This document shows positions 1 through 32,000 of a stretch of DNA of 32,000 nt, piece by piece. The stretch lies in assembly GCA_040218445.1 (NCBI GenBank), contig JAVJRK010000017.1, positions 272,724 through 304,723 of the forward strand, in the 5' to 3' direction. The notes under the pieces were generated by a model, which worked only from the letters and a program-made list of their open reading frames with translations, was not told the DNA's origin and did not search any database. A program made the position numbers and the translations under genes. Each line of letters opens with the position of its first letter. Position 1 is the first letter of the stretch. This stretch comes from Rhodospirillales bacterium. GTDB lineage: Bacteria > Pseudomonadota > Alphaproteobacteria > Rhodospirillales > Casp-alpha2.

Positions 1-68
1 TTGCCGATCTTCAGCGGCACAAGGGTTTTGATCTCGAACTGAGCGAGCGGGCTGTGGTTCTCGGCCAA
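1..68 (-). CDS. atpB: F0F1 ATP synthase subunit a, N-terminal fragment running off the window edge
   Basis: Hand translation of the minus strand from TTG at 68..66 gives L-A-E-N-H-S-P-L-A-Q-F-E-I-K-T-L-V-P-L-K-I-G up to position 1. An in-frame stop lies upstream at 101..99. SPLxQFEI is the typical N-terminus of F0 subunit a, and the gene sits directly downstream of atpI as in atpIBEF operons. The start codon is uncertain. Confidence 0.5.
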   Translation of the reverse strand, partial: MAENHSPLAQFEIKTLVPLKIG

Positions 69-115
69 GGCTCGGTTTCCCGTCTTTCTATAACGTGTTT
101 ATGGCAGGTGCGGTT

Positions 116-481
116 TTATCGGCGGTCTGTCTCGTCGGTTGGATTTTCATCCTTTTGATAACCCGCAGCGTAACCGTAGCCACGGGCCATCCGGTAGACG
201 TTCAGAATGCCGGCGCATCCCCCTAGGATTATGAACACCAACATGAGCCAGGGCTTGGTATCGAGCCACTTATCCAGCAGCCAACCGATACCCAACCCAA
301 CGGCGACGGCGGAAACTAACTCAATGCCGACACGAAATGCAAGGCTAAGAGCGTTATTTGGTGGCTGTTCTTGGCGATTTTTTTGCGCATGCGAAAACCC
401 GCCCCGTTCTCGGGCGCCGTCAATGCGGTTCTGAAGGCCGTCAAGGTCCGAATTGGGCCTTTCTTCGGTCATGAAAAACAC
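116..481 (-). CDS. atpI: ATP synthase protein I (AtpI/AtpZ family small membrane protein)
   Basis: 121-aa ORF with two hydrophobic helices (LSLAFRVGIELVSAVAVGLGIGWLLDKWL and PWLMLVFIILGGCAGILNVYR), typical of AtpI. It lies immediately upstream of the atpB start. Confidence 0.7.
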   Translation of the reverse strand: MFFMTEERPNSDLDGLQNRIDGARERGGFSHAQKNRQEQPPNNALSLAFRVGIELVSAVAVGLGIGWLLDKWLDTKPWLMLVFIILGGCAGILNVYRMARGYGYAAGYQKDENPTDETDRR

Positions 482-538
482 CTGTTCATGAAGGATTTAA
501 GAAGCCGGGGCGGAGATTACACCGTTCAGGGGCGATTG

Positions 539-3500
539 TCAGGCGCTCTCGCGGAAGCCTTCCGCCTGTTGCAGGTCGACGGACACCAGTTGCGATACGC
601 CGCGTTCCTGCATGGTCACGCCGAACAGGCGGTGCATGCGGGCCATGGTCATGCGGTGGTGGGTGATGACGATGAAGCGTGTTTCGCCCGCGGCGGCCAT
701 TTCATCCAGCATGGAACAGAATCGGTCGACGTTGGCGTCATCCAGCGGTGCGTCCACTTCGTCGAGCACGCAGATCGGGGCCGGGTTGGTCTGGAACACG
801 CCGAACAGCAGGGCCAGTGCCGTCAGGGCCTGTTCGCCGCCCGACAGCAGGGACAATACCTGAAGGCGCTTGCCCGGCGGGCTGGCGAAGATTTCCAGGC
901 CGGCTTCCAGCGGATCATCCGATTCAACCAGTTCCAGATGGGCTCGGCCGCCGCCGAACAGGCGCTGGAACAGGACCTTGAAGTGTTCGTTGACCTCTTC
1001 GAACGACGCCAGCAGGCGCGCCCGGCCTTCACGGTTGAGCTCGTTGATGCCTTGGCGCAGCTTGTCGATGGCGGCAAGAAGGTCGCTTTTTTCCGTGGTC
1101 AGACCTTCGACCTGTTCGGACAGTTCCGTCATTTCCTGATCGGCCCGCAGGTTGACCGGCCCCATGGTGTCGCGTTCACGCAGCAGGCGGTCGACCCGCT
1201 TTTCCGAGGCTTCCAAATCCGGTAACGGCGCATCCGGGTCAAGTTCGGCCATCTCGCGCATTTTCTGCGGCCCAACCTGCAAGCGGTCGCGGATACGTTC
1301 GATCAGGCCGTTGCTGGCCTGATCGGTCTGCTCGACCGCTCCTTCGGCGCGGACCCGGGTTTCGCGGGCAAGAGACAGGTCGTGTTCGGCCTGGCGCAGG
1401 TCGCGGTCGGCTTCGGCCAGGGTGCTTTCCGCCTGGGCCAATTGGTCGGCCGCCGCGTTGCGCCGTTCCTCCGATCCTTGGATGGCGGTCAGCAATTCCT
1501 CGCGCTTGGCGGCGATTTCCGCCGGTTTCTGTTGCAGCGTTTCCAATTCCGCCTTCAGGGCCGTGGCCCGTTCGGCCAATTCACCCATTTGGGATTCGGA
1601 ACGCGACCGCCGCGTCACCCACATCTGGGATTCGGAGGCAACGGCAACCAGGCGCTGCTTGCGGCCCTCGGATGCTTGGAACAATTGGTCGTGGCGCGAG
1701 CGGCATTCCATTTGGTGAGTGCGCTTTTCCGCCAGCAGTGTACGTTTTTCGGCCAGCGCCGTGCGGGCGGCTTCCAGATCGGGCAATTCGTTGCGTTCGG
1801 CCTCGACGGCGGTTTTCTGGGTTTGTGTTTCTTCCTGATCGGCGGCGATGGATGCCTGGGTTTCGGCCAGGGCGGCCAATTTGTTCTGAACGGCGGCAGC
1901 CCGGTCCTTGACCTCGGCCAGGCGGTCGCGGGCCGCGTTGAAGGCGCGGTCGGCTTCGTTCAAGGCCTGGCGGGCATCCCGTTCCTGGGTACGCAGGGTC
2001 TCGGCGGCGGTTTTGGCGGCATCGGCCGTGGCACGCAGGGCTTCCACCGCCGTGCGTTCTGTTTCGGCCTTGGCGCTGGCTTCGTTCAATCGGTTGCGTT
2101 GGGCCAGGCGTTGGGCGGCGGCGGTTTCCGCCCCTTCGGCAACGCGGAAGCCGTCCCAGCGCCACAATCCGCCGGCACGGCTGACCAACCGCTGCCCGGG
2201 GCCAAGGTCACCCTGAAGCCGCGCGCCGTCGGCAGCATTTTCGACCACGCCGATCTGGCCGAGGCGGCGGTCCAGGGCGCGCGGGCCGTTGACGACTTCG
2301 GACAGGGCGCGCACGCCGGCGGGCAGGGCCGGCGGGTTGGCCATGGGCAGCAGGGCCCGCCAGCCGATGACGGCGCCGTCGCCGTCGTCGCCGGTGGCGG
2401 GGGCGGACAGGTCTTCGCCCAGGGCGGCGCCCAGGGCGTCCTCGAACCCTTTTTCCACGGAGACCTGATCCAGCATCGGCGGCAGGTCCGTTTCCGGCCC
2501 GGCGGCGAGAACTCTTTCCAGCGTGCGGATTTCCGTTTCCAGGGATGTCAGTTCCGTCGACCGTTCACGGGCCGCCTGGGCGGCCTGTTCGGATACCTGA
2601 TCGGCTTCCGCGCGGGCGGCTTCGGTCGTGGTCAGGGCCTCGCGGGCAGTCTCGGCGGTGGCGCGGGCTTCCTCGACCTTGGCGTCGGCTTCCGCCAGAT
2701 CGACCAGATCGGCCGAACGGGATTCCAATTCGGTCTTCTGGGCTTCCGCGTCGGCGGCGCGCTGTGCCAGCCGGTTCAGACGGTTTTCCAACTCGTTCAA
2801 GCGCTGACCCAGGGCATTGCGCCGGGCTTCGGCGGCGGCAAGGTCATTGGTTTCCCGGTCGACGTCGCGGTCCATCTCGACCACGGCTTCGTCGGCGGCG
2901 GCGCGGTCTTCGGCAGCGGCGGTAAGGTCGTCCGCTTCCCGGGCCTGGGCGGCCTCGATTTCCTGCTTTTCGGCGGCCAGGCGTTCGACCGCCTCGGCCG
3001 CATCGGCCATCAGGCCCTGTTCGCGTTCGCGGTCCCGGCCGGTTTGTTCCAGCCGGCCACGGATTTCTTCCATGGTCTGGGCGACGCGGGCTTCTTCTTC
3101 GTCCAGGCCGTCACGGGCAAGGGTCAGGCGCTGCAGTTCTGCCGCCGCCGTGGCTTCGCCTTGGCGCAGTTCGGGCAGGCCTTCGGCGGCATGGGCCTGC
3201 CGCGTGGTTGCGGCGGCCGTGCGCTGGGAAAGTTCCGTTACCGCATGTTCGGCTTCTTTCAGGTTGGCGCGGGCCTTGTCACGGGCGGCTTCCGCATTGG
3301 TCCACAGAATATGGAACAGGGTCGCTTCGGCCTTGCGGATATGGTCCGACAGATTGCGGTAGCGGGTCGCCTGACGGGCCTGTTTCTTCAGGTTGTTCAT
3401 CTGGGCATCCAGGGTGATCAGGATGTCGTCCAGGCGTTCCAGGTTGGCTTCGGCCCCCTTCAGGCGTAATTCGGCTTCGTGGCGGCGGGAATGCAGGCCG

Positions 3501-4015
3501 GTAATCCCGGCGGCTTCTTCCAGCAGCAGTCTGCGTTGGGCCGGCTTGGCATTGATGACCGTGCCGATGCGGCCCTGGCTGACCAGGGCGGTCGAGCGCG
3601 CGCCCGTCGCCTGGTCGGCGAACAGCAATTGCACGTCGCGGGCGCGGACTTCCTTGCCGTTGATGCGGTAGGTCGAGCCCTTTTCGCGCTCGATCCGCCG
3701 GGTGACTTCAAGTTCGTCCGTATCGTTGAATTGGGCCGGGGCCTTGCGTTCGGCGTTGTCCAGGGTCAACGCGACTTCGGCGATGTTGCGTGACGGCCGG
3801 TCCTGCGTGCCGGAGAAGATGACGTCTTCCATCTCCGTGCCGCGCATCTGCTTGGCCGAGGTTTCGCCCATGACCCATTTCAGGGCCTCGACCACATTGG
3901 ATTTACCGCAGCCGTTGGGGCCCACGACACCGGTCAGGCCCGGCTCGATGAACAGTTCGGTCGGGTCGACGAAGGATTTGAATCCAAGTACCCGTATTTT
4001 CCTGAAATTGAGCAA
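539..4015 (-). CDS. smc: Chromosome segregation protein SMC
   Basis: 1158-aa ORF. N-terminal Walker A (GPNGCGKSN), very long Ala/Glu/Arg-rich coiled-coil arms, and C-terminal signature LSGGE plus Walker B (ICVLDEVDAPLDDANV). Confidence 0.97.
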   Translation of the reverse strand: MLNFRKIRVLGFKSFVDPTELFIEPGLTGVVGPNGCGKSNVVEALKWVMGETSAKQMRGTEMEDVIFSGTQDRPSRNIAEVALTLDNAERKAPAQFNDTDELEVTRRIEREKGSTYRINGKEVRARDVQLLFADQATGARSTALVSQGRIGTVINAKPAQRRLLLEEAAGITGLHSRRHEAELRLKGAEANLERLDDILITLDAQMNNLKKQARQATRYRNLSDHIRKAEATLFHILWTNAEAARDKARANLKEAEHAVTELSQRTAAATTRQAHAAEGLPELRQGEATAAAELQRLTLARDGLDEEEARVAQTMEEIRGRLEQTGRDREREQGLMADAAEAVERLAAEKQEIEAAQAREADDLTAAAEDRAAADEAVVEMDRDVDRETNDLAAAEARRNALGQRLNELENRLNRLAQRAADAEAQKTELESRSADLVDLAEADAKVEEARATAETAREALTTTEAARAEADQVSEQAAQAARERSTELTSLETEIRTLERVLAAGPETDLPPMLDQVSVEKGFEDALGAALGEDLSAPATGDDGDGAVIGWRALLPMANPPALPAGVRALSEVVNGPRALDRRLGQIGVVENAADGARLQGDLGPGQRLVSRAGGLWRWDGFRVAEGAETAAAQRLAQRNRLNEASAKAETERTAVEALRATADAAKTAAETLRTQERDARQALNEADRAFNAARDRLAEVKDRAAAVQNKLAALAETQASIAADQEETQTQKTAVEAERNELPDLEAARTALAEKRTLLAEKRTHQMECRSRHDQLFQASEGRKQRLVAVASESQMWVTRRSRSESQMGELAERATALKAELETLQQKPAEIAAKREELLTAIQGSEERRNAAADQLAQAESTLAEADRDLRQAEHDLSLARETRVRAEGAVEQTDQASNGLIERIRDRLQVGPQKMREMAELDPDAPLPDLEASEKRVDRLLRERDTMGPVNLRADQEMTELSEQVEGLTTEKSDLLAAIDKLRQGINELNREGRARLLASFEEVNEHFKVLFQRLFGGGRAHLELVESDDPLEAGLEIFASPPGKRLQVLSLLSGGEQALTALALLFGVFQTNPAPICVLDEVDAPLDDANVDRFCSMLDEMAAAGETRFIVITHHRMTMARMHRLFGVTMQERGVSQLVSVDLQQAEGFRESA

Positions 4016-4054
4016 GCTGCCTCGCCGATCCTGACCGGATGCCTAAACCAATAC

Positions 4055-4693
4055 TTATTTCTTGAGCGCGCGTTCGATGATGTCCGAGAACACGGCAAAA
4101 TCCTGTGCCCCGGACACTTTCTCGCCCGCGACGATGAAGAACGGCGTGGCGTCCACCCCGTGATCCTTGTTGCCCGCCGCGGCCGTGCGTTGAATACCTT
4201 GCAGAAGTTCCTCGCTGCGCAGGCAGGCATCGACCTGAGAGGCCGACATCCCGCCCTTCTTGGCCGTTGCCTGAAGGGCCGCCAAGCCGTCGGGCGCCTG
4301 GCCCCATACAGCTTGATCGCGGAACATGATGCTGGTCATGGCGAAGTACCGCAGGGGACCGGCGCAGCGCGCGATCATATGTGCCGCCATGGCCCGCTGA
4401 CCCAAGGGAAAATCGCGGAAGATCATCTTCACCTTGCCGGTGTCGATATACTTTTCCTTGATCTGGGGCAGGGTCTTTTCGTGGAACTCGCGGCAGTGCG
4501 GGCAGCCCAACGAGGCGTACTCGATGATCGTCACCGGCGCGTCGGCCTTGCCGAGCACCATTTCCGATAACATGCCGTCGACGCCGTCCAAGGCTTTCGC
4601 GGAACCCGTGAAGGGTCCGGAAACCGCCAGAATCACCGTCAAAACGAACGCAAGACCTTGTGCTAAACGCAGCAAATCTACCTCCCAATACAC
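4055..4693 (-). CDS. DsbA-family thiol:disulfide oxidoreductase (secreted thioredoxin-fold protein)
   Basis: 212-aa ORF with an N-terminal hydrophobic signal-like segment and a CPHC active-site motif in the context IIEYASLGCPHCREFH. Confidence 0.85.
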   Translation of the reverse strand: MYWEVDLLRLAQGLAFVLTVILAVSGPFTGSAKALDGVDGMLSEMVLGKADAPVTIIEYASLGCPHCREFHEKTLPQIKEKYIDTGKVKMIFRDFPLGQRAMAAHMIARCAGPLRYFAMTSIMFRDQAVWGQAPDGLAALQATAKKGGMSASQVDACLRSEELLQGIQRTAAAGNKDHGVDATPFFIVAGEKVSGAQDFAVFSDIIERALKK

Positions 4694-4777
4694 AAGATGT
4701 TGATGAATATAGAATCGGCCCCGATCCGGAGTCGACTCCTTTCGCTAAAGCTTTGAAATGCGACAGCATTCCGTAAA

Positions 4778-5296
4778 TTATCCACCGCCGCCCCGGCGGC
4801 GCAGAATGGCTTCGCCCAGGCCTTCCAGGGCCTTGCGCAGGTCCGGATCTGTGACGGATTTAAGTTCGTCCTCCAATGCGGCCTTCTCGGCCGGGCCCAG
4901 CAGACGCGGTTCGGCGGATTGTTCCTTGGCTTGGCGGGGTAGGGGGCGCTGGAAGATATGGATGCCCTTGACCGCGCCGTAGCCGAAATAGGCGTTTACC
5001 TTTTCGATGATCAGGGGTTCCAGGTGCTGAACCTCGGTGGCGACGGCGGATGTGCCGACCTGCAGATGCAACAGCCCGTCGTTGCGCCGCCCGCGGGGAA
5101 AGACGATGCGGTCCGGCAGGGTGTGCCGGGCCAGAAGCTCGCCCGCAATTTCGGGCCAATGGCGGATGATATCGCCTTCGGCAAAGCCGCGCCGGCCATA
5201 GGCGGCGGCGGTCAGCTTGCCCAGGGTCTGGCCGACGGCGCGGGCACCGCCTTGGCGGCGGCGGCGAATTTTCGGTTTTTCCGGGTCTTGGGACAT
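4778..5296 (-). CDS. DUF721 (DciA-like) domain protein
   Basis: The ORF track gives 4778..5473, but the conserved part starts after MSQDPEKPK. ATG at 5296 is preceded by AGGA. The motif RHWPEIAGELLARHTLPDRI...LHLQV...ATEVQHLEPLIIEKVNAYFGY is typical of DUF721. The gene is divergent from mutY, so the long N-terminal extension is unlikely. The alternative start at 5317 is not excluded. Confidence 0.7.
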   Translation of the reverse strand: MSQDPEKPKIRRRRQGGARAVGQTLGKLTAAAYGRRGFAEGDIIRHWPEIAGELLARHTLPDRIVFPRGRRNDGLLHLQVGTSAVATEVQHLEPLIIEKVNAYFGYGAVKGIHIFQRPLPRQAKEQSAEPRLLGPAEKAALEDELKSVTDPDLRKALEGLGEAILRRRGGGG

Positions 5297-5471
5297 AAGC
5301 GTCCTTGCGCCATCCATGGGCTTGCGGCGGCAAATGTGTCCCCCTTTCCTGGCCAGGGGGGACGTGGCATTAACGGGGGATGCATTTAACGGGTCTGGCG
5401 GCCCATCCCGCAAGGGGTATGGGGCGCAAGCCGGGGGATAACATGAAAATTGCCGGGAACCGTGAGCTGAC

Positions 5472-6554
5472 ATGAATGTTTCCTCTGCTGGCGACGATCC
5501 CGCCCGGTCTTTGCTGAACTGGTACGACCGGCACCGCCGAATTCTCCCGTGGCGCGCCCCGCCCGGTCGGCGGGCCGCGCCCTATCATGTGTGGCTTTCG
5601 GAAATCATGCTCCAGCAGACCACGGTGGCGACGGTAAAAAGCTATTTTGACCACTTTGTGGCACGCTGGCCGTGCATTGAGGATTTGGCGGCGGCGGATC
5701 TGGATGATGTGCTGCATGCCTGGCAAGGGCTGGGTTATTACGCGCGGGCCCGCAATCTGCACAAATGCGCCCGCGTGGTGGCTGCGGACCACGGCGGGCG
5801 GTTTCCGGAAACGGAAGACGGCTTGTTGGCCCTGCCGGGCGTCGGGCCCTATACGGCGGCGGCCATCGCCGCCATCGCCTTTGATCAGCCGGCATCGCCG
5901 GTCGACGGCAATATCGAACGTGTGGTCGCGCGCCTGCGTCTGATCGATACACCCTTGCCGCAGGGCAAGAAACCGATCCAGGCGGCGGCAGGGGAACTGA
6001 CCCCGGACCATCGCCCCGGCGATTTCGCGCAGGCCATGATGGACCTGGGGGCGACCGTCTGCACGCCCCGCAACCCGAAATGCCCCCTGTGTCCCTGGGA
6101 AGGGTTTTGTGCCGCCCGGCAGGCGGGTGATCCCGAGACCTATCCCCGGCGTGCGCCGAAAAAATCCAAGCCGACCCGCCATGGCGTGGTTTTCTGGATC
6201 GAGGATGCCGAAGGCCGGGTATTGCTTCGCCGGCGGCCGGAAAAGGGCCTTCTGGGCGGGATGATGGAGGTGCCGTCGACCGATTGGCGCGAGGAGCCGT
6301 GGGAGACCGCGTCCGCGTTCGTCCATGCACCGGTCAAAACAGGACCTTGGGTTGAGACGGGGGAAGTCCGCCATACCTTCACCCATTTCCATCTGCGGCT
6401 TGCGGTGGTGCGGGGTACGGCGCCGACCGAGGCGACCGGCAAAGATACGGCCGGGGATGCGGCACAGGGCATTTGGGTTCATCCCCGCGATTTCGGGGGT
6501 CAGGCGCTTCCGACCTTGATGAAAAAGGTGGTTCGTCAGGCCTTGGACGGCTGA
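5472..6554 (+). CDS. mutY: A/G-specific adenine DNA glycosylase
   Basis: 360-aa ORF. N-terminus LLNWYDRHRRILPWR...YHVWLSEIMLQQTTV, HhH-GPD region (LPGVGPYTAAAI), a 4-Cys Fe-S cluster loop (CTPRNPKCPLCPWEGFC) and a C-terminal NUDIX-like domain. Confidence 0.93.
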   Translation: MNVSSAGDDPARSLLNWYDRHRRILPWRAPPGRRAAPYHVWLSEIMLQQTTVATVKSYFDHFVARWPCIEDLAAADLDDVLHAWQGLGYYARARNLHKCARVVAADHGGRFPETEDGLLALPGVGPYTAAAIAAIAFDQPASPVDGNIERVVARLRLIDTPLPQGKKPIQAAAGELTPDHRPGDFAQAMMDLGATVCTPRNPKCPLCPWEGFCAARQAGDPETYPRRAPKKSKPTRHGVVFWIEDAEGRVLLRRRPEKGLLGGMMEVPSTDWREEPWETASAFVHAPVKTGPWVETGEVRHTFTHFHLRLAVVRGTAPTEATGKDTAGDAAQGIWVHPRDFGGQALPTLMKKVVRQALDG

Positions 6555-7009
6555 TCCAATTCCCGGGTCATGAAAAAACTGTGTGGGTCCGGGCCGTAAT
6601 CGGCGAAGGGCCCCGTGGGCGTGAAACCCGCACCCGCGTATAACCGTTGTGCGGCTTCGAAGGCGGCAGAATGCCCGGTTTCAAGGCTGAGGCGCCGATA
6701 GCCGCGCCGTCGGGCCTCATCGATCACGAAATCGAGCACCCGTCGGGCGATGCCGGTGCCGCGCCATTCCGCTGCCGTATGCATGGATTTGATTTCGCCG
6801 TGATGGGGATCGATCTCGCGCAGAGCAGCGCAGCCGATGATCGTGCCTTCGTCCCAGACCGACCAGAACGTGACGTCCGCTGCCTGAAGGCCCGAATGAT
6901 CCAGCGCATAGATGCTGTCCGCCGGTGTGACGGCGGCCATATGGGCCAAGTGGGCCCGCACCAGGGCGATGGTTTGTTCGCCGCTTAGATCGTCTTCGCG
7001 GAATTCCAT
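6536..7009 (-). CDS. GNAT-family N-acetyltransferase
   Basis: 157-aa ORF with an acetyl-CoA binding motif (WRGTGIARRVLDFVIDEARRRGYRRLSLET). Its 3' end overlaps the mutY 3' end convergently. Confidence 0.85.
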   Translation of the reverse strand: MEFREDDLSGEQTIALVRAHLAHMAAVTPADSIYALDHSGLQAADVTFWSVWDEGTIIGCAALREIDPHHGEIKSMHTAAEWRGTGIARRVLDFVIDEARRRGYRRLSLETGHSAAFEAAQRLYAGAGFTPTGPFADYGPDPHSFFMTRELDQPSKA

Positions 7010-7047
7010 CGTCTCGCCGTCATCTTAATATCAAGCGGATGCCCGAC

Positions 7048-7563
7048 CTAGTCGTCGTAGGCCATCAGCGAACTGAACGGCACGTCCAGCTTGTCCCGGC
7101 CCTTGAGGAAGGTCAGTTCGATCAAGCAGGTCGCGCCGACAACTTCGGCGCCGGCACTGCGCAGCAGATCGATGGAGGCCGCCATGGTTCCGCCGGTCGC
7201 CATAAGGTCATCCATGACGACGACGCGTTGGCCCGGTTTCACTGCGTCCTTTTGGATTTCGAGGGTGTCCGTACCGTATTCCAGGGCGTATTCGTGGGAA
7301 ATGGTTTCGCCGGGAAGCTTGCCTTGCTTGCGGACCATGATGAACCCGCATCCGAGCTTGGATGCCAGGGGGGCGGCGGTCAAAAAACCGCGCGATTCGA
7401 TGCCGGCAAGAAGATCAGGCTGGTAGCCCGAAACAATTTTGGCGAGACGCCCGAGCGCCACTTGCCAAGCGTCGGGATGCGCCAGCAAGGTTGAAATATC
7501 GTAAAACAGGATGCCTGGAATGGGAAAATCGGGAATGCCCCGGATGTGTTCCTTCAGGTCCAT
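7048..7563 (-). CDS. apt: Adenine phosphoribosyltransferase
   Basis: 171-aa [22 protein letters not shown]-terminus and PRPP-binding motif [13 protein letters not shown]. Confidence 0.95.
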
Positions 7564-7681
7564 ATGTTCCCCCTATGAATGATAATGATGCCGAGCAAAT
7601 TGCGGCGGCATCCTATTGGATTGACGTACAGCCTTGCAATCGCGTCCTATGGGTAAATCGACTGTAAGGCTGGACGGTCAC

Positions 7682-9019
7682 ATGACGAACGTCTTTTACC
7701 GCGATCTCAAAACCGAACTGCCCACCGCCGTGAAGGGCGAGGGTATTTATCTGATCGACGATACGGGCAAGCGTTATCTGGACGCTTCGGGCGGGGCCGC
7801 CGTTTCCTGCCTGGGCCACAGTGACGCGGACGTTATCCAAGCCATCAAGGATCAGGTCGATCAGGTCGCGTTCGCCCATACGGGATTTTTCACGACACGG
7901 CCGGCGGAAGACCTGGCCGAATTCCTGGTCGATGCGGCCCCCGACGGGATCGGCATGGTTTATTTTCTGTCCGGCGGATCGGAAGCGGTCGAATGCGCGT
8001 TGAAAATGGCGCGTCAGTACTTTTTGGAAACAGGTGCCCCGGAACGGACCCGCTTCATCGCCCGGCGGCAGAGCTATCACGGCAATACCCTGGGGGCCCT
8101 TTCGGTCGGCGGCAACGTCTGGCGGCGCGAGCCTTACAAGGACATGCTGATGCCGGCCTCGCACATCGCGCCTTGCTATCCCTACCGCGAGCGGGACGCT
8201 GGCGAGAGCGACGCGGAATACGGCCTGCGTATCGCCAATGAACTGGAAGCGGAAATCGAACGCCTGGGCCCGCGCAACGTTGCCGCCTTTATCGCCGAAA
8301 CGGTGGGCGGGGCGACGGCGGGCGTGCTGGCCCCCGTGCCGGGTTATTTCAAACGCATCCGCGAGATCTGCGACAGATATGGCGTGCTGATGATCTTGGA
8401 TGAAGTGATGTGCGGCATGGGCCGCACGGGGACTTTGTTCGCCTGCGAGCAGGATGGTGTGGCGCCGGATATCGTCTGTGTCGCCAAGGGCCTGGGCGCC
8501 GGGTATCAGCCGATCGGCGCGACCCTGGTATCCGCGAAAGTCTATGACGCCTTCAAGAACGGCAGCGGGGCGTTTCAGCACGGTCATACCTATATGGGGC
8601 ATCCCACAGCCTGTGCGGCGGCACTAGCCGTGCAGCGCAAGGTGCGGGACGCCAACCTGCTGGATAACGTCAAGGCCATGGGCAATGTGTTGGTTGAACG
8701 GCTGCACGAACGTCTGGGCAATCATCCCCATGTCGGGGACATCCGGGGCCGGGGTTTGTTTCAGGGGATTGAGTTGGTCGCCGACCGGGCGACCAAGCGA
8801 ACGTTGGACCCGACATTGAAGGTCCATGCCAAGGTCAAGCACAACGCCTTCCGGCGCGGGTTGATCTGCTATCCGGCGGGCGGTACCGCCGATGGTGCCA
8901 AGGGCGATCATATTCTTCTGGCCCCGCCCTTTATCATCGACAAGTCGCAAATCAATGAACTGGTTGACCTGCTGGGCGACGCAATTGATGCGACGCTACG
9001 CGAAGCCGGGGTTATGTGA
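7682..9019 (+). CDS. Class-III (omega) PLP-dependent aminotransferase
   Basis: The conserved sequence starts at MTNVFYRD (ATG 7682, inside track ORF 7634..9019). Motifs: GGAAVSCLGH, SGGSEAVE, ILDEVMCGMGRTG, and DIVCVAKGLGAGY containing the PLP lysine. Confidence 0.9.
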   Translation: MTNVFYRDLKTELPTAVKGEGIYLIDDTGKRYLDASGGAAVSCLGHSDADVIQAIKDQVDQVAFAHTGFFTTRPAEDLAEFLVDAAPDGIGMVYFLSGGSEAVECALKMARQYFLETGAPERTRFIARRQSYHGNTLGALSVGGNVWRREPYKDMLMPASHIAPCYPYRERDAGESDAEYGLRIANELEAEIERLGPRNVAAFIAETVGGATAGVLAPVPGYFKRIREICDRYGVLMILDEVMCGMGRTGTLFACEQDGVAPDIVCVAKGLGAGYQPIGATLVSAKVYDAFKNGSGAFQHGHTYMGHPTACAAALAVQRKVRDANLLDNVKAMGNVLVERLHERLGNHPHVGDIRGRGLFQGIELVADRATKRTLDPTLKVHAKVKHNAFRRGLICYPAGGTADGAKGDHILLAPPFIIDKSQINELVDLLGDAIDATLREAGVM

Positions 9020-9065
9020 TCCTGGAACGGTGCCGGGTGCGGATGGAATGAACGGGGGCAGGAAT

Positions 9066-10031
9066 ATGAGCGTAAGGCGGGCAGTTGTCGCAGTGGCGGT
9101 AGCGTTGTCAGTGGCGGGGTATGCCGGCGGGCTTGCCGCGAACGAGACGATCACGATCGGAACCGGCAGTTCGAAAGGGGTGTACAGCACCCTGGGACGC
9201 GCCATATGCGCCGTTATAAAGGCCAGGCGCGCGGGGTATGACTGCAAGGTGGCAACCACGAAGGGGTCCATCGATAACATTATCGGGTTGAAAAAGGGCA
9301 CCTTCGATATCGGTATCGTTCAATCGGACGTTCAGTACCATGCCGTTAACGGAACCGGCGTGTTCGCGAATGTCGGCGCGCTCTCTGAAATGCGGTCCAT
9401 GTTTTCCGCTCATACGGAGGCGTTAAGCCTTCTGGCAAGGGGCGATGCGAATATCGCCGATTGGGAACACCTGGCGGGATCGCGCCTGAATATCGGAAAA
9501 TTGAAATCCGGCACGAATTCAACTTTGCGGCTGATGATCGAAGCGCAGGGGTGGGCGACAAAAGACTTCCGTGCGGTCACGACAATGGACCTTGCACAAC
9601 AACAGTCGGCATTTTGTGATGGTGGGATCGATGTGGCGTCATTCCTTGCCGGGCACCCAAATTCAGCGGTGACCCACCTAATAACGAAATGTGGGGCATC
9701 GTTAATTACAGTCAAAGGCGCCGTGGTCGACCGGTTGATCGCCAGCAATCCGTATTATGTCGAAGCGATGATCCCCAGAGCGATCTACTTCCGCATGCCG
9801 ACGGACACACCGACGATCGGCTTGTTGGCCACGGTCATGACGACCGCGAAAAGTGATTCAAGGATGATTTATCAGGTGACCCGGTCGGTATTCGAGAACC
9901 TGGGTTACATTCGTTCCCGTACGCCGTCTTTCGGCAGCTTGTATGCCTTAGAAATGGCGCGCAAGGGCATGACCGCACCGCGCCACCCAGGGGCCCTGGA
10001 ATACCTGCGCGAAGTCGGCCGTGTTCGCTGA
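9066..10031 (+). CDS. TAXI-family TRAP transporter solute receptor (paralog 1)
   Basis: Start chosen at MSVRRAVVAVAVALSVAG (signal peptide, AGGAA RBS) rather than the track start at 8892, which overlaps the aminotransferase. ITIGTGSSKGVYSTLG and GIVQSDVQYHA are TAXI hallmarks. Confidence 0.85.
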   Translation: MSVRRAVVAVAVALSVAGYAGGLAANETITIGTGSSKGVYSTLGRAICAVIKARRAGYDCKVATTKGSIDNIIGLKKGTFDIGIVQSDVQYHAVNGTGVFANVGALSEMRSMFSAHTEALSLLARGDANIADWEHLAGSRLNIGKLKSGTNSTLRLMIEAQGWATKDFRAVTTMDLAQQQSAFCDGGIDVASFLAGHPNSAVTHLITKCGASLITVKGAVVDRLIASNPYYVEAMIPRAIYFRMPTDTPTIGLLATVMTTAKSDSRMIYQVTRSVFENLGYIRSRTPSFGSLYALEMARKGMTAPRHPGALEYLREVGRVR

Positions 10032-10510
10032 TACGTTTTGCGCTTCCGGCGGACATCGAAGAACATAAAAAGACAAATCTAATCTTCGGCGTTGGCCTTT
10101 TCGGTTGATGTGCTAAACTTTCCCATAACGACAATGTTCAGGGAATATCGTGGCATTATCAGGGGGGAGTCTTAAAAAGGACGCCTGCGGTGGGGTTTTG
10201 CCCACCGGCGCCACTCCTCCGGCAAAGTCTCTGGTATACCAAGTGGTTCGCCGCGATTTCCCGACTTGCCTTCTCTTTGAGTTTCAATCGAATTCGGGCC
10301 CGCAGGGCTGTCTCGGAGGCATTTGCTCCGGGGCCGTGCGTGTCTGATATGCCGGGGACTGACCCGGCGTTTCACCCGGACGTCCGCAACCGGCCCGCAT
10401 CGGGGCTGTGCGCGCGCATCCTGGGACTCCCCCTGCCGGGTGGCTCGGCGCATGCCTTGTCCCGGCGTTTAATCATCATCCAACCAAAGAAATCCCAAGG
10501 AGGAATGGAG

Positions 10511-11482
10511 ATGTTCCTACAGAAAACTTTGGCGGCAACGGCCGCTGCGGCGGCGCTGGTTCTGGCCCTGCCCAATGCCAAGGCGGCGGACTTCGTCACC
10601 ATCGGTACGGGCGGCGTCACCGGCGTCTATTATCCCACGGGCGGTGCCATCTGCCGTCTGGTCAACAAGGGCCGTAAAGAACATGGCGTGCGCTGTTCGG
10701 TTGAATCGACCGGTGGCTCGATCTTCAATATCAACGCCATCAAGAACGGCGACCTGGACATGGGCGTGGCCCAGTCGGACTGGCAGTATCATGCCTATAA
10801 CGGGACATCCAAGTTCAAGGACGCGGGTGCGTTCAAGGACCTGCGGGCCATCTTCTCGGTCCATCCGGAACCCGTCACCGTGGTTGCCCGTGCCGATTCC
10901 GGCATCAAGCACATCAGCGACTTCAAGGGTAAGCGCGTGAACATCGGCAACCCCGGTTCCGGTACGCGCGGCACCTGGGAAGTCATGGCCAATGCGCTGG
11001 GCTGGAAAGACGGTGATCTGGCACTTGCCGCCGAATTCAAATCCGGCGAACAGTCCCAGGCGCTGTGCGACAACAAGATCGACGCCTTCTTCTGGCTGGT
11101 CGGCCATCCGTCGGGCAACACCAAGGAAGCCATGACGACCTGCGATGCGCGTCTGGTCACCGTTGACGGCCCCGCCATCAAGAAGCTGGTCGACGATAAT
11201 TCCTATTACCGTTGGGCGACCATCCCGGGCGGCATGTATCGCGGCAACCCGGACGATACCAAGACCTTCGGTGTCGGTGCGACTTTCGTCGGTACGGCCA
11301 AGACCAAGGCAAACGTGGTCTATGCGGTGGTCAAAGCCGTGTTTGAAAACTTCGACACGTTCAAGAAGCTGCATCCCGCCTTCGCGAATCTGAAGAAGGA
11401 AGAAATGGTCTCCGACTCCTTGTCGGCCCCGCTCCACGATGGTGCGGCCAAGTACTACAAGGAAGCCGGCCTGATCAAATAG
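10511..11482 (+). CDS. TAXI-family TRAP transporter solute receptor (paralog 2)
   Basis: Start at [25 protein letters not shown] (signal peptide), with GGAGG 7 nt upstream; ATG 10505 is also possible. [20 protein letters not shown] and [14 protein letters not shown] are TAXI hallmarks. Confidence 0.9.
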
Positions 11483-11497
11483 TGCATCTGTCGGAGA

Positions 11498-11528
11498 GAC
11501 CCCGGGGGCATCCCCCGGGGTCTTTTTT
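11498..11528 (+). terminator. Intra-operon rho-independent terminator/attenuator between the solute receptor and permease genes
   Basis: GACCCCGGGGG-cat-CCCCCGGGGTC perfect 11-bp stem followed by TTTTTT, 16 nt after the stop codon at 11482. Confidence 0.65.
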
Positions 11529-11599
11529 CTCCGGCCTGTCTTTAAAGATCGATCCAGCGCCGCCCTGTCCCCCACGGTGCGGCAAAGGGGGGTAAGAAA

Positions 11600-14200
11600 A
11601 TGAGTGAGCAAACCGCTCCTGGACCGCAGACCGGTCCCGAAGACCGCAGTGCTGCGGACGATATCGTCGCCGCCGCCGAAACCGGCGCACGCAATCCCGG
11701 ACCATCCGTTGCCAAATTCATCGCAGGCGTGCTGCTCGCCTGGGGCATCTTCCAGGTCTGGATCGCATCGCCGCTGCCGATCATCATGGCGGACTTCATC
11801 CCCCTGCTGAACAACACGCATACCCGCCCGGCCCATCTGGGCTTTGCGATTTTCCTTACCTATCTGATCTTTCCTGCGACCAAGAATTCACCGCGCGACT
11901 TCATCCCCTATCAGGATTGGGTGCTTGGCGCCGTGGCGGCGTGGTGCGCGCTGTATCTGGCCGTATTCGCCAATGAAATCGCCGAGCGCCCGGGCCTGCC
12001 GACCATGGCGGATCTGGTTCATTCGGCGATCGGTATTTTACTGCTGTTGGAAGCGGCCCGCCGTGCGCTGGGCCTGCCCCTGGTCGTCGTGGCCTGTGTG
12101 TTCCTGGTTTATATCTTCTTCGGCGAATACGCGCCCGACGTGATCGCCTGGAAAGGCGCCAGTATGGACCGCGCGATGTCGCACCTGTGGATCACGCAAG
12201 AGGGCGTGTTCGGGGTCGCACTCGGCGTATCGACGTCTTTGGTGTTCATCTTCGTGCTGTTCGGCGGCCTGTTGGAAAAAGGCGGCGCCGGCAACTACTT
12301 CATTCAGGTGTCTTTCGCCCTGATGGGGCATTTCAAAGGTGGTCCGGCCAAGGCCGCCGTTGTGTCGTCGGCCATGACGGGGCTGATTTCCGGCTCGTCC
12401 ATCGCCAACGTCGTGACCACGGGCGTGTTCACCATCCCGCTGATGCGCAAGGTCGGGTTCTCGGCCGAAAAAGCGGGGGCGGTCGAGGTCGCCTCAAGCA
12501 CCAACGGTCAGCTAACCCCGCCGGTCATGGGGGCAGCCGCGTTTCTGATGGTCGAATATGTCGGCATTTCCTATGTGGAGGTGATCAAGCACGCCTTCCT
12601 GCCGGCCATCATTTCCTACATCGCGCTGGTCTATATCGTGCATCTTGAGGCCTGTAAGGCCGGCATGCAGGGCCTGCCGCGTATCGACAAGCCGACCTTG
12701 GCGCAGCGGGCGGTCGTTTGGACCACCGTGCCCGTGGGCATGATCGTGCTGGGTGCCATCATCTATTACGGATTCGGCTGGACCAAGGAAGCCATGGGCG
12801 ACGCCACGCCCTGGATCGCCGCGATCATTCTTGCGGCGGCGTATCTGGGTTTGGTGCGTTATGCGGCGAATTACAAGGAACTCGGCATCATGCAGGATGT
12901 CGACGTGCTGCCGGAAACCGGACCGACGGTGAAGTCGGGTCTGTACTTCCTGCTGCCCGTGGGCCTGCTCATGTGGTGCCTGCTGGTCGAGCGGTTCTCG
13001 CCGGGGCTCAGTGCATTCTGGGCGGTGGTCCTGAAGGTCTTCATGCTGCTGACGCAGCGCCCGCTGCAGTCCTTTTTCCGCGGCAACGGTGCGGGGCCTG
13101 AAACCTGGAAACAGAGCTTCGACGATCTGATCGAAGGCACGATCAACGGGTCGCGCAACATGGTCGGCATCGGCGTCGCCACCGCGACGGCCGGGATCGT
13201 CGTGGGAGCGATTACCCTGACGCCTATCAGTCAGGTCATCACCGAGGTCATGGAAATCCTGTCCGGGGGCAATCTGATCGTCCTGCTGTTGCTGACGGCC
13301 GTTGCCTGCATCATCCTGGGCATGGGGCTGCCGACGACGGCCAACTACATCGTCGTGTCGTCCCTGATGGCGCAGGTGATCGTGACCGTGGGCGCCAACA
13401 ACGGGTTGATCGTGCCGTTGATCGCCGTGCACCTGTTCGTGTTCTACTTCGGCATTCTGGCGGATGACACGCCACCGGTGGGCCTTGCGGCCTATGCGGC
13501 GGCGGCCGTTTCCGGCGGGGACCCGATCAAGACCGGTGTGCAGGGCTTTACCTACGACATCCGGATGGCAGTTCTGCCTTTCATGTTCATCTTCAACACC
13601 GAGTTGTTGATGATCGGGATCGAAGGGCCGGTTCACCTGATCATCGTGATCGTCACGGCCGTCATGGCGGTCTTGTTATTCGCGGCGGCGACGCAGGGAT
13701 TCTTTATCGTTAAAAACAAGATCTGGGAGACGCTGGCCCTGCTGTTGATCGCCTTTACCCTGTTCCGACCCGGGTTTTGGATGGACATGATCGTCCCGCC
13801 GCTTGAATCCGTGCCGGCGGCGACAATTACGGATGTCGCCTCCAAAATGGGAGCGGACGAACAGATCCGGATTCGCGTCAAGGGCGAAACCCTTGAAGGT
13901 GAACCCGTCGATAAGACCGTGATGCTGCCGCTTGGGCCCAAGGCCGAGGGGGCTGACCGGCTGAAGTTCGCGGGCCTGGAACTGCGGCGCGAGGGCGAAA
14001 AGACCATTGTCGACGTTGTCGTGTTCGGCAGTGCGGCCGAAAAGCAGAAGATCGATTTCGATTGGGAAATCGTCTCGGTCGAACGCGAGACGGAACGCAT
14101 GCCCAAACACGTCATGTACATCCCTGCCTTGGTGCTGCTGATCGGGGTGGTCCTCATGCAAAAAGGACGTCAGCGAAAACAAACGCCGGCGGCGGCATAA
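11600..14200 (+). CDS. TRAP transporter fused permease (TAXI-associated fused small/large membrane component)
   Basis: 866-aa, highly hydrophobic multi-span ORF directly downstream of the TAXI receptors. It ends in a soluble C-terminal extension followed by a final TM helix. Confidence 0.9.
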   Translation: MSEQTAPGPQTGPEDRSAADDIVAAAETGARNPGPSVAKFIAGVLLAWGIFQVWIASPLPIIMADFIPLLNNTHTRPAHLGFAIFLTYLIFPATKNSPRDFIPYQDWVLGAVAAWCALYLAVFANEIAERPGLPTMADLVHSAIGILLLLEAARRALGLPLVVVACVFLVYIFFGEYAPDVIAWKGASMDRAMSHLWITQEGVFGVALGVSTSLVFIFVLFGGLLEKGGAGNYFIQVSFALMGHFKGGPAKAAVVSSAMTGLISGSSIANVVTTGVFTIPLMRKVGFSAEKAGAVEVASSTNGQLTPPVMGAAAFLMVEYVGISYVEVIKHAFLPAIISYIALVYIVHLEACKAGMQGLPRIDKPTLAQRAVVWTTVPVGMIVLGAIIYYGFGWTKEAMGDATPWIAAIILAAAYLGLVRYAANYKELGIMQDVDVLPETGPTVKSGLYFLLPVGLLMWCLLVERFSPGLSAFWAVVLKVFMLLTQRPLQSFFRGNGAGPETWKQSFDDLIEGTINGSRNMVGIGVATATAGIVVGAITLTPISQVITEVMEILSGGNLIVLLLLTAVACIILGMGLPTTANYIVVSSLMAQVIVTVGANNGLIVPLIAVHLFVFYFGILADDTPPVGLAAYAAAAVSGGDPIKTGVQGFTYDIRMAVLPFMFIFNTELLMIGIEGPVHLIIVIVTAVMAVLLFAAATQGFFIVKNKIWETLALLLIAFTLFRPGFWMDMIVPPLESVPAATITDVASKMGADEQIRIRVKGETLEGEPVDKTVMLPLGPKAEGADRLKFAGLELRREGEKTIVDVVVFGSAAEKQKIDFDWEIVSVERETERMPKHVMYIPALVLLIGVVLMQKGRQRKQTPAAA

Positions 14201-14218
14201 GGGGAGGAGACCCAAACC

Positions 14219-14647
14219 ATGTACAAGAACATTCTTCTTGCGATTGATCTGGAAGACGAATCAACCTGGGACCGGGCGGCCCCTCAGGCGGTCGATCTGG
14301 CCAAGGCGTCCGGTGCCGACCTGCATATCATGGCGGTCGTGCCTGATTTCGGGATGACCCTGGTTGCCAGCTTTTTCCCCAAGGACTTCGAGGAAAAGGC
14401 GCTCGATGAAACGAATGCGCGCCTTCATGCCTGGACTGCGGAAAACATACCGGACGGGGTCAATGTTCAGCATATCGTCGGGCATGGCCGGGCATACGCG
14501 GAAATACTGCGGGTTGCGTCGGATATTTCCTGCGACCTGCTGATCCTGTCGGCGCGCCGGGCGGACGACGGCAAAACTTTCGAAGTGGGGCCCAACACGG
14601 CCCATATCGTCCGGCATGCCAGCCAGTCCGTGCTGATCGTGCGTTAG
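14219..14647 (+). CDS. Universal stress protein (UspA family), TRAP-associated
   Basis: 142-aa ORF. MYKNILLAIDL start and C-terminal ...GPNTAHIVRHASQSVLIVR, typical of a Usp ATP-binding fold. GGAGGAG RBS. Confidence 0.85.
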   Translation: MYKNILLAIDLEDESTWDRAAPQAVDLAKASGADLHIMAVVPDFGMTLVASFFPKDFEEKALDETNARLHAWTAENIPDGVNVQHIVGHGRAYAEILRVASDISCDLLILSARRADDGKTFEVGPNTAHIVRHASQSVLIVR

Positions 14648-14671
14648 CAGGAAAAGCATTATAGAAATGAC

Positions 14672-14709
14672 AAACCGCCGCCGGGCAGGACCGGGCGGCG
14701 GTTTTTCTT
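14672..14709. terminator. Bidirectional rho-independent terminator between convergent usp and cytochrome c genes
   Basis: AAACCGCCGCC ... GGCGGCGGTTT 11-bp stem. It is flanked by an A-run on the left and a T-run on the right, so it can terminate both strands. Confidence 0.65.
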
Positions 14710-14777
14710 GGGGCGCGTCAAAGGTGACGGCGGGGGCAAGGCGTTGGTGGTCTGCACCGCACCGATTGCCCCATGCG

Positions 14778-15203
14778 TCATTTCAGGCTGTTCATGTATT
14801 CGATGATCAGCGCGCGTTCTTCCGGCTTCTTCAGGCCCGGATAGGCCATTTTTGAAATGGCCTTGGGATCATCCAGATAATCGCGCAGAAACTGTTTGGG
14901 GTTGGTGATGTAGGCATCGACCGTTTTGTCATCCCATACCAGACCTTTTTCGCCGGCCGCGACCAAGGATTTGGAATAACGCGACTGTTTATAGCCGTCG
15001 GCGGTGCCCGCCTTGCGGCCCATGATGCCTTTCAAGGACGGGCCGATCGTGTGTTTGCCCGAAATCGTATGGCACATGGCACAGCGGTTTTTCTTGAATG
15101 CCTTGGCGCCGTCGGCCAGGACCGGTCCGGCAGCCGTCATCATCGTGGCCGCGATACCGGCGAAAACCGCCGCCATCAGGGTAGAATACTTCATTGAACA
15201 CAC
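14778..15203 (-). CDS. Soluble class-I c-type cytochrome (cytochrome c2/c550-like)
   Basis: 141-aa ORF with a signal peptide, a CAMCH heme-binding motif and a distal Met ligand region (KMAYPGLKK). Confidence 0.88.
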   Translation of the reverse strand: MCSMKYSTLMAAVFAGIAATMMTAAGPVLADGAKAFKKNRCAMCHTISGKHTIGPSLKGIMGRKAGTADGYKQSRYSKSLVAAGEKGLVWDDKTVDAYITNPKQFLRDYLDDPKAISKMAYPGLKKPEERALIIEYMNSLK

Positions 15204-15413
15204 CTTCCGTGTTTCTGTCGTTTATTCGCGTAAAATGCCCGCGAAGGGGTGCCTGTATTATCGTCACGTGATCGTTGAGACGCAATCGGCAAGCCGGTCA
15301 TGCCCGAGATGATTTCATAAACAGGCCGATCCGCAGTATAATTCACGGATATGGAAATCGTGGGCGCAGTCAGGGGTTTTGTCCCAGGACTGTGAAAGGA
15401 GCATTGTATCATC

Positions 15414-16568
15414 ATGCCGGCAGATAAACTGAGCCAAGCCGACGTCGCCAAATTGTTGTCCGATCCCACGCCGGACAACCGGGCCGCGACGGCCGCAAAG
15501 GTCGCAGGTGCCTTCGATCCGGCGGCCTTGGGGCCGTCCGAACGGGCCCTTGCCGAGGAAATTTTCCGTCTCATGGTCAAGGATGCGGAAATCCGCGTGC
15601 GTCAGGCCTTAACGGAAAACCTAAAGGAAAACGGAAACGTGCCGCACGACGTCGCGGTGGCGCTGGCCAACGATGTCGATCAGGTCGCCTTGCCGATGAT
15701 CGAGTTTTCCCAGGTTCTGAACGATGAAGACCTGATCGCCATTATCGGCTCGCAAGACCCCGCCAAGCAGGAAGCGGTCGCCGGTCGGGCGACCGTGTCC
15801 GAGGAACTGTCCGATGCCTTGGTCAATTCCGGCAACGAAGCCGCGGTCACGCGCCTTGTGAAAAACGAAGGTGCCGCGATTTCCGAACAGACATTCCAAA
15901 AAGTGGTCGACGGTTTCGGGGACCGTGCCGGGGTTCAGGATGCGATGGTCAATCGGGCGTCCTTGCCGGTTACCGTGGCCGAACGGTTGGTCACCCTGGT
16001 TTCGGAAAATATGCGGGACGAATTGGTCAAACGGCATGAAGTGTCCGCGACCATGGCAACGGATATCATCCTTAAATCGCGGGAACGGGCGACGATCAGC
16101 CTGTCATCCGATTCCGGTGTCGATGATGTCATGCTTCTGGTCAAGCAATTGAACGAAAACGGGCGTCTGACGTCGTCAATCACCCTGCGTGCCTTATGCA
16201 TGGGGGATATCACGTTCTTTGAATGCGCCATGGCGATTCTTGGCGGGGTGACGCTGGACAACGCACGGCGTCTGATCCACGACCGCGGACCGTTGGGGCT
16301 GCGGGCTGTGTTCGACAAGGCACATTTGCCTTCGGCGCAATACATGGCCGTGCGCGCAGCCCTGGACGTCAGCCGGGAAACGGAAATGGACGGCGGCGAG
16401 AACGACCGCGAACGCTATGCCCGGCGCATGATCGAACGCATCATGACCCAGTATGATGATCTGGGGGTGGAATTCGAATCCTCGGATTTGGAATATCTAC
16501 TGACCAAGATGGACGAATTGCCGCCGGACGTTCTGGGTGACGACGACTTGGCCGCAAGCACAGGCTAA
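15414..16568 (+). CDS. DUF2336-family protein (HEAT-like repeat, unknown function)
   Basis: 384-aa acidic helical repeat protein. The pattern ...RVRQALTENLKENGNVPHDVAVALANDVDQVALPMIEFSQVLNDEDL matches my recollection of alphaproteobacterial DUF2336 proteins. Confidence 0.65.
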   Translation: MPADKLSQADVAKLLSDPTPDNRAATAAKVAGAFDPAALGPSERALAEEIFRLMVKDAEIRVRQALTENLKENGNVPHDVAVALANDVDQVALPMIEFSQVLNDEDLIAIIGSQDPAKQEAVAGRATVSEELSDALVNSGNEAAVTRLVKNEGAAISEQTFQKVVDGFGDRAGVQDAMVNRASLPVTVAERLVTLVSENMRDELVKRHEVSATMATDIILKSRERATISLSSDSGVDDVMLLVKQLNENGRLTSSITLRALCMGDITFFECAMAILGGVTLDNARRLIHDRGPLGLRAVFDKAHLPSAQYMAVRAALDVSRETEMDGGENDRERYARRMIERIMTQYDDLGVEFESSDLEYLLTKMDELPPDVLGDDDLAASTG

Positions 16569-16591
16569 CCCCGCCCGCGCGGAATTTATCT

Positions 16592-17836
16592 TTATCTGGA
16601 GCCCAGATCCCGCCAGACCGCGTAATCCTTGCGGAACCGGTCGAGCGATTTCCACACCTTGGCGAAGTCCTTGTCTTTTTTGGCGGTCTCGCCGGCGACC
16701 TCGCCCCAGGCTTCGGACAGTTTATCCAGAATTTCGCGCGGCCAGCGGCGAACGGTCACGCCTTCCTTGGTCAGGCTCAACAAGGCACGGTATTGCAGGG
16801 CTTCGCCTTCGGCCATGCCATGACGGACATTGTCGCCGCACACGGACCGCAACTGTGAGCGCTGTACAGGGGTTAGGGCGGACCAGCGATCCTGGTTGAT
16901 CACCAAGGCGAGAAGCGTCGCCGGCTGGTGCCAGCCGGGGAAGTAATAGTTTCGCGCCATGCGGTGCAGACCAAGCTGAACATCGATCGCCGGCATGGAA
17001 TATTCGGCGGCGTCGATTTCGCCGGTTTCCAAGGCATGAAAAATCTCGCCTGCATTCAGGTTCATGGTCTTGGCGCCCAGGCGCTTCATAACCCGGGCAC
17101 CCAGGCCCGTCATGCGCACGCGAAGGCCTTTCAAATCCTCGACCGTGGTCAGCGGACGCCGGTACCAGCCGGCCCCTTCGGGGGACACCAGGCCGCAGAC
17201 GACCACCTGCAGGCCCAGGCTTTCCGCCAATCCGTTCAATAGTTTCTCGCCGCCGCCGAAATACAGCCAGGCCAGGTATTCCTCGGCCCGGGGCCCGAAC
17301 GGCACGGCGCCGAATAGTTGCAAGGCGGGGGTATTCGACGGCCAGCTTTCGGGGGCGACAAAGGCCGCATCGACGGTGCCTGCCTTGACCGCCGATATGA
17401 TGTCCTTTTCCCGTGCCACGGATCCCGGTTCGTGAAAGGAAATCTCCATGCCGCCGGCCGATACACGCCAAAGCTCTGTTTCAATCCGTTTGGCTTGCGC
17501 GCCCAATTGGGGCAGGGAACTGGCAAAGGCACTTTCCATGCGCCAGCGCACCGTGGTGTCCGGCACGGCAGCGGGGGCAAGAAGGTTTTCCGCATTGGCG
17601 GCGGGCGCGGCGGATTCGTTCGAACCGGGCTTTTTCGATTGGGTGTCGTCACGGGGCGCATCGCCGGGCGGGGTTTGTGCGGCGTCTGCAGACGGTTGTT
17701 CGCCGGCGGCCAGGTTCGCGGCGACTTCCGCGGCGGTGTCGGGCAGCGGGGCCTTCAGGCGCGGGGCGATAATCGACACCCCCAGAACGACGCCTACAAC
17801 CAATCCTACGACGATGCCGATGGCGGCATTTCGCAT
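16592..17836 (-). CDS. DctP-type TRAP substrate-binding protein, membrane-anchored, orphan
   Basis: 414-aa ORF. N-terminal TM helix (AAIGIVVGLVVGVVLGVSIIA), then a roughly 85-aa Ala/Pro/Asp-rich linker, then a DctP-family fold (RWRMESAFASSLPQLG ... NYYFPGWHQP). No DctQ/DctM genes are adjacent. Confidence 0.75.
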   Translation of the reverse strand: MRNAAIGIVVGLVVGVVLGVSIIAPRLKAPLPDTAAEVAANLAAGEQPSADAAQTPPGDAPRDDTQSKKPGSNESAAPAANAENLLAPAAVPDTTVRWRMESAFASSLPQLGAQAKRIETELWRVSAGGMEISFHEPGSVAREKDIISAVKAGTVDAAFVAPESWPSNTPALQLFGAVPFGPRAEEYLAWLYFGGGEKLLNGLAESLGLQVVVCGLVSPEGAGWYRRPLTTVEDLKGLRVRMTGLGARVMKRLGAKTMNLNAGEIFHALETGEIDAAEYSMPAIDVQLGLHRMARNYYFPGWHQPATLLALVINQDRWSALTPVQRSQLRSVCGDNVRHGMAEGEALQYRALLSLTKEGVTVRRWPREILDKLSEAWGEVAGETAKKDKDFAKVWKSLDRFRKDYAVWRDLGSR

Positions 17837-18033
17837 GGCGATGACCTCTCCGTTCCGCCCCCCTTTGGGCGGCCCCTGCGTGGGGGTGCGGCAGTGTAGC
17901 CGAAGCAGACGCCCGCTCGGAGTCCTTAGACACCGCCGTTATTCACATTTTGTGGATATGTCTCGTAAGTCCAGGCGCAATAGGGAAGAAATCTTGGGGT
18001 TCCGGGTGACCCCAGGCAATTCTCCGGGCGCCG

Positions 18034-18816
18034 TCAACTGCACTTGCGGTAGACGAGATCGACCTTATGCCATTGGTTGTTGTATTTGACGGCGTATGAT
18101 CGAAGCTCCGTCGCGCTGACGATCTTGTCCTGATAGATCAGGCCGTCGGCCTCCAGAACCAGCACGTCGTTTTCGCGCCGCACGTCATAGACGGCGGAAC
18201 TGCCGTCGTCCCTGATTACCCGGACTTTCTGTGCGTTGACCTGATTGTAGGTCACGCCGTTGCCGCCTTCCGTGCGCGAGCAATCGATTGCCCATCGCCC
18301 CAGAACCCAGGGGACCGGAAACTGTCCCGGCGGGGCGGGTGGCGGCATTTGGCCCGCCGCCGCCTGTTGGACCATCGGGGGTTTCGGCTGATCGACGGCG
18401 AAAGTGCCCTGGACCTGCGCCCCCTGGGTCGGTTGCAGGGTCGCAAGGCGACGCCGTGCCAAATGGGTCAGGGCGCTATCGGGATAGGTTTCGATGAATG
18501 TCTGGAAGACTTTCGGGTCGTCCGACCCGCGAATGCGTTCCCATTTCTCCACATCCTCGCGGCGCTCGCGCGTCGGATCGCGGTTCAGGGATTTTTCTTC
18601 CTCGCCGGAAAACGGGAGTTTGACCGAATCCCATAATTCCTTGGATTTGTCGGCGACGGTGGAAAAGGCGTTCGTCGCGGTCTCGCAGCCGCCCAACAGG
18701 GCCAGTACGGCAAGCGCCGGAAGGGCGATCATCACGCGGGTGCCGGCTTTGCGGTGTCTGTTATTTGCAGATGCGGTCATGATACGGCCTTGGCGGTTGG
18801 TTCCGGCGTTGTTCAT
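18034..18816 (-). CDS. Lipoprotein of unknown function
   Basis: Start placed at ATG 18816 (GGAGGAG RBS 9 nt upstream). Lipobox LALLGGC. The track ORF start at 19014 would read through the tRNA fragment and the terminator hairpin, so it was rejected. Confidence 0.6.
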   Translation of the reverse strand: MNNAGTNRQGRIMTASANNRHRKAGTRVMIALPALAVLALLGGCETATNAFSTVADKSKELWDSVKLPFSGEEEKSLNRDPTRERREDVEKWERIRGSDDPKVFQTFIETYPDSALTHLARRRLATLQPTQGAQVQGTFAVDQPKPPMVQQAAAGQMPPPAPPGQFPVPWVLGRWAIDCSRTEGGNGVTYNQVNAQKVRVIRDDGSSAVYDVRRENDVLVLEADGLIYQDKIVSATELRSYAVKYNNQWHKVDLVYRKCS

Positions 18817-18922
18817 GGAGCGGTGCTCCTCCCCAGAGCTACATAAAAGTAGCCAATTAGAAATAAAAGCGAAAGGCCAACCCGCGCGCGTGGTGTTTGC
18901 TGGGGCTGCCTGCGCAAAAGAA

Positions 18923-18956
18923 AACGGCCCCGGGTTTGCAAACCACAGGGGCCGTT
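18923..18956 (-). terminator. Hairpin next to the distal tRNA-Pro fragment (presumed ancestral tRNA terminator)
   Basis: AACGGCCCC ... GGGGCCGTT 9-bp stem. On the minus strand it lies 9 nt after the tRNA 3'-end copy and is followed by TTCTTTTG. Confidence 0.5.
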
Positions 18957-18965
18957 CTCGATTTT

Positions 18966-19010
18966 TGGTCGGAGTGAGAGGATTTGAACCTCCGACCCCC
19001 GCCTCCCGAA
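18966..19010 (-). repeat. Direct repeat A: 45-nt copy of the tRNA-Pro 3' half (distal att site of the island array)
   Basis: tggtcggagtgagaggatTtgaacctccgacccccgcctcccgaa matches 31770..31814 with a single mismatch (T for C in the T-loop). It covers the CCA end through the anticodon loop. Confidence 0.92.
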
Positions 19011-19217
19011 ACATGCCGATGGAAAATAACCTTTTGATAGAAAGTAATTAAACCTTACAAATTAAGCGATATCAGGGTGGTATTCTGCTTATGTTCATGG
19101 GGAAATGGTTCAATTGAACCGCCAAGCACCGTTTTCTCGCGTCGCGCTCAGGGGGAACGACAGACCGGAATGGGAGCTATAAAGACAAGAAGTGATCATC
19201 GAAACCAGCCGTTGAGG

Positions 19218-21065
19218 TTAGGAGGCGAAATCCGCGCCTTGTTCCATCGCTGTAATTACCTGTAGCGCTTCGGGCGCAATTTCCTCTAATTGCATTTCTC
19301 TCGCAATTGCCAAGGCAGAGAAAGACACACCGAACTCTTTTTTTGACCATCCAGACAAGGTTGAAACGATGTCCTTGCCCGGACAGATGCTCATGACGCC
19401 AATTGAAGAGGCTTCTGCGCCTTTCACTATTTTGCGTGCTTTCTTGTTCGCATCAGCCGACCCTTGTCGGTCTCTAGCGCCTATCTCATTTGAAATTTGA
19501 TCAAACACATCGGTCTGCATTGCTTCGCAGATTTCCGAAATTTTTTTCTCAACAGCTGCGATATTGGGAAAAGTAGATTTGGTTCGCTGTTCGATGACTC
19601 GTGAGATTGCAGGTGCTGAAAGTACGTAATTCTCGATTTCTTTTCGGTTCCAAATATGTAGGTTCAATCCATTGCCACGTGCTTCTTTTTTGATTTTTTC
19701 GTTTTCTGCCTCCGGGCGGTAATCGGAGTCTAAGATGCAGTACGCTTTAATTGATTGATCGCCAGCGTTCTTTAGTCCAATCGCTGCACCAACCGCATGT
19801 TTCCAATTTCCAAACCCGTTGATTGATATATGTGGGATGGCGTTGAAGCTAGTTGGGCTATCCGGAAAAATCTTTTCATGAAGGGCCGTAAGAAAATCAA
19901 AATCGTCACCTTCTATAAAGACGCATTTCCGCGCTGACCAAAGGCGGGTGAGCTGCAGATTGTGAGCTCCGCCAATATTATCAATCACGCTTTGGACGGC
20001 TGGAATGTTCTCTGCAAATTTTGAGTCTGAACTATCTTTATCGACCACGAGAACGTCGTCCGGATTCACCTCTGCCAAAATCTCTGTTGAGTGGGTCGCG
20101 ACCAGAACTTGGGCAAAATAACCTTCCACAAGATGAAAGAGTCGGCGCTGGAGATCTGGGTGGAGATAGGCATCAGGCTCATCGAGCACCACGATCGATT
20201 GCCTTGCGCATCTCGCCAAAAACCAACAGGTCTGTAGCCATGCCTGAAGACCACTTCCTACCCATCCGACCTCAGCGACGAACGCGCCATCTCTAACCAA
20301 AAGATTCAATTGCGGCGGTGTGTGAGTTGTTCGGTCAATTGAGTCTATTCGAAGGTGCGGCCAGGATGACTCTGCGAGCGCGACAAAAGAATCGTAGAAA
20401 GTCGGGATAAATCCGTCCTCTTCTTCGTTGTCTTCATTTATCTGTATTCGGCTTTGATCTATGTTTCCGCCTAAATAATAAATTTGGTTTCTAAAATGCA
20501 GAGAGGATAAGCGCGTATTAATATTTGACCTGACGTAATCGGAGTTCCTTATCTCTTCCGATAGCCTCAGCCTCCCAATGGGAGGCAGAACATTGATTGT
20601 GTCTTGCAAAGCGTTTGAGGCTTGGGATGCTGTTAGAATCCGACTATTTCCTTTTCTCAATACGGCAAAAATATCTTCTGTTTCTGAATTGAGATAAATT
20701 TTTATTATTACTTTATTTGAGAATTTTGCAGTAATAATTGCTGGTGGTTCTCCGTACCTGTAGCAAAGGTTCCGGAATTCGAACTCTAATCCTCTAAGAG
20801 ATGGGGATATCCCATTGCGTGCAGATGGAGTTTTCAGCCAATCGGGCGGTGAAACGAAACGTGTCCTCGGCGCACGCAAGGCAACAATGGACACCAGCGT
20901 TAGTGCTTCGATGATTGTCGATTTTCCAGCGTTGTTACGTCCTACAATTACAGATGTTTGTCTCAGCGGGATTTTGTGCTTCACGAAACCCCGATAATTA
21001 TCAAGTTCCAGTTCAACAATCATCGGTAACTCGCTTCGTCTCGAAAAATCAAAATTGTCCGACAC
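19218..21065 (-). CDS. OLD-family / PARIS-like ABC-type ATPase fused to a Toprim (DUF4435-like) nuclease domain
   Basis: 615-aa ORF. Walker A GRNNAGKST, signature-like GSGLQAWLQ, Walker B IVVLDEPDAYLHP, H-loop VATHS. The C-terminal domain has VFIEGDDFDFL and ILDSDY...WNRKEIENYVL, a Toprim-type acidic motif arrangement. The region is much AT-richer than its flanks (sampled lines about 33-45 percent GC). Confidence 0.8.
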   Translation of the reverse strand: MSDNFDFSRRSELPMIVELELDNYRGFVKHKIPLRQTSVIVGRNNAGKSTIIEALTLVSIVALRAPRTRFVSPPDWLKTPSARNGISPSLRGLEFEFRNLCYRYGEPPAIITAKFSNKVIIKIYLNSETEDIFAVLRKGNSRILTASQASNALQDTINVLPPIGRLRLSEEIRNSDYVRSNINTRLSSLHFRNQIYYLGGNIDQSRIQINEDNEEEDGFIPTFYDSFVALAESSWPHLRIDSIDRTTHTPPQLNLLVRDGAFVAEVGWVGSGLQAWLQTCWFLARCARQSIVVLDEPDAYLHPDLQRRLFHLVEGYFAQVLVATHSTEILAEVNPDDVLVVDKDSSDSKFAENIPAVQSVIDNIGGAHNLQLTRLWSARKCVFIEGDDFDFLTALHEKIFPDSPTSFNAIPHISINGFGNWKHAVGAAIGLKNAGDQSIKAYCILDSDYRPEAENEKIKKEARGNGLNLHIWNRKEIENYVLSAPAISRVIEQRTKSTFPNIAAVEKKISEICEAMQTDVFDQISNEIGARDRQGSADANKKARKIVKGAEASSIGVMSICPGKDIVSTLSGWSKKEFGVSFSALAIAREMQLEEIAPEALQVITAMEQGADFAS

Positions 21066-21208
21066 AATTGAGTGGTCAAATCAAGCGAATGGCGGAATAT
21101 CCATGATTGCGCCTGACAATACGCTGCACTTATTACGCTATCACAAAGAATGGTCCCGCGTATACGCGACGTTTTCGCAATACGAACGCCTCGATAGTTC
21201 AATTCTTC

Positions 21209-21709
21209 ACGAGTGAATTTGCCAATCGAACAGACGTGGACCTGGACGACGGCGTGTGGCAGGCGAGGGCCGGCGACACGAAGTCGGGCGAGGAGAAGCT
21301 GGTGCCGCTGTCGAGACAGGCGGTGTCCCTGCTGCGGGGGCTGTCGGGGGAGGGCGACTACGTGTTCGGCGGTGAGACGCCATTTGTCACCCATAAGGTG
21401 AAGCATAATAAGCTCTACAAGGCAGCGGGCCGCGTGAAGGACGACTCCAGCCACCCGGACGGCGGTTGGACGCCGCACGACTTCCGGCGCACCCAGCGGA
21501 CGCGGCTCGCCCGTGTGTCCGGCGTGAAGAGCCACGTCGCCGACATGCTGGCCGGCCGCCGTGGCAACGAGCAACAGGGCGTGTCGGGCATCTACAATCA
21601 GCACGACTACCTGGAGGAGATGCGGCACGCCGCCCAGGCCTGGGCCGACTGGCTGGAGGTGGTCGTCAACGACGAAGAGACGGTGGTTCCGATGGAGGCG
21701 GCGCAGTGA
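21209..21709 (+). pseudogene. Tyrosine integrase, 5'-truncated (C-terminal catalytic half only; P4-like family)
   Basis: Integrase-like sequence begins about ...DVDLDDGVWQ..TKSGEEKLVPLSRQAV and includes HDFRRT (HxxR) and the terminal GIYNQHDYLEEMRHAAQAWADWL (catalytic Tyr region). The arm-binding and core-binding domains are absent. An abrupt GC shift at about 21200-21230 marks the junction with the nuclease cassette. The left coordinate is approximate. Confidence 0.8.
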
Positions 21710-22080
21710 CGAAGAAGACGGAAAAGCACACGCGGGTCCGGGCCCGCGTCGTCAAGCTGGACGACGACCTGCGCCAGCGGGGGATTGAGACGAACCTCTC
21801 GCGGGTGGCCGGGATGATGGACGACAACCCCAACGACGAGGTCGTCGCGGCGCTGGCGTCAACCACGACCGACACGTTGGAGGACCTGCACAGGCGCTAC
21901 GAGGATAAGCTGATCGGCATAGCGCGGGTCCAGGAGTTGGCGGGCATCAAGAAGTCGGAGGTGGACCGCCGAGTTCGCGCCGGAACCTTCCCCGCGCCGA
22001 AGGTCGCGGGGGACGGAAAGGACCGCAAGTGGTCCCACATAGAAGTAATGGCCTGGGTCACCGAACAGGCGCGGCGGTGA
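21706..22080 (+). CDS. AlpA-family (HTH_17) phage-type transcriptional regulator / excisionase-like protein
   Basis: GTG at 21706 overlaps the integrase stop (GTGA). The C-terminus IGIARVQELAGIKKSEVDRRVRAGTFPAPKVAGDGKDRKWSHIEVMAWV matches the AlpA pattern. Confidence 0.7.
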   Translation: MTKKTEKHTRVRARVVKLDDDLRQRGIETNLSRVAGMMDDNPNDEVVAALASTTTDTLEDLHRRYEDKLIGIARVQELAGIKKSEVDRRVRAGTFPAPKVAGDGKDRKWSHIEVMAWVTEQARR

Positions 22081-22297
22081 CAATTTGATCAGGTACGCTT
22101 AGACCTGAACCACTCCCAGTGCCATCTGACGTATTCATTGTCGAGATCGTGTTTGAGGGCAATCGTCTTGCCGTCAAGAGGGTCGCCAGGAACCTTCGAC
22201 TTGATCTTAAAACTACCTGCGCCTCGCTGCAGGCGAAGCATCCTTCTCGAACGCCTACTCTGACCACAGGACGGGCGACATTACGATTTGTTCCGAG

Positions 22298-22762
22298 GTG
22301 TTTGTGAAGCTATCAGCCGCCGGTAAGAAGGGTGCGTTGTCCGCGATAATGTATCACGAGCTGGGTCACACCCTCCTGAACCTCTGGGGGTTGCCGGGGT
22401 TTGACAACGAGGAGACGGTGGACGAGTTCGCCGTCGTGATGCTTTACCTGGACGGGAGGCAGGAGTACGCGCTCGAGTTCATGGAGTACTTCGAGAAAAA
22501 TAATCCGTGGATAGAGGCTAGGATGATCATCGAGCGCGGGGGGCGGCACCCAATCTCCTCCCAGCGCATCCGAAACGTGAGGCGGATACTCAGCAATCCG
22601 GGGCCAGTGATTGAGCGATGGAACCGGCTGTTGTACCCGCATATGACTGTCGCTGGTCTGGAGAACGTGCTGAAGACGGCGCCGCGATATGCCGACCGGG
22701 CATTGGCCGAAAAGTTGATCGCCGAGAAGTCTGCGCGTCGAGAACCACCGCCTCAAAATTAG
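22298..22762 (+). CDS. HExxH metallopeptidase-like protein (DUF4344-like), probably N-terminally truncated
   Basis: 154-aa ORF with a GTG start. It has YHELGH followed by a DNEETVDEFAV acidic motif, as I recall for DUF4344 putative metallopeptidases. It is shorter than I expect for that family. Confidence 0.55.
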   Translation: MFVKLSAAGKKGALSAIMYHELGHTLLNLWGLPGFDNEETVDEFAVVMLYLDGRQEYALEFMEYFEKNNPWIEARMIIERGGRHPISSQRIRNVRRILSNPGPVIERWNRLLYPHMTVAGLENVLKTAPRYADRALAEKLIAEKSARREPPPQN

Positions 22763-22817
22763 GTCAAGGACCTGTACTAGGACCTGGGCGGTTTGTTCTC
22801 CTGGGCCCAGAAAGTAA

Positions 22818-22853
22818 AAGCCCCTTAACTCGTTGAGTTAAGGGGCTTCTTTT
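22818..22853. terminator. Strong hairpin adjacent to direct repeat B
   Basis: AAGCCCCTTAACTC-gtt-GAGTTAAGGGGCTT 14-bp perfect stem. CTTTT follows on the plus strand, and on the minus strand it sits right after the tRNA-fragment 3' end. Confidence 0.7.
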
Positions 22854-22898
22854 GGTCGGAGTGAGAGGATTCGAACCTCCGACCCCCGCCTCCCGAAG
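22853..22898 (-). repeat. Direct repeat B: 46-nt exact copy of the tRNA-Pro 3' half (junction between the two islands)
   Basis: tggtcggagtgagaggattcgaacctccgacccccgcctcccgaag is identical to 31770..31815. The sequences diverge after that point. Confidence 0.95.
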
Positions 22899-22920
22899 GC
22901 GTGAACAAGCCATTTTCCCT

Positions 22921-23047
22921 TGCTTACACGAACTTTCTTTCTCTTACTAACACATTGCAAAATCGTCATAAATGCCTTACTTTTGAGGCGGTGGTTAAGC
23001 GCGAATTTACCCTGATTTACTCTTATTTGCTTACATCGTGCTTACAT
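22921..23047 (+). promoter_or_regulatory. Putative integrase arm-type binding sites, left arm (TGCTTACAY repeats)
   Basis: TGCTTACAC at 22921-22929; TGCTTACAT at 23028-23036 and 23039-23047 (11-bp phasing). Weaker TTAC-containing copies lie between. The same 9-mer pair recurs at the other end of the element (31703-31722). Confidence 0.6.
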
Positions 23048-23106
23048 GGGAATGGCCCCTTACCCCTGCTTTACGCGAACAGGGGTCAGAATTTGGAGGC
23101 GATGCA

Positions 23107-24402
23107 ATGCCGAAAATCTCAAAAAGCACCGTGGATTCCACGCATCCGAAAGGCGCTCAATTCTTCGTTTGGGACGACGTGTTGAAGGGATTCGGCCTTC
23201 GCGTCACACCGGCGGGCGTGAAAAGTTTCGTCTTCCAATACAGAACGCCGGAAGGGCGGACACGCCGGGCCACGATTGCCAAGGTCGGCACCGTCACACC
23301 GGCAAAAGCCCGCGAACTTGCCGAGGATATGGCCGCAACCGTCAAGCATGGCGGCGACCCGCTAGGCGACAAATCCGCCGCGCGTAATTCGATCACCGTT
23401 GCAGAACTGTTGGACGCTTATTTGAAGTCCGCCGCGTTCGCCGCGAAAGCGGAAAGCACGCGGGCGACCGACAAGGGCCGGATTGAACGGCACCTTCGCC
23501 CGCTTCTGGGGAAGATGTATGCACATAAACTCGGAAGCGACGACGTGCAGCGCGCCTTCAATCAGATCGTCGCCGGCAAGACGGCGGGCCACATCAAAAC
23601 CGGCAAACGCGGCCTTGCCCGAGTGACGGGGGGGCATGGGGCGGCCCGTGCTTCGGTGAGGCTTTTGCGGGCGATTTATAATTGGGCGGCAGACGCGATG
23701 GCGCTCAAGGTTGATAACCCCTGCGCCAAGATAAAGATGGGGCGCGACGGCGAGCGCGATGTGATTTTGGATTCGCCCGAACAGTACGAGCGCCTGTTCC
23801 GTACCCTTGAAAAAATGGAAGCCGAGAAACGCATCCGCGCCCCCGTAGCGGATGCAATCCGCCTGATCGCCATGACAGGCGCGCGCCGTTCCGAAGTTAT
23901 CGGCCTACGTTGGAAACACGTTGACCTGAAAGGCGGGCGGATCGTTCTTCCCGCGACTTCACACAAGGCGGGCCACAAAACCGGCAAGGCCCGAATCATT
24001 CCGTTGGCGACGGCGGCGCAAGCGATCATTTCCCGCCAGCCGGAAGGCAAGCCGGACGATTTGGTTTTCCGCCCGGCGCGTGGCGACAAGCCGATGCACA
24101 TTAATAAGCCGTGGCGTGACGTTCGCGCCGAAGCCGACTTGCCGGAAGGGATCGGCCTTCACGGCCTCCGGCATTCCGTCGCGTCGCTGATGGCGATGGC
24201 CGGTGCTGGGGCAAGTGAGATTCAGGCAGTCACGGGCCATCGTGATCTTAGGATGGTGCAACGCTACGTTCACTTCGCCGACAACGCCCGCGCCGCGCTG
24301 GCCGAACGTGCCGCCGCGCCGGCTTTGGCAGGCTTGGCTGCTGCGGCTGGCGAACAGGGCGGCGAAGTGGTGACGCTGGCGGATAAGAAGGGGCGGGGAT
24401 AA
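23107..24402 (+). CDS. int: Tyrosine-type site-specific integrase with N-terminal arm-binding (DUF4102-like) domain
   Basis: Start at MPKISKS (ATG 23107, GGAGG RBS). N-terminus FVWDDVLKGFGLRVTPAGVKSFVFQYR. Catalytic residues in TGARRSEVIGLRW, HGLRHSVAS, GHRDLRMVQRYVH. Confidence 0.93.
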   Translation: MPKISKSTVDSTHPKGAQFFVWDDVLKGFGLRVTPAGVKSFVFQYRTPEGRTRRATIAKVGTVTPAKARELAEDMAATVKHGGDPLGDKSAARNSITVAELLDAYLKSAAFAAKAESTRATDKGRIERHLRPLLGKMYAHKLGSDDVQRAFNQIVAGKTAGHIKTGKRGLARVTGGHGAARASVRLLRAIYNWAADAMALKVDNPCAKIKMGRDGERDVILDSPEQYERLFRTLEKMEAEKRIRAPVADAIRLIAMTGARRSEVIGLRWKHVDLKGGRIVLPATSHKAGHKTGKARIIPLATAAQAIISRQPEGKPDDLVFRPARGDKPMHINKPWRDVRAEADLPEGIGLHGLRHSVASLMAMAGAGASEIQAVTGHRDLRMVQRYVHFADNARAALAERAAAPALAGLAAAAGEQGGEVVTLADKKGRG

Positions 24403-24875
24403 TGGCGCGGGACATTATCAATAACTTGAACTGGCTATCATATCTTCCGCGCTTAGTCCGCATCGAAAAGACGGCGCGATGGATATTGGAACAGCCCGAC
24501 GACTCGCGCCATGAAATTGCCAGAGAAATTCTCAAAACCGCCGCGCAAGTTCGTCGCGATCACAAACACGGCTGGGACACTTCGAATTTTGTAGATACCC
24601 TCAATCAACTTTGCGGCCGGGCGGATGCAGAGATTTTCGCGCCGTATGTTAAGGAATCCGCCAAGCGCCGCGAGCGGTTCCGCGATCAAGTTGCGGAACC
24701 TCGCAACAAGCAAGCACGCGCCGAAGGAAACGCACGACGCGCTGAATGGCAAAGCGCCGCCGATGAAATTTGGTCACGCCATCCTGAGTGGACTGCCTCC
24801 GACGTGGCACGCCGGATTGCCAAGGATCGTGGCGGCGACTGGAACACAATCCGCCGCAGGATCGCCCGCAAGTAA
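24402..24875 (+). CDS. Hypothetical protein, translationally coupled to int (TAATG overlap)
   Basis: 157-aa ORF with coding-like codon usage. The C-terminal basic segment (WTASDVARRIAKDRGGDWNTIRRRIARK) could be a small HTH. I recognise no family. Confidence 0.55.
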   Translation: MARDIINNLNWLSYLPRLVRIEKTARWILEQPDDSRHEIAREILKTAAQVRRDHKHGWDTSNFVDTLNQLCGRADAEIFAPYVKESAKRRERFRDQVAEPRNKQARAEGNARRAEWQSAADEIWSRHPEWTASDVARRIAKDRGGDWNTIRRRIARK

Positions 24876-24956
24876 ATAGTTGTCACGGCCTTCTAAGCCG
24901 TGACAGCCGATACCGCTTACCTTTCGAACCTAGACGCAACTCGAAAGGTAATAGCG

Positions 24957-25181
24957 ATGACACCGGAATATTTCACGCGAGCCGAAGCCGCCGAATACCT
25001 TACATCGCGCGGTCTGCCCGTATCCAAATGCACCCTTCAAAAATGGGCGACGGTCGGCGGCGGTCCCGTCTATCGGATTTTCGGTATCCGCGCGCTCTAC
25101 ACGCCCGCCGACTTGGACGATTGGGCCGAAGAAAAGCTGAGCGCCCCGCGCCGGTCGACTTCCGAAACGGTCGCCGCGTGA
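24957..25181 (+). CDS. Excisionase/MerR-type helix-turn-helix DNA-binding protein (HTH_17-like)
   Basis: Start at ATG 24957 inside track ORF 24900..25181. FTRAEAAEYLTSRGLPVSKCTLQKWATVGGGPVYRIFGIRALYTPADLDDWA matches the excisionase-family pattern. Confidence 0.75.
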   Translation: MTPEYFTRAEAAEYLTSRGLPVSKCTLQKWATVGGGPVYRIFGIRALYTPADLDDWAEEKLSAPRRSTSETVAA

Positions 25182-25309
25182 TGACGCCCGCGACTTTGAA
25201 CGAGGCCCTTCGCCAAGCGCAGCTTCGCGTCCGCGCCGCCCGCGCCGAACTGCGTGCTGCCGAAGTCGAACTGCGCCGCGTGCGGCGCGAACACAGAGAG
25301 GTGGCATGA
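25181..25309 (+). CDS. Small Arg/Ala-rich helical protein (42 aa), hypothetical
   Basis: ATG at 25181 overlaps the upstream stop (TGATG), and its own stop overlaps the next ATG (ATGA). MTPATLNEALRQAQLRVRAARAELRAAEVELRRVRREHREVA. Supported mainly by the coupling pattern. Confidence 0.4.
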   Translation: MTPATLNEALRQAQLRVRAARAELRAAEVELRRVRREHREVA

Positions 25310-25617
25310 TGCGCCCCGAACTCCAAACCATCGCCGCGAAACGCGCTGACGGCATTGCTACGGCGGCGGGATCGGCACGCCGCATGCTGGCGCTGATCGA
25401 ACACCTGGTCGCGGCCTCACAATGCCCGTTGGAGCGGCGGGCGTTGCGACTCCAAGCCGTGGCCATCCGGCGGAACTTGATCGCGATCATGAAAGCGCCG
25501 TCACCGTTCGCGCGACCCGTGACCATCCCGGACGACGTGACCATGACGCCGCCCGTGGACGGGTCGCGCGTTCCGCGCCGTGTCGCCGTGCAACCGATTA
25601 GCCGAGGAGCACCTTGA
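25306..25617 (+). CDS. Hypothetical protein (103 aa)
   Basis: ATGA overlap with the upstream ORF and high third-position GC. No recognisable motif. Confidence 0.55.
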   Translation: MMRPELQTIAAKRADGIATAAGSARRMLALIEHLVAASQCPLERRALRLQAVAIRRNLIAIMKAPSPFARPVTIPDDVTMTPPVDGSRVPRRVAVQPISRGAP

Positions 25618-26099
25618 CGATGGATATGCACCAAACAGAAACCGCCGCGCCCGGGCAGGGACACGGCGGCGGGGTAACTGGAAAATCGAGCGTTTCCAAT
25701 CATACCCCAAAAACCCCGAATTTTCAACTTCTCGACGCCGCCTTGTCCGAGATTGACGCGGCGCGCGGGCGCGATGCGACGAAGGCCGACGCGGCTTACC
25801 ACAAGCGAGTGGCGGACGACCTTTCGAACTGGCTGGCCGACGATCTTCTGCAAGCCCGCCGTCGCATCCCTAACGAACCGAAAGGCCGGCGCGTGCCGCC
25901 GACGATGGGCGACTTGCGAGGCATGGTGGACGTGCAGCGCCGCCTAGCTGCGGCGCGAACGGAGGCGGAATTATGGGACGCGGCCACATGGGCGGCGCTC
26001 AATACCAACGATCCGAAATGGGAACGGCTTGTGATGGAACTGTCCCGCGCCGAAAGCCATGTCGCGGAACTTGAACGAGAGGCGCAACCGTGGAAATGA
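25614..26099 (+). CDS. Hypothetical protein (about 160 aa)
   Basis: The track start is TTG 25614; ATG 25620, 3 nt after the upstream stop, is an alternative. Coding-like codon usage. No recognisable motif. Confidence 0.55.
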   Translation: MTMDMHQTETAAPGQGHGGGVTGKSSVSNHTPKTPNFQLLDAALSEIDAARGRDATKADAAYHKRVADDLSNWLADDLLQARRRIPNEPKGRRVPPTMGDLRGMVDVQRRLAAARTEAELWDAATWAALNTNDPKWERLVMELSRAESHVAELEREAQPWK

Positions 26100-27616
26100 A
26101 TAATCAATCAACGCTACGCGCCGCCGGGTATCGAGGCCCGACCGTTGCGCCGACAATCCCCGTAGCCATCGGGCCGGGGCGGACTGCCGAGGCGGTCGAG
26201 TCCGTACTAGCGACATTGCGCGAGCGGCCCGACGTGTTCGACCTGGGCGGCGCTATCGTGCATATCCACAATGGCGCAACGGTGCCGCTCGACCGTCACG
26301 CGCTGGCGCATTTTCTCGGAAGCGCTGTGCGTTTCGTGCGCTTCAAACAGGATGGCACCGCGAGCGCCGACGACCCGCCGCAACGCCTCGTTGACCAGCT
26401 ACTATCGCTGGGCGCGGTGCGCGGGCTCAAGCCGTTGGACGCGGTGACGACCATTCCGACCCTTCGACCCGACGGGAGCGTTTTGGACTCGCCCGGATAC
26501 GATGCGGCATCCCGGTTGCTCTACGTGGGCGACGGCGAGTCGAGCGTGCCGGAACGTCCATCGGCGGACGAAGTGCGGTCGGCTTATGAGACGGCACTAT
26601 TTCCGTTCCGCGAATTTCCCTTCGTGGGGCCGGTCGATTGGGCCGTGATGCTTTCCGCGATCCTGACCGCCGTTATCCGACCCGCACTCCCGACGGCGCC
26701 GGCCTTCGCCTTCGACGCGCCGTCGGTTGGAAGCGGCAAGACGTTGCAGGCGTCATGTGTCGCGGCGATAGCGAGCGGCGAACGTCCCGAACCGTGGCCC
26801 CCGGTTGCGGCGCGCGACGATGAGGAAATAAGAAAGCGCCTGTTCGCCGCGCTTCGCACCGGGGCGCGTGCAATCGTATGGGACAACCTCGCCGGCACCC
26901 TCGACTCCCCGAGCCTCGCCGCGTTCCTGACCGGGCCGACGTTCCGCGACCGCATCCTCGGAAAATCGGAAAGCCTGGCCCTTCCAAACCGAGCGGTATT
27001 CCTGCTGACCGGCAACAACGTGAGCCTCGCGGGTGACATGCCGCGGCGTGTCCTTACGTGTCGCATCGATCCAAAATGCGAGCGCCCGTTCGCCCGGCAA
27101 TTCGACCTCGACCCCTTGGCGCACGTCATGGCGCATCGCGTCGATATAGCCACAGCGGCGCTGGCCATTGTGCGCGGTTGGCTTACCAGCGGTGCGGCAC
27201 CGCGCCCCGGCCGCGTGGCCAGCTTTGAAGCATGGGACTCGTTCGTGCGCCAGCCGGTCGCGTGGATCATGGGCGTTGACCCGCTCGACGCGATCAACAC
27301 GGGCGCGGAAGCGGATCCAGAACGGGAAGCCCTGGGCGATCTTTTGGAAGCGTTGCGGATGTGTTTCGGGGATGCGGGGTTTACCGCCGCCGACGTGGCC
27401 GACGCTATCCGCAAAGGCGCGGGACCGTTCGGTGACGAAGCGCAACGGGCCGTCGCCGCCGCCGTGGCCGACGTGGCCGGGCGTAACGATCCGAGCGCCA
27501 AGAGCATCGGGCGCATCCTTAATTTCCGACGTGGGCGGATCGTCAACGGCATGAAGCTGGAATGCGAGCCGACGCGCGACGGAAAGCGTTGGTTTGCGAC
27601 TTTGGAGAGGGTTTAG
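26096..27616 (+). CDS. SF3-like P-loop NTPase / putative replicative helicase of the element
   Basis: ATG 26096 overlaps the upstream stop (ATGA); the track start is GTG 26090. Walker A FDAPSVGSGKT, Walker B-like RAIVWDNLAG, and a motif-C-like VFLLTGNNVSL with conserved Asn. No obvious primase motifs. Confidence 0.65.
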   Translation: MNNQSTLRAAGYRGPTVAPTIPVAIGPGRTAEAVESVLATLRERPDVFDLGGAIVHIHNGATVPLDRHALAHFLGSAVRFVRFKQDGTASADDPPQRLVDQLLSLGAVRGLKPLDAVTTIPTLRPDGSVLDSPGYDAASRLLYVGDGESSVPERPSADEVRSAYETALFPFREFPFVGPVDWAVMLSAILTAVIRPALPTAPAFAFDAPSVGSGKTLQASCVAAIASGERPEPWPPVAARDDEEIRKRLFAALRTGARAIVWDNLAGTLDSPSLAAFLTGPTFRDRILGKSESLALPNRAVFLLTGNNVSLAGDMPRRVLTCRIDPKCERPFARQFDLDPLAHVMAHRVDIATAALAIVRGWLTSGAAPRPGRVASFEAWDSFVRQPVAWIMGVDPLDAINTGAEADPEREALGDLLEALRMCFGDAGFTAADVADAIRKGAGPFGDEAQRAVAAAVADVAGRNDPSAKSIGRILNFRRGRIVNGMKLECEPTRDGKRWFATLERV

Positions 27617-27623
27617 AAAAATG

Positions 27624-27760
27624 CCAAAGTCGCACTTAATATCTAATTATTTCAATGGTTTGTGGGTTTGCTGGTTTAAATACACTACCCCATACGCGAG
27701 GCGTTCCAGAATCAAATACAAATGGGCCGAAACCAAAGTCGCAAAGTCGCAAAGTCGCAC
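27624..27760. repeat. Iteron / AT-rich ori-like region immediately downstream of the helicase gene
   Basis: CAAAGTCGCAC at 27625-27635 and 27750-27760. CAAAGTCG tandem x3 at 27734-27757. A second tandem 8-bp series, GGTTTGTG/GGTTTGCT/GGTTTAAA, at 27657-27680. An AT-rich spacer lies between them. Confidence 0.55.
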
Positions 27761-27909
27761 GCGCCCCCGTGAAAATATAGCCCGCAGGGCCAGGGGGGAG
27801 GGTTTGGAAGTCCCAAAGGGGCTCCCCGTAGGACCGGCTGCGGTACTCAAATTTTATCGCCCGCAGTGTTCGCAAAAACGCGATTCCATAATTTTGGAGA
27901 ATTATAAAA

Positions 27910-28395
27910 ATGACGAAACGTAAACCGCCCGATCTTCGATTACTCGAAGGCAACCCCGGCAAACGCCCGATAAAGAAACGTGGCGTGACGCCGACCGGCG
28001 ATGCAGTTGCGCCCGTGTGGTTATCCGAAGGTGCGGCGGCGGTGTGGTCGCGCGTGGTCGACGCCATGCCGGGCGTGTTCAAGGCGACGGACGCGGAAAT
28101 CCTGACGGCCTATTGCTGCGCCGCCGACCAACACCAGCGCGCAACGCTGGCCCTTGCAATCGAAGGCCCGATCTTGACCGGCCCGCGCGGACGGCAATCC
28201 AAAAACCCTTGGCTGGCCGTCCAGAAGGACGCTGCCAACGCGATTGAACGCCTGGGCCGTCGCCTCGGCCTCGACCCGACCAGCCGTGAACACCTTCCGC
28301 AACCCGCACCGCAACCGGCCTCCAGCAAATTCGCCGGGCTGGTCGGCGCGGGCACTTCACCAACAGAGAAAGGAACGAACGATGACGACGACTGA
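27910..28395 (+). CDS. terS: Phage terminase small subunit, P27 family
   Basis: 161-aa ORF. LLEGNPGKRP...P.WLSEGAAAVWSRV...TDAEILTAYCCA...SKNPWLAVQKDAANAIERLGRRLGLDPTSR follows the P27-family TerS pattern. GGAGA RBS. Confidence 0.85.
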   Translation: MTKRKPPDLRLLEGNPGKRPIKKRGVTPTGDAVAPVWLSEGAAAVWSRVVDAMPGVFKATDAEILTAYCCAADQHQRATLALAIEGPILTGPRGRQSKNPWLAVQKDAANAIERLGRRLGLDPTSREHLPQPAPQPASSKFAGLVGAGTSPTEKGTNDDDD

Positions 28396-28615
28396 CGCGA
28401 AGCATCAAGCCAACGCTGCGACCGCAATCGCACTGGGCATGGAGGCCGCAGCCGACCAAGGCGTACCCGACGCCGTGATTATGAATGAAGTTGTGAAGAT
28501 CGCACTCGGGATCATCGGTGCTGCAAACGGTGGCCCGGATGCGGTGCCGGACACGCTGCGACGGCTGGCCGATGAGATCGAGGCGAACCCGAACGAGCTG
28601 AAATCACTTAACTAA
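28382..28615 (+). CDS. Small acidic helical protein (77 aa), hypothetical
   Basis: ATG 28382 with an AAAGGAA RBS; overlaps the terS 3' end by 14 nt. MTTTDAKHQANAATAIALGMEAAADQG... No family recognised. Confidence 0.5.
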   Translation: MTTTDAKHQANAATAIALGMEAAADQGVPDAVIMNEVVKIALGIIGAANGGPDAVPDTLRRLADEIEANPNELKSLN

Positions 28616-28775
28616 TCGGCACTGTGTGACTGTCACATTCTGCGTAGCTGCTTAATATGACAGTACTAGGACGCAGCGCCCTAAGTAAAAAATTGTTGCG
28701 TTATTTACACGGGGCGTTAGTATTTACTAGTTCCCTGGCGCTGCCATGAGGCATCGTCGGGGGGCGCCGCAACGT

Positions 28776-28855
28776 CACGCCGTGCGCTGGCGTTGCCCTA
28801 ATAAAGCGGCACGCCGTGCGCTGCCGGACCCGACTCGATAGCACGCCGTGCGCTG
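28776..28855 (+). repeat. Three phased copies of a 14-bp palindrome-containing repeat upstream of the capsid gene
   Basis: CACGCCGTGCGCTG at 28776-28789, 28810-28823 and 28842-28855 (spacing 34 and 32 bp). Copies 2 and 3 contain the palindrome GCACG-C-CGTGC. A degenerate fourth copy lies near 28896. Confidence 0.85.
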
Positions 28856-28949
28856 CGTCGATGGGCGGATCAATCCCAACACTTTGTACAACGCGCACCC
28901 GTGCGCCCGCTGGGCCGCGTGGTGCAACAGACAGAAAGGGCATTATGTA

Positions 28950-30149
28950 ATGTCTATCATTCAGAAAAAGCGCGGCATTCTGGCCGTGCGCGCCGAAGCC
29001 TCCGATGTGATGGCGGAGATTCAGGAACTCAACGCGGCCCATGCCGATTGGCGTGACCGCGAAAGCGCCAAAGTCAAAAAGCTGGAAGCTAATCTCGTTG
29101 AAATGGAACAGCGCCTCGCAGAACGCGACCTCATGCCGCGTGGCGGCGCTGGGCAATCTTCCAGCATGGCGAGCGCGGTCAGCCTCGCGGCTGATCTCAA
29201 CAAGGACGGCACCTTCCAGCAGTTCGCGGCCGGTAGCATCAAAGAATGCGGCGTGAAGGTCTCGGCAACCAAACTCTTGAACGTCCAGGCCAACGTCATT
29301 CGCTATGACTCCGGCGATCTCGCGGTGCGCGAGAATGTCGGCGTGATCGAACCGGCCCGCCGCCGTCGTTGGCTTCGTGATCGCCTTACGACCGTGACGA
29401 CGACCGGCGGCACGGTCGAGTTTTCGCGCGAGGCCAGCGGCACCACGAACAACGCGGACGTTGTTGGCGCTGGCTCTCCCTTCGTGCACGAGGGCGCCGA
29501 CAAGCCAGAGAGCGTTATCGAGTGGGATTTGCTCGACCTCAAGGTGCCGACGATTGCCACCTATGTTCGCGCGAGCCGTCAAATTCTGTCGGACGTTGGC
29601 GAACTTGGCCGCATCATCGACCGCTATCTCCGGCATTTCCTCGAATTGAAGCTGGAACAGCAGATCATCGCTGGCGCCGGCACCGGGGCTCAGATGAAGG
29701 GGCTTACGCACGCCGACAACCGCGTGGCCTTCACGCCGACCTCGGGGGATACCGGGATCGAGTCGATTTCGCGGGCGCTTGGCACCCTCGCGAACTCTTA
29801 TGAGATCCAGGCGAACCTGGTGATCCTTAACCCGGTCGACTATCGCGCCATGCAGCGCACCCGCGCGGTGACCGACGGTCAGTTCTTGTGGGGCGATCCG
29901 AACGGCGCGAATTCCGAACAGGTCTGGGCGGTGGACATTCACCAAACCCCGGCCATGACGCAGGGATCGTTCGCGATCACCGATACCGAACAGGTCGGGA
30001 CGTTCCGGCTTCGCGAGGACGCCCAAATTATGACGGGCTACACGGGGAACCAGTTTACCCAGAACCTCGTGACCATCCTTGGTGAACTTCGGGCGTTGCT
30101 GACGGTCGAGCGCCCGACGGCGACCATGTACGGCTCGTTGACCCTCTAA
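28950..30149 (+). CDS. Phage major capsid protein, HK97 family, with N-terminal delta (scaffold) domain
   Basis: Start at MSIIQKK (ATG 28950, AAAGGG RBS) inside track ORF 28848..30149. N-terminal coiled coil (EIQELNAAHADWRDRESAKVKKLEANLVEMEQRLAE). C-terminus ...NLVTILGELRALLTVERPTATMYGSL is typical of HK97-fold MCPs. Confidence 0.9.
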   Translation: MSIIQKKRGILAVRAEASDVMAEIQELNAAHADWRDRESAKVKKLEANLVEMEQRLAERDLMPRGGAGQSSSMASAVSLAADLNKDGTFQQFAAGSIKECGVKVSATKLLNVQANVIRYDSGDLAVRENVGVIEPARRRRWLRDRLTTVTTTGGTVEFSREASGTTNNADVVGAGSPFVHEGADKPESVIEWDLLDLKVPTIATYVRASRQILSDVGELGRIIDRYLRHFLELKLEQQIIAGAGTGAQMKGLTHADNRVAFTPTSGDTGIESISRALGTLANSYEIQANLVILNPVDYRAMQRTRAVTDGQFLWGDPNGANSEQVWAVDIHQTPAMTQGSFAITDTEQVGTFRLREDAQIMTGYTGNQFTQNLVTILGELRALLTVERPTATMYGSLTL

Positions 30150-30271
30150 GCCTCCCAGCGAGGCGCGGCGCACGGCCCCGCCTCGCATCCGGCCGCGCCG
30201 CCCGTGTGGGTTTCTCCTATGGCCCAGCGGGCGGCGCGCCGGTCTCTTTCCGACAGGGAGACCGCCTCGCT

Positions 30272-30562
30272 ATGGCCAAACGACATTCAACCGAATACCG
30301 ACGCCAAGTCGTCGCCGCATACGACCAGGCCCGCCGCGACGGTGCGCCCGTTGGCAAGGCCGCGTTGCTGGCCAATGCGGATAGCGTGGACGGCCCGCGG
30401 CAGGTTGCAAAGAGGCGGGCGTGTTTGCGGTGCCGCAGGGATTTTAGATCAACGTGGAGCGGGGAGCGGATTTGCGGCGCGTGTAAGTCGGGCGAGCATT
30501 ACGACGGACTGCCGGCGGGATGGGGCGCTACGGCGACCTTGGGCGTGGCGCACCAGGGTTAG
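30272..30562 (+). CDS. Small zinc-ribbon protein, hypothetical
   Basis: Start at MAKRHSTEYRR (ATG 30272). CxxC...CxxC motif (CLRCRRDFRSTWSGERICGACK). No family recognised. Confidence 0.5.
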   Translation: MAKRHSTEYRRQVVAAYDQARRDGAPVGKAALLANADSVDGPRQVAKRRACLRCRRDFRSTWSGERICGACKSGEHYDGLPAGWGATATLGVAHQG

Positions 30563-30639
30563 GCGACGACCGCACACCTCAACGTTACAAGCTGGAATCT
30601 TGAACCTATACTCCCTTACATCGACTAAGGGAGGCGGGG

Positions 30640-31296
30640 ATGCCTGACGCTGGGGCAACAATTATAGCGGTGACTCTGCTTGTTTTGATCGTGGTGCTGG
30701 CGATGCGCCGCCGGACAGAAAGGCAAGGCGAGGAAGAAAAGAATCAAAATGCCCGCGATTTGCGACCGATATTGCCGGAAAGATTTGTCGTATTCGATTT
30801 TGAAACTACTGGCTTGGATTGTAACAAACATGAAATCCTTGAAATTGGCGCGATCAGCGTTAACCGGGACGGCGTCGATCACAAGACGTTCCAATGCTTG
30901 GTGATCCCGCAGAAACGTATTAGCCGAAAGATCACTGAGATCACGGGAATTGACAAAAAGATGGTGACAGAGAGCGGTCAGCCTCTCGCGGATGCGATTT
31001 CCCAGTTTCGAGACTTTATCGGCGACCTCCCATTGGTCGCTTATAATGCTGAATTCGATATGGGGTTCCTTCACGCCGCAGAAAAGTCACTTGGCCTTCC
31101 AAAGACAAAGAACGAAGTGTCTTGCGCATTAGAACTTGCACGACGGGCGTGGCCAAGCCGCAGGTCTTACAAGCTGTCTGAATTAGCGAAAGATGGCCGG
31201 TTGGACGCATCAAATGCGCACCGTGCTTTGGATGATTGCAAGATGACCATGATTGTATATGCGGCGGCTTCATCAATTACTGGCAGGCGTCGTTAA
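30640..31296 (+). CDS. DEDDh (DnaQ/epsilon-like) 3'-5' exonuclease with N-terminal transmembrane anchor
   Basis: 218-aa ORF. TM helix ATIIAVTLLVLIVVLAM followed by RRRTERQ. Exo I FVVFDFETTGLD, Exo II LVAYNAEFDMGFL, Exo III HRALDDCKM. The region is AT-richer than the rest of the island. Confidence 0.85.
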   Translation: MPDAGATIIAVTLLVLIVVLAMRRRTERQGEEEKNQNARDLRPILPERFVVFDFETTGLDCNKHEILEIGAISVNRDGVDHKTFQCLVIPQKRISRKITEITGIDKKMVTESGQPLADAISQFRDFIGDLPLVAYNAEFDMGFLHAAEKSLGLPKTKNEVSCALELARRAWPSRRSYKLSELAKDGRLDASNAHRALDDCKMTMIVYAAASSITGRRR

Positions 31297-31356
31297 ACAG
31301 GGCCTACCTTAACAGCTTCCCCAACAGCCGCCCCGTGATCCTCTCGGACCATCGGC

Positions 31357-31632
31357 TTAAAGCAGGTTGCCGAATCTGAGACTGACAAACAACGATCCCA
31401 AACTAACGACCAGTGACAAACCGGCGATCCCGATCGCAAGGAGGGTTGTCCTTTTCATATAGCGCCCGGTCAATTCGTTGTTCAGCACTTGAATGACGTT
31501 GGGGTTAGTCCAGTCTCCGTCATCCCTATTGTTCGCAACTAGAAACTCTTTGGTCCGGAAAGATAGTTCGGCCCTAATCGCCTTATCCGAAGCGAGCTCC
31601 AAAATCCGAATGGCATTTGGTTTTTCGCCCAT
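31357..31632 (-). CDS. Small tail-anchored membrane protein (91 aa), hypothetical
   Basis: A soluble N-terminal part of about 60 aa, then a single C-terminal TM helix (TTLLAIGIAGLSLVVSLGSLFVSL). Convergent with the exonuclease gene and has the same AT-rich composition. Confidence 0.5.
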   Translation of the reverse strand: MGEKPNAIRILELASDKAIRAELSFRTKEFLVANNRDDGDWTNPNVIQVLNNELTGRYMKRTTLLAIGIAGLSLVVSLGSLFVSLRFGNLL

Positions 31633-31702
31633 CGATCATCCCCCGTCATTTATAAGGCTGAAAACCCTACGCGCGCCGCACATGGCGAGTCCATGCACGC
31701 CC

Positions 31703-31722
31703 TGCTTACATGGCGCTTACAT
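31703..31722 (+). promoter_or_regulatory. Putative integrase arm-type binding sites, right arm
   Basis: TGCTTACAT at 31703-31711 and CGCTTACAT at 31714-31722. They have the same 11-bp phasing and the same orientation as the pair at 23028-23047. Confidence 0.6.
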
Positions 31723-31731
31723 GAATAAAAT

Positions 31732-31761
31732 AAGGGCCTAGGCGTTTCCGCCTAAGCCCTT
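31732..31761. terminator. Hairpin terminator directly downstream of tRNA-Pro (minus strand), also closing the island on the plus strand
   Basis: AAGGGCCTAGGCG-tttc-CGCCTAAGCCCTT 13-bp stem with one mismatch. On the minus strand it is followed by a TTATTTTATT run, 8 nt after the tRNA CCA end. Confidence 0.65.
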
Positions 31762-31769
31762 GATTTTAT

Positions 31770-31815
31770 TGGTCGGAGTGAGAGGATTCGAACCTCCGAC
31801 CCCCGCCTCCCGAAG
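31770..31815 (-). repeat. Direct repeat C: the 3' half of the intact tRNA-Pro gene (att core of the array)
   Basis: Identical to 22853..22898 and 44/45 identical to 18966..19010. Confidence 0.95.
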
Positions 31816-31846
31816 ACGGTGCTCTACCAGGCTGAGCTACACTCCG
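31770..31846 (-). tRNA. tRNA-Pro (anticodon CGG), 77 nt, CCA encoded
   Basis: The reverse complement folds by hand into a cloverleaf. Acceptor CGGAGTG/CACTCCG; D arm GCTC-AGCCTGGTA-GAGC; anticodon arm CCGTC-TTCGGGA-GGCGG (anticodon CGG); variable loop GGGTC; T arm GGAGG-TTCGAAT-CCTCT; then A-CCA. Confidence 0.95.
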
Positions 31847-32000
31847 GTAATAACCGCTGCGGCAATGGCTGACCGGAACCAAGGGTTCGTGCCGCCGGGC
31901 CGCAACGGGCGCCCGTTATAGCGGTGGTTGCGGGCCAGGGCAAGCGCTGGAACGATGTCGGTCGCACAGTAGAATTTCAAGGTTTCGCACTTGCGGTTCG

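Follow-up and report, generated by a model that had tools for sequence, protein, structure and literature searches.

A probable helper-dependent phage satellite of the PICI type with its own small terminase and HK97-type capsid protein at tRNA-Pro in a Rhodospirillales genome

The analysed window, a stretch of 32,000 nucleotides from a Rhodospirillales genome, contains an island of about 8.9 kb between exact repeats derived from a tRNA-Pro gene (Table 1). The 3' part of this gene recurs as a direct repeat of 55 nt with 95% identity (22847-22901 versus 31764-31818), whose exact run, originally predicted as 46 nt, counts 47 nt; the chance expectation for the 27-mer att core is 0. Searches against Pfam, PHROGs and NCBIfam recovered the predicted gene order, i.e. 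integrase, HTH_17 regulator, replicase with iterons, P27-family small terminase (TerS) and HK97-type major capsid protein (MCP). As had also been proposed for this satellite-like island of roughly 9 kb, TerS and MCP are its sole virion or packaging genes. None of the ORFs is long enough for a large terminase (TerL) or a portal, and those lacking an assigned function gave no match to protease, portal, tail or lysis families in the same three collections, so that ORF sizes and family searches bear out the claimed absence of TerL, portal, protease, tail and lysis genes. The long antisense ORFs, regarded as artefacts before, have no family matches.

Table 1. Features of the island (positions refer to the window)
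Feature	Position	Strand	Remarks
attL, partial copy of tRNA-Pro 3' end	22852..22898		direct repeat with 31769-31815
Tyrosine integrase (int), 431 aa	23107..24402	+	Arm-DNA-bind_3 and Phage_integrase; phrog_1 E=2e-64
157-aa ORF, no assigned family	24402..24875	+	no match in Pfam, PHROGs or NCBIfam searches; start overlaps last base of int stop codon
HTH_17 (AlpA/excisionase-type) DNA-binding protein	24957..25181	+	PF12728 E=1.5e-4; phrog_66 E=7e-6
Three overlapping small ORFs (42, 103, 161 aa)	25181..26099	+	called in MAG record; no match in family searches
Replicase, 506 aa, probably SF3-type helicase	26096..27616	+	Walker A GSGKT; phrog_29234 E=1e-82
Putative replication origin, iterons CAAAGTCGCA	27593..27760		4-5 copies, one inverted
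Putative cos site	27786..27870	+	predicted end junction 27846/27847 (GGACCGGCTGCGGTAC / TCAAATTTTATCGCCCGCAG)
Small terminase TerS, P27 family, 161 aa	27910..28395	+	PF05119 E=6e-17; TIGR01558 E=6e-18; phrog_83 E=8e-33
Conserved 77-aa ORF	28382..28615	+	probably helical, judged from sequence
Palindrome TAGGACGCAGCGCCCTA, then promoter-like TTGCGT-16-TAGTAT	28667..28723	+
Three tandem RNA hairpins, 24-nt units around core ACGCCGTGCGCT	28771..28860	+	capsid-gene leader
HK97-type MCP, 399 aa	28950..30149	+	PF05065 E=2.5e-25; TIGR01554 E=3e-20
Conserved CxxC...CxxC zinc-ribbon protein	30272..30562	+	possible N-terminal HTH, by eye
Cargo: DEDDh (RNase_T/DnaQ-like) exonuclease, hydrophobic N-terminus	30640..31296	+	PF00929 E=3e-32; PADLOC DEDDh E=2e-37
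Cargo: 91-aa ORF, hydrophobic C-terminus	31357..31632	-	called in MAG record; no family match
tRNA-Pro(cgg)	31770..31846	-	3' part = attR; ARAGORN; Rfam tRNA 62 bits

The cassette recurs with a length of 8.5-9.2 kb at tRNA genes of Rhodospirillales, other Alphaproteobacteria and Porticoccaceae, where it lies between tRNA-derived repeats amid housekeeping genes. Relatives with the int-replicase-TerS-MCP arrangement were found at tRNA-Pro (L001, 8865 bp; L003, 8508 bp), and also at tRNA-Thr (L006, 9141 bp), tRNA-Lys (L101, 9169 bp) and tRNA-Met (L104, 9209 bp). Such uniform lengths speak for a limit set by packaging. Because a compact cassette bounded by tRNA-derived repeats occupies at least six independent loci, the island does not represent part of some larger prophage. 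A conspecific strain with 99.8-100% identical flanks holds the mosaic variant L003 at the same att site, in which int is 95% and MCP 51% identical and the replicase is of a different type. Moreover, a sister lineage (type B) encodes its own S78 prohead protease directly upstream of the MCP gene, which suggests a self-contained shell and maturation unit, whereas type A islands, including the one studied here, lack a protease. The statement that only TerS and MCP are present holds for the studied island but is blurred at the family level, where close relatives carry a prohead protease. The element-sized contigs L002 and L100 are accounted for by breaks of the assembly at the att repeats and give no evidence of excision, circular forms or encapsidation. 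Positions 18967-18993 contain a third att-like copy, which reveals a decayed older island directly upstream, and a PARIS-like ATPase is encoded next door to the island.

The NCBI gene call for the integrase has the same length as ours. The slot 3' of int varies from element to element, and the 157-aa ORF found there has no homologue in L003 despite the close similarity of the two integrases. The PF12728 match of the regulator falls short of the Pfam cutoff; its orthologues in L001, L006 and L095 match HTH_17, and phrog_66 is annotated as 'excisionase and transcriptional regulator'. Of the small ORFs, those of 103 and 161 aa are 40-76% conserved in L003, L008, L095 and L101. The replicase gave no Pfam, NCBIfam or PDB sequence match and additionally matches phrog_19930 ('DNA polymerase/primase', E=1e-22); relatives carry D5_N/DUF5906, DUF3631 or primase-pol/DUF5906 replicases in this slot. 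The repeats of the predicted iteron/ori-like region are real and sit 3' of the replicase gene, and their sequence switches with the replicase type (TGGTCCAGGTG in L006, CCGTGTCCT / CCGTGTAC in L003/L008).

Directly 5' of terS lies a block that all examined satellites of types A and B share with the phages L016 and L028, and that tracks TerS across all three groups. About 90 nt of this region can be aligned with the linear record of the cos phage phi1026b once its right and left ends are joined, which makes a complete cos site on the island probable. In phi1026b, TerS occupies nt 46-531 and the right end carries an HNH endonuclease gene. The junction in the island was placed by homology to record ends and contig ends; the phage contigs L018 and L023 begin at the same point. 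The 77-aa ORF downstream of terS is 44-77% identical in L003, L008, L095, L097 and L101-104 and 32% identical in L096, and had no match among the viral contigs searched.

The repeat region predicted between terS and the MCP gene proved real as well, with three exact copies of the 12-mer ACGCCGTGCGCT at 28777, 28811 and 28843 and nowhere else in the window (five copies versus 0.49 expected if one mismatch is allowed). In the aligned hairpins, which have no Rfam match, 87% of the pair cells are paired compared to 70.6% in shuffles (0/500), covariation is strong (0.456 versus 0.175), and 22 G.U pairs face a single A.C. Upstream, a palindrome of the form TAGGRC-N5-GYCCTA occupies the same position in L003, L006 and L008. 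The promoter-like site that follows was read by eye and received no score in a consensus scan.

The MCP is clearly related to HK97 gp5 (phmmer E=4e-29) and begins with a delta-like coiled coil. Inactivating lesions were not found: K185/N372/E379 are the aligned counterparts of the HK97 crosslink triad K169/N356/E363 and do not vary across the MCP family of the island. The predicted fold (AlphaFold model, pLDDT 59) best matches the HK97 and D3 proheads. Among IMG/VR viral contigs the capsid clade of the island was not found, the best match being 35-38% identical, and hence there is no sign yet of such islands reaching virions.

Further downstream, the zinc-ribbon ORF was left uncalled in the MAG annotation. 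Its product, which has no family match, is 60-68% identical in L003 and L101-104 and 65% identical over the C-terminal part in L006. The predicted AT-rich cargo at the island end corresponds to a lower-GC stretch with the DEDDh exonuclease. Defence-type cargo is common in the family, as exemplified by this exonuclease and by PycTM in L097; L101 encodes a possible toxin-antitoxin pair.

IMG/VR phages with a TerS-TerL-portal-ClpP-MCP module share with the island both TerS (42-47% identity) and the hairpin array. Since the hairpins sit within the 3' end of the ClpP-type head protease gene in about 70 viral contigs, the head module appears to descend from ClpP-protease phages, with terL, portal and protease having been lost, and the hairpin leader looks like a surviving piece of the protease gene's 3' end. 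Phages of this layout are likely helpers; none was found within the window.

The island is thus best read, with a probability of roughly 75%, as a helper-dependent phage satellite of the PICI type that was inserted by its tyrosine integrase at the 3' end of tRNA-Pro(CGG). While gene content, boundaries, conservation in the family, cos homology and covariation of the hairpins are shown by the data, we infer the life cycle throughout, including induction, helper identity, capsid size and the role of the hairpins. A helper phage may trigger the HTH_17 (AlpA/Xis-like) regulator, whereupon the island would excise and start replication at the iteron origin directly following its replicase gene. The P27-family TerS could then bind beside the putative cos site that the island itself carries directly 5' of terS, where helper TerL and HNH endonuclease would cut, leading to packaging of one cos-to-cos unit of about 8.9 kb. 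The capsid gene would be expressed from its own promoter through the three-hairpin leader; in the presumed helper lineage, the same hairpin element lies where protease and capsid genes meet. Its full-length HK97-type product may build, or at least dominate, a small shell of perhaps T=3 by our own rough volume scaling. The helper would provide the portal for shell assembly, the ClpP-type protease for maturation, as well as tail and lysis functions.

It is conceivable, if distinctly less probable, that the MCP of the same satellite acts like SaPIbov5 Ccm and co-assembles with the helper capsid protein, for example at the pentamers, and thereby redirects capsid size or shape instead of serving as the principal subunit of the shell. 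This is the sole experimentally solved role of a satellite-encoded capsid homologue (PMC8569155), and Ccm, which also possesses a delta domain, is cleaved even though its satellite encodes no protease; type A islands likewise lack one. The coupling of MCP with an S78 protease in the sister lineage speaks against such a role. So do the retention of every HK97 chainmail residue and the identity of only 30-35% to the nearest phage MCPs, yet both are compatible with co-assembly, too; Ccm is 23% identical to the capsid protein of its helper. We favour an MCP that may form the island's own shell.

An unlikely scenario is that of an island chiefly serving anti-phage interference, in which TerS and the capsid homologue poison packaging and assembly of invading phages and own transfer occurs rarely or never. 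PICIs do hinder their helpers through these very functions (PMC6092414), and defence-type genes are frequent, as seen from the DEDDh exonuclease, PycTM, the PARIS-like ATPase next door and the possible toxin-antitoxin pair of L101. However, a putative complete cos site, origin, integrase and a tight unit length of 8.5-9.2 kb are all kept, and mosaic variants occur at one att site within one species, which argues for selection by transfer and against defence as the sole driver; both roles are compatible with each other. Least of all do we expect an immobile prophage remnant, left behind after loss of terL, portal, protease, tail and lysis genes. In its favour, the head module looks phage-derived by deletion, with a piece of the protease gene surviving as hairpin leader, and a truly decayed island adjoins. 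Against it, all ORFs are intact between exact att repeats, distant hosts carry the same reduced gene set at the same size in four different tRNA genes, and the replicase modules resemble those of satellites or plasmids and not a phage early region. Moreover, a remnant would not give way to a mosaic sibling at the same site in a conspecific strain.

With regard to known satellites, the original prediction held that classical PICIs carry no MCP, which is wrong. For EcCICFT073, both a capsid protein and a head decoration protein are described (PMC6092414), in agreement with the RefSeq annotation of CFT073, PmCI172 has an MCP homologue and produces small capsids (PMC6092414), and SaPIbov5 Ccm is a capsid homologue that occupies pentamers (PMC8569155). 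In addition, the five core parts of the SatelliteFinder PICI model, i.e. int, regulator, pri-rep, capsid morphogenesis and terS (PMC10085698), are exactly the set of the island. Hence, both the hijacking strategy and the gene set have been described before, contrary to what had been suggested, and the island is a new lineage of PICI-type satellite with an already known design. New are the recurrence at tRNA genes, the S78 sister lineage, the probable cos site and the covarying hairpins.

The Gram-negative PICIs EcCICFT073 and PmCI172 share with the island the order of int, AlpA-type regulator, replicase and then packaging and capsid module, the origin just 3' of the replicase, a capsid homologue plus a TerS (or TerS-like) gene, the lack of portal, TerL, tail and lysis genes, and accessory genes at the far end; the size is also similar (about 9 kb versus a PICI median of 9.5 kb). 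Yet a sequence relationship is undetectable (BLASTP E=0.87 for the EcCICFT073 capsid protein versus the island MCP). The former is read as lambda E-type because a head decoration gene comes after it, whereas the latter is HK97-type with a delta-like domain and crosslink triad. Further differences are the P27-family TerS with its own putative cos site, the hosts (Rhodospirillales and marine Gammaproteobacteria) and the S78-carrying sister lineage.

SaPIbov5 is similarly cos-packaged and lacks protease, portal and TerL; its capsid homologue has the HK97 fold and a delta domain, and the HK97-like cos helper on which it relies employs an HNH endonuclease (PMC8569155; PMC6893505). In contrast to the island, it bears a copy of the cos site of its helper, encodes no TerS for this route, belongs to Gram-positive hosts with an Stl-type regulation layout, and uses Ccm as a minority (pentamer) subunit. 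The cf-PICIs combine an HK97-type capsid gene and TerS with a PICI-like left arm as well, but comprise 11 core parts (median 14 kb) including TerL, portal, protease, head-tail adaptor and connector, and HNH, all of which are missing from the island; the protease is present in the sister lineage. In mycobacteria, phiRv1/phiRv2-like elements contain genes for capsid, prohead protease and terminase-like proteins and are not known to encode a portal or tail. This gene set resembles that of the type B sisters; the elements are small, integrated and classed as PICI by SatelliteFinder (PMC10085698), and differ in host phylum, integrase and replication modules. Finally, PICMIs and marine VEIMEs, both of marine origin, are likewise small satellites with int, AlpA, replicase and sometimes TerS, but they have no capsid protein and package concatemers into full-size helper capsids.

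The island is delimited by a tRNA-Pro gene and an exact copy of the 3′ part of that gene (see the table), and the 27-mer core of this repeat has an expectation of 0 occurrences by chance. Together with the family searches, the repeats bear out the outline of the original prediction, i.e. a real island of about 9 kb with exact att repeats and a gene order that runs from the integrase to the capsid gene. The HTH_17 match of the putative regulator (E=1.5e-4) lies under Pfam's cutoff; the protein also resembles the excisionase/regulator family phrog_66 (E=7e-6), and its orthologues match HTH_17. For the replicase, no primase domain was shown among its matches, all of which are phage primase/helicase PHROGs, and a single-sequence structure model (pLDDT 36) proved unusable. 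The ORFs without assignment are all at most 161 aa long. As originally proposed, no portal, large terminase (TerL), protease, tail or lysis protein was found among the island ORFs using Pfam, PHROGs, NCBIfam and PADLOC, and the same collections returned neither a holin nor a head-tail connector. The island contains no ORF of portal or TerL size, and the long antisense ORFs lack family matches.

Features of the island and of related elements (positions refer to the window unless another locus is named)
Feature	Position or size	Remark
tRNA-Pro(cgg)	31770-31846	minus strand
att repeat of the tRNA-Pro 3′ part	22852-22898	47 nt, exact; inside a 55-nt repeat of 95% identity
Tyrosine integrase	23107-24402	Arm-DNA-bind_3 and Phage_integrase
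HTH_17/excisionase-like protein	24957-25181	weak match
Replicase, 506 aa	26096-27616	phage primase/helicase PHROGs only
P27 small terminase (TerS)	27910-28395	Terminase_4, TIGR01558
Hairpin array	28771-28860	
HK97-type major capsid protein (MCP)	28950-30149	Phage_capsid, TIGR01554
CxxC...CxxC ORF	30272-30562	no family match
DEDDh exonuclease	30640-31296	RNase_T; cargo, lower GC
Hairpin array, phage contig L016	4872-4953	
Hairpin array, phage contig L020	3557-3638	
Hairpin array, Pseudomonas phage D3 (L204)	4333-4387	
Window island	8917 bp	tRNA-Pro
Island L001 (Porticoccaceae)	8865 bp	tRNA-Pro
Island L003	8508 bp	tRNA-Pro
Island L006	9141 bp	tRNA-Thr
Type B island	9169 bp	tRNA-Lys
Type B island	9209 bp	tRNA-Met

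The product of the ORF 3′ of the capsid gene may begin with an HTH, contains a CxxC-X13-CxxC zinc ribbon and has the sequence DGLPxxWGATATxGVA conserved at its C-terminus. It is 60-68% identical in relatives, is omitted from the MAG annotation and appears to be satellite-specific, since no homologue was found in phage contigs. The cargo that follows the capsid module (30640-31632) varies between islands and has a defence-like look. It consists of the DEDDh exonuclease, which has a hydrophobic N-terminus, and a small membrane protein in the window, of a PycTM (Pycsar-type) effector with an adjoining gene in the related locus L097 (4002-5314), and of a Gp49/HI1420-type pair, perhaps a toxin-antitoxin, in L101 (13722-14318).

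The same cassette order recurs in every context examined: integrase, a variable ORF, the HTH_17 protein, small ORFs, a replicase of varying type and a P27-type TerS, followed by one or two small ORFs, the MCP, the zinc-ribbon ORF and cargo. In longer contigs, housekeeping genes flank this bounded cassette, which is not a fragment of a larger prophage. All six elements sized (see the table) fall between 8.5 and 9.2 kb regardless of their content, and this narrow range points to a packaging size constraint. Three ENA MICH18 scaffolds (L003-L005) were compared with window positions 16592-31846; their flanks are 99.8-100% identical at the protein level, and these scaffolds are hence conspecific with the window. 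At the window's att site, they carry a mosaic variant with an integrase of 95% and an MCP of 51% identity, a TerS of a different subtype, a D5_N/DUF5906 replicase unlike that of the window, and an unrelated ORF just after the integrase gene. Such apparent within-species replacement at a single att site is what active satellites show. Moreover, the window TerS is 100% identical to a protein of a further Rhodospirillales bacterium MAG (GCA_040219375.1, JAVJSR010000008.1, 338 kb), whose gene map matches the window.

Besides these protease-less islands (type A), a sister lineage (type B) is represented by five JGI and ENA metagenome contigs (L101-L105), in which a Peptidase_S78 prohead protease is encoded directly 5′ of the MCP. 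Compared with the window, identities in type B amount to 76-84% for TerS, 63% for orf161, 50% for the 77-aa ORF and 60-68% for the zinc-ribbon ORF, but only 42-43% for the MCP; TerL and portal are absent from these islands as well. Pairwise comparison of the three replicase types revealed no similarity. A distant element, L098 (Logan SRR14194051 contig, 9716 bp), encodes an MCP of 30% identity in the layout TerS, four small ORFs, MCP. In its backbone, a serine recombinase takes the place of the tyrosine integrase and an AAA_25 replicase that of the SF3 helicase, and the TerS-MCP-only module thus recurs on unrelated backbones. The element-sized contigs L002 and L100 were rejected as circular or excised forms: they end 30 nt into each att copy, as results from a k=31 assembly graph that breaks at the repeat.

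With respect to known satellite classes, the island contains every sequence-testable part of the PICI model (Fillol-Salom 2018/SatelliteFinder) apart from the regulator, whose match stays below threshold. This part would be of the AlpA, MerR or Stl type and adjacent to the integrase gene, in Gram-negative PICIs on its strand; the island's candidate is the HTH_17 protein. SatelliteFinder defines the PICI core as integrase, regulator, primase-replicase, capsid morphogenesis and terS, forbids portal, connectors, tail and holin, and gives a median size of 9.5 kb. The island combines a tyrosine integrase and its own att site (the exact 47-nt tRNA-Pro repeat) with a primase-replicase module followed by a putative iteron origin, an HK97-type MCP as the capsid homologue among the morphogenesis genes, and a P27 TerS, while tail, holin, portal and head-tail connector genes are all missing from it. 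The original prediction had held that classical PICIs carry no MCP, a comparison that was wrong on this key point: EcCICFT073, PmCI172 and SaPIbov5 all carry capsid homologues. EcCICFT073 encodes a capsid protein (also reported in PMC6092414) and a head decoration protein, both of which are annotated by RefSeq in CFT073, beside an integrase, an HTH regulator and a primase. Small capsids are made by PmCI172, which has a gene for an MCP homologue, and the capsid homologue Ccm of SaPIbov5 is likewise built into small capsids. Hence, the proposal of an undescribed hijacking strategy is not supported, as the same gene set is already part of the PICI definition. No direct homology was found between the island MCP and the EcCICFT073 capsid protein, and PICI membership therefore rests on architecture rather than common ancestry. 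Judged by this lack of a sequence relation to the E. coli PICI capsid protein, the island represents an independent lineage of the PICI kind. It is an intact, family-conserved PICI-type satellite with a capsid homologue and TerS from under-studied hosts, to which the cos assignment, the protease-bearing sister lineage, a candidate helper lineage and a hairpin RNA element are added as new details.

Other assignments fare less well. The island possesses 5 of the 11 cf-PICI core parts (integrase, regulator, replicase, TerS and MCP), of which at least 9 are needed; the TerL, portal, prohead protease, head-tail adaptor and connector, and HNH endonuclease of that core were not detected in it. A complete or defective HK97-like prophage would be recognized by genes for TerL, portal and protease and by head-tail, tail and lysis modules, if only as pseudogenes. 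These are absent from the island and all relatives examined, and the sole remnant is a hairpin-bearing piece of the 3′ end of a ClpP protease gene. P4-like elements are marked by Psu, Sid, Delta, epsilon, the alpha primase-helicase and a P2-type cos. No island ORF matched further families in PHROGs and Pfam, in so far as these libraries cover the P4 markers, and the cos block of the island is homologous to phi1026b/HK97-type ends. PICMI/VEIME, which lack a capsid gene and have their concatemers packaged in full-size helper capsids, are unlike the island, which has one.

The spacer between the replicase gene and terS consists of two parts, namely iterons directly after the replicase gene and a conserved block. 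The window iteron CAAAGTCGCA is present in 4-5 copies (27593-27760), and among relatives the iteron sequence varies with the replicase type, as expected of an origin. PICI origins occupy the same position, just after the replicase (PMC6092414). The block upstream of terS is kept in every island examined, whether of type A or type B, as well as in the phage contigs L016 and L028. When the right end of the linear Burkholderia phage phi1026b record is joined to its left end, some 90 nt across the join (about 90 nt in all) can be aligned with this block. The phi1026b ends read ...GGGACCGCCCGCTTC/GTCAAATTTTCACGCCCGCG and the window reads ...AGGACCGGCTGCGGTAC/TCAAATTTTATCGCCCGCAG; the cos core can be written as GGACCGGC-N8-TCAAATTTT. 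The phi1026b TerS gene starts from nt 46, and the right end of the phage is occupied by a gene for an HNH endonuclease; two IMG/VR phage contigs (L018 and L023) begin at the equivalent point. On this basis, the island is predicted to possess a complete cos site of the HK97/phiE125 type with a putative end junction near 27846/27847.

The most likely reading is that the island is a helper-dependent satellite that integrates at tRNA-Pro and would replicate from its own origin. Its TerS would then recognize the island's own cos site, while cos cutting and packaging of a unit of about 8.9 kb would need the TerL and HNH endonuclease of the helper. Indirect signs of induction, replication, packaging and high-frequency transfer by a helper phage are the cos site, the size constraint and the turnover between strains. 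The MCP itself matches HK97 gp5 (phmmer E=4e-29), and the HK97 chainmail residues K169, N356 and E363 correspond to K185, N372 and E379 of the island protein, all three of which are invariant in family alignments. A structure model of moderate confidence (pLDDT 59) contains a long N-terminal helix resembling the delta domain and finds its best matches in the proheads of HK97 and D3. Few capsid relatives reach 46-59% identity: an indexed search returned 13 clusters (39-58% identity), whereas only two full-length 50%-identity clusters emerged when 1.84 billion representatives were searched exhaustively with HMMER. A genome scan with an 11-sequence MCP alignment gave only 6 loci, and the MAG with the identical TerS was not among them.

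HK97 has a capacity of about 40 kb at T=7. As a rough estimate, T^1.5 scaling gives a T=3 shell room for about 11 kb and a T=4 shell room for 17 kb, so that elements of 8.5-9.2 kb would take up about 80% of the former. We favour the island MCP as the main shell component, given that the protein is complete, that the MCP of the sister lineage is accompanied by a protease of its own, and that the unit length is tightly constrained. A serious alternative, by analogy to the SaPIbov5 precedent, is that the island MCP may act, as Ccm does, as a minority pentamer subunit.

The window contains exactly three copies of the 12-mer ACGCCGTGCGCT, all of them in the interval from the 77-aa ORF to the MCP gene. 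Each type A island examined has 2-4 copies of this 12-mer or its variant AYGCYGKGCGCT at the corresponding position; the type B islands (L101-L105) have none, and phi1026b lacks the motif. The IMG/VR phage contigs L016, L017, L020, L023 and L028 possess a head module of TerS, TerL, portal, ClpP protease and MCP (Pfam shown for L016), with a TerS of 42-47% identity to that of the island in the four in which it was found (all except L020). Here, the array lies within the 3′ end of the ClpP-type protease gene, its first copy being read in another frame than the other two. An IMG/VR scan for the tandem motif gave 98 stretches, mostly on contigs of 30-60 kb, and in about 70 of 78 newly fetched stretches a gene for a homologous ClpP protease has the motif at its 3′ end; in Pseudomonas phage D3, two variant copies are located where the ClpP gene, orf5, ends.

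Each unit is able to fold into a hairpin of 7-10 bp with a bulged C, and the motif as a whole comprises two to four such hairpins in tandem, which share the invariant core A-YGC-YKG-GCG-C-U. Among 33 distinct units, 87% of the pair cells hold standard pairs compared to 70.6% in shuffles (reached by 0 of 500). The units also covary, with a score of 0.456; shuffles score 0.175 and slid controls 0.09-0.17. There are 22 G.U pairs but a single A.C mismatch, an excess that points to a sense-strand RNA. Three other explanations of the 12-mers were rejected. A protein-level repeat or DNA palindrome is at odds with the different frames of the phage copies, the non-coding position in the satellites, the covariation of the outer stems and the same G.U excess. 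TerS recognition (pac) sites would be expected in type B, whose TerS is 76-84% identical but which lacks the repeats; the repeats instead track ClpP-type protease genes and type A MCPs. Origin iterons are dismissed because the 12-mers are identical in islands with three unrelated replicases.

The array is non-coding in the island and is preceded by a palindrome (28667-28683) and a promoter-like TTGCGT-16-TAGTAT. The palindrome, TAGGRC-N5-GYCCTA, lies about 12 bp upstream of the promoter-like sequence and before the hairpin leader (window 28667-28723); it recurs in the related loci L003 (9716), L006 (9724) and L008 (5073 and 924), the second L008 copy being near the early region, and is a candidate operator for an island DNA-binding protein. 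The apparent retention of the hairpins after loss of the protease gene argues that they matter for capsid-gene expression. They also tie the type A islands to ClpP-type HK97-like phages as their source and probable helpers. As the array has no match in Rfam, it may be a new structured RNA of phage late operons.

A more far-reaching reading, which we consider rather unlikely, would join three elements. The islands would be a distinct ancient lineage that builds a full mini (about T=3) HK97-type chainmail capsid from its own MCP only, with a stolen portal and maturation by a helper ClpP; each particle would take up exactly one unit of about 9 kb, from cos to cos; and they would keep an undescribed triple-hairpin RNA, through which the satellite may tap into a general mechanism that controls capsid-gene expression after transcription.

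Capsid-homologue PICI-type satellites thereby extend to uncultured Rhodospirillales, other Alphaproteobacteria and marine Porticoccaceae, groups in which, to our knowledge, no satellite-helper pair has been studied. The concept of an MCP- and TerS-only element is already in the literature, and the finding is useful though unsurprising to specialists. Type A islands, type B islands and full phages form a comparative series that traces the reduction of a phage head module to TerS, cos and MCP, and the shared cos block and the hairpin array offer sequence handles for helper hunting in metagenomes.

The window contains no helper prophage; outside the island, it holds ordinary chromosomal genes, such as those for SMC, DciA, and TRAP and TAXI transporters. 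A third att-like copy (18967-18993) marks an older, decayed island (18967-22852, GC about 46%) in tandem with the satellite at the same tRNA-Pro site. It encodes a 615-aa OLD-family ATPase (19218-21065, minus strand), which is 99.8% identical in the conspecific contigs L003-L005 and has its best match in the PARIS AriAB model (E=5e-30). Fragments of an integrase (near 21466-22080) and of a DUF4344 protein (22298-22762) are also retained there.

Follow-up and report, generated by a model that had tools for sequence, protein, structure and literature searches.

A putative membrane-tethered DEDDh exonuclease carried as att-proximal cargo of a satellite-like island in a Rhodospirillales bacterium

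The island and its cargo genes

The window analysed here, a stretch of 32,000 nucleotides from a Rhodospirillales genome, contains a phage-satellite-like integrative island of 8.9 kb with integrase, primase, TerS and capsid genes, for which a tRNA-Pro(CGG) gene (31770-31846, minus strand; ARAGORN) is the integration target. The island is bounded by 55-nt direct repeats on the plus strand. The distal att repeat (22847-22901) adjoins the integrase gene (23038-24402), whose product matches the Pfam families Phage_integrase and Arm-DNA-bind_3, and the tRNA-proximal repeat (31764-31818), 95% identical to the distal one, is the 3' part of tRNA-Pro. A third att copy is found at 18971-18997. Just inside both island ends lie arm-type repeats of the form GCTTACAY, of which the window holds 5 against 0.9 expected. 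The pair GCTTACAT at 31704-31722 (plus strand) represents the P' arm of the satellite attP, and the same phased pair is present at 23029-23047 beside int. As arm-type repeats occur at both ends, both cargo genes described below lie inside the excising element. The island also supplies the intrinsic terminator hairpin of tRNA-Pro, a 13-bp stem followed by a T-run (31732-31761, minus strand). In addition, the tRNA-Pro hotspot harbours a second islet with an OLD/AriAB/GajA-like ATPase.

Two convergent genes separated by a gap of 60 bp occupy the tRNA-Pro end of the island. The first (30640-31296, plus strand) encodes a 218-aa DEDDh (DnaQ/PolC-exo-like) 3'-5' exonuclease with a predicted membrane anchor, and the second (31357-31632, minus strand) a tail-anchored protein of 91 aa, recognised by its conserved family and an AlphaFold2 (AF2) model. 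A preliminary description of the sequence had assigned both genes to the att-adjacent accessory slot of a satellite, and their position within the att repeats and arm sites agrees with this. It had also reported a GC content of 33-43%, lower than in the satellite core; the cargo is indeed poorer in GC than its flanks, but the measured values are 47-53% (150-nt windows) compared with 60-71% in the adjoining satellite DNA.

The exonuclease gene is preceded by a predicted sigma-70-like promoter (GTTACA, 17 nt, TATACT; 30584-30612, plus strand) found by consensus scan. Both hexamers are identical in a related locus (L001), and the homology between the window and L001 starts exactly at this promoter. 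A ribosome-binding site, GGAGG (30630-30634, plus strand), can be read from the sequence 5 nt upstream of the ATG; its position backs the start at 30640, and hence the transmembrane (TM) helix belongs to the protein. The stretch 30590-30630 was considered as a degenerate third att or tRNA remnant that would split an exonuclease islet from the satellite, and was rejected since it is the sigma-70-like promoter kept in L001 and the real third att copy lies elsewhere (18971-18997). With its place inside the att repeats and arm sites, its own predicted promoter and its deviating GC, the gene has the features of a moron or accessory cargo. Overall, the evidence supports the view that the exonuclease is low-GC cargo of foreign origin, placed in the att-proximal accessory slot of an integrative satellite.

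Fold, catalytic motifs and membrane anchor of the exonuclease

The exonuclease matches the full profile (1-164) of Pfam RNase_T (PF00929) with an E-value of 3.1e-32. In an alignment of 50 homologues, the catalytic residues of all three motifs are invariant, namely D53 and E55 of Exo I (DxE), N136, F139 and D140 of Exo II (NAxFD), and H194 and D199 of Exo III (H-x4-D, of the His and not the Tyr type). The layout of the protein comprises a TM helix at approximately residues 6-22, the basic segment RRRTERQ, a flexible linker (37-47) and the catalytic domain (48-214), and the C-terminus is reached about 4 residues past the exonuclease domain. The AF2 model, with a mean pLDDT of 91.7, accordingly displays a helix at 4-36, a low-confidence linker at 37-47 and then a confident domain. 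This domain has an RNase H-like alpha/beta fold, and Foldseek aligned it to the DnaQ domain of S. thermophilus (8h2f/8h18) with an E-value of 1.9e-17 and a target-normalised TM-score of 0.90. A Pfam scan returned exonuclease-type domains alone and no DNA-binding or phage-sensing domain such as DUF4041 or DUF4352.

The topology assignment draws on hydropathy and charge. Of the best 120 homologues, 111 have a TM-like stretch of at least 17 residues at the N-terminus, and this anchor is the hallmark of the family. Across the family, the 12 residues that follow the helix carry a net charge of +2.6, compared with -0.3 ahead of it, and 95% of members fit the positive-inside rule for an N-out/C-in orientation. 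The prediction for the exonuclease is a tether to the membrane and a cytoplasmic catalytic domain. The preliminary description had read the gene in the same way, as a DnaQ-like exonuclease with three Exo motifs behind an N-terminal TM helix and RRRTERQ, placed in the cytoplasm by the positive-inside rule. Its reading has held up, and the loss of the TM segment in homologues, which would have spoken against it, is not what the family displays.

The best solved relatives by sequence start with the PolC exonuclease (2p1j, 6.6e-36) and continue to 1e-31. The closest of them, including 2p1j, 8h18, the Cas2-DEDDh protein 8fy9, the DinG exonuclease and Pol III epsilon (1j53), all act on DNA 3' ends. 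Compared with L001, dN/dS amounts to 0.11 for the whole exonuclease and to 0.054 for its catalytic domain, and the gene is under strong purifying selection.

Comparison with known exonucleases and defence systems

The window exonuclease shares its fold and catalytic residues with the proofreading domains of PolC and DnaQ and with Cas2-DnaQ (2p1j, 8h18, 8fy9, 1j53). However, those domains are soluble and either reside within polymerases, helicases or Cas2 or attach to them, whereas the window protein is stand-alone and predicted to be membrane-anchored. It scores well below the thresholds for epsilon proper (TIGR01406, 79.5 against a cut-off of 222.7; NF004316, 83 against 196) and lacks the alpha-binding C-terminal segment of Pol III epsilon. 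The current annotation of the family as 'DNA polymerase III subunit epsilon' is a misleading label. For Cas2-DEDDh, only a domain-level PADLOC match was obtained, with no fusion, and the genes on either side are not cas genes. Likewise, the match to PADLOC PDC-S48, represented by profiles of 411 and 512 positions, covers only positions 4-162 of 411, which is the DEDDh domain. PADLOC gives domain-level matches only, in line with the earlier remark that no named defence system is recognised here.

A DEDDh exonuclease held by a single TM helix is known from mammals, where the ER-tethered 3'-5' DNA exonuclease TREX1 clears cytosolic DNA. TREX1 is eukaryotic and dimeric, and its anchor is C-terminal, whereas that of the window protein is N-terminal. 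Structures of TREX1 and TREX2 are among the fold matches of the exonuclease, at 19-24% identity.

Among bacterial systems, SNIPE of E. coli (Nature 2026) is a membrane-bound nuclease that cuts phage DNA during genome injection (PMC13190303). It consists of an N-out TM segment and a cytoplasmic nuclease; removal of the TM segment renders it toxic, and the tether both averts self-damage and places the nuclease at the site of entry (PMC13190303). The window exonuclease has the same predicted topology and, like SNIPE, is encoded by a single gene with an N-terminal single-pass TM helix, an outward N-terminus and a cytoplasmic nuclease. In contrast, SNIPE is a GIY-YIG endonuclease that needs its DUF4041 domain for binding DNA and the tape measure protein, and the window protein is a DEDDh exonuclease with neither GIY-YIG nor DUF4041. 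The protein Mpr (for multicopy phage resistance) of Mycobacterium smegmatis is a membrane-anchored 3'-5' DNA exonuclease needed against phage D29, and its authors propose that entering phage DNA is degraded (PMC12596739). The nuclease region of Mpr is unlike known nucleases and its C-terminal DUF4352 is essential for immunity, whereas the window protein has a canonical DEDDh fold and, according to Pfam, no DUF4352. As the location logic has been shown by experiment for SNIPE and proposed for Mpr, the two serve as precedents for assigning a role to the tether of the window exonuclease.

Stand-alone DEDDh exonucleases have also been described as antiphage proteins. TONDOs, which are ISG20-like bacterial DEDDh exonucleases, defend against RNA phages (bioRxiv 2026; PMC13344964). 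They resemble the window protein in being stand-alone enzymes encoded in mobile elements or near defence genes, and their antiphage activity depends on the nuclease (PMC13344964). However, they form an ISG20-related clade of RNA exonucleases with auxiliary domains and no mention of a TM anchor (PMC13344964), whereas the window protein groups with DNA proofreading exonucleases. A literature search for a TM-anchored DEDDh defence protein found none described.

Proposed function of the exonuclease

We favour the reading that the gene encodes a single-gene, membrane-tethered 3'-5' DNA exonuclease acting on DNA that enters the cell, and would put its probability at about 0.45. We infer its topology, DNA as its substrate and, from anatomy and context, a role in defence or exclusion. 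The gene would be a self-contained moron at the att-proximal end of the island, equipped with a promoter and a ribosome-binding site of its own. Its product would be a single-pass inner-membrane protein with a very short outward N-terminus, from which the DnaQ/PolC-type DEDDh domain may hang into the cytoplasm on a linker of some 10-25 residues. There, it would most likely digest the 3' ends of DNA appearing at the inner face of the membrane, whether injected by a phage or arriving by transformation or conjugation. Being tethered, the enzyme would at the same time stay off the nucleoid, and host and island would be protected by this distance. It counts against defence that a proofreading-type 3'-5' exonuclease alone is a weak weapon against duplex DNA, that the protein carries no recognisable sensing or DNA-binding domain, that close members are few and were not found in phage or plasmid collections, and that about half of the homologue contexts are free of mobile-element and defence markers. 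Furthermore, the substrate may be RNA, since some DEDDh enzymes are RNases.

It could be speculated, more tentatively, that N-terminally anchored DEDDh proteins as a whole make up a new single-gene immunity family with hundreds of metagenomic members, spread by small integrative satellites. Such proteins would destroy phage or foreign DNA from its 3' end while it crosses the inner membrane and, as in SNIPE, would tell self from non-self by location alone, using a minimal exonuclease of 200 aa without a sensing domain. Should the family indeed defend cells, it would offer the smallest case of immunity by location to date, with the membrane tether as all that makes the nuclease safe and specific. 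The principle would then reach beyond SNIPE, a GIY-YIG endonuclease, and Mpr, whose nuclease is unclassified, to the very common DnaQ-type fold, and the family would strengthen the case that defence genes travel in the att-proximal slot of phage satellites.

The same enzyme may instead be directed against DNA traffic other than phages, degrading incoming single-stranded transforming or conjugative DNA at the membrane and so preventing deletion of the island by recombination or its displacement by competitors. DNases that are encoded by mobile elements and block natural transformation have been reported in Campylobacter and Vibrio. The closest relatives of the window protein (Cas2-DnaQ, the DinG exonuclease and epsilon) trim single-stranded 3' ends, the tether would station the enzyme at the point where DNA arrives through uptake and transfer channels, and the gene recurs on small integrative islands. 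However, neither the window nor its relatives give any sign of natural competence of the hosts, and conjugative single strands come in 5' end first and bound to the relaxase. We regard such a role as credible but unlikely.

Distribution and genomic contexts

The exonuclease family is large (roughly 600 homologues), conserved, unnamed and single-gene. In around half of 16 contexts, the homologue has integrases, genes for satellite replication, att sites in tRNA genes or defence-like genes for neighbours. In L097, the gene order is tRNA-Asn, int, HTH_17, DUF3631, a TerS-like ORF and the exonuclease, where the TerS-like ORF has a weak 40-aa match to the TerS of the window and no Pfam match. In L015, a primase zinc ribbon and AAA_25 are followed by the exonuclease at 178 nt from tRNA-Arg. 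An integrase is close by in L098, and the vicinity of L091 includes a PIN/Phd toxin-antitoxin pair, a group II intron and a transposase. L002 displays an integrase and capsid, portal and DUF3987 genes on one flank, and genes for a PDC-S48-like DEDDh-BRCT protein and a PDC-S37/Hhe-like helicase on the other; here, the true PDC-S48-like protein is a neighbour separate from the exonuclease. A search of phage and plasmid collections found no close homologue (at least 45% identity).

In the other half of the contexts, the 6-7 kb around the gene are free of markers for mobile elements or defence. The exonuclease is solitary in L092, L094, L099 and L100, and only an ambiguous SNF2 helicase accompanies it in L095. 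The neighbours of the solitary homologues are ordinary chromosomal genes (MFS/Mfd, PQQ, GTP cyclohydrolase), as would suit a housekeeping or niche function in nucleic-acid processing outside any genetic conflict, such as RNA or oligonucleotide turnover at the membrane or the repair of DNA attached to it, with the gene as a hitch-hiker on islands. The DEDDh superfamily does include RNases such as RNase T and ERI1, both of which are among the weaker PDB matches of the exonuclease. Yet, the spread of the gene is very patchy for such a function. Its DNA is absent from all 40 relatives searched (15 of the same genus and 25 further related genomes), and 5 close members were recovered among 185,579 species-representative genomes. 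Its GC is foreign both in the window and in L001, it is repeatedly placed at the att-proximal ends of integrase islands, and the genome already encodes three other DEDDh paralogues. A housekeeping function is thus rather improbable.

The neighbouring 91-aa protein

The 91-aa protein consists of two N-terminal helices followed by the motif NELTGRYMKRTT, which runs into a C-terminal TM helix. Its AF2 model (pLDDT 80) contains a helix at 44-88, so the C-terminal TM helix given in the preliminary description stands. No match was found in Pfam, PHROG, PADLOC or NCBIfam, and a word-indexed search returned only the protein itself. Its relatives came from an exhaustive HMMER search, which revealed a conserved family of about 26 clusters with members of 71-135 aa; a scan of viral contigs found none and a metagenome scan found one locus. 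Relative to L001, the substitutions at 31357-31741 are distributed 19/19/46 by codon position. These counts are uninformative as to the strand, since the antisense plus-strand ORF 31493-31741 has its wobble position at the same place. The conserved protein family found for the minus-strand product settles the coding strand as minus.

The preliminary description had raised the possibility that the two genes form one module for superinfection exclusion or defence against phages. In such a module, the small protein would serve the exonuclease as a sensor, an inhibitor or an adaptor at the membrane. They are adjacent and convergent, share a low GC, encode products that are both predicted to be membrane-anchored, and have been co-inherited in the window and L001 across a dS of about 0.8. 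The co-occurrence survey nevertheless speaks against the proposal. A homologue of the small protein, even as a pseudogene, is lacking at 18 other exonuclease loci, and the exonuclease is missing from the 6 loci of the small-protein family. In L001, the sole other case of co-occurrence, the small gene is broken (ATG to ATA, plus a premature stop, TGG to TGA), but its exonuclease neighbour has stayed intact and under purifying selection. The arrangement of exonuclease and tRNA recurs in L015 with nothing in between, and, being convergent, the two genes are not co-transcribed. A partnership is very unlikely, and the 91-aa protein is an independent neighbour of the exonuclease that belongs to a separate small-protein family.

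The satellite core

Least probable is a role in the satellite life cycle, as interference with replication or packaging of helper-phage DNA or as a proofreading subunit for satellite replication, since the location beside capsid and TerS genes and a best PHROG match to PHROG 192 ('DNA polymerase exonuclease subunit') are opposed by a membrane anchor that makes no sense for a replisome subunit, by the gene's own predicted promoter and a GC unlike the satellite core, and by the occurrence of the family without any satellite, including L001, which keeps the gene with no satellite core found within 8 kb upstream. Relatives of the satellite were sought with the capsid protein in 95 genomes of the family, and the single weak match (43% identity) is too distant for a comparison of cargo. 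Finally, the intergenic gap between the cargo genes contains a 35-nt fragment (31303-31337, minus strand) that recurs with 97% identity at the 3' end of another gene of the genome (G000:C1:185703-185737). The fragment is probably a recombination scar, and its counterpart on contig C1 has a second capsid homologue at a distance of about 1.1 kb.

Exonuclease and its membrane anchor

The larger of the two convergent genes encodes a 218-aa DEDDh exonuclease (30640-31296, +), for which single-gene defence or exclusion acting at the membrane is our main reading, with a probability of about 0.45. The anchor would place the enzyme on the inner face of the inner membrane, where it could trim the 3' ends of DNA arriving there, while the tether would hold it away from the chromosome. 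The remaining probability is shared by action that benefits the island by opposing DNA from transformation or conjugation, a function outside genetic conflict, a role in the satellite life cycle and a two-gene system with the neighbouring 91-aa protein.

The gene has a GGAGG site 5 nt ahead of its ATG and a sigma-70-like promoter at 30584-30612 (GTTACA, 17 nt, TATACT; a sequence match), and its product matches the full Pfam RNase_T profile (E 3.1e-32). All three Exo motifs claimed in the preliminary description were borne out: the catalytic residues D53, E55, N136, D140, H194 and D199 are invariant in an alignment of 50 homologues, as are the family-specific C162, R168, W171 and P172. The AlphaFold model (mean pLDDT 91.7) comprises a long helix (4-36), a low-confidence linker (37-47) and a compact domain (48-214), which superposes best on the S. 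thermophilus DnaQ domain (target-normalised TM-score 0.90) and also on the DinG exonuclease, PolC exonuclease, Pol III epsilon and Cas2-DEDDh. A PDB profile search returned the same relatives, headed by the PolC exonuclease 2p1j (6.6e-36). As these nearest solved structures all act on DNA 3' ends, DNA is the likely substrate. Identity with the replicative epsilon subunit was rejected, since the score lies far under the NCBIfam equivalog cut-offs; the genome encodes three further DEDDh paralogues at 26-34% identity.

A first homology search gave 627 matches, and the anchor was analyzed in the best 120 of these, all 172-255 aa long, with membrane topology judged by hydropathy and charge. An N-terminal hydrophobic segment of at least 17 residues precedes the catalytic domain in 111 of the 120, the 12 residues that follow it carry a net charge of +2.6, against -0.3 ahead of it, and the positive-inside rule for an N-out/C-in orientation is kept in 95%. 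Conservation of the TM helix among homologues leaves the tethering proposed in the preliminary description unrefuted. A cleaved signal peptide is unlikely, because the segment has no basic n-region, and Arg/Lys clusters follow directly after it. The nine exceptions are one borderline hydrophobic segment, four apparently truncated gene calls, one degenerate case and three proteins in which a short amphipathic N-terminus (MGLLDxLFGKK, MSIIDKFKRLIFG) replaces the TM helix (P0091, P0114 and P0119; L015:5050-5715, in a Nitrosospira locus, shows this form); this N-terminus may be an alternative membrane-binding device. Judged from sequence, the anchor is a hallmark of the family, whose members are named merely "DNA polymerase III subunit epsilon" or "3'-5' exonuclease" in their sources and for which NCBIfam, PHROG and PADLOC hold no family-specific model.

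Genomic setting at tRNA-Pro

At the right end of the window lies tRNA-Pro(CGG) (31770-31846, -), the 3' part of which is present in three direct copies of the same orientation (18971-18997, 22858-22884 and 31775-31801), indicating two integrative elements in tandem; the two right-hand copies have a longer, 55-nt form (22847-22901 and 31764-31818). The right-hand element (22901-31770, ~8.9 kb) encodes a tyrosine integrase with an arm-binding domain (23038-24402), a primase/helicase-like protein (26090-27616, phrog_29234), a small terminase (27910-28395), an HK97-type capsid protein (28848-30149) and a 118-aa ORF (30206-30562). GCTTACAY repeats occur five times in the window versus 0.9 expected by chance; three adjoin int, and a phased pair of these arm-type repeats lies at the tRNA-Pro end (31704-31722), so that the attP arms enclose the entire element with both the exonuclease and the 91-aa gene (31357-31632, -) inside. 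The present terminator hairpin of tRNA-Pro (31732-31761, -) comes from the satellite, and a different hairpin (22812-22846), which borders the displaced att copy (22847) on its left, was presumably the terminator before the satellite inserted.

The two genes have a GC content of 47-53%, against 60-71% just upstream (150-nt windows); the low GC previously noted holds relative to the flanks, while the figure of 33-43% was not confirmed. This 1.2-kb cargo DNA was found neither in 15 same-genus genomes nor in 25 further relatives. The closest exonuclease homologue, P0002 (85% identical), is encoded on the metagenomic contig L001, where homology to the window begins exactly at the -35 hexamer and continues across the exonuclease gene and the region of the small ORF as far as a tRNA-Pro where the contig ends; this stretch, too, is lower in GC than its flank. 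In place of a satellite, the genes upstream of the exonuclease in L001 are ordinary-looking (methyltransferase, NUDIX, PHO4), and the arm repeats are absent there. Between the two exonuclease genes dS is 0.78 and dN/dS 0.11, with 0.054 for the catalytic domain and 0.36 for the N-terminal 46 codons.

A 35-nt stretch between the exonuclease and 91-aa genes (31303-31337, -) is 97% identical to G000:C1:185703-185737, on another contig of the same genome, which is the 3' end of a gene whose product ends ...ATGRLLGKLFR. About 1.1 kb from that gene lies a second capsid homologue (G000:C1:186841-187938), 39% identical to the satellite capsid protein, and the stretch looks like a recombination scar linking the two capsid-bearing elements.

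The second islet (18971-22901), between att copies 18971-18997 and 22858-22884, carries a 615-aa OLD/AriAB/GajA-like ATPase-Toprim gene (19218-21065, -; AAA_21/AAA_15 and DUF4435), across which GC is 43-48% and which matches the AriAB, AriA, AbiLi, GajA and Old profiles of PADLOC. No integrase was found among the ORFs scanned in this islet.

Contexts of exonuclease homologues

Sixteen distinct exonuclease loci, a part of the family, were surveyed, and eight, the window included, show marks of mobile elements or defence. L001 is a tRNA-adjacent remnant. In L002/L003, integrase, capsid, portal, protease and DUF3987 genes lie on one side and a PDC-S48-like DEDDh-BRCT protein and PDC-S37/Hhe-like helicase on the other, and L014 has a neighbour related to the L002 DEDDh-BRCT protein. 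L015 shares the window layout, with a primase zinc ribbon, an AAA_25 helicase and an exonuclease gene separated by 178 nt from the tRNA-Arg 3' end. L091 has a PIN/Phd toxin-antitoxin pair, a group II intron and a transposase; in L098, an integrase and a 221-aa ORF precede the exonuclease. The order in L097 is tRNA-Asn, int, HTH_17, DUF3631, TerS-like ORF and exonuclease, the TerS-like ORF having a 40-aa BLAST match (E 4e-5) to the window TerS and no Pfam family found. Here the exonuclease gene and the genes downstream of it are flanked by five 42-nt REP-like palindromic repeats (TGTCCG...GGGTGGAAAACGGACATTAG; L097:5818-9962).

The other eight loci include three (L011-L013) whose neighbours were compiled as ORF lists, while in L092, L094, L095, L099 and L100 the gene is solitary among ordinary chromosomal genes. 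An SNF2 helicase adjoining it in L095 matches DpdE/ZorD profiles and may just be a common RapA-like protein. No neighbour is conserved across the loci compared, and phage and plasmid collections yielded no close relatives (best 37%, C. difficile phages). A scan of species-representative genomes found five close members (Novosphingobium, Gallionellales, Acidobacteriota, Stutzerimonas and Nitrosospira). The picture is of a patchy, horizontally moving single gene that tends to sit on the att side of small integrase islands.

In the unrelated loci L002 and L014, a second DEDDh protein of 287-302 aa (L002:8838-9701 and L014:2015-2923) lies ~0.2-1.3 kb after the TM-anchored exonuclease. The two are 45% identical; a scan of the L002 copy showed a C-terminus weakly resembling BRCT, together with a PDC-S48-like match in PADLOC, and the PDC-S37/Hhe-like helicase comes after its gene.

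Proposed function and related systems

The sequence establishes an intact DnaQ-type domain, a conserved anchor with a cytoplasm-facing charge pattern, a predicted promoter of the gene's own, purifying selection and accessory status. The gene also recurs close to att at the ends of satellites and islands, and its tRNA hotspot is shared with the OLD/AriAB/GajA-like gene. Defence may be the purpose of such a gene, although the protein lacks a sensing or DNA-binding domain and a proofreading-type exonuclease would have limited power against duplex DNA. The same tethered position would also serve an island acting against transforming or conjugative DNA, while half of the homologue contexts are unremarkable, which speaks against defence and leaves some weight on a non-conflict function.

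Since membrane-tethered nucleases guarding DNA entry have been described before, this is not a new kind of system, and experiments on three systems provide precedents for the proposed mechanism. SNIPE cleaves lambda DNA during injection and is toxic without its TM helix (PMC13190303); the window exonuclease has the same (here predicted) topology but lacks DUF4041 and GIY-YIG. Mpr of M. smegmatis, a 3'-5' DNA exonuclease anchored in the membrane, must be active for defence against phage D29 to occur (PMC12596739), and it differs in having DUF4352. For stand-alone bacterial ISG20-like DEDDh exonucleases, defence against RNA phages was recently demonstrated (PMC13344964), whereas the window protein groups with DNA proofreading domains. 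It is thus not a member of these groups. For a DEDDh form with a minimal 200-aa architecture and hundreds of unannotated members, no description was found in the literature searched.

The 91-aa protein

The preliminary description had tentatively joined both genes in a two-gene exclusion or anti-phage module. Convergent as they are, the genes form separate transcription units; tblastn found no trace of the small protein at 18 other exonuclease loci, and a DEDDh gene is absent within 5-6 kb at the six small-protein loci examined. Their only other joint occurrence is L001, where ATA replaces the ATG of the small gene with an in-frame TAA just upstream, and TGA replaces Trp41. The remaining frame and hydrophobic tail are retained (dN/dS 0.26), so the small gene there reads as a gene that recently died beside an intact exonuclease. 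On these grounds the module is not supported.

A word-indexed search with the 91-aa protein found nothing beyond itself, while HMMER, run exhaustively against 1.84 billion representatives, gave 13 further matches, mostly small proteins, and a profile search 26 clusters of 71-135 aa; no library searched has a name for this tail-anchored family. A strongly conserved motif, IQMLxNELTGRF(V/M)KRTT, runs straight into the C-terminal TM helix, its almost invariant core being NELTGRF(V/M)KRTT (window 31357-31632, -; P0122-P0149). AlphaFold predicts two short helices and a long helix 44-88 (pLDDT 80). Conserved family, motif and fold mark the minus-strand ORF as the gene, and the antisense ORF 31493-31741 (+) was rejected because the family belongs to the minus-strand product. 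Family members adjoin IS elements in L106 and L107, and in Rhodospirillales (L108-L110) they lie downstream of a GyrB/ParE-type topoisomerase gene.
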